The translations under genes were made by a program, and so were the position numbers. Positions 1 through 64,000 of a DNA stretch of 64,000 nucleotides are shown here, one piece after another; the stretch's first letter is position 1, and each line of letters opens with the position of its first letter. The notes beneath the pieces are model-generated. The model was not told the origin of the DNA, did not search any database, and worked only from the letters and a program-made list of their open reading frames with translations. The stretch is from Bacteroidota bacterium (GTDB lineage Bacteria > Bacteroidota > Bacteroidia > Bacteroidales > VadinHA17). Location: positions 25,271-89,270 of the forward strand of contig JAKPOU010000042.1 of assembly GCA_029547705.1 (NCBI GenBank), read 5' to 3'.

Positions 1-168
1 TTTGTCTATTACCGGCCAGATAATGTTGATACCGGAAGAGAGTGTCCTGTTGTACCTTCCCAGTCTTTCGATTATCATCGTTTCAGCCTGCTGGACGATC
101 TTGAACCCGGCAGCTGCAAAGATTATCACGAACAGGGCTATTGCCCCGAAGATTATGATTGCTCCCAT
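1..168 (-). CDS. SPFH/band-7 (stomatin-like) protein, first 56 codons only (runs off the window edge)
   Basis: Not in the ORF track because it is open at the edge. Reverse-strand ATG at 168..166 gives MGAIIIFGAIALFVIIFAAAGFKIVQQAETMIIERLGRYNRTLSSGINIIWPVIDK. This is a TM helix followed by the typical opening of an SPFH domain. It lies 7 nt downstream of an NfeD gene, the classic NfeD-SPFH pair. Confidence 0.7.
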   Translation of the reverse strand, partial: MGAIIIFGAIALFVIIFAAAGFKIVQQAETMIIERLGRYNRTLSSGINIIWPVIDK

Positions 169-175
169 ATGTGAT

Positions 176-613
176 TTATTTTAAAGGTTTAACCATGAGG
201 ATTATACTGGATATACTGATGATCTCGACGTTTGTTCCTTCCTGTATCACTGAGTCATCTGACGATCTGGAGCGCCACACATCACCGTCGATACTGATAC
301 GGCCGGTATTTTCATGATTATTGATTGTCTCTACCACTCTCCCCGTCCTGCCAATCAGGGCTTCCTGGTTTGTTTTAATTTTTCCGCCCGAACGTTTCTC
401 CAGTTTAATCATCAGGGGTCTGATAGTGAAAAATGTGACCAGCACACCAAGCGAAAATATTAATATCTGCCATTTAATCGCCAGTCCCAGGAAAGAAGCA
501 AGTGCTGCCAGGAAACACCCGGTTGCCAGCGAACCTGCAATAAAACCCGGCAGGAATATTTCGGCAATGAACAGTACTATTCCTATTACAATCAGTATAT
601 GATGCGCTTCCAT
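176..613 (-). CDS. NfeD-family membrane protein
   Basis: 145 aa. Hydrophobic N-terminal helices are followed by a C-terminal OB-fold-like segment (LIGRTGRVVETI..GRISIDGDVWRSRS..GTNVEIISI). It is directly upstream of the SPFH gene. Confidence 0.8.
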   Translation of the reverse strand: MEAHHILIVIGIVLFIAEIFLPGFIAGSLATGCFLAALASFLGLAIKWQILIFSLGVLVTFFTIRPLMIKLEKRSGGKIKTNQEALIGRTGRVVETINNHENTGRISIDGDVWRSRSSDDSVIQEGTNVEIISISSIILMVKPLK

Positions 614-818
614 GAGAAATTATGTTTTTGTATTATCTGACTTTTTTGTTTCTCTGACTCAAATATACGTTAATATTCACAAAGAAGACATCGGTTTGTT
701 CCCGGCTGACAGATCTTATTCCGGGGAAATAATTTTCCTGTTTTTCATTGTTTGAATCAGGGAACTAAATACTGAAAGGTTCTGTCGGAAAGCGCGGGAA
801 GGGATATAATTGCTTTAA

Positions 819-903
819 CCGGGGCTGTATGAGGAAAGGGAAATCCCGCCGGGGCTGTATGAGGAAGGGGAATTACGCCGGGGCTGTGTGACCCGGGATT
901 ACA
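819..903. repeat. Non-coding tandem repeat, 3 units of 26-30 bp
   Basis: Units are ccggggctgtatgaggaaagggaaatcccg (819-848), ccggggctgtatgaggaaggggaattacg (849-877) and ccggggctgtgtgacccgggattaca (878-903, degenerate). The array is intergenic, upstream of the nfeD start. Confidence 0.85.
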
Positions 904-993
904 TCAGACCGGATAAGCCCGTTTCTCTCTGTAATTTTTTCATCAGGCGTGAGCCCGGGTGGTGCGGAAGGTGACTTTCCAGAACGTTTTCCC

Positions 994-2163
994 TCAGGGT
1001 TGTGGTGAGATCCTGAGTATCCTTCCCGGGCCTTCAACAGAAACATAAATATTCCCGTCCGGACCCTGGATCACATTTCGTACTCTGCCGTATCCGGTCA
1101 GCAGTTCGGTCTCTTCCGTGACCTTGTTGTCCTTCACCACGCATCTGTAAAGTTTCTGCAAAGCGAGGCCGGATGCCAGAAGGTTTCCTTTCCATGCCCC
1201 GAAACTGTCGCTGGTAATGAAGGTTATTCCGCAGACACCGATTGAAGGTGTCCAGGTATAGAGAGGGGGTTCTATGCCTTCGGCAGTATGTCCTGATGAT
1301 ATACGTGATCCGTCATAGTTGATACCGATGGAATACAGCGGCCATCCGTAGTTGAGTCCCTTTTTGATGATGTTCAGTTCATCTCCGCCCATAGGGCCGT
1401 GTTCCGATGACCAGACCTCTCCTGTTTCCGGGTGCAGGGCCAGTCCCTGGGGATTCCGGTGGCCATACGACCAGATGGAGGAAGGACCTGTGTTTCCGGG
1501 AAGGACGGGATTGTCATCAGGAATGCTTCCGTCATCCCTGAACCGGTGTATCTTTCCCCAGTTTGACTTTGTATCCTGCGCATTGAGATTGGGGCTTTTC
1601 GGGCCTCCCAAAGAAGTGGGTCCGCCTTCACCTATACTCAGGTAGAGGTATTTATTCCTGTCAAACAGTATGCGGCTTCCGTAATGCCCGTACCAGGTGT
1701 TTATTCCTCCGGAAGAAAAAAGATTTTCAATATTTTGTACCTGGTCGTTGATTATTTTAAAGCGGATCAGGTTCAGCTGGCCTGAGCCTCCGGGCAATGA
1801 ACCTGAATAGCTGGCATAGATCCAGCCGTTTGCAGCATAGTCCGGATGTACCCTGATATCCAGAAGTCCCCCCTGTCCTGACGGGAAGACCTCGGGAAAG
1901 CCCGTGATCTCCTTCACTGTTCCGTTACTGAGTCTGTAAAGCTTACCTCTTTTTTCGCCGAAGACCAGGTCGCCTCCCGGCAGAAAATCCATCCCCCAGA
2001 TTATTTCATAGCCTGTAAGGACTGTGCTGACACTTATTTCCGGATCCGCCGGGGGATCTTCGTCCGGCGGCAGCAGATTCTTTTCCATGCATGATGCGTT
2101 TAGCATCATGATCAACCCTGATAATAACAACCCTGTTTTCTGCAAAAGCATATTCCGTATCAA
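994..2163 (-). CDS. PQQ-dependent sugar (glucose/sorbosone) dehydrogenase, probable lipoprotein
   Basis: 389 aa with beta-propeller motifs HGPMGGDELNIIKKGLNYGWP, GHRNPQGLA and GLLDIRVHPDY. The N-terminus carries a signal ending in ..NASC. The true start may be M5 at 2151. Confidence 0.85.
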   Translation of the reverse strand: MIRNMLLQKTGLLLSGLIMMLNASCMEKNLLPPDEDPPADPEISVSTVLTGYEIIWGMDFLPGGDLVFGEKRGKLYRLSNGTVKEITGFPEVFPSGQGGLLDIRVHPDYAANGWIYASYSGSLPGGSGQLNLIRFKIINDQVQNIENLFSSGGINTWYGHYGSRILFDRNKYLYLSIGEGGPTSLGGPKSPNLNAQDTKSNWGKIHRFRDDGSIPDDNPVLPGNTGPSSIWSYGHRNPQGLALHPETGEVWSSEHGPMGGDELNIIKKGLNYGWPLYSIGINYDGSRISSGHTAEGIEPPLYTWTPSIGVCGITFITSDSFGAWKGNLLASGLALQKLYRCVVKDNKVTEETELLTGYGRVRNVIQGPDGNIYVSVEGPGRILRISPQP

Positions 2164-2328
2164 TAAATTACCTCATAATATAAACAACCGGCAGCCCGGA
2201 AAGTTTAAGATATCTGCTTTATTTCGGGTGATGTGGTGTTAAAGATAAATACGGGGAAACCAAACACTGCTGTCATATTCTCTGAGTGCTTTGGTAAATT
2301 TTTTTCCTGATCGAGAAAGAGATATTTT

Positions 2329-2660
2329 CTATTTCAACAGGTTATCGATTTCCTGCTTTAGTTTAGGAAGGTGCCTGATTATTGTTCCCCAAACAATTTC
2401 ATTGTCAACTTTATCATATCCATGAATTACCCTATTCCTCATATTGATTATCTGCTTCTTACTTGAGATTTCAAGGGTAGAATCAATTTTCTCCAATCTC
2501 TTCATTGCTTCACCAATTATTTCAAATTCCCGCTCCACAGCCCTCGAAGCATTTTATCTGACATATAAGAAATGAAGTCTTTTTTTTCACCAATGAATGT
2601 TTCAATCGATTCCACAGATTCTCTGATGTCGAATAGCAGTTTTTTTATTTCAAGCTTCAT
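2329..2660 (-). pseudogene. hepT: HepT (DUF86) toxin, interrupted by a 1-nt frameshift
   Basis: The C-terminal ORF 2329..2538 carries the RX4HXY motif (RNRVIHGY). The N-terminal part starts at ATG 2660..2658 (MKLEIKKLLFDIRESVESIETFIGEKKDFISYMSDKML..) and runs into a stop. Adding one G to the GGG run (ccc at 2541-2543 on the + strand) joins the parts as ..KMLRGAVEREFEIIGEA.., giving a 110-aa DUF86 protein. Confidence 0.7.
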
Positions 2661-3009
2661 AAACAGGTATCTTTGTCAGATTTATCGATTCGATAAAATA
2701 AGGATTACTTAGTGATTTGTCCGTTATTAAATCGACAGGCCGTTTAAATAAGATTTCAAATTTTTCAGCCAAATCAAAATATGTTTCAGCATACTCGGCA
2801 TAATTCATGGGTTTGAAAGATATTAACAGATCAATGTCGCTGTTTGTGTTAAATTTATCCGTACAAACAGAACCAAATGCATGTAACGATTTTACATTGT
2901 GTTTGATGCATAGTGCTTTTATTTTATCCATATTATCTGTCAGGATTCTATGCATTAAAGTAATATTTTTGTTTTTCACAAAGATAGACTTTCGAATTGC
3001 ATCCTGCAA
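2650..3009 (-). CDS. mntA: MntA-type minimal nucleotidyltransferase antitoxin
   Basis: Contains the motif HAFGSVCTDKFNTNSDIDLLISF (GS...DxD nucleotidyltransferase fold). Its stop overlaps the hepT ATG (ATGAAGCTTGA). The likely real start is M19 at 2955. Confidence 0.8.
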   Translation of the reverse strand: MQDAIRKSIFVKNKNITLMHRILTDNMDKIKALCIKHNVKSLHAFGSVCTDKFNTNSDIDLLISFKPMNYAEYAETYFDLAEKFEILFKRPVDLITDKSLSNPYFIESINLTKIPVYEA

Positions 3010-3189
3010 ATATTCTCTTCCCCAACTGATTACAAGAGCAGGTTTCCTGATAAATCATAAGGGTGATTATATAAGATCGCCTTAAGCGAGTGAAAATTAT
3101 TCCTTAAGAAGTAGACTATGGTACTATCTACCTGCATTAATATATTTCACATGTGTTGATATTGCACTTTGATACCCTCTTTTTCTATT

Positions 3190-4179
3190 GAATCATAAAG
3201 TGAAGGTAGCTTGCTAAGCCGGCCTATGGCTGATAATAAGAGGCTGCATGTGGACGATAAAGAATTTGCCCATGACTGTCCTGAAGAATACCGGATTTTA
3301 AGTGCGGAAGCGATTTCATCCAGAACGTTTTTACTTTGAGGGGGTGAATGAATTCCCCTCTCTATCTTACTCCAGTTGCTTGCATCACAGCCAACGATGA
3401 GCCGTTTGGAGAACTCTGTAACAAGGAATGATCTTTTTCGACCGGGTAAATGTCTGGTAGATATTTTTATAGGTTCATATTCAGAGGCTCCCTCTGTAAT
3501 CATTCTAGATTGTACGGACACCAACAATGACACCTGTGGGCAACAGGGGCTGGCACTGTTCAATAAATACTACAACGATTACTGCTATATGCCGCTGCAT
3601 ATTTATGAAGGGCTGTCGGGTAAACAGATAACCACCATTTTAAAACCAGATCGCCGGGATAAACAGGCCAACATTGCCAGATTGTTGCAGAAACTGGTAT
3701 TATATCTTCGGGCGCAGTGGCCAAAAACAAAGATCATAGTACGTGGCGACAGCCATTTTGCATCAAAAGATTTTATGGATTGGACCGGAGGGGAGAATAA
3801 TGTCGGATTTATAACCGGATTAACGGGTAATGAAAAGCTTTATGAACTGGCACGGGTTAACATCGAAAGTGCACAAAGAGAGTACAATCAATATCGAAAG
3901 CCTGTAAAGAGGTATCATTCATTTATGTACAAAGCGCAGAGCTGGGAAAACCATCAGCGGGTTATTGTGAAAGTCGAGGTAAGTGAGATGGGAACCAATA
4001 TCCGCTATATTGTCACTGACCAGCATGACCACAGCACACGTGATTTATACGAGAAAGGCTACTGCGCAAGGAGTTCAATGGAAATGCGCATCAAAGACCA
4101 TAAATTGTATCTCACCTCTGACCGCTCGTCCTGTACCAGGTTTACGGCAAACTAGTTTCGTTTATTCCTGCCGTATACT
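3190..4179 (+). mobile_element. IS1380-family DDE transposase remnant (truncated, with a frameshift and an in-frame TAG)
   Basis: ORF 3376..4155 contains LASQPTMSRLEN, ILDCTDTNNDTCGQQGLALFNKYYNDYCYMPLH and GDSHFAS, which are IS1380/Tnp_1_4 hallmarks. The reading ends ..SCTRFTAN-TAG-FRLFLPYT*, where intact copies read ..ANQFRLFLH.. and continue for about 100 more aa. An N-terminal-like piece (SEGSLLSRPMADNKRL..) sits upstream in another frame. I did not identify terminal inverted repeats. Confidence 0.7.
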
Positions 4180-4285
4180 TAATGCTTATTGTATTATTAA
4201 AGGGATTCGGATAATACTGATACAGAAAAGATCCATGATCAATCCCGTGAGGTAATCTGATTAATATAACGTTGGAAGAACAGGA

Positions 4286-4511
4286 AGAGCCGGCAAGTAT
4301 AATTTGTGCAGGAAATAAGCCGGGGCTTCCTTTATAATTGTCTTCCCGCGGAGAGCGGATTAGAAACTATCTTTTCCGTTATCCGGAGAAAATTCCTGCT
4401 CCCTTATCTGACGAAGAGTTATCAGTTAAATGCCCGATGCCGTGTTCTTATAGCTGTAAATTGTGACTTTGGAGTTTCAATAACAGATACCATTCAGTTC
4501 TGGATATTCAG
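4286..4511. repeat. 226-bp dispersed repeat, copy 1 (degenerate FISUMP-family gene fragment)
   Basis: Near-identical to 7158..7383. This copy carries two in-frame stops on the minus strand, at positions where copy 2 stays open. Confidence 0.9.
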
Positions 4512-4667
4512 TTAAAAAAAATCATTAAATGGCAAATTTTAAGAACCATTTGGAGACCGGGGCAATTGCAGACACAGTAATAAGTAGTATATAGCTTTAT
4601 ATTTGTAGCAGTATTTAAAATATAAATGGAGAAATCAAAAACTTAGATTTACCTGGAGTAACGGGAT

Positions 4668-5456
4668 CTAAATCCGGATGAAGCGTAAAGTCTTTGATCC
4701 TGAACCGGTAATAATATTCAATATATAAATACCCGGTTGCATGGCTTTTGTATCAATCGTTATCTCCTGCAGACCTTCGGGAACCAGATTTATTTTAAAT
4801 TGTCTGATCATTATTCCCTCAACAGAGGATATTGATATCCGGCCAACACCTGCCCCATCAGACCTGTATTGCAATTTCAGGTGATCATTGCATGGGTTTG
4901 GATAAACTGAAGCGTGCAAATGGTCTTCAGAACTGAGAGGAGTGGTTATTCCTGTTGTCTGCTGATTATTGTCCGGAGCATACACATACATCCAGCCTTT
5001 TGATGTAACGGCCCAGGCCAGGTTTCCCTGTGCGTAGAGGGAGCGCACCCGATCTCCCGGTTCTACCTGTTTAAAATAAAATGCATTGCTGTCAGCATCA
5101 TAAGCACCAAAGCTATAAGCTCCATGTATGAAAACCACTTTATCAGACTCTCTCAACAGAGGAAATATCGGATTCTCCGGGAACTGTGCTGTTGCCTGGT
5201 TATTTTTGACCCGGCTGTAAGCGTAAAAGGTATGGTCAGAATAAACCACCACACTCTGTCTGGTTGTCTGAATATGATTACCCGACGCGGGGTATGCATT
5301 AACAGCGACCTCTCCTCCCCTGACAGGGTCATATATTACTGTTTTTTTTATGTCCGGATATAACAAAACCACATACTCATCAAGGGGCATAATATTACTG
5401 TAGCCTGTATAAGCCGATTCTTCAAAAGAATCAGTCAGGGCTGAATAGTAGAACAT
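4668..5456 (-). CDS. T9SS C-terminal-sorting-domain protein, no signal peptide (probable C-terminal half of a split gene)
   Basis: The C-terminus VYPNPCNDHLKLQY...GIYILNIITGSGSKTLRFIRI is a type A Por secretion tail. The start ATG at 5456..5454 overlaps the upstream stop (ATGA). The 277-aa ORF in the track extends into the upstream gene. Confidence 0.7.
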   Translation of the reverse strand: MFYYSALTDSFEESAYTGYSNIMPLDEYVVLLYPDIKKTVIYDPVRGGEVAVNAYPASGNHIQTTRQSVVVYSDHTFYAYSRVKNNQATAQFPENPIFPLLRESDKVVFIHGAYSFGAYDADSNAFYFKQVEPGDRVRSLYAQGNLAWAVTSKGWMYVYAPDNNQQTTGITTPLSSEDHLHASVYPNPCNDHLKLQYRSDGAGVGRISISSVEGIMIRQFKINLVPEGLQEITIDTKAMQPGIYILNIITGSGSKTLRFIRI

Positions 5457-6916
5457 CACATTTTTTTCCTGGTGTCTCTGTTTATATCCGAGATGACACA
5501 ATAATCAATTCCACTCCTAAGACTGTAGCTGGAAGTATTGGGTTTTATACCAATATATTTATGGATCTTGTTAAAAACTGAATTGTACCACAATAACCTT
5601 AATGTATCTCCAACCTGGTAAGAATGCATAATGAAGTCTCTGCAATAGAAGTGACTTGAACCATAAGCCATATGTTTTTGAAGATCGAACATCATGGTTT
5701 CGGTCAGACCTCCCTGAAAAGGATTAATACCCTGCCATGATGTCGGAACATTGGAAGGCCATTGTTGTATGCCTGAAGCCAGGACCGCGTTTATTGTTGG
5801 ATGAATGATTATTCCTAACTTACCACCTGTAAGGTTTACACTATGTGTTGAGAAAGAGCCTGTAAGTCCGTTATATATTATGAGGTCAGAGGCATATCTT
5901 TCACCCTTATACATATAATTCTTAGCGGCAACAGCATAACTGTTTTGCGAATAGGCCGGACCCACGAATACGTTGTACTCATAGGTGCTTATATCATTGA
6001 TGACTGAATCACGCGTGAAATAGCCCAGACGGGTATCAAACCCTATTATATAGTAATATATCTTAAAGTCGGAAGAGGGGAGTGTGCGTCCCGTTAGCAG
6101 GACTGAATACCTGGGCTCGTAATGAAAATCAGTGTAATCTGAGTCGGAGACCCTATTAGCTATTTCCAGCACACACGGGATAGCTTTTTGCTCGATGTAA
6201 TCATTTTTTACCGTGAAACTGCCGTAATAGTCGTCAGATCCCGGCTTTCTTCTGACAAAAACCAGTCCATCGTCAAGATATTCAATATAACGATACTCGT
6301 CAGCGAACTGGATCTGGTGAAAGTTTTTTGTCAGCTGATTATAAATCGTTAATACCCTGAAATTGGCTGGGGTGGTAGATGTAAAAAATGCCAGATACTT
6401 TTCTTTGGCAGTGACAAGCACGTTAAAAGCACCGGCAGGAGCCGGAAAGCTATGCCACCGGCCATCTGTCCCGTCAAAAACATAGATTTTCTCTTTTGTG
6501 TAAAACCAGCACAGGTCGTTTTGTGCACCCCGGTATTGCCCGCCGGTCATCGGAAGCCCTTCATAAAAAAGATACGCAAGGGTATCCTTTTGTGAACTGA
6601 AGCCAATAATTATGGAATCATTGCTAATCATCGCAACACCCCTGCCTGCCATAATACTGGCTGTATGTGCAATGCCTGACGGCGCATGATACTCCCTCCA
6701 GCAGGATTCTTTCAGATTAAAGGCCCAGATCAGCCTGCTGTTATTAGCATCAACAAATAATACCACAGAATCTCCAACCGCAGATGAATAAGGAGGATTA
6801 AGTGGCTCAGGGAGTTTAAAACTCAGCCACGGGTCTTTTTGCGAAAAGCCTGTTACCGATAATATCAGCAATACTGATAAAATACCGGATCTTACTACTG
6901 TTGATTTCATAGACAA
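5456..6916 (-). CDS. Secreted repeat protein (signal peptide, no sorting domain; probable N-terminal half of a split gene)
   Basis: 486 aa with signal peptide MSMKSTVVRSGILSVLLILSVTGFSQ. It has recurring short beta-strand-like units (IYVFDGTDGRWHSF, LTIYNQLTKNFHQI, LIIYNGLTGSFSTH, LLWYNSVFNKIHKY). These units continue into the next ORF. Confidence 0.65.
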   Translation of the reverse strand: MSMKSTVVRSGILSVLLILSVTGFSQKDPWLSFKLPEPLNPPYSSAVGDSVVLFVDANNSRLIWAFNLKESCWREYHAPSGIAHTASIMAGRGVAMISNDSIIIGFSSQKDTLAYLFYEGLPMTGGQYRGAQNDLCWFYTKEKIYVFDGTDGRWHSFPAPAGAFNVLVTAKEKYLAFFTSTTPANFRVLTIYNQLTKNFHQIQFADEYRYIEYLDDGLVFVRRKPGSDDYYGSFTVKNDYIEQKAIPCVLEIANRVSDSDYTDFHYEPRYSVLLTGRTLPSSDFKIYYYIIGFDTRLGYFTRDSVINDISTYEYNVFVGPAYSQNSYAVAAKNYMYKGERYASDLIIYNGLTGSFSTHSVNLTGGKLGIIIHPTINAVLASGIQQWPSNVPTSWQGINPFQGGLTETMMFDLQKHMAYGSSHFYCRDFIMHSYQVGDTLRLLWYNSVFNKIHKYIGIKPNTSSYSLRSGIDYCVISDINRDTRKKM

Positions 6917-6922
6917 ATTGAT

Positions 6923-7450
6923 TTACAATTTATTACCAGATATCTCTACTGTCAGGCTGCAGCCTCTGCAATCTGACGACCGTTCAAATATTGGGCATAT
7001 AGCATTAGCTTCGTTGTATCCGGTCCATCCGATAGACCACAAATGGCACCATAACTCTTGTAAGTCGAAATCTACGTAAGGGTTGTTACCGTATCTGATA
7101 CCACCGCCCCTGGCACCAAATCCTATCTCGTCCGTTCCCCCGCCATCCTTCCAATATAGAGCCGGCAGGTATAATTTGTGCAGGAAATAAGCCGGGGCTT
7201 CCTTTGTAATTGTCTTCCCGCGGAGATCGGATAAAAAACCATCTTTTCCGTTATCCGGAGAAAATTCCGGCTCCTTTATCTGACGAAGAGTAATCAGGTA
7301 AATGCCCGATGCCGTGTTCTTATAGCTGTAAATTGAAACTTTGGAGTTTCAATAACAGATCCAATTCAGTTCTGGATATTCAGAAGGTCATATCCTTCCA
7401 TGGTTCCCATTTTATCAGGATAAAAAGAGTTTTCATCAGGGACACTATCT
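6923..7450 (-). pseudogene. Degenerate FISUMP-family paralog (internal deletion, frameshifts, no start codon)
   Basis: The minus strand reads ..NSKVSIYSYKNTASGIYLITLRQIKEPEFSPDNGKDGFLSDLRGKTITKEAPAYFLHKLYLPALYWKDGGGTDEIGFGARGGGIRYGNNPYVDFDLQELWCHLWSIGW.. This matches ..WNDGGGTDEIGFGARGGGIRLGNNPYIDFDLQKEWCYFWCIGF.. in the intact neighbour. The upstream part is only readable across frame changes. Confidence 0.7.
7158..7383. repeat. 226-bp dispersed repeat, copy 2
   Basis: Matches 4286..4511 with scattered substitutions. It is embedded in the FISUMP pseudogene. Confidence 0.9.
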
Positions 7451-8785
7451 TTAATCTTTAATACATCTAACGGATACCCCATCGTATTTGTGTATTGTCC
7501 ATCTGGCAAAATCGTCTCCAAAAATCGATCTTCGTCTTAATGACCAACTCGTAGCTTCGTTACCTAAGGTAAATCCGATACACCAAAAATAGCACCATTC
7601 CTTTTGTAAGTCGAAATCTATGTAAGGGTTGTTACCTAATCTGATACCACCGCCCCTGGCACCAAATCCTATCTCGTCTGTTCCCCCGCCATCATTCCAA
7701 TATGTGTCCCATCTTGCCTTAAGCTTTTGCCCGACATTACCACCACCAAGGTAGTCCCAAAGATCATTCCATTCTTCGTCGGCAGGGGCATGCCATCCTG
7801 CAGGACATAGTTTGCCCGAGGTAAAAGCGGCATAATTATACAGTGCCCCGTATCTGTTCTCATTATAATATCTATTATTATTATACCAGCAATAAGCCGG
7901 ACCCGGGGTATCCCATTCCGAGCCTCTTTTCTCCGGGATATCGGTACCATCATTGAATTTGGTGGTTTTGAGATTTTCTGCCATCAATGCCGGTTTGCCC
8001 TTGCCTGTACCGGACTTTCCCCCATCATTTTTTCCTTCTTCATTTTCAAGGACTACCACAGGGTAGTTATTTCCATCGCCGTCAGTGCATTCAATAAAAG
8101 TGAATACAATGGTTTTGTCCCCTTCAGGAGAGTCAACTATCACAGTCCTGTACTTGTCAGAGATAGCTGTTATTTTCAATCTGTCGCCCGCGGTGAATGG
8201 CATGAAAACCTCTTCTGCGGTACCTTTTGAATCTGTGGTTTTGCCTCCTGCCGGAATGCTCTCTTCACGCATGATGTTTATCTTCCCGGAATTTGGGCAT
8301 GCAGATACAAGCTTCCCCGTTATTACATGTCCCGGACTGCTGATACTGACGAGGTAAATCCCTTTTCCCATTCCACTGATCCTGTATGAATGGACTCCCT
8401 GTGAAAGCGTTTCCCTTTTCTGACAGATTGTTTTGCCTGATATATCCCTGATTTCTATGAGTGTTGAACCGGATACCGGTAACCTGAAATGCATCACGGA
8501 ATACTCAGGCATTGGGTTGGGATAGAAATTAATTTCTTCCTTTCGTGTATCGTTTAAATCCTGAATACCGGAAACGGTACCAAGATGTAAAAGGTCGGTT
8601 CCATTAAGTCTGACTATGGTTCCTGTTGTCAGGTTTTCAACACGGACGGAGTCGACAGTTGTGCTTGCACCGGAACCTGCAAAAGCTATCCGATAGTCTT
8701 GCGCCTGAACTTCAGGCAGTGAGATGACCAGCATAATCATAAAAATGAAGGCTGTCAGTATGTTATTGTAAAATGAAGTATTCAT
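7451..8785 (-). CDS. FISUMP (Fibrobacter succinogenes major paralogous) domain protein with an internal T9SS-tail-like domain
   Basis: The C-terminal half carries MAENLKTTKFNDGTDIP..AYCWYNN..YGALYNY..GKLCPAGWHAPADEEWNDLWDYLGG..GVSVRCIKD. The signal-peptide start MNTSFYNNILTAFIFMIMLVISLPEVQAQ is M40 of the 483-aa ORF, which itself extends to 8902. Confidence 0.8.
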   Translation of the reverse strand: MNTSFYNNILTAFIFMIMLVISLPEVQAQDYRIAFAGSGASTTVDSVRVENLTTGTIVRLNGTDLLHLGTVSGIQDLNDTRKEEINFYPNPMPEYSVMHFRLPVSGSTLIEIRDISGKTICQKRETLSQGVHSYRISGMGKGIYLVSISSPGHVITGKLVSACPNSGKINIMREESIPAGGKTTDSKGTAEEVFMPFTAGDRLKITAISDKYRTVIVDSPEGDKTIVFTFIECTDGDGNNYPVVVLENEEGKNDGGKSGTGKGKPALMAENLKTTKFNDGTDIPEKRGSEWDTPGPAYCWYNNNRYYNENRYGALYNYAAFTSGKLCPAGWHAPADEEWNDLWDYLGGGNVGQKLKARWDTYWNDGGGTDEIGFGARGGGIRLGNNPYIDFDLQKEWCYFWCIGFTLGNEATSWSLRRRSIFGDDFARWTIHKYDGVSVRCIKD

Positions 8786-9502
8786 AATCCAAAACCCGTT
8801 TGATGTTTTTAATATTTCCATGATTTCCAAATTCCCATTTCCGCGATTCCCTGAGCATGTCCTGAAATCCGGGTAAACCCGGGAGGCGGTTTTTACATGC
8901 ATCCAGACAATGGATTTCCGCTAAATAATCTTTCTGTTTGTTGTTTTAATGCAGGCAGTTTCGCTGGCGCGGGTAATTACGAAATGTTTTTAACCTTCCA
9001 TCCAAGGATCAGTATATCAAAGAACCATTAGCAGTTTGTAAATGATGTTTCTAAATACAAATTTAAGAATCAGTACAAGCGTTTTCAACTATTTGTGATG
9101 AATGACAACCAGGCAGTGTCATAAAGTCATTTGGACGTGATGAAACGCAGTTTTAAATCGTGAAGAGACGGATAGTGAAAGGTTCGGCTGTCCGAAAAAT
9201 TTCATTTCTGTAATTTTGACCATGTTGTAGTATGTTTTGTAGTAAAACAAAATTACAACATTGGGGTCCAGATATATAGAGGTTAGGGGAGTGCCCCTTT
9301 TCTTATTATTTTAGTCGGACGGTAGTGTAAAATAATATACTTTTCCAGAGCCATATGCCATGATTCAGGACCAAACGGGATAGGATCTGCCACGCATCCG
9401 GAGGTACCAAACGCTGCTAAGCTTGTCTCAGGCCGGGTTTAAGAGTTGCCTGCTGACAATCATCAGACTGCGGCCGGCAATAATTGGGGATTTGACCATT
9501 TG

Positions 9503-10216
9503 TCAGGGTAATTTGCCAAAATATACCGCGAAGGGCACTTCAGCATCGGCATCATCCTCATCGTCAATCCCGGGCCGGAAAAGAACAACACAGTTCTCTT
9601 TCCTGTAGCCGGTAACAACTTCTGAGGCCATCAGGGGATCGGCTTCATAGCCAAGCTTCCTGAGTTCGTCAGCAATGACTCCGGCCGTTCTCCCTATAGC
9701 TGAAAAATCTCCTTCAAGCTTCACTATGGTTTCAACCATCTGTCCGTTCACTATCACCTCCTCAACACCTGAATCGCCCGGGATATTCCAGGGGAAATCC
9801 TCCAGAAGCGGCTGACTGAAACTGATATCGTCCATCAGTGCAAAAAGGGAAGACAGGTCGCATGGATCTTCCTCAGCCGGGATGCAGGCTGTAAACACCA
9901 TTTTATTATCACCCAGTACCAGGGTATCGTTTTTCAGTGCAAGGGGATATGTCAGGGTTTCTTCATCATCATAGGCCAGTGTCAGCCGGTTCTTCTCCAG
10001 TTTCCACGTTCCGGAACGGTACATACGCTGCCCGGTGTAGAAGAAGAATACCTGTCTTTCATCTTCAATATTGAACTCCAGCATTTCTGCCTCGCAGCCT
10101 TTGATGCATTCCCATATTCCTTCAAGGTCTTCATTGCCTGGCTGAGGTGTTTTCTTCCCGCAGGCAGGAGTCAGCAGTATCACTGCCAACATAATCGCAA
10201 TTTTTCTCATTGTCAT
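9503..10216 (-). CDS. Hypothetical lipoprotein (lipocalin-like N-terminal region)
   Basis: Lipobox LLTPAC. GTWKLEKNRLTL-type strands follow. The acidic C-terminal domain is of unknown function. Confidence 0.6.
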   Translation of the reverse strand: MTMRKIAIMLAVILLTPACGKKTPQPGNEDLEGIWECIKGCEAEMLEFNIEDERQVFFFYTGQRMYRSGTWKLEKNRLTLAYDDEETLTYPLALKNDTLVLGDNKMVFTACIPAEEDPCDLSSLFALMDDISFSQPLLEDFPWNIPGDSGVEEVIVNGQMVETIVKLEGDFSAIGRTAGVIADELRKLGYEADPLMASEVVTGYRKENCVVLFRPGIDDEDDADAEVPFAVYFGKLP

Positions 10217-10725
10217 GGTTTGTCAGTTTGATAATATTCCGGCAGCTCTGCAGTCTTCGCAATATCACCCGCACCACATGTCATTTCCGTCGCTGTTTCA
10301 TTATGAAGTTTTATCACCGGTTTCAGGCTGATAATTATTCTAACGAAACATACATCTGCCCTTGACCGGACACAACCTGCCAGCCTGCTCGTAATAAGCA
10401 ATATGCAGCAAATAATGAAAGCTGACACAAATGACATCAGCACTGCCGGAAGATAACTATTTACATGTGTGAAATTTACGAAAAAATTGCGACCTGTGGC
10501 AGATGTAATAACGGAAATTTTCAGAAACCGCCCTGTTTCGTATCCGTGTTGTCTGTGTTACACGGCTCTTTCGGATGGGCGTTACTGTCTGCTATTCATT
10601 TCTGTCATCCCGCTGTTTAAAGAGATTTTTCTGGCAGCGCCAGGATCTGATCCGCAGATTTTCGTAACTTGGACTGACTAATGATTAGCGGGCAAGGCCC
10701 GGCAAGAATTTTAACAATATACGAT

Positions 10726-11547
10726 ATGAAAGCCGTCTTCTTCTTACATATTGCAGTTATAATGCTGATATCCGCTTCCTGTTCAGGTTATTATGGTCAT
10801 GATATCGACCTGTCTGCCACCTATTCCGGTGCAGTCTGTTCACCCAATTCGTCAGAGATCTATTTCCTCTGCCAGACCCGTGCCTCACAAAAAGGCAAGA
10901 ACCTGTGGTTTATAATGCCGATTGAAGGAAAGACCAGATTTCTCCATAATAATGTGTCCCTCTATTCCTTTGATACTACCGGCATTCGCCTGACCCGTCT
11001 GTTCGATTACGGCAATCTGCCCAATTATCTTTCAAGCTGGAAGGCAGAGATTATACCCCTGAAGGATGGTGTATGTTTCAGCATAAGTCCAAAATTGGGA
11101 GGATGGGATGAGATGGTTTCAAAGGACAGCAATATGGTTTCTGTCAGACAACAATTTGAAGGAATATTTTTTATTGATCGGGACGGAGAGGTAAAGCGCC
11201 TCGACTCGCAGCCTCCGGCGGATGATGTAGTCAAGCCGGAAAAGGGAGTACGTTTTTATGTAGGAAATCTGCCATACTCTGAGTTTGGATTGATACTGCA
11301 GGAGTTCGATCCGGGAACTGAGAAGTATTATCTGAAAACACTGGAGCAGCTTGGTAATACTTCAACTTACCGCAGGGCGGTCATTGAACAGGTATTGGCC
11401 GTGAAGGACAAAAATACTATCAGCAAGGTGTATGACAATATGCTCAGAAACCTCAATGAGATGAAGGAGGGCAGCAAGAAGATGATGAAGGAAATGGACA
11501 TCAAAGACAACCTGGAACAGATACAGGCATTGCTCCAAAGCAAATAA
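10726..11547 (+). CDS. Hypothetical lipoprotein
   Basis: Start chosen at MKAVFFLHIAVIMLISASC (lipobox), which is M16 of ORF 10681..11547. I recognised no domain. Confidence 0.55.
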   Translation: MKAVFFLHIAVIMLISASCSGYYGHDIDLSATYSGAVCSPNSSEIYFLCQTRASQKGKNLWFIMPIEGKTRFLHNNVSLYSFDTTGIRLTRLFDYGNLPNYLSSWKAEIIPLKDGVCFSISPKLGGWDEMVSKDSNMVSVRQQFEGIFFIDRDGEVKRLDSQPPADDVVKPEKGVRFYVGNLPYSEFGLILQEFDPGTEKYYLKTLEQLGNTSTYRRAVIEQVLAVKDKNTISKVYDNMLRNLNEMKEGSKKMMKEMDIKDNLEQIQALLQSK

Positions 11548-11632
11548 ATTTCACCTTCTGCAAAATAACCCGGTTACGCTAATAAGCCTTGTGGTGAAAG
11601 GTGCCGGAGGAATAATCGTTACTGCTTACTGC

Positions 11633-12112
11633 CTATTGTTCACTGGACAGCCCGAAAGTGATACCCAGGAAATGTGTTTCAGCTTGAAAGTCATTGTACA
11701 CATGAGCAAAATGCAAAAGCATATCTCTTTTTTCCCAGTAAACGTCAAACACATTTTTCCACCCGGATGCCTCCAGTTTTTCAAAGACTTCTTTATAGAA
11801 CTTGTCAACGGCCTCCTTACTTTCTGAGCTTACTTCAGGAATCTCATACTGAATATAAGCGCCCTTGAAGTAGCCGCTTCCTTTTTCTATCTTTTCAAAT
11901 TCTGCCCCGGGGTATATGGGGAAGCCGATTTCTTTCAGTTTGGCCTCCAGCACTTCCCTGTCGAGGTAATTGGCTTTCGCTTCCGTCTGTACCTTCTTTT
12001 CATCCGTGCTGCCTGTCTTTTGCGTTGCACCTTCTTTTTGCGTTGTTCCGCCGCCGCATGATGCCAGGATAATGGCAGCGGCTGTCAGACAGGTAAAAAA
12101 TAATCTCTTCAT
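11633..12112 (-). CDS. Hypothetical lipoprotein
   Basis: MKRLFFTCLTAAAIILASC lipobox followed by a Gly/Thr/Lys linker. 159 aa. Confidence 0.6.
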   Translation of the reverse strand: MKRLFFTCLTAAAIILASCGGGTTQKEGATQKTGSTDEKKVQTEAKANYLDREVLEAKLKEIGFPIYPGAEFEKIEKGSGYFKGAYIQYEIPEVSSESKEAVDKFYKEVFEKLEASGWKNVFDVYWEKRDMLLHFAHVYNDFQAETHFLGITFGLSSEQ

Positions 12113-12451
12113 TTTTGATGTTTAGTTTGGTTCATATAAAATTGTTGCATGTTTTTCGCTGATTGAAGAACATCCGGTAATGGGCGAATACATTGCACAT
12201 TCACTGAAAATAAATTAAATGACTTATTCGTTTTCTCATAATTCAAAAATTAATAATACAACTCACCGGTTTCTGTATAATGAGGAGTTATCTACAAATT
12301 GTCGTGTGATATCTCCATTGTCGTAGTTTCATTTGCCTTTTTCCATTTCTTTTCCGGGCAGATACAGTATGTGATTGTTTGTACTGCCGGTTATTGTTTT
12401 ACCGGACTGAGGCAACAGCTGACACCAGTCCCGGGGAAGTAAAGGTCGGGG

Positions 12452-12910
12452 TCAGGAAGTCTGCCCGCTTACTCTTTTGAGAACTATTGATGGAACGAAT
12501 TCACCTACTGCTTCCGGAAGGGATGCCAGCCTAAGGGTCATTTCATCAACATCACTCGTGGTACTGAACTCCACATTGAACATGATCGGATCACCGGAAG
12601 TTTCCAGTCCTAATAATCTGATTATTGCATCGCTGTCCAGCGTGAGCATCCTGGTTTTATTATCTACCTCGAATTGTCCTTTGATTGAACCATTCTTGTG
12701 TCCCGGGATCATTTCGATGCTCAGTTCATATTCATTGTTATCCTGGAATGTTATATGGATTATACCTTTCTGGTTTTCAGAGAAGGTTAATTTATCAGTA
12801 GCCCAGTCACCCAGGATAAATTCGGAGAGTCCTGTTTCCTCTTTCTTGCAGCCATTCAGCAAAAGAACAGAAAGAGCCATTGAGATAAACAATATCTTTT
12901 TCATAATCAA
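12452..12910 (-). CDS. Hypothetical lipoprotein (lipocalin-like)
   Basis: MIMKKILFISMALSVLLLNGC lipobox. The antisense ORF 12477..12920 has no such signal. Confidence 0.6.
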   Translation of the reverse strand: MIMKKILFISMALSVLLLNGCKKEETGLSEFILGDWATDKLTFSENQKGIIHITFQDNNEYELSIEMIPGHKNGSIKGQFEVDNKTRMLTLDSDAIIRLLGLETSGDPIMFNVEFSTTSDVDEMTLRLASLPEAVGEFVPSIVLKRVSGQTS

Positions 12911-13559
12911 TGTGTTTTAAATTGATAAATAATAATTTTCAATATTAAATCCGGAATTATATATTTTGATTTTTCAAAAACCACTGAAAGTGTCTGATGA
13001 TTGTAATGCAATAATCTGATATTAACCATTTAAAAGATTTTACATTGATCCTTTTACGTTGAACGCTAATATTTGTTGCCTTGATTTTAAGACTGTTCCC
13101 TGACCAAAACGGCAAACGGATTTTGCAAGCATGCTTACCATTTTGAAAGATGATCCCTGTTTCCGGATTTATCTTAAATGCTTAATACTAAATTTAATTA
13201 AAACGTTTGACCTTAAGTATATTTAATCGTTTCCTAAAATATTAAAATGATCTTTTCCTCTGAATTATTATAAAGCAGAAAGCCTTTTCCATTGCAGATA
13301 ATGACATATGAAACCCTCTATTTTTAGTCGAATGAAGGATCATTACCTTATATCGGCCAATAGGGGGATTTGTTCTCGGAATTTTTATATCCTAAAGAAG
13401 AAACTATATCAAAAAATCTTTATATTTACCTCGATTGTGATAGTAACCGTTGAATACGTTCTGAGCTAAGCTTGCAATCTTAAACCCAAATTGTGAGGAC
13501 ATACTAATTAGTAAAGAGACTACTATTATTTATAATTAATAACTTAACTATCTTTTACT

Positions 13560-16532
13560 ATGAAAAAACTTTTTCTTGTACTTTTTTTAATTATAATCAG
13601 CTCTGGTTTCCTCGTGGCACAAAGAGAAATAACCGGAAAGGTAAATGATGAAGATCAGAATCCTTTGTCTGGTGTATCTGTAGTTGTTGCAGGAACTAAT
13701 GTCGGAACTCTTACTGATATCAATGGTCAATTCAGCCTTCAGATTCCACCTAACGCCACAACACTCGTTTTTACCTTTATTGGGATGAAACGAGTGGAGA
13801 TGGAAATTGGAAATCTGACGGTTTTCAATGTAACAATGTCCTTTGATGTGGGGTTACTTGATGAGGTAATAGTTATCGGCTATGGAACAATAAAGAAAAG
13901 TGATTTAACCGGTTCAATATCTTCAGTTAAAGGTGATAATATCAGATTGCAGGCTGTGGGTAATGTAGTTCAATCACTTAGCGGTGTGGCTGCAGGTGTA
14001 CAGGTGCTTCAAACATCAGGACAACCAGGTAGTGGGACCAATGTAGTTATAAGGGGAGGCAACTCACTTTTGGGTGATAACAATCCTCTTTATATTGTTG
14101 ACGGAACCCCAATGATTACCGATCTGAGTATGTTTAATACCAATGATATAGAATCAATTGAGGTTCTCAAAGACGCATCCGGTACTGCAATTTACGGCTC
14201 ACGAGGTGCTAATGGTGTGGTTCTGGTGACTACTAAGAAGGGTAAATCAGGAGGACTAAGTGTTGAATACAGTGGATATTACGGAGTACAGCAGGTGACA
14301 AAAAAGATTGAAATGCTTAATGCAAAAGAATTCGCATCGCTGGTAAATGAAAGATACCTAAATGATGGTTTAAGTCCTTATTTTTCATCATCGGAAATTG
14401 AATCATTCGGAGAAGGATTCAATTGGCAGGATGCTGTATTTAAAGTTGCACCTATTCAAAACCATTCCCTTAGATTGTCGGGTGGATCTGATAAGACCAC
14501 TTATAGTATATCTGGTAGCTATTTCGGACAGGATGGAATTATTATCAACTCAGGATACAATAACTTACAGTTCAGATCAAGGATTGATACTAAAATAACC
14601 AAAGACTGGTCGTTCGCGGTTAATACAGTTTTAAGCAGGCGAATGAATAATAATATTCATAGTAACAATACTGAAAGAGGTATGGGGGTATTGAGTGCTG
14701 CCGTGGGTTGTCCTCCAACCATTCCGGCATATGATGCCAATGGAGATTATAGTTTTATGATGGCTTATCCTTTCAGTCCAGAAGGCTTGGAAAATCCTAT
14801 TGCCATGGCCTATGAACGCATAATGAAAAATCATTCCAATGATTTAAGTCTGAACCTTTCTACTAGTGCAAATATTTTTAAGGATCTCACATTATATTCG
14901 TCGATAGGAATTCAATATGATAATGCGAGAGAAGACTATTATTCTGGAACCAAGCTTTTTGCATCAAGAACGGGAATGGCAAATATAGGTTATTCGGAAC
15001 TAATGAACATTTTGAATGAAAATACACTGACCTATAAGAAAGTGATAGGAACAAACCACGATCTGACCATTTTGGGTGGGGTTACCGCACAAAAGAATAC
15101 TGCACAGAATTTAAGAGCTGGTTCAACAGGTTTTTTAACAGATATACTTCAGAACTACAGCCTTCAGTCTGGAGAAAACTTCCAGACACCCACCTCAGAC
15201 TATAGTGATTGGACCCTATTGTCCTATATAAGCAGGATAAACTATTCCTTTAAAAGTAAATATCTTTTTACCGCCAGTATTAGAGCCGACGGTTCCTCAC
15301 GCTTTGGATCAAATAATAGATGGGGTTATTTTCCTTCATTCGCAGTAGGCTGGAACATTAATGAAGAAAATTTCCTGAAAGGCAATCCAACATTAAACAT
15401 TCTTAAATTGAGAATGAGCTGGGGACAGACTGGTAATACATCTATTACACCCTACCAATCACTTTCTGTTCTGTCAAGTATTCAGACCGTTTTTGATAAA
15501 AATCTTAATATTGGTTATGCGCCTGGCAATATTAAGCCTAATCCCGATCTTAAGTGGGAAACAACAGCTCAGTCCAATATTGGTTTGGATGTGGAATTAT
15601 TTAATAATAGACTCAGCCTTTCATCTGATTTTTATTATAAGAAAACAAGAGATTTGTTGGTTAATATTCCGGTATTTCCGTCAACTGGTTATGCTTCCCA
15701 AACAACTAATCTGGGGAATATCGAAAATAAAGGCCTCGAAATGGCATTGAACTGGAGAGTTTTTGATCAGAAGTTTTTATGGAACTTGGGATCAACTTTT
15801 ACTTTAAATCGCAATAAGGTGCTGAGCCTTCCTCAAGGTGGCGATATTTTTGGTACAGAAATTGGCTGGGTGCTTCCTGCCATGAACCTGGTTAGGGAAG
15901 GTTATCCGGTTGGCGTATTTTATGGATATATAGAGGATGGATTAACAGAAGATGGAAATATAAAATACCTTGATTTACACCCTGATGGAACGATCAATAC
16001 GCTGGACAGGACAATTATTGGCGATCCAAACCCAAAATTTATTTTTGGGATTAACTCTGATATGTCCTATAAAAATTTTGGACTGACAGTATTAATAAAT
16101 GGTGTTCAGGGGAATGATATTCTGAATTATAACCTGTCAAATATTGGAGACAGTTTCAGTTACGGAATTAATCAAACCAAAGACATCATAGGGAATTATT
16201 GGACTAGTCAGAATCCAAATCCTAATGCAAAATATCCTCGAATAAGCAAAAATACAAGATTTCTTGGCTCTGATAGATTTGTAGAGGATGGCTCCTACGT
16301 CCAGGTTAAGAATATAAAATTGTCCTACTCTTTGTCCGGAGATAAATTTAAGGCATCCAGGATTCATAACTCCCAGGTTTATATTAGCCTGCAAAATATA
16401 ATTACTTTAACAAAGTATACTTTTTATACACCAATACAGAATACCCTAGGAACTGGTATCAATAAAGGAATTGATAAATGGGGTTATCCTGACGCAAGGT
16501 TATTTATGTTAGGAGTCATGGTTAATTTATAA
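13560..16532 (+). CDS. susC: SusC/RagA-family TonB-dependent outer-membrane transporter
   Basis: 990 aa with a signal peptide. It has a carboxypeptidase-regulatory-like N-domain (ITGKVNDEDQNPLSGVSVVVAGTNVGTLTDINGQFSL), a TonB-box/plug region (DEVIVIGYGT.., NPLYIVDG) and a C-terminal barrel. Confidence 0.95.
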   Translation: MKKLFLVLFLIIISSGFLVAQREITGKVNDEDQNPLSGVSVVVAGTNVGTLTDINGQFSLQIPPNATTLVFTFIGMKRVEMEIGNLTVFNVTMSFDVGLLDEVIVIGYGTIKKSDLTGSISSVKGDNIRLQAVGNVVQSLSGVAAGVQVLQTSGQPGSGTNVVIRGGNSLLGDNNPLYIVDGTPMITDLSMFNTNDIESIEVLKDASGTAIYGSRGANGVVLVTTKKGKSGGLSVEYSGYYGVQQVTKKIEMLNAKEFASLVNERYLNDGLSPYFSSSEIESFGEGFNWQDAVFKVAPIQNHSLRLSGGSDKTTYSISGSYFGQDGIIINSGYNNLQFRSRIDTKITKDWSFAVNTVLSRRMNNNIHSNNTERGMGVLSAAVGCPPTIPAYDANGDYSFMMAYPFSPEGLENPIAMAYERIMKNHSNDLSLNLSTSANIFKDLTLYSSIGIQYDNAREDYYSGTKLFASRTGMANIGYSELMNILNENTLTYKKVIGTNHDLTILGGVTAQKNTAQNLRAGSTGFLTDILQNYSLQSGENFQTPTSDYSDWTLLSYISRINYSFKSKYLFTASIRADGSSRFGSNNRWGYFPSFAVGWNINEENFLKGNPTLNILKLRMSWGQTGNTSITPYQSLSVLSSIQTVFDKNLNIGYAPGNIKPNPDLKWETTAQSNIGLDVELFNNRLSLSSDFYYKKTRDLLVNIPVFPSTGYASQTTNLGNIENKGLEMALNWRVFDQKFLWNLGSTFTLNRNKVLSLPQGGDIFGTEIGWVLPAMNLVREGYPVGVFYGYIEDGLTEDGNIKYLDLHPDGTINTLDRTIIGDPNPKFIFGINSDMSYKNFGLTVLINGVQGNDILNYNLSNIGDSFSYGINQTKDIIGNYWTSQNPNPNAKYPRISKNTRFLGSDRFVEDGSYVQVKNIKLSYSLSGDKFKASRIHNSQVYISLQNIITLTKYTFYTPIQNTLGTGINKGIDKWGYPDARLFMLGVMVNL

Positions 16533-16553
16533 TCTATTATTAATATAATTAAT

Positions 16554-18011
16554 ATGAAAATCATGAATAAAAATATAATAATACTATTACTGGTTATCAT
16601 AGGATCATCGTGTACCGACTTTCTTGATGAGAAACCCAAAGATCGTCTGACAGAAATTAATTTTTATGAAACTTTTGCAGATGCTCAGGCAGCTGTAAAC
16701 GCAATCTACGGACCAATCAGGAATAATTACAGAGATACTTATTTTTTGATGCTTGATTTGCTGGCTGATTATCTTGAGGGACGTGGTTCCACATCCCCGG
16801 TAAGCGAGTATAAAGGTTTTGATGTGACTAACATAAATCGTGCGGCTGCTGCATGGAGATATCTTTACCAAACGATCAGGAATGCAAATATTGCCATAGA
16901 AAGAATTCCGAAAATTGAAGGTATGAAAGAATCGGATAAAAATGCATTAATAGCAGAGGCCTCTTTTTTGCGTGCATTCTCATATTACTTTCTTGTAAGG
17001 CTTTGGGGAGCAGTTCCGTTATATTTAGATCTTTCTCCGGTAGATCTAAGCAGAAGACCAGTTTCAGAAGTTTATCAGGCAATCATCAATGACTTAAAAA
17101 CAGGAGAAACATATTTACCTGACACACCATCTGAATTTGGACATCCCACTAAATGGTCTGCCAAATCATTGCTCGCTGAGGTATACCTTACAATTAATGA
17201 ATTTGATCTGTCGAAAGACAAGGCAGGAGAAGTTATAACCTCAGGTCATTTTAACCTTGTTGATGTAAATGTCGCAAATGACTTTAATAATGTTTACGGT
17301 CCTGAGGCAAATGGTACTCCCGAAGAAATATTTTATATAAAATTCAATCATACGGCCGGCTGGACAATGCCTCATAAATATTTGTGGGACAGGGATCAGT
17401 TTTCGCCTTTTGGGAGTTATGTTGTTTATTGTGTCCCTGGGCCATTTTTTACAAATTGGGATGATAATGATTTAAGAAAAAAATTTAACATATTCAGCCA
17501 ATATATAAACAGGTTCACCGGTGAAATAGAAACTTTACCTTCTTCAACACCTATTTTGGTTTCAAAATACAGAGATAATAATGCACCTTCGAATAGTAAC
17601 TATGGAAATGATGCCCCGGTATTGAGATTTGCAGATGTTCTTCTCATATATGCTGAAGCCGCACCATTAGCTGAAAACCAGATATCGGCTCAGGCACTTG
17701 AATGTCTGAACCGCGTCAAACGCAGAGCCTACGGCTATCCTAATAGAAGTGCTTCTGCAGTGGACTATTCTGCTGATGGATTATCAGTGGAAGAGTTCAG
17801 AGATATCGTTATTCAGGAAAGGGCATATGAATTATTTATGGAAGGAGGAGACCGTTGGTTTGATTTACGAAGGATCGGCAGGGAGAAAGAAATAATTTTG
17901 GCAAACACAGGAAAAACACTTGTTGATAAACATATTCTTTGGCCTATCCCACAAGCAGAAATTGATAATAACCCCGATATTAATCAGTCAGATCAAAATC
18001 CAGGTTATTAA
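16554..18011 (+). CDS. susD: SusD/RagB-family nutrient-binding lipoprotein
   Basis: Lipobox IIGSSC followed by TDFLDEKPKD. The motifs RAFSYYFLVRLWGAVPL and ERAYELFMEGGDRWFDLRR are present. It begins 21 nt after susC. Confidence 0.95.
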   Translation: MKIMNKNIIILLLVIIGSSCTDFLDEKPKDRLTEINFYETFADAQAAVNAIYGPIRNNYRDTYFLMLDLLADYLEGRGSTSPVSEYKGFDVTNINRAAAAWRYLYQTIRNANIAIERIPKIEGMKESDKNALIAEASFLRAFSYYFLVRLWGAVPLYLDLSPVDLSRRPVSEVYQAIINDLKTGETYLPDTPSEFGHPTKWSAKSLLAEVYLTINEFDLSKDKAGEVITSGHFNLVDVNVANDFNNVYGPEANGTPEEIFYIKFNHTAGWTMPHKYLWDRDQFSPFGSYVVYCVPGPFFTNWDDNDLRKKFNIFSQYINRFTGEIETLPSSTPILVSKYRDNNAPSNSNYGNDAPVLRFADVLLIYAEAAPLAENQISAQALECLNRVKRRAYGYPNRSASAVDYSADGLSVEEFRDIVIQERAYELFMEGGDRWFDLRRIGREKEIILANTGKTLVDKHILWPIPQAEIDNNPDINQSDQNPGY

Positions 18012-18152
18012 TTGTTTGGGTTTACATCTTATAAATAATGTTCTACTTGAATTGTAATAAATTAATATTTAGGAAAATTAAATCAGTTGAGGAATAAATT
18101 TTTCCTCATTGAGGGATAATTAATATAATACTTTAAACCAAAATTAATTAGT

Positions 18153-19361
18153 ATGAAAAAGAGTGTTTTTTTTGAATTGCTATTTTTAACTTCTTTAATA
18201 ATAACCGCGGGTTGTGGTAATCAAACTAGTTACAGAGGGAACAATGTCGATGGGGAAATAATTACTGGAGCCGATCAAACGGCTGAATATGTACCCTATC
18301 TAAAAGGTAAAAATGTTGCAATGGCAATAAATAATTCCTCTACGATTGGGAATGAATTAAGTCTTGACAGTTTATTATCACTTGGAATTAATATAAAAAA
18401 AGTTTTCACTCCCGAACATGGATTGAGGGGAGATAACGTTTATGACAGTATTGATTCACGGACTGGCCTGCCCACAGTTTCATTGTTCGGAGCTAAGAAT
18501 AAACCAACAAAAGAAGATCTGGAAGGAATTGATGTAGTAATTTTTGATAAACAAGATGTAGGTACACGCTTTTACACCTATCTGGCCACACTTCATTATG
18601 TGATGGAGGCATGTGCTGAGAATAACGTGGAAGTGATAGTGCTGGACAGGCCCAATCCAAATGATTCCTATGTTGATGGTCCGGTACTTGAAGAACAATT
18701 CAAATCTTTTGTGGGCTTAAATCCCGTTCCTATAGTCCATGGAATGACATTTGGTGAATATGCCCAAATGCTTAATGGGGAAGGATGGCTGGCAAACGGT
18801 GTTCAGTGTAAACTTAAAGTTATAACAATATTGAATTATGAGCATGGGAAACCCTATATCCTTCCAATTAAACCATCTCCCAATCTTAATACTCAACAAT
18901 CTATTTTGTTATATCCTTCTCTTTGCTGGTTTGAAGGCACGGTAATCAGTGAAGGAAGAGGCACCTGTATGCCTTTTCAGATTTTAGGACATCCGGCTTT
19001 AAAGGGTAAGTATACTTTCAGTTTTACCCCTGTATCAATTCCAACAATGAGTACTAATCCGAAACATCTTGGTGAGACCTGCTACGGTTTAGATTTAAGA
19101 AATTATGATACAGATAAATTCAGGAAAACAGGAAAGTTGAATCTTGATTGGTTATTGGAATTGTATAGTGCTTATCCAGATAAAGAGAATTTTTTCAGAC
19201 AGGGACGGGACGGAAGCTATTCATTTGATCGTTTAGTTGGAACTGACCAGTTGAGGTTGCAGATTATTAAAGGTTTGACTGAACGAGAAATTCGCAATAG
19301 CTGGGAACCAAAATTATCAGAGTTTAAGAAAATCAGAGAAAAGTATCTGATATATAAGTGA
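18153..19361 (+). CDS. DUF1343 / NamZ-type exo-beta-N-acetylmuramidase family lipoprotein (paralog 1)
   Basis: 402 aa with lipobox ITAGC. Contains ITGADQ..YLKGKNVAMAINNSS, FDKQDVGTRFYTYLATLHYVMEA, VLDRPNP and VPIVHGMTFGEYA. Confidence 0.8.
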   Translation: MKKSVFFELLFLTSLIITAGCGNQTSYRGNNVDGEIITGADQTAEYVPYLKGKNVAMAINNSSTIGNELSLDSLLSLGINIKKVFTPEHGLRGDNVYDSIDSRTGLPTVSLFGAKNKPTKEDLEGIDVVIFDKQDVGTRFYTYLATLHYVMEACAENNVEVIVLDRPNPNDSYVDGPVLEEQFKSFVGLNPVPIVHGMTFGEYAQMLNGEGWLANGVQCKLKVITILNYEHGKPYILPIKPSPNLNTQQSILLYPSLCWFEGTVISEGRGTCMPFQILGHPALKGKYTFSFTPVSIPTMSTNPKHLGETCYGLDLRNYDTDKFRKTGKLNLDWLLELYSAYPDKENFFRQGRDGSYSFDRLVGTDQLRLQIIKGLTEREIRNSWEPKLSEFKKIREKYLIYK

Positions 19362-19444
19362 TAATTATTCAGCTTGAACAATTATCAGGAATAAGGATCT
19401 TTAAGATGAATTTCCTAAGTTTATAATTATCTAAGTTTTTGAAG

Positions 19445-19490
19445 ACCAGGCTGAGGAACCCTATGCAAGAATATAAAATCTCAGCCTGGT
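19445..19490 (+). terminator. Perfect 11-bp stem hairpin between the two DUF1343 genes
   Basis: accaggctgag (19445-19455) pairs with ctcagcctggt (19480-19490) across a 24-nt loop. There is no clear U-tract, so its terminator function is uncertain. Confidence 0.35.
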
Positions 19491-19656
19491 TGAAAATAAT
19501 GCCGGGAGCATTATGACTGATGTTCATATTTTATTGTCGTTAGGCAAAACAGCTTATTCAATCGTACTACAGAATCCACTTAATAGGTACTAATTGAATT
19601 TTTATGCAAAACCTGAAGCTTTTTTATTAATAGTTTGATCATTATATTTTATTGGT

Positions 19657-20967
19657 ATGAAAAATTACTCTGTATTAAATGCAAAGAGATATTCAATCCT
19701 GGTCTTGTTTTTGAGTTTTTTATGTATCAGCCAGAATAATGCTATGACTTATTTTACGGATAGTCCGGATTTCTTTTTCAGTTTTGGCCCACAAGTTGTT
19801 GTTGGGGCAGATCGTTTGTTTTCTGAATATAATTCTTTGATTGATGGTAAAAGGGTTGCATTGGTGGCCAATCACACTGGTCGTTTATCCAATGGTACTC
19901 ACTTGGCCGATGCATTGTTTCAGTATCCGAATGTTGAACTGAAAGCTTTATTCGGCATGAATTTTAATATCCGTTCAAATGATTATTCACTTCCGGTTGA
20001 TGAAGACAGAACTATTGATCCTCAGACAGGCGTTAGGAAATTCAACTTGTATGGAACGCAGCACAAACCAACAAATGACATGCTGGAAGATGTGGATATT
20101 ATCATTGTAGATATACAAGAAGTGGGAGCTCGTTTTTATGAACATGTAAATATACTTGGGTTTGTAATGGAAGCAGCTGCCGAGAATAATATTGAGGTGG
20201 TTGTGCTTGACCGTCCCAATCCAATAACCGGCTTGAAGATGGAAGGCTTTATAACAGACGATGATTATCTCTTCGGTTTTGGTGCATATGCAAAAATACC
20301 TGTCATTCATGGAATGACTATGGGTGAAATTGCCAAATTGTATAATGGGGAGGGGATGCTGAGAAATGGGATTCGTGCCAGGCTTCATGTTGTGGAGATG
20401 AAAGGCTGGGAAAGGCATATGTGGTTTGATCAAACAGGCTTAAACTGGATTAAGCCTTCGCCTAATCTGCCAACACCTGAGACTATGCTTGTTTATACAG
20501 GAACTTGTTTGTTCGAGGGTGTTAATATTTCCTGCGGCAGAGGTACACCTGAACCATTCAAGTATATTGGCGCCCCATGGATTGACAATGGGAAGGTATT
20601 AAATATACTGAATGAACTGGGCCTTAAAGGTGTGGAGTTCGATAGAATTTCGTTCACACCAGTAAAGATGCCTTTCCATGGTCAGGAGCCATTTCTATCT
20701 GGTGAGCTATGTCAAGGTATATATGTTCGGGTGACTGACAGGAATGCTTTTGAACCATATAAAACCGGCATTGCACTTTTATGGGCGATTAACAAATGCC
20801 ATCCTGAGATGATTCAATGGAATATCAAGACTCTGGATCGTTTGGTTGGAACCCGTAGATTAATCTCTATGATTCAAAAAGAAACACAGCCGTCAGAAAT
20901 ATTTTTTAGCTGGGAGAATGAATTATCTGAATTCAAAAAATTAAGCAAAGAATATTTTCTTTATTGA
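19657..20967 (+). CDS. DUF1343 / NamZ-type family protein (paralog 2)
   Basis: 436 aa with a signal peptide. The same motif set appears in diverged form (VDIQEVGARFYEHVNILGFVMEA, VLDRPNP, IPVIHGMTMGEIA). Confidence 0.8.
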   Translation: MKNYSVLNAKRYSILVLFLSFLCISQNNAMTYFTDSPDFFFSFGPQVVVGADRLFSEYNSLIDGKRVALVANHTGRLSNGTHLADALFQYPNVELKALFGMNFNIRSNDYSLPVDEDRTIDPQTGVRKFNLYGTQHKPTNDMLEDVDIIIVDIQEVGARFYEHVNILGFVMEAAAENNIEVVVLDRPNPITGLKMEGFITDDDYLFGFGAYAKIPVIHGMTMGEIAKLYNGEGMLRNGIRARLHVVEMKGWERHMWFDQTGLNWIKPSPNLPTPETMLVYTGTCLFEGVNISCGRGTPEPFKYIGAPWIDNGKVLNILNELGLKGVEFDRISFTPVKMPFHGQEPFLSGELCQGIYVRVTDRNAFEPYKTGIALLWAINKCHPEMIQWNIKTLDRLVGTRRLISMIQKETQPSEIFFSWENELSEFKKLSKEYFLY

Positions 20968-21204
20968 AAGGGCTATAAAGATCTGCCTGTTGATGGCCTT
21001 TATATTTGTATTTATAACAATCGGTTCAATACAAATTGAATCCCTAAATCTGACTTGAGACATGCTTAATTACCCTGTCTTTATTTTTATATTAAATAAA
21101 TCAGTAGGCCAGAATTCAATGAACTAGATTGACAAGAGCTGTTGTTTTTTGGTTTTAAAGATTGTTAGAGTTATCTACGGTCTGTTCCTTTTACGATATA
21201 TGCT

Positions 21205-21212
21205 TATCTTTG
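21205..21212 (+). promoter_or_regulatory. Candidate Bacteroidota -7 promoter box (TAnnTTTG) upstream of mgtC
   Basis: tatctttg lies about 105 nt upstream of the mgtC ATG. This is a motif match only. Confidence 0.3.
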
Positions 21213-21316
21213 CATGCTGTGCTGTACAGTCTCAACCGGCTGTTTCAGGATTCTACTGTAAAAAACAGAAAACGGCAATACTGGCTTTATACAAAGCGTT
21301 TTAAAGATTAATATAA

Positions 21317-21976
21317 ATGATCAGCGGAAGTGAAATATTGATTCGTTTATTACTGGCCTCTTTGTTCGGAGCACTCATTGGCCTGGAAAGGGAAAGGAAA
21401 AACTGGACGGCGGGACTAAGAACCCATATGATGGTTTGTGTTGCTTCCAGTTTGATAATGATTGTTTCTTCTTTCGGGTTTTCCGATATACTGGGGACAG
21501 AGCATGTTGCACTTGATCCTTCAAGAGTTGCCGCCCAGGTGGTATCAGGTATAGGTTTCATTGGCGCCGGCACCATATTATTTTCAAGGCAGGGAGTGGT
21601 TCACGGTCTTACCACGGCAGCCGGATTATGGGCTGTTGCCGCTATCGGTCTTGCAACAGGCGGCGGACTTTATTTTGCTGCCGGAGCCACCACAATCATA
21701 GCATTGATCATCCTATGGGCCATAAAACCGTTTGAACGTGTTTTTTCCAGGAAATTCAACAAGAAATCCCTGAAAATTGTCACAGGAAATGCTAATCTTA
21801 TCAAAAACCTCCTTGAAGACGATGATCTGAAGGTTGATACTTTTTCAATTGATAAAAGCGAAGAAGGAATTGTATTCCATATGACTTTTGATAAGGCGGA
21901 TCTGAAAATCCTGGAAGCTCTGGTAAATGAACTTAAAAGCGATCCTGCTATAAAGGAGATCATCTGGGGAGAATGA
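21317..21976 (+). CDS. mgtC: MgtC/SapB-family membrane protein
   Basis: LLLASLFGALIGLERERKNWTAGLRTHMMVCVASSL.. plus GIGFIGAGTIL, followed by a soluble C-terminal ACT-like domain. Confidence 0.85.
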   Translation: MISGSEILIRLLLASLFGALIGLERERKNWTAGLRTHMMVCVASSLIMIVSSFGFSDILGTEHVALDPSRVAAQVVSGIGFIGAGTILFSRQGVVHGLTTAAGLWAVAAIGLATGGGLYFAAGATTIIALIILWAIKPFERVFSRKFNKKSLKIVTGNANLIKNLLEDDDLKVDTFSIDKSEEGIVFHMTFDKADLKILEALVNELKSDPAIKEIIWGE

Positions 21977-22334
21977 TATAATACAGCCAGCTCCGATTAT
22001 TTCCAGCAAATTTTCCGTTAAAATAGCTTTGATCATACCCTTTGCCGGGTCCAATAACGCAGGCATCAGTTATTGGCTGCCTGCTGTATCCTTTACGGGA
22101 TCCGGTTCTATGGAACTACCTGCGGCTGAAACAAGTGGTTGAAGTAAGAAGCAGTCATTTTATTGTACGACTGAAACAAGTGCTTATAGTAACAGAGTGA
22201 CATTTTACCGGGTGGTTGAAGTTAACGGTTGTAGTTACCGGCCGTCAGCCTGAAGAAAAAAATACAACCTGCTGCAGCGTTTCAGTGCTTTCCTGCGTAT
22301 CAGTATTGAAAATAAATTTAAACAGGGAGATACC

Positions 22335-23579
22335 ATGAAAAACAATGTCCTGATATTTTTTGCAACAGTACTGATCTTTTCTCTTGCCGGCTCATGCACA
22401 AAGAGTGACGGCAATGAAGAAATCAATCTCTCACCAAAGAGCATTACTCTGACAGCTGTGGCTCCACAGGCTATTCAGAGCAGTAATGAATTCGGAATAG
22501 AACTTTTTACCAGGGTTTCCGGAACGGAAAACAAGAATCTGATGATTTCTCCGCTAAGTGCAAGCACCGCGCTTACCATGCTTCTCAACGGATGCGGGGG
22601 AGATACCTATAACCAGCTTCAGGGGACACTGAAATACCCTGACGGAATGACCATCAGTGATATCAATGAAGCTTACGGGAGCCTTGTTGAACAGCTTCTG
22701 AATGCTGATCCGAAAGTGAAGCTTGCACTGGCAAATGCAATCTTCTATCGCAGGGACTTCAGTGTTAAATCACCATTCCTTGGGATAATGGGCAAGGATT
22801 ATAAGGCAACTGTTGAAGATCTTGATTTTGCCGCACCATCAGCTCTTAAGAGAATAAACAAGTGGGCAAGTGACAATACCAACGGAAAAATTCCGCAGGT
22901 ACTGGATGATATCAGTTCCGATGCAGTGATGTTCATTATGAATGCCCTCTACTTCAATGGTGACTGGAGTTATCAGTTTGACAAGTCACTGACGCAGAAG
23001 CGGCCTTTTTATCCGGATGCAGGCAGTGCGGTTGATGTAAATACCATGACCGGAGAAGTGGGCACAAGGGTGGTTTACGGCAATGGCTTCAAGGCAATTG
23101 AACTGCCTTACGGAAGGACTAATTTCACAATGGTTGTGATAGTACCTGAGGGTACACTGAGGGATTTTTATCCTTCATTCACGGCACAGAACTGGGAGAA
23201 ACTGACGTCTGATCTCGACAGGGCAGGTGAGTTTGAGAAACTTACGGTTTTCATGCCCAAGTTCAGCTTTGAATATGAAAAATATCTCAACGACCAGTTG
23301 CAGGGCATGGGAATGCTTGATGCCTTTGATCCCTTCCTGGCTGACCTGTCGGGTATTTCGGATGCGTCGATCTTTGTCAGTTTTGTGAAGCAGAACACCT
23401 TTGTTGATGTTGATGAAAAAGGTACTGAGGCTGCGGCGGTCACTACGATAGGCATCAAAGTGACCAGTGTAGGTCCGCCAAGTAAGTTCGTTATTGACAA
23501 GTCCTTTGTCTTTGCCATACGCGAACGGACAACCAATACCCTTCTGTTCATCGGACAGGTGTTGAATCCGGCGGGATAA
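22335..23579 (+). CDS. Serpin-family protease inhibitor, lipoprotein (copy 1)
   Basis: Lipobox SLAGSC. Serpin hinge EKGTEAAAVTTIG, followed by FVIDKSFVFAIRE and the shutter/breach motifs NALYFNGDW and FMPKFSFE. Confidence 0.9.
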   Translation: MKNNVLIFFATVLIFSLAGSCTKSDGNEEINLSPKSITLTAVAPQAIQSSNEFGIELFTRVSGTENKNLMISPLSASTALTMLLNGCGGDTYNQLQGTLKYPDGMTISDINEAYGSLVEQLLNADPKVKLALANAIFYRRDFSVKSPFLGIMGKDYKATVEDLDFAAPSALKRINKWASDNTNGKIPQVLDDISSDAVMFIMNALYFNGDWSYQFDKSLTQKRPFYPDAGSAVDVNTMTGEVGTRVVYGNGFKAIELPYGRTNFTMVVIVPEGTLRDFYPSFTAQNWEKLTSDLDRAGEFEKLTVFMPKFSFEYEKYLNDQLQGMGMLDAFDPFLADLSGISDASIFVSFVKQNTFVDVDEKGTEAAAVTTIGIKVTSVGPPSKFVIDKSFVFAIRERTTNTLLFIGQVLNPAG

Positions 23580-23638
23580 GGCACGTAATGAGAAATTGTG
23601 AACCCGGAATTCAGTTGAATTATAAAATAATAGTGATT

Positions 23639-24889
23639 ATGAAAAGAATGAGTCTGATATTTACGGCAGGAGTACTGATTTTTTCTCTTGCCGGCTCATG
23701 TACAAAGAGTGACGGCAATGAAGAAATCAATCTCTCGCCAAAGAGCATTACTCTGACAGCAGTGGCTCCACAGGCTATTCAGAGCAGTAATGAATTCGGA
23801 ATAGAACTTTTTACCAGGGTTTCCGAAGCGGAAAACAAGAATCTGATGATTTCTCCGCTAAGTGCAAGTACCGCACTCACCATGCTTCTCAACGGATGCG
23901 GGGGAGATACCTATTCCCAGCTTCAGGGGACACTGAAATACCCTGACGGGATGACCATCAGTGATATCAATGAAGCTTACGGGAGCCTTGTTGAACAGCT
24001 TCTGAATGCTGATCCGAAAGTGAAGCTTGCACTGGCAAATGCAATTTTCTATCGCAGGGGTTTCAGTGTAAAATCACCATTTCTTGGCATAATGGGCAAG
24101 GATTATAAGGCCACTGTTGAAGATCTTGATTTTGCCGCACCATCAGCTCTTAACACAATAAACAAATGGGCAAGCGACAATACCAAGGGAAAAATTCCGC
24201 AGGTACTGAATAGAATCGATCCCGATGCAGTGATGTTCATTATGAATGCCCTCTACTTCAATGGCGACTGGAGTTATCAGTTTGACAAGTCACTGACGGA
24301 GAAGCGGCCTTTCTATCCGGACGCAGGCAGTGCGGTTGATGTAAATACCATGACCGGAGAAGTAGGCTCAAGGGTGGTTTACGGCAATGGCTTCAAGGCA
24401 ATTGAACTTCCTTACGGAAGGACGAATTTCACCATGGTTGTGATAGTACCTGAGGGTACACTGAGGGATTTCTATCCTTCATTCACGGCACAGAGCTGGG
24501 AAGAACTGACATCCGATCTTGACGGAATCAGTGATTTTGGCAAAGTGAGGGTTTTCATGCCTAAGTTCAGCTTTGAATATGAAAAATATCTCAACGACCA
24601 GTTGCAGGGCATGGGAATGCTTGATGCCTTTGATCCCCTCCTGGCTGACCTGTCGGGTATTTCGGATGAATCGATCTTTGTCAGCTTTGTGAAGCAGAAC
24701 ACCTTTGTTGATGTTGATGAGAAGGGTACCGAAGCAGCTGCGGTAACAACAATAGGAATCAGTATATTAACTTCCGTTCAGCCTCAGCCTCAGCCGTTCA
24801 TTATTGACAAGTCATTTGTCTTTGCCATACGCGAACGGACAACCAACGCTCTTTTATTTATTGGTCAGGTTATGAATCCGGAACAGTAA
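23639..24889 (+). CDS. Serpin-family protease inhibitor, lipoprotein (copy 2)
   Basis: Start chosen at MKRMSLIFTAGVLIFSLAGSC, which is M18 of ORF 23588... About 95% nucleotide identity with copy 1 over most of the body, but with a different reactive-centre loop. Confidence 0.9.
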   Translation: MKRMSLIFTAGVLIFSLAGSCTKSDGNEEINLSPKSITLTAVAPQAIQSSNEFGIELFTRVSEAENKNLMISPLSASTALTMLLNGCGGDTYSQLQGTLKYPDGMTISDINEAYGSLVEQLLNADPKVKLALANAIFYRRGFSVKSPFLGIMGKDYKATVEDLDFAAPSALNTINKWASDNTKGKIPQVLNRIDPDAVMFIMNALYFNGDWSYQFDKSLTEKRPFYPDAGSAVDVNTMTGEVGSRVVYGNGFKAIELPYGRTNFTMVVIVPEGTLRDFYPSFTAQSWEELTSDLDGISDFGKVRVFMPKFSFEYEKYLNDQLQGMGMLDAFDPLLADLSGISDESIFVSFVKQNTFVDVDEKGTEAAAVTTIGISILTSVQPQPQPFIIDKSFVFAIRERTTNALLFIGQVMNPEQ

Positions 24890-24949
24890 AACTCAGGTTT
24901 TATGCTGAATATCTTAAAAAATTGAACCTTTAATTCCAGAAATGAAAAA

Positions 24950-26239
24950 ATGAGAACCCTTATCAAAACATCAATCGTCCTTCTTGTTCTTACCGCATCC
25001 CTGTCGGGCTGCATGGACAGGACAGTGGAACGGATAACATACAAGGCAAACGTGCCCGTGTATATGGATTTCAATACCTTCCGGAAAAGCTTTCAAAAAA
25101 GCGAAGCCAAAGAGATAACTTTTCCGGGCAAGATCTATTTCAAGGATAATTATCTTTTTGTTAACGAAACGGGGAAAGGAATACATGTTATAGACAATGC
25201 TGATCCGGCAAATCCCCGGAAAGTTGGTTTCTATGAGATTCCCGGAAATGTAGACATGGCGGTCAGGGGTAATATCCTTTTTGCAGACAGTTTCATCGAT
25301 CTGCTGGCAATTGATATAACAGACGTGGAAAAACCGGTTGAGATCAGCAGGATTGAGAATGTTTTTCCGGAAGTTATGCCGCAGGGGGATGAATGGCTGC
25401 CATATGCCATGGTTGATAAGTCGAAGGGTGTGATAGTCGGATGGAAAACCGAAACAATAACTGAAGAATATGAGCCCGGCAGCAGATGGACAGGGTGGAT
25501 ATTCAGGGGAAGAATGACGCTGATGGCTAACTACGGAAGTGATGCTGCCGGCTGGTCGGCCGGTGCCGGAACAGCAGGCTCTATGGCAAGGTTTATGCTG
25601 AATGACAAATATCTGCATGTCATTGCCCATCCCTGGATGCTGAAGACCGTTGATGTTGAAAATGCAAAGAAAATGGTTATTGCCGACAGTGTGGAAGTAT
25701 CCCGTGATATGGAAACTCTTTTCCTGCTCGGGGGAAGAATGTTTGTCGGGACAACCACCGGCATGCTCATTTATGATGTCACGAATGCCACAAAGCCCGT
25801 GCTGATTTCACATTATGACCATATCACTGCATGCGACCCGGTGGTGGCTGATGAGAATTATGCATACGTAACCCTCCGTTCCGGAAGCAGGTGCAGAAAC
25901 ACACAAAATCTTCTCGAGGTTATTGATATTTCATCAATTGAACATCCCTACCTGGTAAAATCCTATCCCATGTACAATCCGCACGGACTGGGTATTGACG
26001 ATAATCTTCTCTTTATCTGCGATGGTGCAGCCGGACTGAAGATTTATGACCGTTCCGATCCGCTTGACATTATAAACAGGAAAGTGGCTCATTATCCTGA
26101 TTTCTTTACCTATGACGTCATACCAATGAAAGGGGTTCTCATGCTTGTAGGGGAAAAAGGAATATATCAGTATGATTATTCCGATCCTGAAAACATTGTG
26201 CAGATAAGCCATATATCAATCAGCAGCGGCAGTAAATAA
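24950..26239 (+). CDS. LVIVD-repeat beta-propeller lipoprotein
   Basis: Lipobox SLSGC. Repeated units such as GIHVIDNADPANPRKV, LLAIDITDVEKPVEI, MLIYDVTNATKPVLI, LLEVIDISSIEHPYLV and LKIYDRSDPLDI. Confidence 0.55.
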   Translation: MRTLIKTSIVLLVLTASLSGCMDRTVERITYKANVPVYMDFNTFRKSFQKSEAKEITFPGKIYFKDNYLFVNETGKGIHVIDNADPANPRKVGFYEIPGNVDMAVRGNILFADSFIDLLAIDITDVEKPVEISRIENVFPEVMPQGDEWLPYAMVDKSKGVIVGWKTETITEEYEPGSRWTGWIFRGRMTLMANYGSDAAGWSAGAGTAGSMARFMLNDKYLHVIAHPWMLKTVDVENAKKMVIADSVEVSRDMETLFLLGGRMFVGTTTGMLIYDVTNATKPVLISHYDHITACDPVVADENYAYVTLRSGSRCRNTQNLLEVIDISSIEHPYLVKSYPMYNPHGLGIDDNLLFICDGAAGLKIYDRSDPLDIINRKVAHYPDFFTYDVIPMKGVLMLVGEKGIYQYDYSDPENIVQISHISISSGSK

Positions 26240-26242
26240 AAT

Positions 26243-26989
26243 ATGAACGACACAGGAATCGCAGCGGTTATTATCCTTTTTTCGCTGAGCAGCGGTCTTG
26301 CTGCCCAGAAACAGGAGAAACAGACAATCGTGCTGAATGGCGGAACATTGATTACCGGCATCATCCTGGCCGATTCCCCGGATTATCTGACAGTGAAAAT
26401 AAGGTCCCCCAGGGTTATAAGGATCAATAAATCAGAAATATCGCCGGGCACTCCGGCGCTGGAAATTGAACGACCCTTTTCAGGCAGGCAGGGATATGCG
26501 ATCGGACTTTCAGCCTCGGTACTGGCGGGCCGCAACAGTGAAGGAAACATCAGGGACATGAGCTTTCTGGTGTCAAACTCCTACCGGTTCCGTAAGGGCT
26601 TGAGTATCGGTTTCGGAACAGGGATCGAGGAATTTGACGTGTCTCTCATACCTGTATATTCCGAACTGAAATATTATTTCTTCAGATCCCGGCTGTCGCC
26701 GTATATATGGACAAAGAGCGGATGGGCATTTGCTTATGATGACAGGAAGGACGGGGAGTATAATCACTACTATAATTACTATCCTGAGGTGAAGGGCGGA
26801 TTCATGTTCAATGCAGGATCCGGACTCGAACTGGCTTCATGGCGGAGAAATGCAGTGAATATGGGTGTAGGCTTCCGGTTTCAGAGACTTATTTACAGCA
26901 ATATGACCGGAAGGGGAAAAGAAAACCTTACTGAACTTGTTACCAGTATTAAACGGATTGAAGTACAGTTCGGTTTTATATTCAGGTAA
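26243..26989 (+). CDS. Hypothetical outer-membrane beta-barrel protein
   Basis: Signal peptide, alternating-hydrophobicity strands and a C-terminal ..QFGFIFR. Confidence 0.45.
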   Translation: MNDTGIAAVIILFSLSSGLAAQKQEKQTIVLNGGTLITGIILADSPDYLTVKIRSPRVIRINKSEISPGTPALEIERPFSGRQGYAIGLSASVLAGRNSEGNIRDMSFLVSNSYRFRKGLSIGFGTGIEEFDVSLIPVYSELKYYFFRSRLSPYIWTKSGWAFAYDDRKDGEYNHYYNYYPEVKGGFMFNAGSGLELASWRRNAVNMGVGFRFQRLIYSNMTGRGKENLTELVTSIKRIEVQFGFIFR

Positions 26990-27070
26990 AACAGCATACG
27001 GTTACAGAATTATGGATAATAATGTCATAAAACCATTCAAATTAAGTTATTTTGATGAAGCTTAATCTGA

Positions 27071-27658
27071 ATGCAGGTAATGAGAAGGAGAGAGAAGGAT
27101 GACCATACAATATCCGATCCGGAACTTATCAGGCGGTGTTCCGAGGGAGATCAGCGTGCTCAGGAACTTCTCTACAGACGCTATTTCTCATTCGCAATGT
27201 CGGTATGTGTCAGGTATACGGGAGATCAGTACGATGCCATGGAAGTAGTAAATGACAGTTACATGAAGGTGCTTGGCAGCATAAAGGATATCGACAGTTC
27301 GAAATCTTTCAGGTCGTGGTACGGAAGGATACTGGTCAATTCGGCAATTGACAGATACAGGAGAAATACAAGACATGTTTCGCATCTGCAGCTAAATGAC
27401 CTTGAGACGGCGGATGGGCAGGAAGACCCGGTCAGTACTGAACTTTCCGCAAATGAAATCCTGAAACTGTTTGACCGGCTGCCGGATAATTACAGGGTTA
27501 CCTTCAACCTTTATGAAATTGAAGGCTATTCCCATGAGGAAATAGGACAGATGCTCGATATCAGTGCATCAACTTCAAGATCGAATCTTTTCCGGGCAAA
27601 AAGAATGCTCAGAATGTTGTATAACAGGAATTTCAATACTGAAAAACGAGGGGAATGA
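27071..27658 (+). CDS. ECF (sigma-70 family, group IV) RNA polymerase sigma factor
   Basis: Region 2 (LLYRRYFSFAMSVCVRYTGDQYDAMEVVNDSYMKV) and region 4 (YRVTFNLYEIEGYSHEEIGQMLDISASTSRSNLFRAKRML). Confidence 0.9.
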   Translation: MQVMRRREKDDHTISDPELIRRCSEGDQRAQELLYRRYFSFAMSVCVRYTGDQYDAMEVVNDSYMKVLGSIKDIDSSKSFRSWYGRILVNSAIDRYRRNTRHVSHLQLNDLETADGQEDPVSTELSANEILKLFDRLPDNYRVTFNLYEIEGYSHEEIGQMLDISASTSRSNLFRAKRMLRMLYNRNFNTEKRGE

Positions 27659-29058
27659 AACAGTTTGACGACCTGTTCAGGGAAAATGTAAAGAAAGTTT
27701 TTGGCAGTTACAATGCCGATCACCTCGCCGGAGAGGGGTGGAATTCCTTTGTTTCCGCCAGGAAAGCCCGGAGCAGGCGTATGACAGTGATTCCGGTGCT
27801 GGCACGGGCAGCTTCAGTTCTTTTGATTGTGGGTCTGGGAGCTTTCATTGCTTACAGAATATCCACCAGGAAGAGTATTTCAGTGTCTGAATCAGTTGTA
27901 CAGCAAGACCGGCTGATGGATGCCGGCGATATTGAAAGGACGGGAACAGGGAGATCTTCCGGTGTGCCGGAGCCATCAGAAATAACAGAGGCGAAAGCAG
28001 CTAAGGAAACGGCAGCATCCGCAGCATCTGGAAAACCTGTTGAATATCCTGTATCCGGCCTGAGCCTCGCGGGAAAAACTACTGTTACGGGGACTGACGC
28101 CTTTGCAGGAGTCACTGCCATAGCAGGAAATGCAGCTGTTTCACCGGCCGCACATGCTGCGGAAACCGTTTACGGTGAAAGCAGGACCGGGATGAAAGCG
28201 GCCGAAAGCTATTTTTTGATTCCGCATGTACTGGCAGATCTTCACAGCTCAGGGGTCAGAAAGGAATCAGATGATAAAACCGGTACCGGAGAATTAATAC
28301 CCTCGGTTACGGTATCAACGGGTATTACATCTGATGGTCCGGGAGTTGCAGCAAAGACATCCGGACAGGAGGCGCGCCATGGAGGAAGGGCACTGATTGC
28401 GGGTTTTTCAGGATTGCTTGCCCGGAGCGGCGGGTCGGCATCCCCCTCTTCAGGACTCTCCGTCGGGCTCTATCTCGATCAGAAGCTTACGAAAAAGATC
28501 TCGGTACGGTCGGGACTAGCACTTGCCATGCAGTCATTCGAACTCATGAACGGCAATGATTTCATCAAAACCTCAGGATTGTTCAATGACCCCCTGTCGC
28601 TTTCTGACGGAACAAGCGGCAAACCTTACTCATATGACGGAAAGCTGAATATGCTTGCAATGGAATTACCTTTGAATATTGTATTCAGGATCAGCGACAG
28701 GAAGGGTTCGGGCTTTTTTGTTTCCGCAGGGGCATCTACCATGATATATCTCAGTCAGCAGTTTACAGCCGATTTTGTAAATGAATACACCAGGCTTGCC
28801 CTGAATGCCGAAACCGGTGTTTATTCAACCGAATCCCGTTTCTCAACCCTTGGTGTTGAAAAGGATTACAGTGCATTCAGCCGTACCGACTTTTTCGGTC
28901 TGGCCAACCTTTCAGCCGGATACAATTTTAATTACAGTAAAACCGGAACAATGCTCATTGAGCCCTTCCTTCAGCTTCCTGTAAGTGACCTTACAAGTTT
29001 TAATCTCAGGATCAGGTATGGAGGCCTGTCAATGAAACTCCGGTTTGGAAATCCGTGA
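27655..29058 (+). CDS. Putative anti-sigma protein: short cytoplasmic N-terminus, one TM helix, Ala/Ser/Thr/Gly-rich linker, C-terminal OMP beta-barrel (porin-family) domain
   Basis: ATGA start/stop overlap with the sigma gene. TM helix VIPVLARAASVLLIVGLGAFIAY. Low-complexity region at about residues 70-260. C-terminal strands end ..LRIRYGGLSMKLRFGNP. Confidence 0.55.
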   Translation: MKQFDDLFRENVKKVFGSYNADHLAGEGWNSFVSARKARSRRMTVIPVLARAASVLLIVGLGAFIAYRISTRKSISVSESVVQQDRLMDAGDIERTGTGRSSGVPEPSEITEAKAAKETAASAASGKPVEYPVSGLSLAGKTTVTGTDAFAGVTAIAGNAAVSPAAHAAETVYGESRTGMKAAESYFLIPHVLADLHSSGVRKESDDKTGTGELIPSVTVSTGITSDGPGVAAKTSGQEARHGGRALIAGFSGLLARSGGSASPSSGLSVGLYLDQKLTKKISVRSGLALAMQSFELMNGNDFIKTSGLFNDPLSLSDGTSGKPYSYDGKLNMLAMELPLNIVFRISDRKGSGFFVSAGASTMIYLSQQFTADFVNEYTRLALNAETGVYSTESRFSTLGVEKDYSAFSRTDFFGLANLSAGYNFNYSKTGTMLIEPFLQLPVSDLTSFNLRIRYGGLSMKLRFGNP

Positions 29059-29079
29059 TTCTCTTCAGGTATCGCCGCA

Positions 29080-30378
29080 CTATGCGGGTTTCAGTATCTG
29101 AAACAGGATAAGTGATACTCCAAGGGTAAAAATAATATTGAATCCCTGGGCAATGAGGAAACTGTAAAAAGGCTTCTTGCTGTCCATTTGCTTGAAATCA
29201 GCAAACCGGGTTTCCAGACCGATGCTGATAAAGGCCAGGTTGAACCAGAATCCGCTGAATGCCTTCATTACCTTTCCTGAGGATGCTGCTGTTGACGGGC
29301 TCAGTATGAATGAGAACAGCAGGGAAGCCAGGATGAAGCCGAGTACAAATTTCGGAAAGCGTTCCCAAATAACGCTTACGGGAACACGGTTTTCATTATT
29401 CCTGCCATCCTTGTTCCTGTATGCCCAGAATATTGAGATAATGAATGCAGCCAGGCCCAGCAGCACATTCTGGGAAAACTTGACTATTGTAGCATATTTC
29501 AGTCCTGTTTCCCCTGTAATGGTACCGGCAGCCACCACCGCCCCGGTGGTATCGATGGTACCTCCGAGCCATGCACCGGTAACAATATCGGAAAGTCCCA
29601 TCCATTTTGCAATGACGGGAAGGAATATCATCATCGGAATGGCAACTATCAGCACCAGGGAAATGGTGAAAGAAAGTTTTTTCTTGTCTCCGTTGATGGC
29701 TCCTGCGGTGGCAATTGCTGCTGACACACCGCAGATTGAAACCGCACTGGCCAGCATGGTCGAAAATTCATCGTCAACCTTCAGCTTGCGGGAAATCCAG
29801 AAAGCGAAGTACCATACGCTGATAACAACAATTACTGCCTGAATGAGCCCGAATGTTCCTGCAGTCAGAATGTCCTTGAACAATATTGTTGCCCCGAGCA
29901 GGATAAGTCCTATCTTAACATAAAGCTCTGTCTGCACGCCCTGTTTCACCCATTCCGGCAGCCTGAAGAAGTTACCGATAAGCAATCCGAGAAGCAGGGA
30001 GAAAAAAACTGTTTCAAGTCCCAGGGTCTTGAAAAATGAATATGATGAAATGAATTGTGCTATCAATGCAAGCAAAAAAACCGTCAGGAATCCGGTGAGG
30101 AATTTTTTCAGTGAATCACCGCTGAGGAACATACCCAGTGCTGAGATCAGTCCAAAAACCAGAATAGTATAAATTATGGCCATTCCGGATATTCCTTCAA
30201 ACATCCCGGCAATGCCGCCGGAGGCTGTCCAGCCCGCCTTGCCTCCAAAGGAGGGTATGGCGACAGAGTATCCGGTTGCAATTACAAAAATTATCAGAAT
30301 AAAACCGGTTACAACGGATGCCCAGTCCTGTCCGATATTATATTTAGCGGCAGTATCAGATTTTTTCCCTTCAGTCAT
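29080..30378 (-). CDS. YeiH/UPF0324-family membrane protein (putative sulfate-exporter family)
   Basis: 432 aa with about 11 TM helices. Contains GAWLGGTIDTTGAVVAAG and CGVSAAIATAG. Confidence 0.7.
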   Translation of the reverse strand: MTEGKKSDTAAKYNIGQDWASVVTGFILIIFVIATGYSVAIPSFGGKAGWTASGGIAGMFEGISGMAIIYTILVFGLISALGMFLSGDSLKKFLTGFLTVFLLALIAQFISSYSFFKTLGLETVFFSLLLGLLIGNFFRLPEWVKQGVQTELYVKIGLILLGATILFKDILTAGTFGLIQAVIVVISVWYFAFWISRKLKVDDEFSTMLASAVSICGVSAAIATAGAINGDKKKLSFTISLVLIVAIPMMIFLPVIAKWMGLSDIVTGAWLGGTIDTTGAVVAAGTITGETGLKYATIVKFSQNVLLGLAAFIISIFWAYRNKDGRNNENRVPVSVIWERFPKFVLGFILASLLFSFILSPSTAASSGKVMKAFSGFWFNLAFISIGLETRFADFKQMDSKKPFYSFLIAQGFNIIFTLGVSLILFQILKPA

Positions 30379-30688
30379 TTTGTGATATTTTTGTTAGGAT
30401 TTAATTATCCCCACAAAGATTAAACCTGTTGTAAATTATTTAGTGGGCATAAAATCGTATTTTTATATACGCCTTTTCCGAAGCCGCATTTCTTAATTTC
30501 AAATACAGCATATTTAAAATCAATAAGTTGAATTCGTGATTTTTATTATAGCGGTTTTTATTCATTGTCCTGCCATCAAAAGGAGCCGGCATCAGCGAAA
30601 TAATCTTTACTTAATTTAAGCCCCTAAATTCCGGGACGGTATTCAGAATCCGGCAGCGTGAATTTTTAGAAACAAAAAACAAGCTTTT

Positions 30689-31726
30689 ATGCAGAAAAGT
30701 AAATATTTCAGATTTCTGATATCATTTGTTGCCGGTATCAGGTTCCGGCTTATCATCCTGCTGATCAGCGGGGCATTTGCCGCAGGCCATTTGTCGGGAC
30801 AGCAGACGGGAGATTTCAAACCGGGAGGCAGACCGGAGGCAAGGATCTTTACAAGTTTCAGCAGTACCTTTGAAGACGGCGAAAATCACAATAAGTTTGA
30901 TATTGCCCGAGCCTATCTGGGTTACAGTTATAATTTCTCGCAGAAGTTCAGCGGAAGGATAGTCTATGATGTTGCGGATCCGTCGGCAGGTAATCTGAAA
31001 TTTACAGGCATGCTGAAATTTGCATATCTGCGGTACCAGACAGACAGATGGACCATAACAGGCGGCATGATACCCCTGCCGGAGTATGATCAGGGCGACA
31101 GGAAGTGGGGTTTCCGCTACGTGTACAAAACCCTGCATGATGAATATGGTTTCGGTACTTCAGCTGATCTCGGACTGAGTATTGGCTACAAAATATCCCC
31201 ATTGCTGTCGGCTGATCTGACAATAATGAATGGCGAGGGTTTTAAGCTCACTGAAACTGATTCTATCCTGAAAGGTGCGGCCGGCATAACCCTTACGCCG
31301 GCGGAAAAGTTTTCACTTCGGGCTTATTATGATGTTATGGCAGGGAACAAAGGCAATCAGCATACTGCAGAGTTTATCGCAGCCTATGAAAGTAAAGAGT
31401 TGAGCCTGTCGGGAGCATATAATTTCAGGAAGAACAATAATCTGAGGGAAGGGCATAATTACCATGGCCTTTCGGTTAACGGAGCTGTATCCCTGAGTGA
31501 CAGGATACGCCTGTTCGGAAGGTTTGATCATGTTGCTTCCGTTACAGCCCTCGGCGGACTGGATTCCTGGAACCTGAAAAAGGCCGGACAGCTTGTTATT
31601 GCCGGTATGGAAATCGGACTGGCTCCCGGTGTCAGTATTGCTCCGAATTTTCAGGGATGGAGCGCGGCCGGTTCAGGCATGCCTTTTGTCTCCAGATTTT
31701 CTTTATCGCTTGATCTGAAGCTCTAG
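30689..31726 (+). CDS. Outer-membrane porin (beta-barrel)
   Basis: Signal peptide and alternating strands (ARAYLGYSYNFSQKFSGRIVYDV, LKFAYLRYQ). The C-terminus is SLSLDLKL. Confidence 0.6.
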   Translation: MQKSKYFRFLISFVAGIRFRLIILLISGAFAAGHLSGQQTGDFKPGGRPEARIFTSFSSTFEDGENHNKFDIARAYLGYSYNFSQKFSGRIVYDVADPSAGNLKFTGMLKFAYLRYQTDRWTITGGMIPLPEYDQGDRKWGFRYVYKTLHDEYGFGTSADLGLSIGYKISPLLSADLTIMNGEGFKLTETDSILKGAAGITLTPAEKFSLRAYYDVMAGNKGNQHTAEFIAAYESKELSLSGAYNFRKNNNLREGHNYHGLSVNGAVSLSDRIRLFGRFDHVASVTALGGLDSWNLKKAGQLVIAGMEIGLAPGVSIAPNFQGWSAAGSGMPFVSRFSLSLDLKL

Positions 31727-31743
31727 CTGCGGGAGGTCCGGTT

Positions 31744-33099
31744 TTATCTTCCTATTATTTTTCCTGCAATTATTTCTGCTGCCTTGATCAGGGGATAGCC
31801 TGCCGGTGAGGCGGTCAGGCAGGGGTGAGTTCCGATCTGGGAAGTAAGCAGTGAATTTATCGTCATACGGTTCTGAATAGCGAGACCAATAACGTTTGTC
31901 AGTTCCCCCGCACTCAGTCCGCCGATGACTTCACCCCCGATAATGACACCGGAATGGCGCGCGACAATCAGTTTTACGATTTGTTTCATGGCTCCGGGCA
32001 TGTTTCCCGGGTGACGGTCAATGCCTTCAAAGACACCGGTTACCGTGTCTATTCCCTCGGCTTTTGCCCTTGCTTCGGTAACTCCTGCCGTTCCGAAGCC
32101 TGTATCGCCTATTGCAGTGGAATAGATTGCAATTGTGCCACTGAAGGTTTTCACCACATTGAGGTTAAACAGGTTCATTCCTGCGATACGTCCTTCGGCA
32201 CATGCGGTTGAGGCCAGCATGGTTGACACCCTTGCGCGTGTGACAAAATCCCGCTTCTGTGCACAGTCGCCCACGGCAAAAATGTCCTTTATATGTGTCC
32301 GCATGTATTCATCGGTGGCAATAAAATTACTTTCGTCAACATATATTCCCGATTTGCGTGCAAGTTCAACATTTGGCTTGTAGCCGATTGAGAGAACCAC
32401 AGCGTCGGCATCAAAAAATTCGCCGTTTTCAAGTTCCACCTTTTCCACCTTGCTGCCTCCGTGAATCTCTTTAATCCCATTGCCTGTAATGACTTTAACG
32501 CCTCTTTGAATCAGTATCTCCTCGATTTTCTTTGATAATTCCGCATCAAAGGCAAGCATCAGGATATCAGGAAGTTTTTCCACCAGCAGGACGTCATGGC
32601 CGCTTTTTACAAGTTCATCGGCAAATTCAACACCTATGAAGCCTGCCCCGATCACCACAACCTTCTTCTGGGAAGCCAGCCTGGTTTTCATATCCTCGAG
32701 ATAAACCTTGTCTTTCGGTATGACGTACACATTTTCCTTATCGCCCCCCGTTAGCCATGCAGGTTTCACCGGTGTTGAACCCGTGGCAATGACAAGCTTG
32801 TCATATTTTATCCTTTCACCGCTGGCAAAATCAACATATTTGTTTTCAGTACTGATGAATGTTGCTTCATCCACAATGGATTCAATCCCGGCTTTCTCCA
32901 TCATCGTGTCAACCGGCATTATATTCTGGCTTACACTGCTGAGGGTGCCGAATATATAGGGTATTCCGCAGGGTACCATCATATCCTTCTGTTTCTTCAC
33001 GAGAGTGAAGCTCTTTCCCGGCCATGATGATTTTCCCGTAAGGGCAGCAACCATCCCTGCTGCACTTCCTCCAATCACTAATACATCTGTTGTTTTCAT
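31744..33099 (-). CDS. FAD-dependent pyridine nucleotide-disulfide oxidoreductase of the CoA-disulfide reductase / NADH oxidase class
   Basis: Contains VLVIGGSAAGMVAA (FAD), a single redox Cys in MVPCGIPY (compare SFANCALPY in CoADR/Nox), VVVIGAGFIGVEFA (NAD(P)H) and AVGDCA. Confidence 0.8.
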   Translation of the reverse strand: MKTTDVLVIGGSAAGMVAALTGKSSWPGKSFTLVKKQKDMMVPCGIPYIFGTLSSVSQNIMPVDTMMEKAGIESIVDEATFISTENKYVDFASGERIKYDKLVIATGSTPVKPAWLTGGDKENVYVIPKDKVYLEDMKTRLASQKKVVVIGAGFIGVEFADELVKSGHDVLLVEKLPDILMLAFDAELSKKIEEILIQRGVKVITGNGIKEIHGGSKVEKVELENGEFFDADAVVLSIGYKPNVELARKSGIYVDESNFIATDEYMRTHIKDIFAVGDCAQKRDFVTRARVSTMLASTACAEGRIAGMNLFNLNVVKTFSGTIAIYSTAIGDTGFGTAGVTEARAKAEGIDTVTGVFEGIDRHPGNMPGAMKQIVKLIVARHSGVIIGGEVIGGLSAGELTNVIGLAIQNRMTINSLLTSQIGTHPCLTASPAGYPLIKAAEIIAGKIIGR

Positions 33100-33270
33100 T
33101 TCTATATCTTATTTAATTTGTTAAACCTGAACGTTCAGCTGAATATTCTGCCTGAAAGCCGGCTGCAGGTTTTTTCCTGACCTGATTCCTTGTGTTTCAG
33201 GAATATTTGCATTGAGATGCTTCCCTGCCGTAACAGATTTTAATGTTGCTGAAATTCTTATGCAAATAAA

Positions 33271-33286
33271 ATGAACATATGTTCAT
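33271..33286. promoter_or_regulatory. Perfect 16-bp palindrome ATGAACATATGTTCAT
   Basis: Intergenic, 172 nt upstream of the oxidoreductase ATG (33099) and 41 nt downstream of the OYE stop. It contains GAAC-N4-GTTC. Confidence 0.3.
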
Positions 33287-33326
33287 TCTCCAAATTAATT
33301 TTCTTTTCTTTCCCGGATACCGGTAT

Positions 33327-34385
33327 TTATTTTGCCCGGAGATATTGTTTCTGCCAGCTGATTTCCTCCTTCCAGCTTCCGGCTGTTTTCAGCGGGAAAT
33401 ACGGGTTTCTGAGCAGCTCTCTTCCGAGCAGTATCAGATCCGCCTTATTCTCAGACAGTATGGTCTCTGCCTGTCCGGCATCAGTGATCAGGCCCACTGC
33501 AGCCGTTTTTATCCCGGTTTTTCTTATTGCCTCTGAGAACGGTACCTGATAACCCGGACTGAAGGGAATTATTGCATCAGCTACATTGCCTCCCGAGGAA
33601 CTGTCGATAAGATCCACTTCATATTCCGTCAGGATACGGGCCAGTCTTACACTTTCTTCAACATTCCAGCCGCCGTTTGTCCAGTCGGTTGCCGAGATCC
33701 GGACAAAAAGCGGATTCTCCGGCGGCCATACAGATCTTACAGCCTTAATCACTTCCAGCAACAGGCGGATTCTGTTTTCGAAGGAACCCCCGTATTCATC
33801 TGAGCGGTTATTGCTGACAGGTGAAAGAAATTCATGAAGAAGATACCCGTGAGCGCTGTGGATCTCAATTATCCTGAATCCTGTCCGGATGGCCCTTTCT
33901 GCGGCATCCCTGAATGCTGACACCACATTTTTTATTCCGTCGGTTGTGAGAGCCTCCGGAGGTCTGTCCGATTCAAGATATGGCAGATCACCCGGGGCAT
34001 ATGTCTGCCAGCCGCCCTTTTCCGGGCCAAGCTGCTTCCCGCCGTCCCAGGGAGCGGCACAGGAAGCTTTTCTGCCCGCATGTGCCAGCTGAATTCCGGA
34101 AACGGCGCCATGTTCATGAATGAACCTGACAATCCTGCTCAGCTGTGGAATATGATCATCACTCCACAGACCAAGGTCGCCAGGTGTAATCCTCCCTTCC
34201 GGCAACACCGCCGTTGCCTCCTGGATTATCAGTCCGCTTCCGCCAGCGGCCCTGCTTCCATAGTGAACAAGATGCCAGTCGTTGGCAAATCCGTCTGTTG
34301 CCGAATACTGGCACATGGGTGACATGGCGATCCGGTTACGGAGAGTTACATTTTTGATGGTTAAAGGAGATAATAGTATTGACAT
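33327..34385 (-). CDS. namA: NADH:flavin oxidoreductase / NADPH dehydrogenase (Old Yellow Enzyme, YqjM/NamA type)
   Basis: Contains LLSPLTIKNVTLRNRIAMSPMCQY, HAGRK and EIHSAHGYLLHEFLSP. Start chosen at M18 of ORF ..34436. Confidence 0.9.
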   Translation of the reverse strand: MSILLSPLTIKNVTLRNRIAMSPMCQYSATDGFANDWHLVHYGSRAAGGSGLIIQEATAVLPEGRITPGDLGLWSDDHIPQLSRIVRFIHEHGAVSGIQLAHAGRKASCAAPWDGGKQLGPEKGGWQTYAPGDLPYLESDRPPEALTTDGIKNVVSAFRDAAERAIRTGFRIIEIHSAHGYLLHEFLSPVSNNRSDEYGGSFENRIRLLLEVIKAVRSVWPPENPLFVRISATDWTNGGWNVEESVRLARILTEYEVDLIDSSSGGNVADAIIPFSPGYQVPFSEAIRKTGIKTAAVGLITDAGQAETILSENKADLILLGRELLRNPYFPLKTAGSWKEEISWQKQYLRAK

Positions 34386-34708
34386 TGTAAAAATTTTTAG
34401 GTCCTGAACAGTATAAAAACATTGGAACTTTGCCAAAAGTTCACTGGAATAATAGTAGCTGCTTCATTCCGCTAAGTATATCTGATTTGCCACATTGATC
34501 CGTTTGCTGACCACTGTCCGGATCCCTGCCGGAATTCCGCACATGCTCTCCTGGAAATCTCAGTAAATCTCAGTTATAAAAATAATTACGAAAATATACG
34601 AAACAAATTCTCCGATAATTTTCGCAAGTGCGAAAAAAGAATGAAAGTATCCCGGATACAGGAGGTTCTGTCTCGGGCAGCTCAGATTCAGGTATTCTGA
34701 AGGTATTT

Positions 34709-35515
34709 TCAGACTGACAGTGCAGCACCTATTGCCGTGGCGTATTCAGCATCAGCCGGAAATTCAAAATTGATTTTGTGTACCCGGGACACGCGTTTCA
34801 GGATATTCTGACCGATCGGATTATTGCTTCCCTTGCCGGTAACCACAACGGTATCATTATTCTTGCTTTTGGCTGCAAACACTGAAACCATGGCAATAAC
34901 CTGGTATGTAAGATTGAATATTCCCATAGCCAGATCTTCCTTTCCGGCAATATCCAGCATTTTTCCGAAGTTGGAAGCGGTGAATTCCTTATCGAGGAAG
35001 CTTATATTGGTATCCGCAATATCACCTATCAGCAGGTCAACATTGTTGATTGATCCTTTTGAGGCATATTGCATGATTGTATCGAAATCGGTTGTTCCGA
35101 GCATTATTTTTGAAAGGCCGATAATCGTACCGCCGCCGACTCCGGTTCCGCCAAGATGATTGATTTTGCTGCCGTCAACCTCTATAATGGCTGTTCCGGT
35201 TCCTATATTTGAAATTATGATCCTGTCCTTTTTTGCCAGGTATTTGCCGCCGGTTCCTATTGCCGTCATTTCCCCGACCCTGTTGGTTTTTATGCCGAAC
35301 AGATTGTCGGTGATCCTTGCGGCACCCACCCCGGTGATATTGATCTTTTTAATGCTGTCGAGGCTGAAATGATTTTCAACAATCAGTTTCCCAAATGCTC
35401 CTGTTGCCGAGGTAATGGCATCAATGGCCCTTGTTTTTATCCGGATAATCTCCTTGTCGGGCATGATTGCCGCCACCTTGGTTGTGGTGCTGCCGATGTC
35501 TATACCTATTACCAT
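34709..35515 (-). CDS. coaW: Type II pantothenate kinase
   Basis: Contains MVIGIDIGSTTTK, SNIGTGTAIIEVDG, LGGTGVGGGTIIGLSKIML, FTASNFGKML and EYATAIGAAL. These align motif for motif with staphylococcal/Bacillus type II PanK as I recall it. Confidence 0.8.
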   Translation of the reverse strand: MVIGIDIGSTTTKVAAIMPDKEIIRIKTRAIDAITSATGAFGKLIVENHFSLDSIKKINITGVGAARITDNLFGIKTNRVGEMTAIGTGGKYLAKKDRIIISNIGTGTAIIEVDGSKINHLGGTGVGGGTIIGLSKIMLGTTDFDTIMQYASKGSINNVDLLIGDIADTNISFLDKEFTASNFGKMLDIAGKEDLAMGIFNLTYQVIAMVSVFAAKSKNNDTVVVTGKGSNNPIGQNILKRVSRVHKINFEFPADAEYATAIGAALSV

Positions 35516-35531
35516 GCTTGATAAAAGCTGT

Positions 35532-35867
35532 CTATTGTTTGCTTCTGATCATGATAAGGACCATCTTGAACCTTTCGACAGCAGACAGGGAGTGGGGGAT
35601 ATTGGCAGGCATGATGACGGTATCCCCGGTTTCAAGGATATTTGAGACACCGTCGATAACTATGTCAGCCTTGCCATCAACAATATGCACCACTGCATCA
35701 AAGGGTGAAGTGTGTTCAGTCAGGCCTTCCCCCTTGTCAAAGGACATGAGACTGATATTTCCTGTCTCTTTTTTAAGTACGTGTTTGCTTACCACGGATT
35801 TTTCAGCATATGTAATACTGTCCGCGAAAGAGAACTTTTTTCCTTTTTCAAATTCGTTTTTCCCCAT
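35532..35867 (-). CDS. Cupin-domain protein
   Basis: 111 aa. The segment GEGLTEHTSPFDAVVHIVDGKADIVIDG..GDTVIMPANIPHSL is a cupin_2 pattern. Confidence 0.75.
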   Translation of the reverse strand: MGKNEFEKGKKFSFADSITYAEKSVVSKHVLKKETGNISLMSFDKGEGLTEHTSPFDAVVHIVDGKADIVIDGVSNILETGDTVIMPANIPHSLSAVERFKMVLIMIRSKQ

Positions 35868-35875
35868 AACTCCTT

Positions 35876-36052
35876 TTAGCCGTTAATTTCACTGAGGATA
35901 TCTTCAATGTCGGGAATACATCCGCCGCATACGGTACCCGCTTCTGTTTCATCCTGTACTTCCTCGACGGTCTTTAATCCCTTTTCTTTTATTGCCTTAA
36001 CAATTTCACTTTTCATTATGCCGTTACAGTGGCAGATTTCAATGTCTTCCAT
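35876..36052 (-). CDS. BFD-like [2Fe-2S]-binding domain protein (58 aa)
   Basis: Below the ORF-track length cutoff. Translation: MEDIEICHCNGIMKSEIVKAIKEKGLKTVEEVQDETEAGTVCGGCIPDIEDILSEING. The CxC...CxxC pattern is typical of Fer2_BFD. It lies 8 nt upstream of the cupin gene. Confidence 0.7.
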   Translation of the reverse strand: MEDIEICHCNGIMKSEIVKAIKEKGLKTVEEVQDETEAGTVCGGCIPDIEDILSEING

Positions 36053-36139
36053 TTTTTTCTGATTTTAAATTTATTTGCCGTTTAACAATATAAGTTCTAT
36101 AAGGTTCGCATGAAAGCAGTAAAAACAGTCCCGGGCAGT

Positions 36140-36565
36140 TTATTGCATCCGGGAATTATAATGATATTTTTCTCCCGGAGCCATCTGTATCCAGGGAAGG
36201 GCAGGATCGTTCCCCAGCCTTGTGTAGTTGAGCCAGCAGGGTTCACGGTGATCTGTGCTGTGGTTCAGTTCATTTTCATGTCCCGGTATTATCAGCCGGT
36301 CCGTTATTTTCCTGCTGAAGGCAAAGTTTTCATTTCCCGGAATACCTCTCTGGATATCAAAGCCTATTGTAACAGACGGTGTTTTAATGATGTAAGTATG
36401 ATTATAGAGCTTCCAGACCACCGCACCGGAATTTACTTCAGTACTGCTGATCTCATCAATGGCGTTTTCAATCCTGTTATGGTAAAACTGCTGAACTGCC
36501 TGACCGTTCAGAGCCAGACCGCCAGTCATCAGAATTAATAGTGCTAAAAAATAAATCTTGTTCAT
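36140..36565 (-). CDS. Hypothetical secreted protein
   Basis: Signal peptide MNKIYFLALLILMTGGLALNGQ. I recognised no domain. The antisense ORF 36110..36538 lacks any such feature. Confidence 0.4.
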   Translation of the reverse strand: MNKIYFLALLILMTGGLALNGQAVQQFYHNRIENAIDEISSTEVNSGAVVWKLYNHTYIIKTPSVTIGFDIQRGIPGNENFAFSRKITDRLIIPGHENELNHSTDHREPCWLNYTRLGNDPALPWIQMAPGEKYHYNSRMQ

Positions 36566-36873
36566 GCCGGGGTGATAAAAACGTTGCGCAAGTTATATGA
36601 TTTATCTTTTATTTACAATAAGGACTTTTTAATCCGGATTTTACCCGTCTGACACAAGTACCGGACAGACACTCCACTGGGCAAGACAGCTGGAATCAGC
36701 ACGCCCGGTTCTCCTGATTTCAACAAAATTTGAGGAATTTCCTCTCCTGTGATAGTATTTTTATTTATTATTTTTATATTGGGCCTTATAACCTGAAGCA
36801 GTATTTTAAACCTGGCAGTAAGGACTTTAACAGTGATCATTGTAATGTACTGAAAGAAAATCCCTATCAATTC

Positions 36874-37593
36874 ATGGTCACGAAGCGGGATCTGGCAATC
36901 ATTCTTCCTGTATATAATCCGCACCAGGGGTGGGAGGGAGAATTGTTATGTGCGCTGGGGAAAATTCAGGAAATATTTTCCGGCGTTGATTATCAGATAA
37001 CAATTGTCAATGATGGGTCCACTGATGGTGTTGATGATATCATCAGAAACGGAATCCTGCCAGAATACCCTGATATTAAATATCTGTGCTATCCGCGGAA
37101 TATGGGCAAGGGATTTGCAATCCGCCATGCAATGGAACGTTCAGCATCAGATTATTATATTTATTGCGACTTTGATTTTCCATTCGGCACTGATGTACTG
37201 AGAAAAATATATGAGATACTGGCAGGAGGCAGTACAAATCTTGTAATGGCATCCAGGAATTTCAATACCTTCATCAGAAGGCTTCCGTTTATCAGAAGAT
37301 TGGTATCATTGTCGCTGATCCTTATAAACTATTGTATCACGGGGTTCAGGATAAAAGACACCCAGGCAGGATTAAAAGGGCTTGACAACAGGGCAAGGAG
37401 TATTTTTCTGACAACGAAAACAAACAGCTTTGTCTTTGATCTGGAGTTTGCTCTGAAATGCTTAAAGAGTGGTATTAAATTTGGTTTTGTCAAGGTTGAT
37501 TTAAACCCTGAAATAAGATTTAACAACTTCAGTTCTGCAGTATTAAGGCGGGAACTGGTCAATTTCCTGAAAATAATTGTTGGACGGGTCTAA
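36874..37593 (+). CDS. Family 2 glycosyltransferase (DPM1/ArnC-like polyprenyl-phosphate glycosyltransferase type)
   Basis: Contains LAIILPVYNP and IVNDGSTDG, a downstream acidic motif (CDFDF) and TQAGLKG. Start chosen at M49 of ORF 36730... Confidence 0.75.
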   Translation: MVTKRDLAIILPVYNPHQGWEGELLCALGKIQEIFSGVDYQITIVNDGSTDGVDDIIRNGILPEYPDIKYLCYPRNMGKGFAIRHAMERSASDYYIYCDFDFPFGTDVLRKIYEILAGGSTNLVMASRNFNTFIRRLPFIRRLVSLSLILINYCITGFRIKDTQAGLKGLDNRARSIFLTTKTNSFVFDLEFALKCLKSGIKFGFVKVDLNPEIRFNNFSSAVLRRELVNFLKIIVGRV

Positions 37594-38368
37594 ATATATA
37601 TTGTTTACAATTGATCTGGAGGAATTTGATCTGCCGTTGGAATACGGCATAAGTCTGCCATCCGGCAGGATGATGTCCGTTACAAACAAGGGCCTTTCAA
37701 GAATATATGATTTGCTTGAAAAACATAATATACGTGCGACTTTTTTTATCACCTCAGGCTATGCAGAAGCCAATGCCGGAATGGTCAGGAAGATAGCAGA
37801 GAAACATGAAATATCTTCGCATTCACACAGTCATACGATATTTCATCCGGGCGATCCTGGAAAATCAAAAAATATACTGGAGGAGATAAGCAGGCAGAAA
37901 ATAAACGGATTTCGTATGCCCAGGATGGCAAAAACCGATTTGAATGAACTGAAGCAATATGGTTACAGTTATGATGCATCTGTCAATCCTACCCTGGTTC
38001 CCTTCAGGTACAACATGCTTTCAAGTCCCCGTACTCTGTTCAGGGATAAAGCTACCGGTCTGCCGGTTGTCCCCGTGTCTGTTAGTCCGGTAATAAGATT
38101 CCCGCTCTTCTGGCTTAGTTTTAAAAATCTCCCCTTCGGCATATTTGCTTTCCTGTGCAAGCGGACACTCGACAAGGATAAATACCTGCACCTTTACTTC
38201 CATTCATGGGAATTTGCGGATATCCGTCACTTTAGAATTCCTTTCTATATCAGAAGAAAAGACGGGGATCAGTTAACAAATCTGATGGAAAGGCTTCTTT
38301 TAAGTCTGAAGAGGCAGGGAGAATTTATTGGAATTACCGAATTCCTGCAAATCAGAAAAATGATTTAA
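37577..38368 (+). CDS. Polysaccharide deacetylase family protein (NodB/DUF3473-like)
   Basis: Contains YILFTIDLEEFDLP, ATFFITSGYA, SHSHSH and FRMPR. The only start that keeps the catalytic N-terminus is TTG at 37577, which overlaps the GT2 gene end by 17 nt. Confidence 0.7.
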   Translation: MLDGSKYILFTIDLEEFDLPLEYGISLPSGRMMSVTNKGLSRIYDLLEKHNIRATFFITSGYAEANAGMVRKIAEKHEISSHSHSHTIFHPGDPGKSKNILEEISRQKINGFRMPRMAKTDLNELKQYGYSYDASVNPTLVPFRYNMLSSPRTLFRDKATGLPVVPVSVSPVIRFPLFWLSFKNLPFGIFAFLCKRTLDKDKYLHLYFHSWEFADIRHFRIPFYIRRKDGDQLTNLMERLLLSLKRQGEFIGITEFLQIRKMI

Positions 38369-38545
38369 ACCTGTTAATATAAAGCCGTAATCGGAGGGAA
38401 AACACATTTCCGTGTCACTCAGTACGGGATAATTGTCCTGTTTCACCCGTGGATCCGGTAACCCTTAAAACCAGGCCCGACAGATTTTCTCCTGGCGGAA
38501 AAATATTAGTTTTGAAAAATATTAAAAATAAACAAGATCAGTAAA

Positions 38546-39739
38546 ATGAATACGGATAAATTCCTGTCACTGCTCGACAGGCTGACCGCTACCGGAAAAA
38601 GAATCTATTTCACAGGCCTGATAATAGCGCTTCTTGTTACTTCAAATGAAGTGATCCGTCAGATATACAACAACTTTCAGATCTTTTCTTATGGTTCTCT
38701 TGACTTCTGGAATGGCATAAATCCATATTCGGACTGGAATCATCTTTCCATTCTGGGCAAACAGCTTGATGTTTTTATTTACGGACCTCTGTTCTCAATT
38801 CTGTTTACGCCCTTCACCCTTATTCCTGGCTGGGCAGGTGTATATTTGTGGAACATATTCACATATACCCTGTTTTATTTTTCTGTTTTCACCTTACCCG
38901 AAAAATTTTCCTTCAATACCAAAAGATTCATCTTTTTCTTTTCCTCGCTTCTGCTTTTTACAACATTGCTGTCGGTGCAGTTTAATCCGGTAGTTGCGGC
39001 TCTTTTTCTATTCTCTTTCACCCTGTTGGAAAAGAACAGAGGATTCTGGGCGGTACTTCTGATATTGGTATCGGGATTCACAAAAGTTTACGGAATTTTT
39101 CAGATTATAATGCTTCTGTTTTACCCGCGGCTGTGGAGAAATATTTTTTACGCTGTTCTCATCGGAACTTTCCTGTTTCTCCTGCCATTGGTCCGGATCC
39201 CTTTGCCGGAACTTATTGATTATTATAATTCCTGGATATTTCTGGTGACAAACCATCTGGAAGGATTCAACAAATACAGCATTTACCGTCCTTTCCTGGC
39301 TGTTGACGGTTCAATTGCCTCCATTACCGGGTTCATATCGCTGGGAGTGTTTGCAGTTATCGCCATATTCACGCTGATACGGCTGAAAATATTCAGGGAA
39401 TCTTTTATTCTCCGGGCTCAGTACCTGGGACTCCTGATGAGCTGGGTCATTCTGTTCAGTGCAGGTTCGGAGAGACATACCTATGTGGTTGCCGCGGCGG
39501 GATACGCAATATGGTATTCAAGCATATTTCCTGCACGTCCTGAAAAAATACTGCTTTGGATAAATTTATTGCTGCTCGGAGTCCTGCCTGTTGACCTTTT
39601 GTGTCCGAGAATGATATCTGATATCATTCTTGCCAGGCTGCACCTGGGAGTGATTGTTTTTTCAATTACCTGGTTTATAATGGTGAAGAAGACTTTCTTT
39701 TCGTCAGGTTTGCAGCGTGAACTGCCTGCTTTTCAGTGA
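38546..39739 (+). CDS. Polytopic membrane glycosyltransferase (GT-C fold, DUF2029/GT87-like)
   Basis: 397 aa with about 10 TM helices. The first periplasmic loop carries aromatic/acidic residues (DFWNGINPYSDWN). The family call is from overall architecture. Confidence 0.5.
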   Translation: MNTDKFLSLLDRLTATGKRIYFTGLIIALLVTSNEVIRQIYNNFQIFSYGSLDFWNGINPYSDWNHLSILGKQLDVFIYGPLFSILFTPFTLIPGWAGVYLWNIFTYTLFYFSVFTLPEKFSFNTKRFIFFFSSLLLFTTLLSVQFNPVVAALFLFSFTLLEKNRGFWAVLLILVSGFTKVYGIFQIIMLLFYPRLWRNIFYAVLIGTFLFLLPLVRIPLPELIDYYNSWIFLVTNHLEGFNKYSIYRPFLAVDGSIASITGFISLGVFAVIAIFTLIRLKIFRESFILRAQYLGLLMSWVILFSAGSERHTYVVAAAGYAIWYSSIFPARPEKILLWINLLLLGVLPVDLLCPRMISDIILARLHLGVIVFSITWFIMVKKTFFSSGLQRELPAFQ

Positions 39740-40407
39740 TCCTGTATTTTCCCGAAGAGGATGTTTGTTATTGAATCGGGATTTTCATGATGATAGATAT
39801 AGGTTGGCAGATCAAGCTTCATCATGGGGATTCCTCTCCTGAGAGCTCTCTCAAAAAGGTCACTGTCGGGGCCCAGTTTGATGTTTCTGAATCCTTCAAG
39901 AGATAACATTGTTTCCCTTTCGATCACGAATGTGCCTCCTATGATGCAATCTTTCAGATGTATCGGTCTGGAAGGATCATTCCTGTCCGGCACATACTGG
40001 TTGCCGAGTATCTCCACGCCTCCGTGCAGGAAGCGGATACCGGGATTCTGTAACAGGATTTTTTTCCTTGATGCCAGGTGATCACGATGGTATTCATCAT
40101 CTGAATCGAGGAAGGTGATATATCTGCCTGACGACATCCTGATGCCGTAATTCTTTGTCAGGGCTTCGCCACTGTGTTCTTTCCTGAAATACCTGATTCT
40201 GCTATCCGCTTTCAGGAAGGGAAATATCCTGGAATATGTGTCATCTGTGCTTCCGTCATCGACTATTATCCCTTCCCAGTCCTTTTCGCTCTGTCCTGTA
40301 AGGGATTTCAGGGCTCTTTCAATGAGTCCGCCCCTGTTGTAGCTGGCCGTTATTACCGAGAACATTGGCTCCGGGTCCATATTCCGGCTGTTATCTTCAG
40401 ATTTCAT
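39733..40407 (-). CDS. Family 2 glycosyltransferase
   Basis: Contains FSVITASYNRGGLIERALKSLTGQ, IIVDDGSTDDT and FLDSDDE. Confidence 0.8.
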   Translation of the reverse strand: MKSEDNSRNMDPEPMFSVITASYNRGGLIERALKSLTGQSEKDWEGIIVDDGSTDDTYSRIFPFLKADSRIRYFRKEHSGEALTKNYGIRMSSGRYITFLDSDDEYHRDHLASRKKILLQNPGIRFLHGGVEILGNQYVPDRNDPSRPIHLKDCIIGGTFVIERETMLSLEGFRNIKLGPDSDLFERALRRGIPMMKLDLPTYIYHHENPDSITNILFGKIQDH

Positions 40408-40508
40408 GTCTGCAGTTTTACCTCTCTATTGTTCAATTATTTTCCGCTTATTACATTAATATTCCGGGGAATCTTTTTCTACTGACCTGTCCTGTTGCTC
40501 ACTACGGC

Positions 40509-40964
40509 CTATTCCCTGAGCAGCCTGACATTAATTGCAGACGGTCCCCTGGTGCCCCTGGTTATTTCATAGCTTACCTCATCGTTTTCGGCGACCGGTT
40601 CAAGAAGATTGTTCATGTGTACAAAAATCCGCTGACCGGAATCGCTGTCGCGGATAAAGCCGAATCCTTTCGATTTGTTGAAAAAGGAGACAACGCCTTT
40701 TTTCCCGGGAGCGGGATCTGTTTCCGGACTGTTATGCCTTATTGTGAGTTCTATGCTCTGAGCATCCACTTCTGTTTTTTTGCCGGGGTCAGGGGGTGTT
40801 GATGAAATGATTCCGAATTCATCAACATATGCGATCATGTCATTAAAGCTGGCTTTTTTCCCTTCACTTCTTTTTTGGGCGCGTTTCTGTTCCTTTTCCT
40901 TTCTCTTTTTCTCTTTCCTGTTTCTTACTTCCTTTTTCCCGAATGTCTCCTGCGATCTTGCCAT
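40509..40964 (-). CDS. Cold-shock-domain protein with a long Lys/Glu-rich N-terminal extension
   Basis: The C-terminal segment GVVSFFNKSKGFGFIRDSDSGQRIFVHMNNL is a CSD. The N-terminus is KKEVRNRKEKKRKEKEQKRAQKRSEGKK. Confidence 0.8.
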   Translation of the reverse strand: MARSQETFGKKEVRNRKEKKRKEKEQKRAQKRSEGKKASFNDMIAYVDEFGIISSTPPDPGKKTEVDAQSIELTIRHNSPETDPAPGKKGVVSFFNKSKGFGFIRDSDSGQRIFVHMNNLLEPVAENDEVSYEITRGTRGPSAINVRLLRE

Positions 40965-41126
40965 GAAATTTCAATGAAGGTTAATAATAAAAATAAATTG
41001 CCGGCTTTATAAATGATGGAATGGGTGATGAATCAATCCTGGAAAATGATCAGATTAATGCACAAGATTGAAAAACCAGGCAGATATCAAAGGTACATTA
41101 AAAAACCGGATTAGTCAGTTCCGGGC

Positions 41127-43043
41127 TTAAATTACTTCAGTCCGGCTGATCATTTTGCTGTTTTCCCTTTCGCCGGTCTGCTGTCTCCACATGGCATGGT
41201 ACATTCCCTGTTTTTCAAGCAGGCTGCTGTGATCTCCCTCCTCGATTATTCTTCCGTTTTCCAGAACGCAGATATGGTCGGCATGCATGATGGTAGACAG
41301 GCGGTGTGCGATAACGAGGGAAGTTCTTCCCCTCAGCAGCAGGTCGAGTGCTTCCTGTACCAGTCTTTCGGATTCTGAATCGAGTGAAGAAGTAGCTTCA
41401 TCAAGAAGAAGGATTATGGGATCTTTGAGCACTGCGCGGGCAATTGAGATACGTTGTCTCTGTCCTCCGGAAAGCTGTACCCCGCGTTCTCCCACAACAG
41501 TGTCGAGCTTTCCGGGGAATGATTTGATGAAGTCCCATGCATTTGCCTTTACCGCCGCTTGAATTATTTCCTCATCGGATGCCCCGGGTTTGCCGTATGC
41601 AATATTCTCCCGTATTGTGCCCCCGAAAAGAAAAACATCCTGCATCACCACGGCCATCTGTGAGCGGAGGGCTGTTACGGGGAATTCCCTGCTGTCGCGG
41701 CCGTCGAAAAGTATCCTTCCCCTGTCGGGCTCATAGAATTTTAAAAGGAGGGATGCTATCGTGGATTTTCCTGCACCGCTTGGTCCCACGATGGCAATTT
41801 CCTGTCCGGGTTTTATGCTGAAGCTCACATCCTCCAGGACTGTCATCTCATCCCTTGAAGGATAGCGGAAATGGACATGATCGAAATCGATTTGTCCGTG
41901 AATCATATAGTCAGGATCGGGGATATACTGCTCGTCAATTCTTTCCGTTGCTTCGTCCATCAGGAGCAGGAGGTTTTCGGCCGCACCGATCGTCCTCTGC
42001 AGTCTTGTGTAAACACCAGCCATTCCGGCTATGTTTCCTGCAATGAACCCTGAATAGATTACAAAGGAGAAAAGCTGTCCGGCTTCCATTTCACCTTTTG
42101 CTATCAGAAGGGCTCCCCTCCAGATGACAAGTCCCATGGCAATGAAGAATCCCAGTATTATGAACGAGACAGCTGCCTGGTATTTTCCCCCTTTTATCCC
42201 TGTGCGGGCCACTTCATCGGTTTTGTCGCGGTATCTGTTTATTTCAAAGAGTTCATTGGTGAATGCCTTCACATTCTGTATGCCCTGCAAGGTCTCCTCA
42301 ACTATGGTATTCGATTCTGCAACATGCGACTGGGCTTTTTTTGAATATCTGCGTATTGCCCTTCCCGAGAAAAATGCAAAAAGGGCCATGGGAGGCACGA
42401 TGGCAAGCATGAAGAGGGTTAATTTAAAGGAGGTCACCATCATGAGGGATATGCCGCCGGTGATTATCAGCAGCTGTGACATGAAATCCGCAAGGGTTTC
42501 TGTGAGTGAATGCTGTAGGATAGCCACATCGGAGGAAATACGGCTGTTAAGCTCACCAACCCTGCGTTCGGCAAAAAAGGCCATCGGCATTTTTATCAGG
42601 TGATTGTAAATATGCTGCCGGATGGATGCCAGTGTTTTTTCCGTGACGTAAACGAATATCCTTGTCCGGGAATAGGAAAATATTGCCTGGGTGATCACTA
42701 TTGCAAGCAGTATGAGTCCTGTTCTGCTTATTTCGCCTGCCAGATTTCCCCTGTTTGCAATATCCACCATGTTCCCCAGATATTTCGGGAACATAAGGCT
42801 CGCCGCACTTGAAATGAGCAGGAAAAACAATCCAAGGATGAAAATCCAGCGGTAGGGCTTCAGAAACCTGTATAGTTTCATTAATTCCCGCAATCCCGAT
42901 ACCGTACTTTTGTCCTTGTTTTCCTCGTTGCCCTTTATTTTGTCATCTTCGTTGCCTTTCATTGCCTTTCTTTGCCTTTTTTGTTTTTCGTCAGCTTCTG
43001 TTGCTTTTGCCGCCTTTACTCCGCGTTTTTTCCCTCTTTTCAT
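41127..43043 (-). CDS. ABC exporter, fused permease/ATPase (MsbA/ABCB type) with a Lys-rich N-terminal tail
   Basis: Six-TM domain plus Walker A (GPSGAGKST), signature (LSGGQRQR) and Walker B (ILLLDEATS). The first ~45 aa are basic and low-complexity. Confidence 0.9.
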   Translation of the reverse strand: MKRGKKRGVKAAKATEADEKQKRQRKAMKGNEDDKIKGNEENKDKSTVSGLRELMKLYRFLKPYRWIFILGLFFLLISSAASLMFPKYLGNMVDIANRGNLAGEISRTGLILLAIVITQAIFSYSRTRIFVYVTEKTLASIRQHIYNHLIKMPMAFFAERRVGELNSRISSDVAILQHSLTETLADFMSQLLIITGGISLMMVTSFKLTLFMLAIVPPMALFAFFSGRAIRRYSKKAQSHVAESNTIVEETLQGIQNVKAFTNELFEINRYRDKTDEVARTGIKGGKYQAAVSFIILGFFIAMGLVIWRGALLIAKGEMEAGQLFSFVIYSGFIAGNIAGMAGVYTRLQRTIGAAENLLLLMDEATERIDEQYIPDPDYMIHGQIDFDHVHFRYPSRDEMTVLEDVSFSIKPGQEIAIVGPSGAGKSTIASLLLKFYEPDRGRILFDGRDSREFPVTALRSQMAVVMQDVFLFGGTIRENIAYGKPGASDEEIIQAAVKANAWDFIKSFPGKLDTVVGERGVQLSGGQRQRISIARAVLKDPIILLLDEATSSLDSESERLVQEALDLLLRGRTSLVIAHRLSTIMHADHICVLENGRIIEEGDHSSLLEKQGMYHAMWRQQTGERENSKMISRTEVI

Positions 43044-43383
43044 TCCCTTCTCTCCGGTTTCTGTTTTTTATTTCCTTCTTTTGTTCCCCTTAACTGCTGT
43101 CCCCATATCCTCCCGACCGGATTAACATCGCTGTACCTCTCAGCTCATCCGCAATTATTTAAACAGGTAATATTCTTATACGGTTTGAACATTTCTGAAA
43201 AGATTTTGTGCAAAGATACAAATCCGCAGGGTATCAATGCCGGATGCATTGAATATTGCAGCAGGTAACAGGCAGGGTCAGTCAATTTTAACAAATTTTT
43301 AAGAATATGATTTATACAGATATTTCTTTTCAAATGTTAAATTTGTCTGCCGTATTAACTGCCTAAAACTTGGAGGATTTCTT

Positions 43384-44535
43384 ATGTTAAAGTATTCTAA
43401 ATCTTTTAGCCTTGCAGCGCTTATTATTTTCGGAAGTTTTTTATCCGGCATTACAGCCGGTGCATCAGCTGACAGTGTAACCTTATTCACTCCGAATACC
43501 AGGATATCCGTTCCTCCGGGTGAATCGATCACATACAGTATTGATGTCATAAACAAAAGCAAGGGAGTCCGGAACATGGATATTTCGGTACCGGGAATTC
43601 CGCGCACCTGGGTCTATTCTCTCACATCAGGCTCATACAAGGTTGGCAGGATAGCGGTGCTGCCTGAGCAGAAACAGACACTCACCCTGAAGGTGGATGT
43701 TCCCATGAAGGTTAACAAGGGCAGCTACGGATTTTCAGTCGTTGCAGGCGGCGGTGCGAGTCTGCCTCTGGTTATTGTGGTGACCGAGCAGGGTACATAT
43801 GAAACTGAATTCACAACAAAACAGTCGAATATGCAGGGTCATTCCACTTCAACCTTCACTTTTTCTACGGAGCTCAGGAACAGAACAGGGGAGACTCAGT
43901 CCTATGCCTTCAGAACCAATGCCCCGAGAGGGTGGAATGTCATATTCAAACCGAATTACAATCAGGCCACATCGGTGGAGATTGAACCGAACAGTACTTC
44001 CAATGTAACAATTGAGATTAAACCTCCTGTGAATATCCAGGCGGGAACATATCAGATACCTGTTGTTGCAGCTACAAATGTCACTTCTGCAAATCTGGAT
44101 CTGGAAGTTGTAATAACCGGATCGTTCAATATTGAACTCACAACACCCAGCGGATTGCTCAGCACCGGAATAACGGCGGGCGATTCCCGAAGGATTGAGC
44201 TTCTGGTCAGAAATACCGGTTCATCTGGTCTTGATGATGTGGAGATGTCCTTTTCTGCACCTGTTAACTGGGATGTGGTTTTTGACCCTCCGAAGATTGA
44301 CAGGATAGAAGCCGGCAGCAACAGCAAGGTTTTTGCCACGATCAAAGCAGACAAAAAGGCGATTGCAGGGGATTATGTGGCAAATCTTGAGGCGAAGACA
44401 CCCGAAGCGTCTTCCAGGGCTACAATCAGAATATCGGTAAAGACACCCATGTTGCTGGGATGGATAGGTGTGGCTGTTATTGCCGTGGCACTGGGCAGCG
44501 TTTATTTTCTGTTCCGTAAATACGGAAGGAGGTAA
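43384..44535 (+). CDS. NEW3-domain (COG1470-like) secreted protein with a C-terminal TM anchor
   Basis: Signal peptide followed by three repeats of an Ig-like unit (SVPPGESITYSIDVINKS.., VEIEPNSTSNVTIEIKPP..AGTYQIPV, IEAGSNSKVFATIKADKKAIAGDY). C-terminal helix LLGWIGVAVIAVALGSVYFLF. Confidence 0.6.
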   Translation: MLKYSKSFSLAALIIFGSFLSGITAGASADSVTLFTPNTRISVPPGESITYSIDVINKSKGVRNMDISVPGIPRTWVYSLTSGSYKVGRIAVLPEQKQTLTLKVDVPMKVNKGSYGFSVVAGGGASLPLVIVVTEQGTYETEFTTKQSNMQGHSTSTFTFSTELRNRTGETQSYAFRTNAPRGWNVIFKPNYNQATSVEIEPNSTSNVTIEIKPPVNIQAGTYQIPVVAATNVTSANLDLEVVITGSFNIELTTPSGLLSTGITAGDSRRIELLVRNTGSSGLDDVEMSFSAPVNWDVVFDPPKIDRIEAGSNSKVFATIKADKKAIAGDYVANLEAKTPEASSRATIRISVKTPMLLGWIGVAVIAVALGSVYFLFRKYGRR

Positions 44536-44538
44536 AGG

Positions 44539-45513
44539 GTGGCGGAAAATATTATTGAACTCAGGGACCTGACGAAGAAATACGGATCTTTCACTGCGGT
44601 TGACCAGCTGAACCTGACAATACGTGAAGGTGAGATATTTGGTCTTCTCGGGCCCAACGGTGCAGGAAAGACAACCACCATCCTGATGATGCTCGGGCTG
44701 ACTGATCCCACTTCGGGAAGCGTGAGGGTATGCGGGATTGATTCAACAAGCAGCCCGACTGAAGTCAAGAAAAAGGTTGGATATCTTCCTGAGAATGTAG
44801 GGTTCTATGAGGATATGACAGGACTCCAGAACCTTGTTTTTACAGGCCGTCTGAACGCTGTTACGGGAAACGAGGCAATGGAAAAGGCGGAGGAGCTTCT
44901 GGAAAAGGTCGGTCTGACGGAACATTCCGGCAAGAAGACTCTGAAGTATTCACGGGGAATGCTGCAGAGGCTGGGGCTTGCCGATGTGCTTATCAAGAAT
45001 CCGGAAATAATCATACTTGACGAACCCACTCTTGGTATTGACCCGGCCGGTGTAAGGGAGTTCCTGGATCTGATTGTGCGTCTCAGCAGGGAACAGGGAA
45101 TAACAGTACTGTTTTGTTCGCATCATCTTCACCAGGTACAGCAGGTTTGTGACCGTGTCGGGATATTTGTGGAAGGCAGGCTTCTGGCTTCAGGAGACAT
45201 ACAGACCCTGTCGGAGAATCTTTTTTCCGGCAGTCCGTACACGGTGGAAGTCGGACTGAGAAACCCTCCGCAGGGCTATCATGATCAGAACAGTGCAAGG
45301 TGGCTTCGGGACCTTCTCGGAAATATTGAAGGTGTGGGGAAGGTGAGTCTGAATTATGGAAAATACATTGTAGAATGCAGGCGTGATGTGGCTGAGGAGA
45401 TAGCGGCAAGGGTTGTGGAAGCCGGCGCCGGTCTCAATTACCTGAACAAAAAGGAGTACGGGCTGGATGATATTTATCACCGTTATTTTGAAGGAAGGGG
45501 GAATAATGAATAA
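44539..45513 (+). CDS. ABC transporter ATP-binding protein
   Basis: GTG start 3 nt after the NEW3 gene. Walker A GPNGAGKTT, signature YSRGMLQRL and Walker B IIILDEPT. Confidence 0.9.
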   Translation: MAENIIELRDLTKKYGSFTAVDQLNLTIREGEIFGLLGPNGAGKTTTILMMLGLTDPTSGSVRVCGIDSTSSPTEVKKKVGYLPENVGFYEDMTGLQNLVFTGRLNAVTGNEAMEKAEELLEKVGLTEHSGKKTLKYSRGMLQRLGLADVLIKNPEIIILDEPTLGIDPAGVREFLDLIVRLSREQGITVLFCSHHLHQVQQVCDRVGIFVEGRLLASGDIQTLSENLFSGSPYTVEVGLRNPPQGYHDQNSARWLRDLLGNIEGVGKVSLNYGKYIVECRRDVAEEIAARVVEAGAGLNYLNKKEYGLDDIYHRYFEGRGNNE

Positions 45514-46510
45514 TATGACAGCAACAGTGAAGAAAAGGAAAAAACTGTGGAAGGCTGACGAGGTTGTTCATCCTTTCAGGGTGATTGTCCACAAGGAGAT
45601 TTCCGACCAGGTGAACAGCTGGCGCTTTATAATACTGCTTTTCATTATCGGTCTTACCTGCTTCGGGTCGATGTACACGGCCCTGACAAACATAGGAAGT
45701 GCGGTACAGGCCAATGATCAGGAAGGAAATTTTCTGTTCCTGAAGCTTTACACCATTTCTGACGGTACTCTTCCGTCGTTTTTCGTGTTTATAAGCTTTC
45801 TGGGGCCGTTGCTCGGAATCAGTCTGGGATTTGACACCGTCAACTCGGAGCAGACAAAGGGAACGCTAAGCCGGCTGATGTCACAGCCTATTCACCGTGA
45901 TTATCTCATTAACGCGAAATTCGTGTCGGCGCTCACAGTGATCAGCGTACTGTTCTTTGCTCTCGGATTTCTGTTTATGGGACTGGGAATTATCATTACG
46001 GGGCTTCCCCCGACGCCGGAGGAATTCTGGAGAGTTGTATTCTTCATATTAGTAAGCATTTTATATGTTGCCTTCTGGCTTAATCTGGCGATTCTGTTCT
46101 CGGTAATCTTTCGTCAGCCTGCCACATCCGCCCTGGCATGTATCGCCGTGTGGCTCTTTCTCACGGTTTTTTACAATCTTATCGTCAATCTGATAGCCAA
46201 GGCTATAGCACCTTCGGCAATGGCAAGCACACATCAGGTATTCCGCTACCAGGAAATAATTATGACACTGATGAAGATATTGCCGGGGGAGCTTTACAGT
46301 GATGCAACAACAACTATTCTGATGCCTTCGGTAAGGAGCCTGGGGCCCCTTACCATGGAACAGATTGTGGGAGCAGTTCCGGGTCCGCTGCCTCTCGGAC
46401 AGAGCCTTCTGCTGGTATGGCCTCAGCTGACTGGACTTATAGCAGCTACCGTTTTCTGCTTTGTATTATCCTATGTAACTTTTATGAGAAGGGAGATCCG
46501 TTCGAGATAA
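45506..46510 (+). CDS. ABC-2-type transporter permease
   Basis: Start at MNNMTATVKK overlaps the ATPase stop. It has six TM helices. Confidence 0.75.
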   Translation: MNNMTATVKKRKKLWKADEVVHPFRVIVHKEISDQVNSWRFIILLFIIGLTCFGSMYTALTNIGSAVQANDQEGNFLFLKLYTISDGTLPSFFVFISFLGPLLGISLGFDTVNSEQTKGTLSRLMSQPIHRDYLINAKFVSALTVISVLFFALGFLFMGLGIIITGLPPTPEEFWRVVFFILVSILYVAFWLNLAILFSVIFRQPATSALACIAVWLFLTVFYNLIVNLIAKAIAPSAMASTHQVFRYQEIIMTLMKILPGELYSDATTTILMPSVRSLGPLTMEQIVGAVPGPLPLGQSLLLVWPQLTGLIAATVFCFVLSYVTFMRREIRSR

Positions 46511-46511
46511 G

Positions 46512-47360
46512 TCATGACGGTTCCACGTGTATGTTCACCGTCAGGTTCTCGTAATTCCTCGACAACTCATCCTCGATCATGTCGCAGAACCTGTGTGCAT
46601 CAGCAACCGAGTGTTCTGCCGGAATCACGACATTGATGTCGATGAACCTGTAGTTTCCGGCAATACGGGTTCTGAGACCGTGATAATTAACCTTCATCAT
46701 TTCGAGTTTTTTCTTGAGGAGCCTGATTTCCTCATCGGTCCAGGCAGTGTCAATAAGCGGCCAGAATGCCTTCCTGAGCAGGTTGAACGCCTCATAGATA
46801 ATGAGTCCGGCAACCATTATTGCCACCAGTGGATCCAGCCATTTGATTCCTGTCAGCATTATCAGCCCCAGTCCGGCTGCAACACCCAGGGATGTGTAAA
46901 CATCGGTTTTCAGATGCAGGGCATCCGCCTCAAGTGCAATGGAACCCGTTTCGGAAGCCACCCTGTATAGTCTCCGGGATACAATGAAGTTGACAATTGA
47001 GGATATGATCATTACGATGATACCTGCCCAGATGAATTCCAGATCGAATGGCTTTCCCGTGAGTTTCTTCACGGCTTCAATGATGATGAACCCGGCAGCA
47101 GCCAGTATCAGGAGAGCTTCAATAACCCCGGAAACATTCTCCACTTTCCCGTGTCCGTAAGGATGTCTGGCATCGGGAGGATTATCCGAGATCTTCACTG
47201 AGAAAAATGCAATAACAGCTGCCAGCAGATCCATGAAAGAGTGAATCGCTTCTGAGATGATGCTTACGGAACCGCTTGCCAGGCCTGCCCCCAGCTTAAG
47301 AACTATAAGCAGGGTATTCGAAATAATGGAGAGCCGTGCTGTTTTAACTTTCAGATTCAT
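46512..47360 (-). CDS. Cation diffusion facilitator (CDF) family transporter
   Basis: Contains SVSIISEAIHSFMDLLA, HLKTDVYTSLG and a C-terminal cytoplasmic domain. Confidence 0.85.
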   Translation of the reverse strand: MNLKVKTARLSIISNTLLIVLKLGAGLASGSVSIISEAIHSFMDLLAAVIAFFSVKISDNPPDARHPYGHGKVENVSGVIEALLILAAAGFIIIEAVKKLTGKPFDLEFIWAGIIVMIISSIVNFIVSRRLYRVASETGSIALEADALHLKTDVYTSLGVAAGLGLIMLTGIKWLDPLVAIMVAGLIIYEAFNLLRKAFWPLIDTAWTDEEIRLLKKKLEMMKVNYHGLRTRIAGNYRFIDINVVIPAEHSVADAHRFCDMIEDELSRNYENLTVNIHVEPS

Positions 47361-47415
47361 TCTGGCCGGAATCAGCTTTGGTTTTTCTGAGGTATTATCC
47401 TGGCTTTTAATAATA

Positions 47416-48534
47416 TTATACGTGTATCAGTTCATAATCCGCATTCCCCAGGCCTATCTTCACGGCATGTTCAATACCTGACTGCCAGTGGGTGTCGGGA
47501 TGGGTCATCCTGAACTTGTCCATTCCGCTTAGATCGCCGTCACTGCGCTTTCCGAGTATTTTACTTCCCCGGAGGCCGGGTGAGGAGGTAACCATGTCGG
47601 CAGAGGCCTTGTCCAGTGCCACCGGGTCAAATGAAGCTGCCATGCCTATGTCGGGGACTATGGGAACATCATTTGCATCCCAGCAGTCGCAATCGGGAGA
47701 AACATCCAGAATGAAGTTTATATGGAACGAGGGTTTGTCCCTTACAACAGCCAGGGCATATTCGGATATTCTCCGGCAGGCAAGTTCGGAGGAATGGTTA
47801 AGTACGAAGCCTGCGGCGTTGTACTGGCAGACTGCAACACACTGTCCGCAGCCCACGCATTTTTCATAGTCGATACGTGCTATCTTGTCACTCTCCACTT
47901 TAATTGCATCATGGGCACAGTATCTTTCACACATTTTGCATCCGGTACAGTTCTCCTCCGTTATTACCGGTGAAGTGCCGGAATGAAGATAGAGCTTGCC
48001 ACCCACCGATGCACAGCCCATTCCCAGGTTCTTGAGGGCTCCCCCGAATCCGGTAAGCTCATGTCCCTTGAAGTGATTCATTGAGATAATGATGTCGGAG
48101 TCTGCTATTGCCGAACCTATTTTAGCTGAGCGGGTAAGTTCCAGGTTCAGTTCCACCTCGCGGTATTCACCCCCTCTTATTCCATCGGCAATTATTACCG
48201 GGCATCCCGTTACCAGCGGATTGTATCCGTGTTCAAATGCCGCCTCAAGATGTTCAGGCGCATTTGCACGTTTTCCATGATACAATGTGTTGCAGTCGGT
48301 CAGGAAGGGAAGTGCTTTTTCTGCTTTGAGGAATTTCACAATGTGTGCTGCAAAGTTGGGCCTCAGATAGGCAAGATTACCGGGTTCGCCGAAATGTATC
48401 TTGACTGCCACTATTTTCTTTTCAAACTCTATTTGTTTTATTCCGGCTTTAATAATCAGATTGTTAAGTTTTTTCAGCAGATTCAGGCCGGGTTTTATTC
48501 TCAGGTCAGTAAAATAAACCTTTGATTTTTCCAT
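47416..48534 (-). CDS. DUF362-domain protein with a 2x[4Fe-4S] ferredoxin insert
   Basis: Contains VAVKIHFGE, MNHFKGH and the two cluster motifs CTGCKMCERYC and CVGCGQCVAVC. Confidence 0.8.
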   Translation of the reverse strand: MEKSKVYFTDLRIKPGLNLLKKLNNLIIKAGIKQIEFEKKIVAVKIHFGEPGNLAYLRPNFAAHIVKFLKAEKALPFLTDCNTLYHGKRANAPEHLEAAFEHGYNPLVTGCPVIIADGIRGGEYREVELNLELTRSAKIGSAIADSDIIISMNHFKGHELTGFGGALKNLGMGCASVGGKLYLHSGTSPVITEENCTGCKMCERYCAHDAIKVESDKIARIDYEKCVGCGQCVAVCQYNAAGFVLNHSSELACRRISEYALAVVRDKPSFHINFILDVSPDCDCWDANDVPIVPDIGMAASFDPVALDKASADMVTSSPGLRGSKILGKRSDGDLSGMDKFRMTHPDTHWQSGIEHAVKIGLGNADYELIHV

Positions 48535-48601
48535 GGAATTATTTTAATACCGCAAAAATAGTCAGAAAATATTAATATCAGAATATGGTACAACGGAGCT
48601 G

Positions 48602-49492
48602 TCAGAAACTGATTATAAGATTGCGTATTTCCTCGATAAGCCATTTTGGTGTGGAGGTGGCCCCGCAAATTCCTGCGGATTTTTTCCCTTCAAACCATGA
48701 TCGTTCTATTTCCCCGGGGGAAGACACAAACCAGCTGTCGGGGTTGGCAGATTTGCAGACGGAATAGAGAAGTTTGCCGTTGGAACTGTCTTTCCCGCTT
48801 ACAAAAATTATAATGTCATGCTTCTGTGCAAAGGATCTCAGCTGTGATTCCCTTCCCGATACCTGGGCACATATGGTATTATGAACCTTCAGGTGACTGT
48901 CCGTATCAGTGATTCCGCTTTGTGCCATACTCTCCCGTATAAGCTCTGCTATCCTGTTGTATTCCTTAACACTCATGGTGGTCTGGGAGAAGAGCATGAC
49001 CGGTCTGCTGAAATCTATTCCGGAGAGATCCCCGGGGCCGGAAACAATAATGCCGTCATTGTTTATATGTCCGAGCAATCCGATTACCTCGGCATGGCCG
49101 GGCTTGCCGTATATCACAATCTGCCCCCCGTTCTCCCGTGACTTCAGCCATGTTTCCCTTATCCTTGCCTGAAGTTTTTTTACAATGGGACAGGTGGCAT
49201 CAATTACCGTAATATTGTTTTTTTCTGCTGTGCGGTATGTTTCAGGAGGTTCACCATGGGCCCTTATAAGCAGTTTGCTGTTTTTCAGGCTGTCCAGTTC
49301 TTTGTGGCTGATCATTTTTAGTCCGAGGGCAACAAGCCTGTTGATTTCCGCTTCATTATGAACAATCAGTCCGAGAGAATAAATCTCCTCACCGGCCCTG
49401 AGAGCCTTTTCTGCTATTTCAACAGCGTTGCGGACTCCGAAACAGAATCCCGAAAAATTGTCAGTTTCAACGATCATGCAGCTTTTCTTCAA
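48602..49492 (-). CDS. ispH: 4-hydroxy-3-methylbut-2-enyl diphosphate reductase
   Basis: Contains FCFGVRNAV, LIVHN, ATCPIV, HAEV and SSNGKLL. The start may be M6, and the gene overlaps the cmk end. Confidence 0.9.
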   Translation of the reverse strand: MKKSCMIVETDNFSGFCFGVRNAVEIAEKALRAGEEIYSLGLIVHNEAEINRLVALGLKMISHKELDSLKNSKLLIRAHGEPPETYRTAEKNNITVIDATCPIVKKLQARIRETWLKSRENGGQIVIYGKPGHAEVIGLLGHINNDGIIVSGPGDLSGIDFSRPVMLFSQTTMSVKEYNRIAELIRESMAQSGITDTDSHLKVHNTICAQVSGRESQLRSFAQKHDIIIFVSGKDSSNGKLLYSVCKSANPDSWFVSSPGEIERSWFEGKKSAGICGATSTPKWLIEEIRNLIISF

Positions 49493-50162
49493 TTAGTTTC
49501 CGAACCCATTCCATCTGTCCGGCGATACTCATTCTGCTGTTGTCGAGAATGACCGCGTCGCCGGCCCTGCGCAGCGGACTGATATCCCTGTTCTCGTCGG
49601 TGATATCCCTGGCAACGATATTGTTTCTTATTTCTTCGAAGCTGGCATCTATACCCTTGTTCTTAAGTTCTTCATATCTTCTTTTTGCCCTGATGTCGAC
49701 CGGGGCAGTCATGAATATCTTCAGATCGGCATCCGGAAACACCGTGGTGCCTATATCCCTTCCATCCATAACAATGCCCCTGTTTGCACCCATCTGTTTC
49801 TGAAGCTCCACCAGCCGTGTGCGGACCTCGCTTATTTTGCTAATTGCACTTACATGGGCCGAAACATCAAGTCCCCTGATCTCCTTTTCCACATTCTCCG
49901 AATTGAGATAAGTTTCACTCTCACCTGAATCGGGGTTATAGACGAATTCAATCCGGATCTCCTTCATCGCTTCCGCGATACCCTGAATATCGATCACATC
50001 CCTGCCGGCAAGGCCCTTTCTGATGCAGTACAGGGTTGCGGCCCTGTACATGGCTCCGCTGTCAATATATATATAACCCAGTTCTTTCGCTATTTCCCTG
50101 GCAAATGTGCTTTTGCCGCTGGAAGAGTAACCGTCGATGGCTATTGTGATTCTTTTGTCCAT
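49467..50162 (-). CDS. cmk: Cytidylate kinase
   Basis: Contains ITIAIDGYSSSGKST, DSGAMYRA, VMDGRDIGT and RRY.E. Confidence 0.9.
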   Translation of the reverse strand: MDKRITIAIDGYSSSGKSTFAREIAKELGYIYIDSGAMYRAATLYCIRKGLAGRDVIDIQGIAEAMKEIRIEFVYNPDSGESETYLNSENVEKEIRGLDVSAHVSAISKISEVRTRLVELQKQMGANRGIVMDGRDIGTTVFPDADLKIFMTAPVDIRAKRRYEELKNKGIDASFEEIRNNIVARDITDENRDISPLRRAGDAVILDNSRMSIAGQMEWVRKLIEEKLHDR

Positions 50163-51187
50163 AGTTTTTTATAAATCCTGTCTGTTTTGAGGATCAGTGA
50201 AACATGATTTGAAGATCCGGCAAGATGGTATGTTGCCCTTCCGAATTCAATGTTCATGGCGGAAGTTTTAATTCCGAAGCCCCATGAAAATCCTGCTGCC
50301 GAACTTCCTGATCCGGTTTTCAGTTCCCGTCTTCTCTGATAATTGTAGCCCGCAGCCAGGTAAAAATTCCTGTGGGGAATCATTTCCACCCCGAAAATTG
50401 CATGTCTCATCAGGTTTTCAAAAAAACCGGAATCCTGTGAGCTTTCCTCAGGATCATCATAGAGATGTGTGAGTTTGAATTTCTGAAGATGTCTGAGGGT
50501 CAGGGAGAATCTGAAAGGAGAGTGGGCCAGCTTCCGGCTAACTCCTGCCTGAATCTCAAAGGGGGGACTGAGGCGTTTTTCCCCTGCATACGTGGTAATC
50601 TGGACTCCCAGATTCCTGATGGCAAGACCTGCCGAGAAATGACCCGACTCACTGTGGTAGCTGCCCCCGATATCCATTGCCAGTCCGAAGGAACTGTACC
50701 TTTCAAGATGCGAAAGGACGGGCTTCAGATTTATTCCGGCATTGAAGCCCTCATGGATTTCCCGCGACCAGGCCAGGGAAAATGCATATTCCGATGCATA
50801 GAATTTTCCGGTAATGTTTCCGGAAGGGTCTGCTTCCGTAAATGATCCGTAATTCAGATAGCTTATTCCTGCGGCAAAGTCTCCTGCCCGAGGGACGGAA
50901 AGCGCGTACATAACCTGTCCGTAATTTATTCCGGCAAAATAACTGACAAAGCTCATTGCAAGCGACTTGTCCATTTCAGAGCTGAGAAGGGAGGGATTAT
51001 GGTAAACCAGATTCAGATTGTCTGCATAAATCGAAACATTTGTTCCCCCGAGGGATGATACAAGGCCGGAATGGGTAAGGTTCAGGAATTCATAAACATT
51101 GTCGCCGCCTGTTTGTGCACCTGAATTTATGGCCAGAATGCCTGTAAGGAAAATATACAAGATTCTTTTTCCCATGTTTTTATGCAA
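50141..51187 (-). CDS. porQ: T9SS PorQ/PorV-family outer-membrane beta-barrel
   Basis: Signal peptide followed by GGDNVYEFLNLTHSGLVSSLGG..NPSLL. It is directly upstream of cmk. The family call is from memory of the N-terminal signature. Confidence 0.6.
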   Translation of the reverse strand: MHKNMGKRILYIFLTGILAINSGAQTGGDNVYEFLNLTHSGLVSSLGGTNVSIYADNLNLVYHNPSLLSSEMDKSLAMSFVSYFAGINYGQVMYALSVPRAGDFAAGISYLNYGSFTEADPSGNITGKFYASEYAFSLAWSREIHEGFNAGINLKPVLSHLERYSSFGLAMDIGGSYHSESGHFSAGLAIRNLGVQITTYAGEKRLSPPFEIQAGVSRKLAHSPFRFSLTLRHLQKFKLTHLYDDPEESSQDSGFFENLMRHAIFGVEMIPHRNFYLAAGYNYQRRRELKTGSGSSAAGFSWGFGIKTSAMNIEFGRATYHLAGSSNHVSLILKTDRIYKKLWTKESQ

Positions 51188-51252
51188 TGGTCAAAGATAG
51201 AAAGAATCTGAATACGGGAAAACGTAATATGATAAGTGAAACAGAGCATCGC

Positions 51253-52176
51253 TCAGGCTGTTTTGCCTGTCAGCACCTTTACCTCCCCGCTTTTGCCCGA
51301 ACGGCCGTTATACTGCGACATGAAAAGTCCGGTTATAACTATTGCCATTCCTGAAATGTTCTGAAGGGTCAGTATGTCGCCCAGTATGAAGAATGAGAAT
51401 ACTGCCGTGAACAGCGGGATGCAATTGGTAAACACGTTAGCCTTTGTTACTCCCATTTGTCTTACCGCGTAGGCGAACAGTATAAAGGCACCGCAGGAGG
51501 CAAACACCGCCAGCTTGGCAACAGGCATCAGGGCTTTTGCCTGAAAGGGTGTGCTGATGAAATGATCCAGATCGGATATGAGGAACAGCGGCAGAAAGAG
51601 CAGGGCGCCTATCATATTCTGTATGTTGACAATGCTTATTGGATCATAGGAACCGACAAGCCGGCTGAGTGTCAGGTTATATCCCACTGCCGAAAATACT
51701 GCGAAGGTCATCAGGAGAATCCCCCTGATATTGAATGAGAGTGAACCGTCGCGGTTAAGGAGAAAAACCAGTATTCCGATGAAAGACACTATGATCCCTG
51801 TATAATTGACAGGCTTAAGCTTTTCCCCGAACAATACCCAGGCTCCGGTCGCTGCAAAGACAGGAATAGTTGAAATTATAACAGAGCCGGTTGTTGCATT
51901 TACATAAGTGAGGCCGAAACTTTCACCCAGAAAATAAAAAAACGGCTCAAACACTGCAAGGAGGATGAAGAGCTTCCTGTCTTCCCTTTTTATCCTGATA
52001 CGGCTCCGGCTTAAGGATATGAAAATGTTGAGGAGTATTACGGATATTACCAGGCGGATAAAAACGATTGTCAGCGGCCGGTAAGTTTCATTGGCAACCT
52101 TGAACCAGATGAAGGAAAAGGCCCAGAACACCATGGAAAGTGTGACAGTACCATATCTGAATATAAAATCTCTCAT
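51253..52176 (-). CDS. EamA/DMT-family transporter
   Basis: 307 aa with ten TM helices arranged as two EamA repeats. Confidence 0.8.
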   Translation of the reverse strand: MRDFIFRYGTVTLSMVFWAFSFIWFKVANETYRPLTIVFIRLVISVILLNIFISLSRSRIRIKREDRKLFILLAVFEPFFYFLGESFGLTYVNATTGSVIISTIPVFAATGAWVLFGEKLKPVNYTGIIVSFIGILVFLLNRDGSLSFNIRGILLMTFAVFSAVGYNLTLSRLVGSYDPISIVNIQNMIGALLFLPLFLISDLDHFISTPFQAKALMPVAKLAVFASCGAFILFAYAVRQMGVTKANVFTNCIPLFTAVFSFFILGDILTLQNISGMAIVITGLFMSQYNGRSGKSGEVKVLTGKTA

Positions 52177-52245
52177 TTCAGCCGGCCGGAGACAGTTTTT
52201 CCGGCGGGGCGAATTTAAACGATATTATTCAATTAACAGTATCCT

Positions 52246-52351
52246 TCCCCGGTAAAGCAGTGCCAGCCCTCCCTCCCGGTAAAGCCTTATCAGTTCTCCT
52301 CCCGGCAAAGCCTCATCAGTTCTCCTCCCGGCAAAGCTGCATCAGTTTCAC
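52246..52351. repeat. Non-coding tandem repeat, 4 units of 26-28 bp
   Basis: Units are tccccggtaaagcagtgccagccctccc, tcccggtaaagccttatcagttctcc, tcccggcaaagcctcatcagttctcc and tcccggcaaagctgcatcagtttcac. The unit length is not a multiple of 3. The array lies in the divergent promoter region between eamA and etfB. Confidence 0.85.
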
Positions 52352-52609
52352 AGCGAAACCGTGACAGACCGGACTGAAGCCGGCTGCAATTCGACCAGGG
52401 GAAATTCCGTTGATATATTTTCTGTACAATAAAATGTAATTCAATAGATTAATATTAGTCTGGCTTTCGAATTGTTTTTTAAAATTACTTTTCTGCAGGT
52501 TTGAATGTGAATCATAAATTATTATATTTGCCGCCTCTGACATGATAAACGGAATCCGTATTTTATATAATATATTGGTTATTAATAATATAATTATTAG
52601 AAGAATAAA

Positions 52610-53359
52610 ATGAAAATTCTGGTTTGCATCAGCAATGTTCCCGATACCACTACAAAAATCAGATTTACCGAGGGGAACACTTCAGTTGACACTTCAGGCA
52701 TCCAGTGGGTTATCAATCCCTGGGATGAGCTGTCCCTGACGCGTGCCCTTGAACTGAGGGATGACCCGTCCAGCGGGGTTAAGTCCGTTACAGTTATCCA
52801 TTCGGGACCGGCCTCTGCTGAGCCCGTCATACGGAAAGCTCTTGCCATCGGGGCTGATGATGCGGTGAGAATTGATTCACCCTCCGGTGATGCATACAGT
52901 GTGGCGGCAGGAATAGCGGAAGTTGTCCGCAAGGAACAGTATGACATTATCCTGTGCGGGGTGGAGTCAAGTGATTACAACGGATCGATGGTTGGGGGAA
53001 TGATAGCTGAATTCCTTGAAATACCTTCCGTGTCAGGTATTTCGGAGTTAAAGGCAGAAGGCGGGAATGTGACCATCACACGGGAGACTGACGGCGGAAA
53101 GGAAATTGTGAGCGTTCCTTTGCCCTTTACCGGGATTGTACAGAAAGGCATAGCGAAGGAACCCAGAATTGCTGCAATGCGGGGAATAATGATGGCCCGG
53201 AGCAAGCAGATCAGGGTTTATGAGCCCGGGCCGGAGGAAGCTCTTACCGGAATAGAAGTCTTTGAAAAACCCCCTGCCAGGGGAGCGTGTAAATTTATTG
53301 ATCCCGATAATCCGGAACAGCTCATTGATCTGCTTCAGAACGAGGCAAAAGTCATTTAA
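52610..53359 (+). CDS. etfB: Electron transfer flavoprotein beta subunit
   Basis: Contains MKILVCISNVPDTTTKI and NPWDELSLTRALEL. Confidence 0.9.
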   Translation: MKILVCISNVPDTTTKIRFTEGNTSVDTSGIQWVINPWDELSLTRALELRDDPSSGVKSVTVIHSGPASAEPVIRKALAIGADDAVRIDSPSGDAYSVAAGIAEVVRKEQYDIILCGVESSDYNGSMVGGMIAEFLEIPSVSGISELKAEGGNVTITRETDGGKEIVSVPLPFTGIVQKGIAKEPRIAAMRGIMMARSKQIRVYEPGPEEALTGIEVFEKPPARGACKFIDPDNPEQLIDLLQNEAKVI

Positions 53360-53386
53360 ACGGGAATATAAATAATCCAAATATAT

Positions 53387-54349
53387 ATGTCAGTTCTTGT
53401 ATATACTGAAAACCAGGACGGGAGATTCAAGAAGCATATTTTTGAACTGGTCTCCTATGCATCGGAAACGGCAAAAATGCTGAATTGCTCTGTTACTGCC
53501 CTGTCAACCGGAAAAGTTGAGGAATCCGAATTGATGAAGCTGGGGAACTACGGAGCCGGCCGGATAATATCGGTGGAAAACAGCCTTCCCTCAGGCCTTG
53601 ACAACAGGGCCTATTCATATGTTGTATCCGAAGTTGCCGGTAAAACAGGTGCCACAGTGATCATTCTCTCCGACAACAACACCGGCAAGGCCATTGCACC
53701 CGGCCTGTCTGTCAGGCTTAAGGCTGCCGTCGGATCCGGAGTGAGCCGCTTGCCGCTATCAACGGAGCCTTTCGTTGTCTATAAAAGGACATTCTCCGGC
53801 AATGCATATGCACATGTCGTCCTGAAAACCCCGGTCAGGATCATCACCCTTGCCCGGAACTCGTTTTCCTCTATTGAATCAGCCGGCAATCCTTCCATTG
53901 AGAAAATGGAAATCCCGGTTGACGGGGCGCTTGTCACGACTACCATAAAGGAGGTGATCAGACAATCAGGAAGGATGCAGCTGTCTGATGCCGACATTGT
54001 GGTATCGGGCGGAAGGGGAATGAAATCGCCGGATAACTGGGCCCCGCTGCTGGAACTGGCCGAAAGCCTGGGAGCAGCGACCGCTTGTTCAAGACCTGTG
54101 TCGGATGAGGGCTGGAGACCGCATGAGGAGCATGCCGGACAAACCGGGAAAATCATTGCGCCCAACCTGTATATTGCCGTTGGCATTTCCGGGGCAACAC
54201 AGCACCTGGCCGGTGTCAGTTCCTCCAAATATATAGTCGCGATCAATACCGACAAGGACGCTCCCATATTTGAAGCTGCACAATACGGCATAGTAGGTGA
54301 TGCAATGAAAATTCTCCCGAAACTGGCAGAAACAATTAAAAAGAGATAA
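53387..54349 (+). CDS. etfA: Electron transfer flavoprotein alpha subunit
   Basis: The C-terminal FAD segment reads VVSGGRGM..CSRPVSDEGW..QTGKIIAPNLYIAVGISGATQH. Confidence 0.9.
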   Translation: MSVLVYTENQDGRFKKHIFELVSYASETAKMLNCSVTALSTGKVEESELMKLGNYGAGRIISVENSLPSGLDNRAYSYVVSEVAGKTGATVIILSDNNTGKAIAPGLSVRLKAAVGSGVSRLPLSTEPFVVYKRTFSGNAYAHVVLKTPVRIITLARNSFSSIESAGNPSIEKMEIPVDGALVTTTIKEVIRQSGRMQLSDADIVVSGGRGMKSPDNWAPLLELAESLGAATACSRPVSDEGWRPHEEHAGQTGKIIAPNLYIAVGISGATQHLAGVSSSKYIVAINTDKDAPIFEAAQYGIVGDAMKILPKLAETIKKR

Positions 54350-54428
54350 AAAACGGATTTTACAGATTCCGCAGGTTTTACAGATGTTTTCCTGTTATTC
54401 TGAATATCCGCAGTACTGATATTCGCTT

Positions 54429-56516
54429 ATGGTTCGTCAGATTATTTTCGCAATAAGCCTTCTGATAACGATTGCTGTCTTTTCCTGGACTGCCGGCAGG
54501 ATTATCAGCTATTTCAGGCTTACAAAACCCGGCTACAAGGTTCAGAATCCCGGAAAAAGATTTTTGCTGATGATGAAGGTTGCCTTCGGGCAGACCAAAA
54601 TCTTCAGGCAGCCCCTGACAGGATTGCTGCATGCACTGGTGTTCTGGGGCTTCTGCATAATTATCTTCGGAAGCATTGAAATGGTCATTGACGGGCTTTC
54701 AGGAAGTGAAAAAGCCCTGAAAGTCCTGGGGCCGCTGCATGATTTCCTGATGGCTGCAGGTGATGTTTTTGCTGTAATGGTGGCAGTGTCGGTAATAGTT
54801 TTCCTGATCCGGCGGATCTTTATGCATATCCCGAGGTTTGAAGGCACGGAGATGAAAAGGCGCTCACACAGGGATGCAAATATTTCCCTTTCACTGATAC
54901 TGTTGCTGATGCTCTCTCTTATTGCCATGAATACGGGTTATACCGGCATGAAAAGGCTGTCGGGCGAAGAGATTGCAGGTGTTTATCCCGTGAGCTGGTT
55001 TCTTTCCGGCCTTTTCCCGGCCGGAAGGACGGAAACATTCCGGATCATTCATGAGATATCGTGGTGGACGCATATCCTGCTTATTTTCTTTTTTGCAAAT
55101 TACCTTCCATGGTCAAAGCATTTCCATGTATTCCTGTCGGTACCGAATGTCTTCCTTTCCAGGCTTGAGCCCCGGGGCAAGCTGTCAAACATGGACAGTA
55201 TCACCAGGGAGGTCAGGCTGATGATGGACCCTGAAACGGCCTTTGCCGCAACATCCCCCGACACTGTGCCGGAACGTTTTGGAGTCAGGGATGCTGAGGA
55301 TGTTACCTGGAAAAATTACTTTGATTCCCTTTCGTGTACGGAATGCGGCAGATGTACTTCCGTATGTCCGGCAAATATTACCGGCAAGATGCTGTCGCCC
55401 AGAAAGGTGATGATGGATCTCCGGGCCAGGATGAAGGAAAAGGGTCCCATGATGATAAGAAACGGGAAGGACTACAACGATAACAGATCTCTCGTGAGGG
55501 ATTATATCAGCGGGGAGGAACTGTGGGCATGCACAACATGCAATGCATGTGCAACGGAATGTCCGGTGAATATTGACCAGCCTTCGCTGATAGTGGACAT
55601 GCGCAGGTATCTTGTTCTGGAAGAAGCATCTGCCCCGGGCGAACTGAAGGCGGTATTCAGCAATATCGAGAATAACGGAGCTCCGTGGCAGTATTCAGCG
55701 GAAGACAGGCTTAACTGGAGCAATGGCCTTGATTTTAAAGTGCCGGTAATGGCAGATCTTCATGCAGGGAATGAGAAGCCGGAATACCTTTTCTGGGTGG
55801 GTTGTGCAGGCGCGTTTGACGACAGGTACAAGAAAGTTGCCAGGGCTTTTGCAACTATACTGAATCATCTGAATGTAAGCTATGCCGTTCTGGGCAGGGA
55901 GGAAACATGTACGGGCGATCCCGCAAGGCGTGCCGGAAATGAAATGCTTTTCCAGATGCAGGCACTGCAGGTGATCAGCCTGCTCAGGGATTACGGCGTA
56001 AGAAGGATAATCACCATCTGCCCGCATTGCTACAACACTTTCAGGAATGAATATCCCGATCTGGGCGGAAATTTTGAGGTTATAAGCTATCTCGGATTCA
56101 TCCGCAGGCACATTGATGAAGGACGGCTTGTTCCCGCGTCCGGCAGAGCTGACGGGAGAGCTGTGGTCACCTATCATGATCCCTGCTACCTGGGCAGGGC
56201 CAATGGTCTGTATGATGATCCGCGCATAATACTTCAGAAGCTGGGCAATGACATTGAGGAGATGGGCCGTAACCGAAGCCGTGCACTGTGTTGTGGCGCC
56301 GGGGGGGCACAGATGTTTAAGGAAGCCGAAAAAGGGAAAAAGGAAATCTTCATTGAACGGACGGAGGAAGCTCTCCGGACCGGGGCTCCCGTAATTGCAA
56401 GCGCATGCCCGTTCTGTATGACCATGATCACAGACGGACTGAAATATAAAAACAGGGAGGATGAGATAAAAAACCTGGACATAGCGGAACTGGTCGCACA
56501 GTCGCTCGGATACTGA
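54429..56516 (+). CDS. Membrane-anchored (Fe-S)-binding oxidoreductase with two CCG domains (HdrD/GlpC-like; candidate Etf:menaquinone oxidoreductase)
   Basis: The N-terminal ~230 aa form about 6 TM helices. Two ferredoxin motifs follow (CTECGRCTSVCP, CTTCNACATECP), then Cys-rich CCG repeats (CPHCYNTF; CCGAGG..CPFCMTM). Confidence 0.75.
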   Translation: MVRQIIFAISLLITIAVFSWTAGRIISYFRLTKPGYKVQNPGKRFLLMMKVAFGQTKIFRQPLTGLLHALVFWGFCIIIFGSIEMVIDGLSGSEKALKVLGPLHDFLMAAGDVFAVMVAVSVIVFLIRRIFMHIPRFEGTEMKRRSHRDANISLSLILLLMLSLIAMNTGYTGMKRLSGEEIAGVYPVSWFLSGLFPAGRTETFRIIHEISWWTHILLIFFFANYLPWSKHFHVFLSVPNVFLSRLEPRGKLSNMDSITREVRLMMDPETAFAATSPDTVPERFGVRDAEDVTWKNYFDSLSCTECGRCTSVCPANITGKMLSPRKVMMDLRARMKEKGPMMIRNGKDYNDNRSLVRDYISGEELWACTTCNACATECPVNIDQPSLIVDMRRYLVLEEASAPGELKAVFSNIENNGAPWQYSAEDRLNWSNGLDFKVPVMADLHAGNEKPEYLFWVGCAGAFDDRYKKVARAFATILNHLNVSYAVLGREETCTGDPARRAGNEMLFQMQALQVISLLRDYGVRRIITICPHCYNTFRNEYPDLGGNFEVISYLGFIRRHIDEGRLVPASGRADGRAVVTYHDPCYLGRANGLYDDPRIILQKLGNDIEEMGRNRSRALCCGAGGAQMFKEAEKGKKEIFIERTEEALRTGAPVIASACPFCMTMITDGLKYKNREDEIKNLDIAELVAQSLGY

Positions 56517-56616
56517 TTGTGCTGCGGACCGGTTTCACGGAATAGCCGGGCAGTCCCGGGGGTAAACTGAATTAAATCCTGCATTCCGGAGGAAATGCAA
56601 CAAAAAATAATCAATA

Positions 56617-58395
56617 ATGGAAATCAAGAAAAATCTTAAGAGCGGTGAGTTTCTTGTGGCTGATACAGATGCCGCAGATGTGTTCATACCGGAAGAATTC
56701 AATGAGGAACAGCTGATGATTGCCCAGTCGTGCCGCGATTTTCTCGCTATGGAGGTCAGTCCTCAGATGGCTGAGCTTGAGAAAGGCAACCGGGAACTGA
56801 TGAAAAGCATACTCAAGAAATCAGGAGAACTCGGACTGATGGGTGTTTCGATACCGGAGGAGTTCGGAGGATTCGGACAGTCATTTGTTACCCAGATGCT
56901 TGTTGCAGAAGCCAGCGGGGCGGGATATTCATTCTCAGTTGCCTTTATGGCGCACTGCGGTATCGGGACACTCCCCATACTCTATTACGGCAACAGGGAA
57001 CAGCGGGAAAAATATGTTCCGAAGCTTGCCAGCGGTGAGCTTATCGGATCCTATTGCCTTACCGAACCCGGGGCCGGAAGCGATGCCAATGCCGGAAAAA
57101 CATCTGCCACACTGTCTGAAGACGGTAAATATTATATACTGAACGGACAGAAGATGTGGATAACAAATGCAGGATTTGCCGACATTCAGATTGTGTTCGC
57201 CAAGATAGACAATGACCGTGTTCTGAGTGCTTTCATTGTTGAAAGCAGTTATCCCGGCGTGGTTATCGGACCGGATGAACAGAAAATGGGTATAAAGGGT
57301 TCGTCAACCTGCCAGATTTATTACAATGATGTAAAGGTTCCGGTGGAAAACCTTCTCGGGAAAAGGGGAGAGGGCTTTCGCATAGCCCTGAATATCCTGC
57401 ATATGGGCCGTATAAAGCTTGGGGCAAATGTTCTCGGCAGTGCCAAGAAGGCCATAGAGGACTCGGTAAGATATGCAAATGAAAGGAAACAGTTCGGTGT
57501 TTTGATCTCATCATTCGGGGCAATCAAGCATAAACTGGCCGAACAGGTGATCAGGCTCTTTACCTGCGAATCTGCCGTGTACCGTGTAAGCAGGGATATT
57601 GATGACCTGACAGATACGCTCCTGGCAGACTGCGGTGATACGGGACGTGCGTCAATTGAGGCAATAGGCCATTATGCGGTGGAAGCTGCGATCCTGAAGG
57701 TTGCAGGTTCGGAAATGCTCGATTATGTTTCGGACGAGGCTGTGCAGATATACGGAGGAATGGGTTATTCGGCAGAGACGGATGTTGAGAGGTCTTACCG
57801 TGATTCCCGTATCAACAGGATCTTTGAGGGGACAAATGAAATCAACAGGCTTCTTGTTTCCGATACCGCAATGAAACGGGCAATGAAGGGCGATTTCGAC
57901 CTCTTCGGCAAGGCAGCCGGCCTGTACGCCGGGCTTGATAACCTGCTGGAAACAATGGCAGAAGGCGATGACTATTACGGTGAAAAATCCACATACACAG
58001 GGAATTTCAAAAAAGCCATACTCATATGTATTCACGGTGCCGTTGAGCGGTATGGAAGAACACTTGTACATCAGCAGGAAGTACTGAACAATATTGCCGA
58101 CATGATCATTGAAACCTATTTGTCCGAATCCCTGAGACTCAGGGTTCAGAAACTGGAATCGCTGAAAAGTGACCTGACGGTTTACAGGGATATACTGGAT
58201 GTCAATATTTATGATGCCGCCAGCAGGATACGCAAATCGGCACACGACGCCATATATGCCTTTGCAGAGGAAGGGCAGGCAGAAAACCTTGTAAGAGCTG
58301 CCGATACACTGACCGCGGTAAGAGGTGTGAATGTCAAATCGGCAAGAAGAAGAATCGCTGACAAGCTGATTGAGGACAATGCCTATAAATTCTGA
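56617..58395 (+). CDS. Acyl-CoA dehydrogenase (long form with C-terminal extension)
   Basis: Contains CLTEPGAGSDA, KMWITNA and QIYGGMGYS..ERSYRDSRINRIFEGTNEI. Confidence 0.9.
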   Translation: MEIKKNLKSGEFLVADTDAADVFIPEEFNEEQLMIAQSCRDFLAMEVSPQMAELEKGNRELMKSILKKSGELGLMGVSIPEEFGGFGQSFVTQMLVAEASGAGYSFSVAFMAHCGIGTLPILYYGNREQREKYVPKLASGELIGSYCLTEPGAGSDANAGKTSATLSEDGKYYILNGQKMWITNAGFADIQIVFAKIDNDRVLSAFIVESSYPGVVIGPDEQKMGIKGSSTCQIYYNDVKVPVENLLGKRGEGFRIALNILHMGRIKLGANVLGSAKKAIEDSVRYANERKQFGVLISSFGAIKHKLAEQVIRLFTCESAVYRVSRDIDDLTDTLLADCGDTGRASIEAIGHYAVEAAILKVAGSEMLDYVSDEAVQIYGGMGYSAETDVERSYRDSRINRIFEGTNEINRLLVSDTAMKRAMKGDFDLFGKAAGLYAGLDNLLETMAEGDDYYGEKSTYTGNFKKAILICIHGAVERYGRTLVHQQEVLNNIADMIIETYLSESLRLRVQKLESLKSDLTVYRDILDVNIYDAASRIRKSAHDAIYAFAEEGQAENLVRAADTLTAVRGVNVKSARRRIADKLIEDNAYKF

Positions 58396-58688
58396 CAGAA
58401 GCCCTGTACCAGCCGGTAACCGTCATGCAGCAGTTCTGAAAAATTCTGAAACACCCCGCCGGACGCAGTTCCGCACCGGGGACTGCTCTGCCGGAGCATG
58501 CCCTGAACGGAAAGGGGCCAGGTTGCGTTTAGCAGACCTGTAACAATCAGAGAAACTGGATTATAAAAGAACGTTTCTCCCTAATATCACAATTTACAGT
58601 GACCTAAATCAGTTTCCAACATGACAAACAGCATGTAGTCATGATATAAAATCAGGCTGGTATTTTATCGTTAATATATACTGACGGG

Positions 58689-58711
58689 TATCTTTGTGAA
58701 AAATTTAACAA
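58689..58711 (+). promoter_or_regulatory. TAnnTTTG -7 box (tatctttg, 58689-58696) overlapped by an imperfect palindrome TTGTGAA-AAAT-TTAACAA (58694-58711)
   Basis: Located 11-33 nt upstream of the first cytochrome-locus ATG. The palindrome has one mismatch to TGTGA-N6-TCACA (CRP-type) and one to TTGTGAA-N4-TTCACAA (Rex-type). Confidence 0.35.
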
Positions 58712-58721
58712 TCATTTTTAA

Positions 58722-59102
58722 ATGGAATCTGGAAATATGCGGAGAATTCTCGGAGCATTGCTTTTTGTTTTGCTGACAGGCATAATCATTATATCATCAT
58801 GTGAACGGCATACCTTTCTGGTAGAAACAGTTGATCCCGTCGATTCTGTTTATTTCGGGGCGGTGATTCAGCCTCTTCTTGAAAAAAAATGTTCAGCCTG
58901 TCATGGCGGGTCAAAGGATCCTGACCTTAGGGCAGACAAATCCTACGAATCTCTGGTAACGGGGGGGTATGTCACGCTTCCCGCCGAGGAGAGCAGGCTG
59001 TACCGCAAGGTTGTTTCCAGCGGTCATTCTGCCTATACCCTGCCCGAGGAAAAACTGAAGATACTGTACTGGATCGCCCAGGGAGCAAAGAACAATAAAT
59101 AG
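58722..59102 (+). CDS. Monohaem c-type cytochrome lipoprotein (PSCyt1-like domain)
   Basis: Lipobox IISSC and a single CSACH. Also contains FGAVIQPLLEKKCSACHGG..LVTGGYV..LYWIAQGA. The start may be M6 at 58737. Confidence 0.7.
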   Translation: MESGNMRRILGALLFVLLTGIIIISSCERHTFLVETVDPVDSVYFGAVIQPLLEKKCSACHGGSKDPDLRADKSYESLVTGGYVTLPAEESRLYRKVVSSGHSAYTLPEEKLKILYWIAQGAKNNK

Positions 59103-59113
59103 TAGAAACCATA

Positions 59114-59992
59114 ATGAAACCCGATCAAATGAAAAGAACCATATCAATTCCGGTGTTGTTTTTGTTTATGGCCTCCCTCTTTGCACAGGAAGAGGGTCAG
59201 CCTGCCGCGGAATCCAAACCCGTAAGATTTATTTTTGAAACAGGCCTGCTTATAGATAACCAGACTATTGCCACTCCCTTCAAGGGGGGGCTTGAATTTG
59301 AAATTCATCACAGGTTCAGCCTTATAGAGAACATTCATAATCTGTTCGGCATTTATGGTGCCGCAAATACAAGGCTGGGGCTCAATTATGGAATTTCTGA
59401 CAGGCTGATGGCCGGAATTGGTACCACCAAGGATTACAAACTGCAGGATTTCCAGTGGAAATACCTGGTACTGCGTCAGACAGAAGATGACAAGATGCCG
59501 GTATCGCTTTCCTATTACGGGAACATGGTTCTGGATCTGCGGGAAGATGCCGCTTTCGGTCCGGAAGCATCCTACAGGCATATACACAGGCTTTCATATT
59601 TTACCCAGTTCATTGTTGCCCGCAAAATGAGCGAAAAGATTTCGCTGCAGATAGCACCTTCCGTCATTTATTTCAATTCCGTCCCGAGATACAGCGATAC
59701 CGAAGGCTATAAAAATTTCAACCTGGGACTGTCAGCCGGCGGAAGGGTGAATTTTTTCGGAAGCCATTCACTTCTTTTTGAATATGATCAGCTTCTGACA
59801 AAGCAGGACCTTGATGTTCAGCCCAGGCCCAATCTTTCACTGGGCTGGGAAATCGGAACGGCAACCCATTGCTTCCAGTTGTTTGTGGCGAATTATTCCC
59901 AGATAATCAATCAGAGAAATCTCGTGTTCAACCAGAATGATTTTGCAGGCGGTGAATATCTTGTCGGATTCAACATTACAGTAAGACTTTAA
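59114..59992 (+). CDS. Small outer-membrane beta-barrel protein (DUF5777-like)
   Basis: Signal peptide ..MASLFAQ. Contains GGLEFEIHHRF and GLNYGISDRLMAGIG, with alternating strands and a C-terminal ..LVGFNITVRL. The DUF assignment is from memory. It begins 11 nt after the previous gene. Confidence 0.55.
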   Translation: MKPDQMKRTISIPVLFLFMASLFAQEEGQPAAESKPVRFIFETGLLIDNQTIATPFKGGLEFEIHHRFSLIENIHNLFGIYGAANTRLGLNYGISDRLMAGIGTTKDYKLQDFQWKYLVLRQTEDDKMPVSLSYYGNMVLDLREDAAFGPEASYRHIHRLSYFTQFIVARKMSEKISLQIAPSVIYFNSVPRYSDTEGYKNFNLGLSAGGRVNFFGSHSLLFEYDQLLTKQDLDVQPRPNLSLGWEIGTATHCFQLFVANYSQIINQRNLVFNQNDFAGGEYLVGFNITVRL

Positions 59993-60003
59993 TACTTCTC
60001 AGG

Positions 60004-61005
60004 ATGAAAATGCTCTTTGCCGGTGTGTTAGTTGCTGCAGCCTTCGGTTTTTATACTGAAGCCCGGGCCCTGTCCGGAAGAGCTGATTCAGACCCTGGCA
60101 CCGCGGATACACTCGCTTTTGTATCTCCTTTCATGGAAGATAATGAAAGATGTTTCAAATGCCACGGTCAGGGTAAGTACGAATATGAAAATGAACTGCT
60201 TGGCACGACGGTGAAAGCCCTGATGTGTCCGGACCGGATAATCAGGCGTGAGGATTTCTATATTTCCAATCACAGGAGTTTCAGCTGTACCGACTGTCAT
60301 TCCAGTGATTATGTTGTTTTCCCTCATCCGGGAGAGTTGAGGATGGAACTTAAGTTCAACTGCCTTGATTGCCACGGCGGTGACGAGACCTATTCCATTT
60401 TCAGTTTTGAGATGATAGAGGAAGATTACATGGAAAGTGTGCACTATAAACTTGAGGATGAGGGCTTCAGCTGCTGGAAATGCCATGATCCCCATACATA
60501 CAGGATCAGTATGAGGGACAGCAAGAACCTGAAGGAGACGATTCTTTATGACAATAACATCTGTCTTTACTGCCATTCAGACTATACCCGTTTCCAGATC
60601 CTTTCCGACCGCGAAGAAGTGAATTTCCTGAAAACTCATGACTGGCTTCCGAATCAGGCTTCTCATTTCAGAAGCGTAAGATGTATAGAATGCCATACAC
60701 AGATAAGCGACAGCATACTCGTTTCACACCTGGTTCTTCCCAAGGACAGGGCAGTAAAGCTGTGCAATGAATGCCACTCGAAAAACTCATTGCTGATGGC
60801 ATCGCTTTACAAGTTCCAGTCAATGGAGCAGCGAAGGGGCGGATTCCTCAACGGCATAATAATGAATGAATCCTATGTTATAGGCGCAAACCGCAATGCC
60901 TATCTCGGAACTCTCAGTCTGGCCATCTTCGGTGTTGTGATTCTGGCTATTGTTATACACGTGATATTCAGGATAAAAACCAAAGCAAACTTAAAAAAGG
61001 GCTAA
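60004..61005 (+). CDS. Heptahaem c-type cytochrome with a C-terminal membrane anchor
   Basis: Seven CxxCH motifs: CFKCH, CTDCH, CLDCH, CWKCH, CLYCH, CIECH and CNECH. It has an N-terminal signal peptide and a C-terminal TM helix LGTLSLAIFGVVILAIVIHVIF. Confidence 0.85.
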   Translation: MKMLFAGVLVAAAFGFYTEARALSGRADSDPGTADTLAFVSPFMEDNERCFKCHGQGKYEYENELLGTTVKALMCPDRIIRREDFYISNHRSFSCTDCHSSDYVVFPHPGELRMELKFNCLDCHGGDETYSIFSFEMIEEDYMESVHYKLEDEGFSCWKCHDPHTYRISMRDSKNLKETILYDNNICLYCHSDYTRFQILSDREEVNFLKTHDWLPNQASHFRSVRCIECHTQISDSILVSHLVLPKDRAVKLCNECHSKNSLLMASLYKFQSMEQRRGGFLNGIIMNESYVIGANRNAYLGTLSLAIFGVVILAIVIHVIFRIKTKANLKKG

Positions 61006-61006
61006 A

Positions 61007-61651
61007 ATGTACTTGTATCCGCTGGGGATAAGATTATGGCATGCCTTGAACGCAATTCTGATAATCATTCTGATTATTACAGGCATCAGCATGCAGTATA
61101 CCGACAAGGGCAACCTGGTGTTCATCATTGATTTTGCAGCTGCCGTAAAATGGCATAATATAACCGCCATAATACTTGTAATAAGCTATATTTTCTTTCT
61201 GATACTGAACATTGTTTCAGGAAATGCAAAGTACTACAGGATAAACCGGAATAATTTGTTTTCAGATCTCGGAAAACAGTTCAGATACTATGTTTCAGGA
61301 ATGTTCAAAGGGGAAAAGCATCCCTTTCCCGTCAGCATGGAAAGCAAATTCAATCCCCTTCAGAAACTCACTTACGTTCTGATAATGTATGCGGGGCTTC
61401 CTCTTATAATAATCTCGGGTTTCGGCATGATGTTCCCGGAAATAACCATAGTGAAACTTTTCGGTGTAAGCGGATTCATACTGACTGATATTTTACATAT
61501 AACAATGGCATTCCTGGTGACGGTTTTCCTGGTCATACACATTTATACCTGCACCCTTGGGACAAAGCCGACCTCGCTTTTCAGGGGGATGATTACAGGA
61601 TACCATGAACCGGAAGAAGAATCACCGGAAGAAGTATCACCGGAAAAGTAA
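61007..61651 (+). CDS. Membrane cytochrome b (PhsC/FdnI/HydC-type, Ni/Fe-hydrogenase b-type cytochrome fold)
   Basis: Starts 1 nt after the heptahaem gene. TM helices carry candidate haem ligands: His in LWHALN, KWHNIT and the pair DILHITMAFLVTVFLVIHIY (14 residues apart). Confidence 0.75.
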   Translation: MYLYPLGIRLWHALNAILIIILIITGISMQYTDKGNLVFIIDFAAAVKWHNITAIILVISYIFFLILNIVSGNAKYYRINRNNLFSDLGKQFRYYVSGMFKGEKHPFPVSMESKFNPLQKLTYVLIMYAGLPLIIISGFGMMFPEITIVKLFGVSGFILTDILHITMAFLVTVFLVIHIYTCTLGTKPTSLFRGMITGYHEPEEESPEEVSPEK

Positions 61652-61792
61652 ACGTAAGGGGAATTATTGGAAGAAAGATTTTCGGATAAGGAAGCAGAAG
61701 AGGGAATAAAAGGCAGAGGGATCAGCGGAGGGTGAACAGATAGAAAAAATTGCATGAAATTTGTATTATTAACGGAAAATTAAATTTATACC

Positions 61793-62212
61793 ATGAAAAA
61801 AAACAGAACCATTTTAGCAGCAACAGCACTTTTTGTTACGGGCATAATGCTCATTTCGTTGAATCTGAATGCCCAGGAGAGGCAGGCGAAGCCATGGCCG
61901 GTGCCTGACGAATACAAGAACATGAAGAATCCCGTTGCAGCCGATGCAGCCAGTATAAAGACAGGAGGAGTCCTTTACACGAAGTTCTGTGCATCCTGTC
62001 ACGGCAAAACCGGGCTGGGTGACGGAGTAAAGGCAAGGGCCCTGAAGGATTTTGCAGGGGATTTCTCCGGTGAATACTATCAGAATCAGACCGACGGGGA
62101 GCATTTTTACAAGACAAAGGCCGGAAGAGGCGAGATGCCCAAGTATGAGGGGAAAATGTCGGATGAGGATATCTGGCATGTGGTAAACTACATGCGGACC
62201 TTCAAGAAATAA
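61793..62212 (+). CDS. Class I monohaem cytochrome c
   Basis: Signal/anchor helix, CASCHGKTGLGDG and a distal Met in GRGEMPKY. Confidence 0.85.
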   Translation: MKKNRTILAATALFVTGIMLISLNLNAQERQAKPWPVPDEYKNMKNPVAADAASIKTGGVLYTKFCASCHGKTGLGDGVKARALKDFAGDFSGEYYQNQTDGEHFYKTKAGRGEMPKYEGKMSDEDIWHVVNYMRTFKK

Positions 62213-62261
62213 ACGGATAGTTCATCCGGATCGCTGATAAAAGAGTTATTGATAAAAAACG

Positions 62262-62287
62262 AGGCTGTCTCAGTAATGGGACAGCCT
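62262..62287. terminator. Hairpin between the convergent cytochrome genes
   Basis: aggctgtc (62262-62269) pairs with gacagcct (62280-62287) across a 10-nt loop. It is flanked by an A-run upstream and a T-rich stretch downstream, so it could act bidirectionally. Confidence 0.5.
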
Positions 62288-62327
62288 TTCGTCATCTTGT
62301 TTACTATATGGTGACGACCAGGTTTCG

Positions 62328-63521
62328 TCAGAATACAGCGATCGTATTATCCAGCAGTTTCTTTATATAGGGGTAATTATGTACACCCATGCTTGCATCC
62401 CTGTAGATCAGCTGGTAGTTGATTATAGCACCGAACTGTGCGTTTGTGAGTTCCGGGAAAGGCTGTGACAGCTGTCCGGGATTATTCCAGTAGCCTGTCG
62501 GATTCGCCCCTGCATCATAAATATCTATATAACCGTGATAGTTACCGTCTGAGGGATCTTTCTGCAGAATATCATGTCCGTTACCGATTGCATTGATTTT
62601 GGATGCAAGTTCCTTCAGTTTTGTGGATACATAATTCCTGGTTTCTGTAAGTAAGGGATTTGTGGCACTCATTCCGGAATGGCAGTTTGTTGTATTGCAG
62701 CCGTTGTAATTGCCTGCCGGATTGAAAGAGTGACCTCCGGCCTGGCCTGTGGGTGAAGCCATGTGGCATGATGTGCAGGAAGCCTTTGTCACATGTTCAG
62801 AGTTTGAGTATCCTGATCCGAATTCGATTCCCCCGACTCCTGCAGCCATGGCGCCATGTGTTCCGTAATGCACGCCTGTCCTGTAGCTGACAGGTGACAT
62901 ATCATATTTTGCGGCCGGTTCCGTGGTCAGGCGGGCGTAATCGATGAGGGCACCGTTTGAAGATGTTACAGGCATGGGCTGGTGGCATTTAGCACAAAGA
63001 TTTCCCGAACTCTTCTGGAAGTTGATCGTTTTTGCCCCGCCCCACATCGTCATAGGCACCGCTGCCGTTGTTGAAAGGGGAAAAAACTCGGTGGCACTGT
63101 ACCCTGTGTGAAGGGAACTGTGACAGGTGAAGCAGTTTATGCTTCCGGGAAATGATAAGGCGGATGCACTTGCCGCATAGTTGTTCACGTATCTCGACGG
63201 ATTCGAGGGATTCGGGGTAATCGTGGCAGGAGTGTTTTTGCTGATCACATCCAGAAAACCCTTGTGGGTATGGCAGGGAATACAGCCTGCCATGGTGGCA
63301 TGATCATGAGCAGTTCCCCTGAAATGCTGTGAATATCCGTATTCAAGGCTTTTTGCCAGTACCACATTGCTGTTGTGACATGACTTGCAGGTTTCATTGA
63401 TATCCTTTCCGTCGGCCCCGTCCTTGCCATCAGCACCCGTAGGCCCCATCGGTCCTTCACATGAGGCCAGAATCAACCCCGCCATGCTTATTAAAAATAA
63501 AAAACGCTTCGCCTTGTTCAT
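62328..63521 (-). CDS. Multihaem c-type cytochrome lipoprotein with a collagen-like Gly-X-Y N-terminal linker
   Basis: Lipobox LILASC. Six Gly-X-Y triplets follow (GPMGPTGADGKDGADGKD). Five CxxCH motifs (CKSCH, CIPCH, CFTCH, CAKCH, CTSCH) plus one CX4CH (CNTTNCH, 62679-62699). Confidence 0.85.
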   Translation of the reverse strand: MNKAKRFLFLISMAGLILASCEGPMGPTGADGKDGADGKDINETCKSCHNSNVVLAKSLEYGYSQHFRGTAHDHATMAGCIPCHTHKGFLDVISKNTPATITPNPSNPSRYVNNYAASASALSFPGSINCFTCHSSLHTGYSATEFFPLSTTAAVPMTMWGGAKTINFQKSSGNLCAKCHQPMPVTSSNGALIDYARLTTEPAAKYDMSPVSYRTGVHYGTHGAMAAGVGGIEFGSGYSNSEHVTKASCTSCHMASPTGQAGGHSFNPAGNYNGCNTTNCHSGMSATNPLLTETRNYVSTKLKELASKINAIGNGHDILQKDPSDGNYHGYIDIYDAGANPTGYWNNPGQLSQPFPELTNAQFGAIINYQLIYRDASMGVHNYPYIKKLLDNTIAVF

Positions 63522-63729
63522 AATCCTTTCCTTTATATGGTTTTTAATGCGGATGCAATCTACGAAAACACAGTGTTATCTTTTCAGGGCTTCCTATGCT
63601 ATTTACAATAGAGATCAATGATAGATTATATCCGCACCGCTGATTTATGTCAATAAATATATTGATATTTGCCGGAATAACGAACTGATTCCGGTATGTA
63701 ATTATTCCGGTACTGTTAATTTGATCAGA

Positions 63730-64000
63730 ATGAGCGGAAACATTTCAGCAAGCACATGCAGCGGCAGCCTGACGGAATGGAAGAACTTCAGGACCCTCAG
63801 TCCCGGTGAACTTGATTATGTCGGTCAGAACAGGTTTGAAGCAGTCTACAAGCGCGGGGAAATAGTGATCAAGCAGGGTGCTCCCGCTTCCAATGCCCTG
63901 TTTCTTGTTTCAGGGCTTGCCAAGACATACATGGAAGGCCCGGGCGGGAAAAACTTCATAATAAGCATTGACAAGCCCGGGGTAATGCTCACCGGCCAGG
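63730..64000 (+). CDS. Crp/Fnr-family transcriptional regulator, N-terminal cNMP-binding-like domain (runs off the window edge)
   Basis: Not in the ORF track because it is open-ended. The ATG at 63730 gives MSGNISASTCSGSLTEWKNFRTLSPGELDYVGQNRFEAVYKRGEIVIKQGAPASNALFLVSGLAKTYMEGPGGKNFIISIDKPGVMLTGQ. Confidence 0.75.
   Translation, partial: MSGNISASTCSGSLTEWKNFRTLSPGELDYVGQNRFEAVYKRGEIVIKQGAPASNALFLVSGLAKTYMEGPGGKNFIISIDKPGVMLTGQ

What the first reader, a model, noticed from the sequence alone, without database searches (positions are those of the whole stretch)
13560..20967. SusC/SusD locus whose only enzymes are two divergent DUF1343/NamZ paralogs: a possible peptidoglycan/MurNAc-scavenging PUL
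Polysaccharide utilisation loci normally pair SusC/SusD with glycoside hydrolases and a regulator. Here the cargo is two DUF1343 proteins, one a lipoprotein (ITAGC) and one with an ordinary signal peptide, and nothing else.

DUF1343 includes NamZ, the exo-beta-N-acetylmuramidase characterised in Bacillus subtilis and in the MurNAc-auxotrophic Tannerella forsythia. An outer-membrane importer coupled to two exo-muramidases suggests capture and trimming of peptidoglycan fragments from neighbouring cells.

No HTCS, SusR or ECF/anti-sigma regulator lies within the 650 bp upstream, and this SusC lacks an N-terminal STN signalling extension.
Basis: partly seen in the sequence, partly recalled or inferred. 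Interest (0 to 1): 0.6.

Follow-up and report, generated by a model that had tools for sequence, protein, structure and literature searches.

The report
Peptidoglycan-sugar uptake locus with two NamZ enzymes
A sludge bacterium carries an acquired four-gene outer-membrane uptake locus whose only enzymes are two different NamZ-family (GH171) muramidase homologues, and related loci elsewhere point to scavenging of cell-wall sugar chains from other bacteria, a kind of uptake system not yet studied experimentally.

Summary
SusC (13560-16532, no STN domain), SusD (16554-18011), lipoprotein NamZ-a (18153-19361) and signal-peptide NamZ-b (19657-20967) lie co-directionally, with no other credible gene and no regulator.

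NamZ-a belongs to the 4JJA/BfNamZ2 clade, which the literature links to the MurNAc-releasing TfNamZ2. NamZ-b is not NamZ1-type. It defines a separate, uncharacterised GH171 clade in which the residue aligned to the proposed catalytic Glu is variable (Asn here).

The pairing is not chance. In metagenome contigs and one same-order genome, NamZ-a/NamZ-b relatives sit beside at least five mutually distant SusC/SusD lineages. Their neighbours often include MurQ, a sodium:solute symporter, DeoR, a GH3-beta-lactamase-fold (AmiE-like) fusion, NlpC/P60 or DUF6259.

The block is an AT-rich island (GC 0.369 against 0.452 for the genome) and was not found in about 1000 sampled genomes of the phylum. An earlier first-reader note on this same stretch also flagged the island.

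The host has murA and murB, so it is not a MurNAc auxotroph. A large peptidoglycan-recycling cluster elsewhere (AmgK/MurU-like, AmpG-like, NamZ1-type, GH3-amidase) could take the products.

The locus occurs in activated-sludge and wastewater metagenomes and in RNA libraries.

The most likely function is import and periplasmic trimming of peptide-free MurNAc-containing glycan fragments. The substrate is inferred, not shown.

The parts
12950..21250 (.). AT-rich compositional island that holds the whole locus
   Evidence: GC of 13560-20967 is 0.369 against a genome value of 0.452 (sd 0.027 for 7.4-kb windows); it lies in the lowest 1.8% of windows. GC3 of all four genes is 0.29-0.36.
12921..13559 (+). 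Upstream non-coding region (639 bp, GC 0.29); promoter not identified
   Evidence: No credible ORF. No Bacteroidetes TAnnTTTG motif. Sigma-70-like matches are below shuffle expectation.
13560..16532 (+). SusC/RagA-family TonB-dependent transporter, 990 aa, no STN signalling domain
   Evidence: TIGR04056 870 bits, SusC signature TIGR04057, CarboxypepD_reg_2 and Plug domains. Orthologues of 57% and 51% identity lie next to NamZ-b relatives in L057 and L094.
16554..18011 (+). SusD-family surface lipoprotein, 485 aa
   Evidence: SusD-like_3 and SusD_RagB. Lipobox Cys followed by TDFLDE. 60% and 52% identical to the SusD of L057 and L094.
18083..18112 (+). Small hairpin in the SusD-NamZ-a gap
   Evidence: Fold energy -12.2 kcal/mol, z -2.8, no U tract. 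An RNA-library contig spans 17873-18466.
18153..19361 (+). NamZ-a: GH171 lipoprotein of the NamZ2/4JJA type; predicted exo-beta-N-acetylmuramidase, probably facing the periplasm
   Evidence: NamZ_N and NamZ_C. 4JJA scores 336 bits against 167 bits for 4K05. It falls in the NamZ2-type clade, SH-aLRT 100. It keeps the FTPEHG Glu and the GRGT Arg. There are no acidic residues after the lipid Cys (LES rule from PMC6222051).
19444..19491 (+). Strong hairpin in the 295-bp NamZ-a/NamZ-b gap
   Evidence: 13-bp stem, -23.9 kcal/mol, z -4.5, no U tract.
19657..20967 (+). NamZ-b: exported GH171 protein of a separate, uncharacterised clade
   Evidence: NamZ_N and NamZ_C. Own clade with SH-aLRT 100. It has the motif FGMNFNIRSNDYS in place of FxPEHGxRG, and the aligned position is H/E/N/G across 29 clade members. 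Best identity was 38% in 200 same-order genomes, yet many homologues of 55-71% identity exist in the protein database.
20968..21015 (+). Terminator-like hairpin plus U-rich tail directly after the NamZ-b stop codon
   Evidence: Hairpin at 20968-21001 followed by a U-rich run.

Best explanation
This is a minimal polysaccharide utilisation locus, probably acquired horizontally, for MurNAc-containing glycan fragments. The most likely cargo is peptide-free peptidoglycan strands and oligosaccharides released from other bacteria in sludge.

Proposed mechanism:
1. Surface SusD binds the fragments and TonB-dependent SusC imports them.
2. In the periplasm, the outer-membrane-anchored NamZ-a removes non-reducing-end MurNAc.
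3. Soluble NamZ-b, from a distinct GH171 clade, carries out a complementary cleavage that is not yet known.
4. GlcNAc removal and stem-peptide removal depend on enzymes encoded elsewhere: a GH3-AmiE-like fusion and an Amidase_3 protein on contig C69.
5. MurNAc and disaccharides cross the inner membrane through an SSS symporter or AmpG-like permease. They are then reused through AmgK/MurU-like enzymes or catabolised.

Shown: gene identities, clade placement, recurrence of the architecture, presence of the downstream pathway, and the compositional island.

Inferred: the substrate, the topology of the enzymes, the division of labour between the two NamZ proteins, and co-transcription.
For: - **Family membership.**
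- **NamZ-a placement.** NamZ-a sits in the 4JJA/BfNamZ2 clade. The literature groups that clade with the MurNAc-releasing TfNamZ2 (10.1101/2021.12.02.470905).
- **Same SusC/SusD lineage next to NamZ-b elsewhere.**
  - L094 has the same SusC-SusD-NamZa-NamZb order, plus an ECF sigma factor, FecR and an STN-SusC.
  - L056/L057 have DeoR-NamZb divergent from SusC-SusD.
- **Neighbours of NamZ-a/NamZ-b pairs.**
  - They are followed by MurQ (TIGR00274, 322 bits) and an SSF symporter in L088/L090. MurQ and SSF also occur in L045.
  - The same-order genome G077 has a GH3 + beta-lactamase-fold fusion, NamZ-a (56%), SusC, SusD and NlpC/P60.
- **Recurrence.** Of 14 loci with NamZ-b at 61% identity or more and at least 5 kb of flank, 9 have a SusC and 8 have a NamZ-a type. 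At least five mutually distant SusC/SusD lineages are involved.
- **Host pathway.**
  - A NamZ1-type copy (4K05, 515 bits), plus AmgK-, MurU-, AmpG-, NagX- and SpoIID/LytB-like proteins.
  - A GH3-beta-lactamase fusion and an Amidase_3 protein.
- **Habitat and RNA.** The locus is present at 100% of sampled words in activated-sludge and wastewater metagenomes. RNA-library contigs from three studies cover all four genes and bridge the SusC/SusD and SusD/NamZ-a junctions.
Against: - No biochemical or genetic test exists for any protein of this locus or its close relatives.
- NamZ-b has Asn at the position aligned to the proposed catalytic Glu, and its clade has no characterised member. Its activity is therefore open.
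- The locus has no endo-acting surface enzyme, amidase, GlcNAc-ase or regulator. It cannot process intact peptidoglycan on its own.
- No canonical MurQ reached the cut-off in the host.
- A strong hairpin and a 295-bp gap separate the two NamZ genes, so a single operon is not shown.
- RNA-library contigs cannot exclude DNA carry-over.
Confidence: 0.6

Rival explanations
1. The locus targets a glycan other than peptidoglycan. Candidates are sludge exopolysaccharides, capsules or O-antigens that carry beta-linked MurNAc-like (lactyl-ether) or other acidic N-acetylhexosamines. NamZ-b, and DUF6259 in relatives, would supply a specificity not yet known in GH171.
For: - NamZ-b is an uncharacterised clade with a variable residue at the proposed catalytic Glu and an invariant clade-specific NDYS insertion.
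- Related loci often carry DUF6259 and a 660-aa GH-like protein of unknown function rather than classical peptidoglycan hydrolases.
- Classical peptidoglycan-targeting families are under-represented in PULs (PMC6499787).
Against: - The only demonstrated GH171 activity is on MurNAc glycosides (PMC8054146; 10.1101/2021.12.02.470905).
- MurQ, the AmiE-like amidase fold and NlpC/P60 in related loci are specific to peptidoglycan or MurNAc metabolism.
- Peptidoglycan is by far the commonest source of MurNAc (general knowledge).
Confidence: 0.2
2. The transporter and the enzymes are not functionally coupled. The NamZ genes serve periplasmic recycling of the cell's own wall turnover products. They merely travelled with, or landed next to, a SusC/SusD pair that imports something else.
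For: - NamZ2-type genes are nearly universal in the order as stand-alone genes (184 of 201 genomes).
- NamZ-b homologues of 44-50% identity in 17 phylum genomes have no SusC/SusD neighbour.
- The NamZ-a/NamZ-b gap carries a strong hairpin.
Against: - The host already has resident NamZ1- and NamZ2-type copies for recycling.
- All four genes share the same atypical composition.
- The SusC/SusD-GH171 link recurs with at least five unrelated SusC/SusD lineages.
Confidence: 0.1
3. The locus is a reduced remnant of a larger PUL that has lost its regulator, DUF6259, MurQ and symporter. It would be poorly regulated or only marginally functional in this host.
For: - Relatives carry DeoR or ECF-sigma/FecR with an STN-SusC, plus DUF6259, MurQ and SSF, none of which is in this locus.
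- No DeoR orthologue was found in the host with the L057 query.
- A transposase fragment lies about 9 kb upstream.
Against: - All four ORFs are intact and full length.
- RNA-library contigs cover all four genes.
- The host supplies DUF6259, an SSF symporter and amidase functions elsewhere.
Confidence: 0.1

Closest known systems
Tannerella forsythia peptidoglycan salvage system (NamZ1/NamZ2, AmpG, MurT, MurK, MurQ; 10.1101/2021.12.02.470905)
   Same: - Exported GH171 enzymes of more than one subgroup act on peptide-free MurNAc glycans.
- The products are taken up by AmpG-type and MurNAc transporters.
- The host's C69 cluster resembles the TfnamZ1 cluster (LytB-like, AmpG-like, NamZ1-type, glycosyltransferases).
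   Different: - Here the GH171 genes are joined to a SusC/SusD importer. The paper does not mention SusC, SusD or TonB at all.
- The host has murA and murB, so it is not auxotrophic.
- NamZ-b is neither NamZ1- nor NamZ2-type.
Bacillus subtilis NagZ-AmiE-NamZ muropeptide rescue operon (PMC8054146)
   Same: - It shares the logic of sequential exo-acting enzymes: GlcNAc-ase, MurNAc-L-Ala amidase and exo-muramidase.
- The same-order genome G077 has a GH3 + beta-lactamase-fold fusion next to a NamZ-a relative.
   Different: - The Bacillus system is Gram-positive and secreted, with no outer-membrane transporter.
- The window locus carries only the GH171 step, in two versions.
Canonical Bacteroidota PULs (Sus paradigm) and the sialic-acid NanO/NanU system (PMC3969230)
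   Same: - An adjacent SusC/SusD pair with co-directional glycoside hydrolases.
- The best NCBIfam hit of this SusD is NanU, the SusD-family binder of an acidic amino sugar (95 bits, far below the cut-off).
   Different: - No surface endo-glycanase, no regulator and no STN domain.
- The cargo enzymes belong to GH171 only.
- Peptidoglycan-targeting families are reported as under-represented in PULs (PMC6499787).

Membership tests
Polysaccharide utilisation locus (PUL) | Adjacent susC-like and susD-like genes | tested here: met
   TIGR04056 at 870 bits, and SusD_RagB/SusD-like_3, 21 bp apart on the same strand.
Polysaccharide utilisation locus (PUL) | Co-directional carbohydrate-active enzymes next to the pair | tested here: met
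   Two GH171 genes directly downstream.
Polysaccharide utilisation locus (PUL) | Linked regulator (HTCS, SusR, ECF-sigma/anti-sigma with STN-SusC, or other) | tested here: not met
   No STN domain in SusC, and no regulator family in the flanking ORFs. Orthologous loci do have ECF/FecR/STN or DeoR.
Polysaccharide utilisation locus (PUL) | Surface-exposed endo-acting enzyme or extra surface glycan-binding lipoprotein | tested here: not met
   The only lipoprotein enzyme, NamZ-a, has no acidic export motif after the Cys (PMC6222051). There are no other genes.
GH171 / NamZ (DUF1343) | NamZ_N plus NamZ_C domains above the Pfam gathering scores | tested here: met
   NamZ-a 231 and 130 bits; NamZ-b 227 and 168 bits.
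GH171 / NamZ (DUF1343) | Full-length similarity to the solved family members 4JJA and 4K05 | tested here: met
   NamZ-a against 4JJA, E 2.6e-99. NamZ-b against 4K05, E 5.6e-68.
GH171 / NamZ (DUF1343) | Proposed catalytic Glu (BsNamZ Glu92) and conserved Arg (Arg279) (PMC8054146) | tested here: inconclusive
   NamZ-a keeps the FxPEHG Glu and the GRGT Arg. NamZ-b keeps the Arg but has Asn at the aligned Glu position, which is H11/E10/N7/G1 in its clade. The mapping to BsNamZ numbering is inferred by position, because no BsNamZ sequence was available to align.
GH171 / NamZ (DUF1343) | Exo-beta-N-acetylmuramidase activity on peptide-free MurNAc glycosides | not testable with these tools
   Needs an enzyme assay.
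NamZ2 subgroup (BfNamZ2/4JJA; grouped with TfNamZ2 in the literature; MurNAc-releasing) | Clusters with the 4JJA-type sequences | tested here: met
   This holds for NamZ-a only. 4JJA scores 336 bits against 167 for 4K05. The clade has SH-aLRT 100 and includes the host's resident 4JJA-type copy.
NamZ1 subgroup (BfNamZ1/4K05; grouped with TfNamZ1 in the literature; disaccharide-releasing) | Clusters with the 4K05-type sequences | tested here: not met
   NamZ-b scores 233 bits to 4K05, against 515 bits for the host's true NamZ1-type copy. It forms its own clade and is not sister to the NamZ1 type in the quick tree.
MurNAc auxotrophy (Tannerella-like) | Absence of murA and murB | tested here: not met
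   murA 436 bits and murB 231 bits, both above the cut-offs.

The most novel reading that the evidence does not exclude
Two linked claims. First, the SusC/SusD lineage of this locus (shared with L057 and L094) would be the first identified outer-membrane importer for peptidoglycan-derived glycans in Bacteroidota. Second, NamZ-b would found a new GH171 subfamily whose catalytic arrangement does not use the proposed Glu92 and whose specificity differs from NamZ1 and NamZ2. Possible specificities include modified or anhydro ends, or disaccharide units. Together they would define a dedicated route for feeding on bacterial necromass.
Probability: 0.35. Interest if true: 0.7.

Novelty: new variant of a known kind. 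Interest (0 to 1): 0.55.

Why it matters
Peptidoglycan is a large pool of carbon and nitrogen in sludge, soils and seawater, and how Bacteroidota take up fragments of it across the outer membrane is not described. The Tannerella salvage paper names inner-membrane carriers and periplasmic enzymes but no outer-membrane importer. A large PUL survey found classical peptidoglycan hydrolase families under-represented in PULs. Within the searched library I found no paper on a GH171-containing PUL.

A recurring SusC/SusD-GH171 module gives concrete candidates for that missing step: a transporter lineage, two enzyme types, and DUF6259 as a frequent partner. It also points to a GH171 clade whose chemistry may differ from the characterised enzymes. 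All of this can be tested with existing substrates.

Tried and rejected
- **Reference-genome searches** found no close NamZ-b or SusD orthologue:
  - 200 genomes of the order;
  - 400 genomes of the phylum;
  - 400 genomes of the class.

  This means 'not found in those sampled', not 'absent'. A cluster at 66% identity includes a MAG labelled Bacteroidales, so the donor lineage is open.
- **DNA synteny** with the same-genus genome G125 gave only short pieces of 67-83% identity. The insertion borders could not be defined.
- **Promoters.** The sigma-70 scan gave fewer hits than shuffles. No TAnnTTTG motif lies upstream of susC.
- **MurQ.** A canonical MurQ was not found above the cut-off. Only a 678-aa two-SIS (GKRP-like) protein has MurQ-like segments.
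- **Phylogeny.** The careful tree search did not finish, so the quick IQ-TREE tree was used. BsNamZ, TfNamZ1 and TfNamZ2 sequences could not be included because no tool supplied them. Anchoring rests on scores to 4JJA and 4K05.
- **Read coverage.** The stretch 21059-21692, beyond NamZ-b, has no RNA-contig cover. This was not used as evidence.
- **High-GC NamZ-b loci** (L059, L085 and others) were inspected only at ORF level and gave no usable context.

Full report
**What is there**

Four co-directional ORFs occupy 13560-20967.
- The first is a SusC/RagA transporter (TIGR04056, 870 bits). It has CarboxypepD_reg and Plug domains and no STN domain.
- The second is a SusD-family lipoprotein.
- The third, NamZ-a (402 aa), and the fourth, NamZ-b (436 aa), both carry NamZ_N and NamZ_C well above the Pfam thresholds.

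NamZ-a has the lipobox LIITAGC. NamZ-b has a hydrophobic N-terminus without a canonical lipobox. The two are 37% identical.

The 141-bp and 295-bp gaps and the 639-bp upstream region hold no credible gene. The upstream ORFs are small lipoproteins without regulator domains. MgtC and two serpins follow.

**Which NamZ types**

The host genome (3.78 Mb, 70 contigs, 92.9% complete) has five GH171 genes. The table gives their scores against the two solved Bacteroides fragilis structures.

| Copy | 4K05 (BfNamZ1), bits | 4JJA (BfNamZ2), bits | Reading |
|---|---|---|---|
| C69 | 515 | 182 | true NamZ1 type |
| C50 | 175 | 388 | resident NamZ2 type |
| NamZ-a (window) | 167 | 336 | second NamZ2 type |
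| C36 (no signal peptide) | 220 | 163 | neither |
| NamZ-b (window) | 233 | 170 | neither |

A quick maximum-likelihood tree of 41 sequences gives four clades, each with SH-aLRT 100:
- the NamZ1 type;
- the NamZ2 type, which contains a sub-clade (support 95) of NamZ-a and its relatives;
- a signal-less clade;
- the NamZ-b clade.

According to Borisova et al. (10.1101/2021.12.02.470905), BfNamZ2 groups with TfNamZ2, which releases MurNAc. BfNamZ1 groups with TfNamZ1, which releases GlcNAc-MurNAc. Both Tannerella enzymes need MurNAc with a free lactyl carboxylate.

NamZ-a is therefore predicted to be a MurNAc-releasing exo-muramidase. NamZ-b has no characterised relative.

**A peculiarity of NamZ-b**

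In the alignment, NamZ-a and the NamZ1 and NamZ2 copies have the motif FxPEHGxRG. Its Glu is, by position, the putative catalytic Glu92 of BsNamZ (PMC8054146). That mapping is an inference, because no BsNamZ sequence was available to align.
- NamZ-b has FGMNFNIRSNDYS there.
- Across 29 members of its clade the aligned position is His 11, Glu 10, Asn 7 and Gly 1.
- The inserted Arg...Asn-Asp-Tyr-Ser is invariant.
- The GRGT arginine is kept in NamZ-a and NamZ-b but is replaced in the host's NamZ1-type copy (GVGY).

So either Glu92 is not the general catalytic residue, or this clade works differently.

**Is the SusC/SusD link real?**

NamZ-b has many homologues of 55-71% identity in the large protein collection. 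The named ones come from Flavobacteriaceae, Balneolaceae, Rhodothermaceae, Longimicrobiales and a Bacteroidales MAG.

Eighty metagenome loci were fetched with a NamZ-b alignment and searched with the window's proteins.

| Set of NamZ-b loci | SusC | NamZ-a type | DUF6259 | DeoR | MurQ + SSF |
|---|---|---|---|---|---|
| 14 loci with at least 61% identity and at least 5 kb of flank | 9 | 8 | 5 | 5 | 2 |
| All 40 loci with at least 5 kb of flank | 12 | 10 | 6 | 5 | 3 |

Individual loci show the following arrangements:

| Locus | Arrangement |
|---|---|
| L094 | Same gene order as the window (SusC 51%, SusD 52%), preceded by an ECF sigma factor, FecR and an STN-bearing SusC |
| L056/L057 | SusC 57% and SusD 60%, divergent from DeoR-NamZb and followed by a 660-aa protein and DUF6259 |
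| L046/L051/L055 | An unrelated SusC/SusD, then NamZ-a (64%), DUF6259 and NamZ-b (67%) |
| L088/L090 | NamZa-NamZb-MurQ-SSF; MurQ scores 322 bits, above the TIGR00274 cut-off |
| L045 | NamZ-b, DeoR, SusC, SusD, a signal-less NamZ, SSF and MurQ |
| G077 (same order) | A NamZ-a relative (56%) between a GH3 + beta-lactamase-fold fusion (the Bacillus NagZ/AmiE pair in one protein) and SusC, SusD, a metallophosphoesterase-propeller protein and NlpC/P60-SH3 |

All-against-all comparison shows at least five mutually distant SusC/SusD lineages in these loci, at 20-35% identity between lineages. Repeated independent recruitment argues strongly for a functional link. The neighbours (MurQ, an AmiE-like amidase fold, NlpC/P60) point to MurNAc and peptidoglycan.

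By contrast, homologues of 44-50% identity in 17 genomes of the phylum stand alone or next to GH3-like genes.

**Origin**

The block has GC 0.369 against 0.452 for the genome. That places it in the lowest 1.8% of 7.4-kb windows, and all four genes have low GC3. An earlier first-reader note on this stretch said the same.
- No close SusD orthologue (best 41%) or NamZ-b orthologue (best 38%) was found in 200 sampled genomes of the order, including one of the same genus.
- None was found in 400 genomes of the phylum (best 48%) or in 400 of the class.
- A truncated DDE transposase lies about 9 kb upstream.

Horizontal acquisition of the four genes as a unit is the simplest reading. The donor is unknown.

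**Host context**

murA and murB are present above their cut-offs, so the organism is not a MurNAc auxotroph. Contig C69 carries a large wall-recycling region. It encodes:
- a two-SIS MurQ-like protein and an SSS symporter;
- MurU-like, AmgK-like and NagX-like proteins;
- an L-Ala-D/L-Glu epimerase fold protein and an NlpC/P60-SH3 protein;
- the NamZ1-type enzyme and a NagB-like fusion;
- an AmpG-family permease and a SpoIID/LytB protein;
- a glycosyltransferase, an Amidase_3 protein and a GH3-beta-lactamase fusion.

Several of these hits are below the curated cut-offs, so they are best-family assignments only. DUF6259 and a close SSF homologue are encoded elsewhere. The host can therefore supply the GlcNAc-ase, amidase, inner-membrane transport and salvage steps that the locus lacks.

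**Topology and transcription (inferred)**
- SusD has acidic residues after its lipid Cys. NamZ-a has none for twelve residues, which by the Bacteroides export-signal rule predicts a periplasm-facing lipoprotein (PMC6222051).
- With no surface enzyme, the system would import ready-made fragments.
- A strong hairpin without a U tract lies between the two NamZ genes. A hairpin with a U-rich tail follows NamZ-b.

**Habitat and RNA evidence**
- The locus is held at 100% of sampled words by activated-sludge, wastewater and soil-labelled metagenomes.
- Contigs from RNA libraries of three studies match all four genes at 99-100% identity.
- Those contigs bridge SusC/SusD and the SusD-NamZ-a gap.
- Contigs cannot prove a single transcript or exclude DNA carry-over.

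**Literature**

Within the searched library I found no paper describing a GH171-containing PUL, and none that mentions DUF6259. Lapebie et al. report that the peptidoglycan-targeting families GH23/24/25/73 are under-represented in PULs, though present in a few (PMC6499787). The Tannerella paper does not mention SusC, SusD or TonB.

**Verdict**

This is a new variant of a known kind of system: a PUL whose cargo is GH171 only. Comparative evidence for MurNAc-containing, probably peptidoglycan-derived, substrates is good. There is also an additional open point, the uncharacterised NamZ-b clade. The substrate and mechanism remain inferences, with about 0.6 confidence.

Noticed in passing
L046:7347-9662, L057:1-2166, L090:6127-8418; host genome C50:147535-149850 (L126:850-3165): DUF6259 proteins (720-770 aa, lipoprotein-like N-termini, weak GHL6 hit) recur inside GH171 PULs of three different SusC/SusD lineages, twice with a 660-aa GH-like partner. 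No paper in the library mentions DUF6259. It is a candidate glycanase for the same substrate.
   Followed up: partly
host genome C69:6544-37368 (L012, L013, L137): A large peptidoglycan-recycling region. It includes a 678-aa two-SIS (GKRP-like) protein with MurQ-like segments in place of a canonical MurQ. It also encodes a 773-aa NagB-like fusion and a 975-aa FAD-oxidase/4Fe-4S protein, possibly for D-lactate.
   Followed up: partly
L129 (G077:C6:19500-39499), 566-16598, minus strand: A genome of the same order has what looks like a fuller muropeptide PUL. It runs GT2, DUF4922, GH3 + beta-lactamase-fold fusion, NamZ-a type, SusC, SusD, metallophosphoesterase-PQQ propeller and NlpC/P60-SH3. The propeller protein also follows the NamZ-a relative in G061 (L131).
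   Followed up: partly
window 13046-13075 and 21183-21212: An imperfect 30-nt direct repeat (77% identity) brackets the AT-rich island. It could be chance, related promoter elements or an insertion scar.
   Followed up: no
window 3376-4155: A truncated DDE transposase (DDE_Tnp_1_4, profile positions 97-356 of 435) lies in a second low-GC stretch (2001-6000).
   Followed up: no
window 22335-24889: Two tandem full-length serpin genes (414 and 433 aa), each with an N-terminal extension, sit directly after MgtC. Bacterial serpins are uncommon.
   Followed up: no
window 4668-5501 and 7451-8902: Two minus-strand proteins carry type IX secretion C-terminal sorting domains. In one of them the domain is internal (residues 127-199) and precedes a Fib_succ_major domain, which may indicate a start-codon or fusion problem.
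   Followed up: no
window 12917-12934 and 13240-13258: A 4557-nt, depth-71 contig from two oligo-dT RNA libraries of one study touches only these two short spots, with long unmatched stretches around them. This is unexplained; it may be a shared short repeat from another organism.
   Followed up: no
host genome C36:163123-164298 (L003:997-2172); L042:425-1612; L045:10556-11740: A signal-less, presumably cytoplasmic, GH171 clade has Gln at the position aligned to the proposed catalytic Glu in the host's C36 copy. In L042 and L045 a member sits directly after SusC/SusD.
   Followed up: partly

Follow-up and report, generated by a model that had tools for sequence, protein, structure and literature searches.

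The window analysed here is a 64-kb stretch of DNA from a Bacteroidota bacterium, and the gene of interest lies close to its end, at 62328–63521 on the minus strand. The ORF and its translation give a lipoprotein cytochrome of 397 aa with a collagen-like stalk and a predicted hexahaem domain, and all of its features given below are on the minus strand as well. The signal peptide MNKAKRFLFLISMAGLILAS (residues 1–20, 63462–63521) combines a K/R-rich n-region, MNKAKR, with a hydrophobic h-region, FLFLISMAGLI, a form that is kept in the homologs, and it runs into the lipobox L-A-S-C, which satisfies the pattern [LVI][ASTVI][GAS]C. Both Cys21 (63459–63461) and Glu22, which together occupy 63456–63461, are read from the sequence and its conservation: Cys21 is present in 124 of 125 diverse relatives, and Glu22 in all 50 close and 107 of the 125 diverse relatives. 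Cys21 is the predicted site of lipidation. Directly behind Glu22 comes the collagen-like (Gly-X-Y)6 segment GPMGPTGADGKDGADGKD (residues 23–40), which reads GPM-GPT-GAD-GKD-GAD-GKD. The original prediction had described a lipobox cytochrome with five CxxCH motifs and one CX4CH motif, and six uninterrupted Gly-X-Y triplets after Cys21-Glu22; on recomputation the motifs fell at the same positions and the triplets at exactly 63402–63455. Homology to OcwA and NrfA, a possible open haem, the cytochrome island and the occurrence in Gemmatimonadota were not part of that prediction.

The haem sites follow the stalk. Site 1 is CKSCH (residues 45–49, 63375–63389), whose Cys and His columns are 100% conserved in the 125 diverse relatives, and site 2 is CIPCH (residues 80–84, 63270–63284). 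Site 3, CFTCH (residues 130–134, 63120–63134), is followed by the conserved His138 and aligns with CQVCHASH of OcwA, while site 4, CAKCH (residues 176–180, 62982–62996), lies within CHQPM. After the pair His218-Tyr219 (62865–62870) comes site 5, CTSCH followed by Met (residues 249–253, 62763–62777), which is 100% conserved and aligns with CVDCHM of OcwA. The sixth site is the CX4CH variant CNTTNCH (residues 275–281, 62679–62699), which aligns with the last CxxCH of OcwA. The C-terminal helical region (residues 289–396, 62334–62657) carries a GVHNY...LL motif, resembles the helix bundle of NrfA and OcwA and aligns with OcwA 'DGSNGVHNYDLAVKLL'.

Conservation across the 125 diverse relatives is at least 99% for all 12 Cys of the haem sites and their 6 proximal His, and at least 97% for another 6 His. 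C275, C280 and H281 of the CX4CH site are 100% conserved, and the site is spelled CxxCH in 94 of these relatives, CX4CH in 27 and CX3CH in 2. The earlier claim that CX4CH binds haem is strengthened by this result: the site is conserved, relatives carry CxxCH in the same alignment columns, and because the two forms are interchangeable CNTTNCH is very probably the sixth haem site. As the family alignment reads, it is a lineage-specific two-residue expansion of a CxxCH site. CXXXXCH spacing is an established variant of haem c attachment in tetrahaem cytochrome c3; the window protein shares this spacing but does not have the c3 fold. An assignment of all six haems as bis-His, using the six extra conserved His, was dropped, because the count is explained equally well if five of them are distal ligands and the sixth is a pocket His at an open haem 2, comparable to OcwA. 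The idea that CcsBA is a lyase dedicated to CX4CH, as NrfI is to CXXCK, is unsupported, because CcsBA also adjoins the gene at locus L037, tentatively assigned to a member with six CxxCH motifs (P0056).

Conservation and length of the collagen-like tract

As the tract is short, one explanation would be that it is a chance or strain-specific low-complexity insertion and that CX4CH is a non-functional coincidence. The sole, weak pointer in this direction is that the window protein has no match to the Pfam Collagen model (PF01391) at E ≤ 1, with 18 residues set against a 60-position model; nothing else was found in its favour. Against it, the tract is kept in hundreds of homologs from two phyla, which also settles the earlier question of a strain-specific insertion in the negative, and the CX4CH columns are invariant and alternate with CxxCH. 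Gly-X-Y runs of at least four triplets are scarce elsewhere: the six frames of the window hold only one besides that of this gene, of four triplets, and a scan of 1.31 Mb of related loci, restricted to ORFs of 80 aa or more, gave 82 such runs, of which 79 belong to ORFs carrying four or more CxxCH motifs, i.e. to homologs. The tract is therefore beyond chance, given this scarcity and its retention in hundreds of homologs. No tandem repeat was found in the DNA of the tract, whose two GADGKD units differ at 6 of 18 bases, all six synonymously, and the identical protein occurs on many metagenome contigs from many samples. Judged by sequence comparison, the insertion explanation is already refuted by the conservation data, and we give it practically no chance. 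A slipped-strand hypervariable repeat was excluded by the same lack of a DNA repeat and the recurrence of the identical protein. A Gly-X-Y start as a general feature of lipoproteins in these genomes was also excluded within the 1.3 Mb examined.

Between the lipid Cys and the first haem Cys, the linker has the same plan in all 225 relatives analysed, i.e. a short start (E or TKE; 168 linkers have 'E' and 20 have 'TKE'), one unbroken Gly-X-Y run and a fixed tail. The run spans 2–16 triplets with a mode of 6, and 47 of the 225 relatives have just 2–3. Insertions and deletions occur as complete triplets in the middle part of the run, and both ends are constant; tract length, which the original prediction had proposed to compare in aligned homologs, thus varies by whole triplets only, as expected of a spacer or stalk. 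Family-wide, Pro occupies 35% of X and Asp 38% of Y positions, and no aromatic residue ranks among the twelve most frequent at X and Y, a composition like that of bacterial collagens. Relatives without a lipobox retain the tract and lengthen it, up to 45 triplets, behind a different N-terminal domain. Tracts of 25–45 triplets pass the Pfam Collagen gathering cut-off of 27.2 bits (P0131 with 51.4 bits and P0210 with 113.6 bits), and 6 of 50 close relatives match this model at E ≤ 0.01.

In the collagen-like proteins Scl1/Scl2 of Streptococcus, BclA of Bacillus, Bucl8 of Burkholderia and Lcl of Legionella, a trimeric stalk stands between the anchor and a globular head. The window protein may be compared with these by analogy, sharing uninterrupted Gly-X-Y, Pro at X and charged triplets such as GKD. 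Their tracts run to tens of triplets and their heads serve adhesin, spore-fibre or efflux functions rather than redox ones, whereas the window family combines 2–16 triplets (six in the window protein) with a multihaem head and a lipid anchor placed directly where the tract starts. The original prediction was not aware of any description of such an architecture; in a literature search for collagen-like sequences with multihaem, c-type cytochrome, lipoprotein or Bacteroidota we likewise found no description of it.

We favour a short triple helix as the form of the tract, which would be consistent with these features. It could instead be a monomeric tether, either extended (polyproline-II-like) or flexible, that only gives reach between anchor and haem domain, like the disordered N-terminal linkers of many lipoproteins, with the protein and gene context unchanged. 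A free triple helix of six triplets that lack hydroxyproline would have only marginal stability. The triple helix is not essential to the haem domain, because the relatives with 2–3 triplets are too short to form a self-stable one. In the AlphaFold2 (AF2) monomer model the tract is coil with pLDDT 63–69, which is uninformative on the trimer, and the window tract itself does not match the Pfam Collagen model. OcwA, the nearest relative with a solved structure, occurs as a mixture of monomer and dimer and not as a trimer (PMC6703420). However, a tether does not need Gly at every third position, and the periodicity is unbroken in every linker analysed; the whole-triplet indels, the Pro at X as in true bacterial collagens and the homologous tracts that pass the Pfam Collagen gathering score also speak against it. 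A simple tether is possible, but in our judgement fairly unlikely.

We found 587 homologs at E ≤ 1e-3 and at least 1200 cluster representatives at 50% identity. The close homologs come almost exclusively from Bacteroidales or Bacteroidota MAGs, in agreement with the earlier placement in Bacteroidota, and all carriers of the close family are uncultured. The architecture extends beyond Bacteroidota to Gemmatimonadota, where NCBI names some members 'collagen-like protein'; the source names of ten distant relatives are all "hypothetical" or absent. In these homology searches the collagen-like linker joined to a hexahaem domain is the hallmark of a large uncharacterised family in Bacteroidota and Gemmatimonadota.

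Relationship of the haem domain to OcwA and NrfA

The window protein alone gave weak generic cytochrome matches in Pfam and NCBIfam and nothing significant in the PDB. When the family profile was compared with PDB sequences, the best matches were OcwA (E 9.6e-19), 6qvm (E 1.2e-17) and Geobacter lovleyi NrfA (E 4.6e-12), with many NrfA and octahaem nitrite reductase chains at about 1e-9 (up to 1e-8). A first AF2 model from 50 close homologs (pLDDT 73.7, marginal fold matches) was superseded by a monomer model from a diverse alignment of 144 sequences, with pLDDT 93.1 and helices at residues 289–311, 360–375 and 383–396. Foldseek placed 27 of 28 matches to this model among NrfA-family multihaem cytochromes (OcwA, NrfA, octahaem nitrite reductases, HAO and MccA). 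The best match is OcwA, with probability 1.00, E 1.6e-3, TM 0.40 and about 16% identity for a model without haems. By profile similarity, the haem domain belongs in shortened form to the OcwA/NrfA multihaem cytochrome superfamily, and the predicted fold would point the same way.

OcwA (PDB 6i5b), the nonahaem outer cell-wall cytochrome of Thermincola potens, acts at the cell surface as a terminal (metal) reductase and has an 'HH' distal-pocket motif at its open haem 5 (PMC6703420). As both the best profile match and the best fold match, it shares the last five haem sites in order, CxxCHM and the C-terminal helices with DGSxGVHNY..LL, as well as, at the pocket of the haem that corresponds to NrfA haem 1, an H-H/Y motif. 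It differs from the window protein by its nine haems, some of which belong to an N-terminal c554-like tetrahaem part without counterpart here, by its Gram-positive host, and by the lack of both lipobox and collagen-like tract. The second-best profile match, 6qvm, 'Multiheme cytochrome cf' of 681 aa, covers profile positions 94–366 and shares the GVHH-PQ motif and the C-terminal SHGIHN helix, but has many more haems, a Gram-positive host, no lipid anchor and no collagen-like tract. From its matching length and name we infer that 6qvm is OmhA, the 11-haem surface cytochrome of Carboxydothermus ferrireducens; the OmhA gene coordinates, from which about 681 aa can be derived, are published in a paper that does not give the PDB code (PMC7829351).

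The pentahaem NrfA and the octahaem nitrite reductases are matched by profile (E 4.6e-12 to 1e-8) and also appear among the fold matches. Haems 1–5 of NrfA follow the same order as haems 2–6 of the window protein, and NrfA shares CxxCHM and the long C-terminal helices with a G-x-H-N/A-P motif. Compared with NrfA, the window protein has an extra N-terminal haem, the lipid anchor and the collagen-like tract. The NrfA active-site Lys motif CXXCK is absent from it, with CIPCH at the equivalent site. In the distant alignment to G. lovleyi NrfA, the position of the catalytic Tyr, which follows the haem 3 motif, is occupied by Arg in 95% of the family and by the Met of CHQPM in the window protein, and no His in the family alignment stands at the position of the catalytic His (RHPE). 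To judge from the order of the alignment, haem 2 would correspond in position to the active-site haem, which is haem 5 in OcwA and haem 1 in NrfA: the family profile alignment pairs CAxCHSxxGF with CLKCHSAEAY of OcwA (haem site 2), and His218-Tyr219 aligns with the 'HH' pocket motif of OcwA in the OcwA and 6qvm alignments. His218 is 99% conserved, and column 219 is H in 62 and Y in 55 of the 125 relatives. The site at haem 2 may be open and of the catalytic type, and small molecules could then be reduced there as well.

The decahaem MtrC/OmcA proteins of Shewanella are also outer-membrane lipoprotein multihaem cytochromes, which reduce extracellular acceptors, and the family profile matches 6r2q_C with E 3e-7. 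Unlike these, the window protein has a predicted NrfA-like fold rather than a staggered cross and six haems rather than ten, and the MtrC/OmcA linker is short and not collagen-like. The window protein matches neither of the MtrC/OmcA models, Pfam PF22113 and NCBIfam TIGR03507; PF22113 (MtrC/MtrF domain II/IV) is found at E ≤ 0.01 in 34 of 50 relatives, with sub-threshold to moderate scores.

The cytochrome island

Upstream of the gene, on the plus strand, is a divergent Crp/Fnr-family regulator gene (63730–64000), of which the 5′ part lies within the window and the rest past its end. Pfam cNMP_binding and HTH_Crp_2 match the full regulator gene of a related locus (L001), and this gene is linked to the target in most of about 80 species loci. 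A palindrome, TGTTA-N6-TAACA, lies about 54–91 bp upstream of the start codon in most homologous loci and is probably an operator of this regulator; in the window we read a degenerate remnant of it, CCCTGAAAAGATAACA, at approximately 63586–63601 on the minus strand.

Beyond the 3′ end of the gene, five further genes lie on the plus strand. They encode a monohaem cytochrome c of 139 aa (61793–62212; Pfam and synteny), a cytochrome b561 of the HydC/FdnI/PhsC type (61007–61651; Pfam Ni_hydr_CYTB E 1.4e-26 and synteny), a heptahaem cytochrome of 333 aa with seven CxxCH and a C-terminal transmembrane helix (60004–61005; synteny), a DUF5777 beta-barrel protein (59114–59992; Pfam DUF5777 E 4.3e-68 and synteny), and a small lipoprotein monohaem cytochrome of 126 aa with lipobox ISSC and haem motif CSACH (58722–59102; synteny). 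The b561 protein, which matches an NCBIfam PhsC-like model at E 6.6e-52, below the curated cut-off, is presumed to be the quinol-oxidising membrane subunit. The heptahaem cytochrome has weak NrfB/DmsE-like matches in Pfam and NCBIfam. A literature search on DUF5777 returned nothing relevant.

In about 80 species-level genomes the gene is linked to those for the Crp/Fnr regulator, CcsBA, cytochrome c, b561, the heptahaem cytochrome, DUF5777 and the small lipoprotein cytochrome. This linkage outlasts rearrangement to a co-directional order in distant members, and in rearranged loci the small lipoprotein cytochrome is directly downstream of the target gene. Pfam and NCBIfam revealed no recognisable catalytic terminal reductase or oxidase in the island, and it contains no porin–cytochrome pair of the MtrAB type. 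Several loci add NrfC- and NrfD-like genes, which are absent from the window's locus and many others. In one Gemmatimonadota locus the gene is near a fused multihaem and cytochrome b protein and further multihaem cytochromes; the gene context of Gemmatimonadota locus L090 was uninformative.

Location, electron path and significance

The surface-export signal of Bacteroidota has been defined experimentally as C-X-K-(D/E)2-X, and neither a single acidic residue nor KD alone is sufficient for export (PMC5080379). The original prediction had called Glu22 a weak match to such a signal, and this caution was justified: CEGPM fails the consensus, and C-E-G-P-M-G has no net-negative stretch at +2 to +6, with one acidic residue and no Lys. 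By that rule its default location would be the periplasmic face of the outer membrane. Distant relatives begin C-T-K-E-G, a partial match to C-X-K-(D/E)2.

The start of the tract raises another reading, that C-E-G-P-x-G, alone or together with the remaining tract, serves chiefly for recognition or sorting, in lipoprotein trafficking or export or in docking to the DUF5777 barrel, and that spacing is a by-product. Gly23 (50 of 50) and Pro24 (49 of 50 close relatives) are, like Glu22, invariant or nearly so, the wider family begins CEGP or CTKEGP, and the tract is constant at its ends and variable only in its middle; the partial resemblance of CTKEG to the export consensus would fit as well. Additional Gly-X-Y units in varying number are, however, not required of a signal, relatives that lack the lipobox keep and lengthen the tract behind a different N-terminal domain, and the single acidic residue was insufficient in the published export tests (PMC5080379). 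We consider this reading improbable.

Taking the protein and its neighbours together, we favour with moderate confidence an outer-membrane-tethered, probably trimeric cytochrome that acts as the distal member of an electron chain from quinol to the outside. Export by Sec would be followed by cleavage and lipidation at Cys21, and the six haems would be loaded in the periplasm, for which the adjacent CcsBA is the obvious candidate haem synthase. Three chains would wind their Gly-X-Y segments into a short triple helix, giving a trimer with 18 haems on a rod of about 5 nm with three lipid anchors in the outer membrane, so that rod length would set the distance between haems and membrane. Trimers exist in this superfamily (HAO and MccA), and bacterial collagen-like domains are typically surface structures, as in Scl1/2, BclA and Bucl8. 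Electrons would pass from menaquinol through b561 and the heptahaem cytochrome to the monohaem cytochromes, then via the DUF5777 barrel and the small lipoprotein cytochrome to the hexahaem protein, and probably on to an acceptor outside the cell, as in OcwA, the closest solved relative. Both the start CEGPM, which lacks the export signal, and the TM of only 0.40 to OcwA count against this reading, as does the analogy that NrfC/NrfD-like genes next to an NrfA-superfamily protein offer to a periplasmic system of the nrfABCD type.

The last point leads to a rival location, in which the protein faces the periplasm from the outer membrane and is either a relay or an NrfA-like reductase of a soluble substrate at open haem 2, such as nitrite, hydroxylamine, NO or a sulfur oxyanion. 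Its electrons would come from a quinol-oxidising module resembling NrfB/C/D, and the stalk would position the protein across the periplasm. This is consistent with the missing export signal, with the homology to the NrfA superfamily, and with the NrfC/NrfD-like genes of several loci and the weak NrfB matches of the heptahaem cytochrome. It also agrees with the upstream Crp/Fnr-type regulator and operator-like palindrome, and with the alignment of His218-Tyr/His219 to the haem 5 pocket of OcwA, which reduces nitrite and hydroxylamine (PMC6703420). On the other hand, CXXCK is missing and the catalytic Tyr and His positions of NrfA are not conserved, the NrfC/D genes are missing from the window's locus and many others, and the island's outer-membrane barrel and second lipoprotein cytochrome would be superfluous for an enzyme confined to the periplasm. 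Moreover, the best-scoring relative, OcwA, is a surface metal reductase and no dedicated enzyme, and 6qvm may be another. A periplasmic protein seems to us conceivable, but not probable.

The outward-directed, stalked cytochrome that we favour can be extended further, with more reserve. These may be the first redox proteins carried on a collagen triple helix, i.e. trimeric 18-haem surface 'electron antennae' on lipid-anchored rods that reach the surface by a route independent of the known Bacteroidota export signal, and serve as the terminal reductase of an unrecognised extracellular electron-transfer pathway. We regard this extension as speculative and rather doubtful. Rod length may then vary in 0.86-nm steps, from about 1.7 to 14 nm in the lipoprotein forms and to about 39 nm in the 45-triplet relatives. 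The pathway may comprise b561 and the heptahaem cytochrome, the DUF5777 barrel and the lipoprotein cytochromes, and may be widespread in uncultured Bacteroidales and Gemmatimonadota of digesters, fens and sediments.

If true, a collagen-like rod as a length-tunable multihaem spacer would be a new use of the collagen motif, and a natural design for holding redox centres at set distances from a membrane; should the tract prove to be a mere tether, its strict Gly-X-Y periodicity would still need an explanation. The current family names are uninformative or misleading ("hypothetical", "collagen-like protein" and "NapC/NirT"), and consistent annotation is now possible. Good descriptions of extracellular electron transfer exist for Shewanella, Geobacter and a small number of Gram-positive bacteria but, to our knowledge, not for Bacteroidota or Gemmatimonadota, both of which are abundant in anaerobic digesters, wetlands and sediments. 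Because the family is large, homologous to surface terminal reductases and encoded in a conserved cytochrome island, it provides a concrete and testable candidate for such a pathway.

Gly-X-Y tract and its distribution

The open reading frame at 62328..63521 (-) translates to 397 residues, and its N-terminus is a signal peptide of typical lipoprotein form (MNKAKR, then a hydrophobic stretch and the lipobox L-A-S-C with Cys21). Glu22 follows directly and precedes six uninterrupted triplets, GPM-GPT-GAD-GKD-GAD-GKD (residues 23-40, window 63402-63455, minus strand). The haem sites are CKSCH (residues 45-49), CIPCH (80-84), CFTCH (130-134), CAKCH (176-180, window 62982-62996), CTSCH (249-253) and the CX4CH variant CNTTNCH (275-281, window 62679-62699). 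Upon recomputation, all coordinates of the original prediction, which had proposed a collagen-like stalk with five CxxCH motifs and one CX4CH motif, were exact.

The tract is not a product of chance. In six frames of the whole window there is one other run of at least four Gly-X-Y triplets, of four triplets, and in 1.31 Mb of related loci, counting ORFs of at least 80 aa, 79 of 82 such runs belong to ORFs that have four or more CxxCH motifs, in other words to target homologs. A search of the tract-coding DNA for a tandem repeat found none, and the two GADGKD units differ at 6 of 18 bases, all six synonymous.

A word-indexed search returned 587 homologs, the best 120 of which share 51-87% identity with the target; the organism-named entries among these 120 are Bacteroidales MAGs, annotated as "hypothetical protein" or "nitrate/TMAO reductase-like tetraheme cytochrome c subunit", and database names in the family are uninformative. 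Every full-length homolog among the best 120 has the mature N-terminus C-E-G-P-x-G and about 2 to 9 triplets. Alignment of 50 sequences showed Cys21, Glu22, Gly23 and Gly38 to be invariant, with indels of whole triplets in mid-tract. Profile search of 1.84 billion cluster representatives gave at least 1200 clusters with E ≤ 1e-3, of which 193 reach E ≤ 1e-30, and the lipobox Cys followed by a tract recurs in nearly all full-length representatives. As homologs keep the tract across the family, it is not the strain-specific insertion that the original prediction had considered; the collagen-like tract with a multihaem head is a real, conserved feature.

Linkers of 225 sequences, measured between the lipid Cys and the Cys of the first haem site, have a short lead (E in 168, TKE in 20), a single unbroken Gly-X-Y run of 2-16 triplets (modes 3 and 6) and a tail of 4 residues (162/225) or 1 residue (46/225). 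Pro occupies 35% of X positions and Asp 38% of Y positions, and the twelve most frequent residues at X, like those at Y, include no aromatic one. In five relatives (P0131, P0145, P0146, P0151 and P0210) the lipobox gives way to an ordinary signal peptide plus an N-terminal domain, after which come 8-45 triplets and the same haem domain. Their N-terminal region spans at least ~120 aa ahead of the tract, starts QAPxxxSYQAVVRD and has no Pfam match; the comparable gene at locus L088 (8001-9929) adjoins a CcsBA gene and a gene with a type IX secretion tail. The two longest-tract relatives score 51.4 and 113.6 bits with Pfam Collagen, above its gathering cut-off of 27.2, whereas the target tract, alike in sequence periodicity to collagen-like proteins, is too short to match that model. 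The high-GC branch of the family belongs to Gemmatimonadota/Longimicrobiales, with some members named "collagen-like protein" by NCBI. Our literature search found no paper on collagen-like tracts combined with multihaem cytochromes.

One relative, P0198 (797 aa), carries a lipobox, an 8-triplet tract and the hexahaem domain, then a bacterial Ig-like domain and a second multihaem region, with 13 CxxCH and one CX4CH in total. Near-identical family members also occur in a few species-representative MAGs labelled Bacillota, Methylococcaceae, Chloroflexota or Chitinophaga (loci L026, L030 and L042, on contigs of 2.7-8.6 kb, and L047, 28 kb), most likely reflecting binning or labelling errors rather than real distribution.

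Haem domain and its relation to OcwA and NrfA

Used alone as query, the target gave generic cytochrome matches only in Pfam, NCBIfam and the PDB. A profile of 144 diverse family members was run against PDB sequences and also served as the AF2 alignment. The profile matched the nonahaem cytochrome OcwA of Thermincola potens (6i5b, E 9.6e-19), 6qvm ("Multiheme cytochrome cf", E 1.2e-17), Geobacter lovleyi NrfA (E 4.6e-12) and many NrfA and octahaem nitrite reductase chains (E near 1e-9), with MtrC at only 3e-7. The AF2 monomer model (pLDDT 93.1, pTM 0.88) has C-terminal helices at 289-311, 360-375 and 383-396 and a coil for the tract (pLDDT 63-69). In Foldseek, 27 of 28 matches were NrfA-family multihaem cytochromes (OcwA, NrfA, octahaem nitrite reductases, HAO and MccA), the best being OcwA (probability 1.00, E 1.6e-3, TM 0.40 with the haem-free model). 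By homology, the haem domain is a member of the OcwA/NrfA superfamily. In alignment order, haems 2-6 correspond to OcwA haems 5-9 and NrfA haems 1-5, and haem 1 is an additional N-terminal site.

The CX4CH site had been put forward as a rare haem-binding variant, and its conservation fits this: C275, C280 and H281 are present in 100% of 125 diverse full-length relatives, and so are the cysteines of sites 1-5. The columns alternate with the canonical motif, site 6 being CxxCH in 94, CX4CH in 27 and CX3CH in 2 of the 125, and CX4CH in 112 of 120 close homologs. Together with the alignment of site 6 to the last CxxCH of OcwA, this marks CX4CH as a two-residue expansion of a canonical site and very probably the sixth haem site.

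The target contains no CXXCK, and in a distant alignment the family does not keep the catalytic Tyr and His of NrfA, so identity with NrfA was ruled out. It also matches none of the MtrC/OmcA family models and is thus not an MtrC/OmcA. In OcwA, an "HH" motif sits over the open distal face of haem 5 (PMC6703420). His218-Tyr219 of the target aligns with this motif; His218 is kept in 99% of the family, followed by His in 62 and Tyr in 55 of 125. Six His outside the motifs (66, 138, 218, 243, 264 and 381) are at least 97% conserved in the 125 relatives, and this pattern would fit equally well six bis-His haems or five bis-His haems plus an OcwA-like open haem 2.

Residue 183, which aligns with the NrfA catalytic Tyr, is Met in the target (CAKCHQPM, residues 176-183) and its closest relative, P0001. 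Of 118 close homologs with a recognisable motif, 116 have Arg there (CHQPR), as do 119 of 125 diverse relatives; by these alignments, Met183 is a lineage-specific change at a nearly invariant site.

Conserved gene neighbourhood

A protein identical to the target's is encoded on a 426-kb metagenome contig, where the divergent genes upstream are those of a fused ResB-CcsA (CcsBA) cytochrome c synthase and a Crp/Fnr-family regulator. On the downstream side, in convergent orientation, lie a monohaem cytochrome c, a cytochrome b561 of HydC/FdnI/PhsC type beside a heptahaem cytochrome whose C-terminus is a membrane helix (60004-61651, +), and a 126-aa lipoprotein monohaem cytochrome followed directly by a 292-aa DUF5777 beta barrel (58722-59992, +). 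The neighbours are present in four other genomes, and tblastn located them in nearly all of 80 species-level loci with enough flank. Eight distant members have a rearranged, co-directional order (Crp, target, small cytochrome, DUF5777, cytochrome c, heptahaem, cytochrome b), six of them with flank enough for the full set. As the linkage outlasts rearrangement, it is good evidence of shared function of the island genes. Some loci have NrfC- and NrfD-like genes inserted; no catalytic terminal oxidase or reductase is recognisable in the island, save possibly the target itself.

The small lipoprotein cytochrome and barrel genes are adjacent in nearly all loci, rearranged ones included. As an idea only, this pair recalls a split version of cytochrome-porin fusions such as Cyc2. 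One Gemmatimonadota locus (L091:1-1491) encodes the counterparts of the heptahaem cytochrome and cytochrome b561 as one fused 665-aa protein (multihaem plus cytochrome b), with further multihaem cytochromes nearby; we take this fusion to resemble the Geobacter CbcL type of quinol oxidase.

Directly beside the island are genes for EtfB, EtfA, a 695-aa Fe-S/CCG-domain oxidoreductase and a 592-aa acyl-CoA dehydrogenase (52610-58395, +). These stay beside the island in many species, suggesting that acyl-CoA oxidation feeds electrons into the quinone pool, from which they exit via the island cytochromes.

Most homologous loci (among L004-L087) carry a 16-bp palindrome, TGTTA-N6-TAACA, ~54-91 bp ahead of the target's start codon; in several others the distance is ~116-131 bp. 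The palindrome is probably the operator of the adjacent Crp/Fnr-family regulator. The window has its right half only (CCCTGAAAAGATAACA, about 63586-63601, minus strand). In a few loci there is, further upstream, an additional FNR-like box, TTGAT-N4-ATCAA.

Proposed stalk, location and role

From general pathway knowledge, the protein would be exported by Sec and lipidated at Cys21, with haems attached in the periplasm. We propose that the tract would act as a collagen-type stalk, bringing three copies of the protein together and fixing how far they stand from the membrane: 18 residues at 0.286 nm per residue would span about 5 nm, and the 2-16 triplets of the family about 1.7-14 nm. We know of no structure but the triple helix that requires Gly at every third position. 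This spacing, unbroken in 225/225 linkers, the preference of Pro for X and the collagen-long homologous tracts favour a triple helix. Against it count the marginal length of six triplets without hydroxyproline and the 47/225 members with merely 2-3 triplets, so a helix, if formed, would have to be nucleated by the head domain or membrane tethering. The same two points speak for a monomeric tether instead, a reading that the Gly periodicity, Pro at X and long tracts make less likely.

Three points favour the cell surface for the target. OcwA, its closest relative of solved structure, reduces metals at the cell surface, as 6qvm may do too; collagen-like domains of bacteria usually lie at the surface; and the gene is linked to those of an outer-membrane barrel and a second lipoprotein cytochrome. 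Against this, the mature N-terminus CEGPM does not fit C-X-K-(D/E)2-X, the experimentally defined surface-export signal of Bacteroidota lipoproteins (PMC5080379), in line with the caution originally expressed. The mismatch would suit a periplasm-facing, NrfA-like reductase, which we consider less likely given the missing CXXCK and catalytic positions. The tether and periplasmic readings concern different aspects and thus overlap each other and parts of the main model.

Weighing the points on helix and surface, we give an even chance to the full model, in which the trimeric, collagen-stalked target at the cell surface would be the distal element of a chain from menaquinol via cytochrome b561 and the heptahaem cytochrome. 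OcwA and the MtrC/OmcA-type terminal cytochromes would be closest to it in way of working. Judged from sequence, the target joins a multihaem cytochrome of OcwA/NrfA type to a lipid anchor through a collagen-like stalk. Such proteins form a large, uncharacterised family in uncultured Bacteroidota and Gemmatimonadota, and their gene neighbourhood there is a candidate electron-transfer island.
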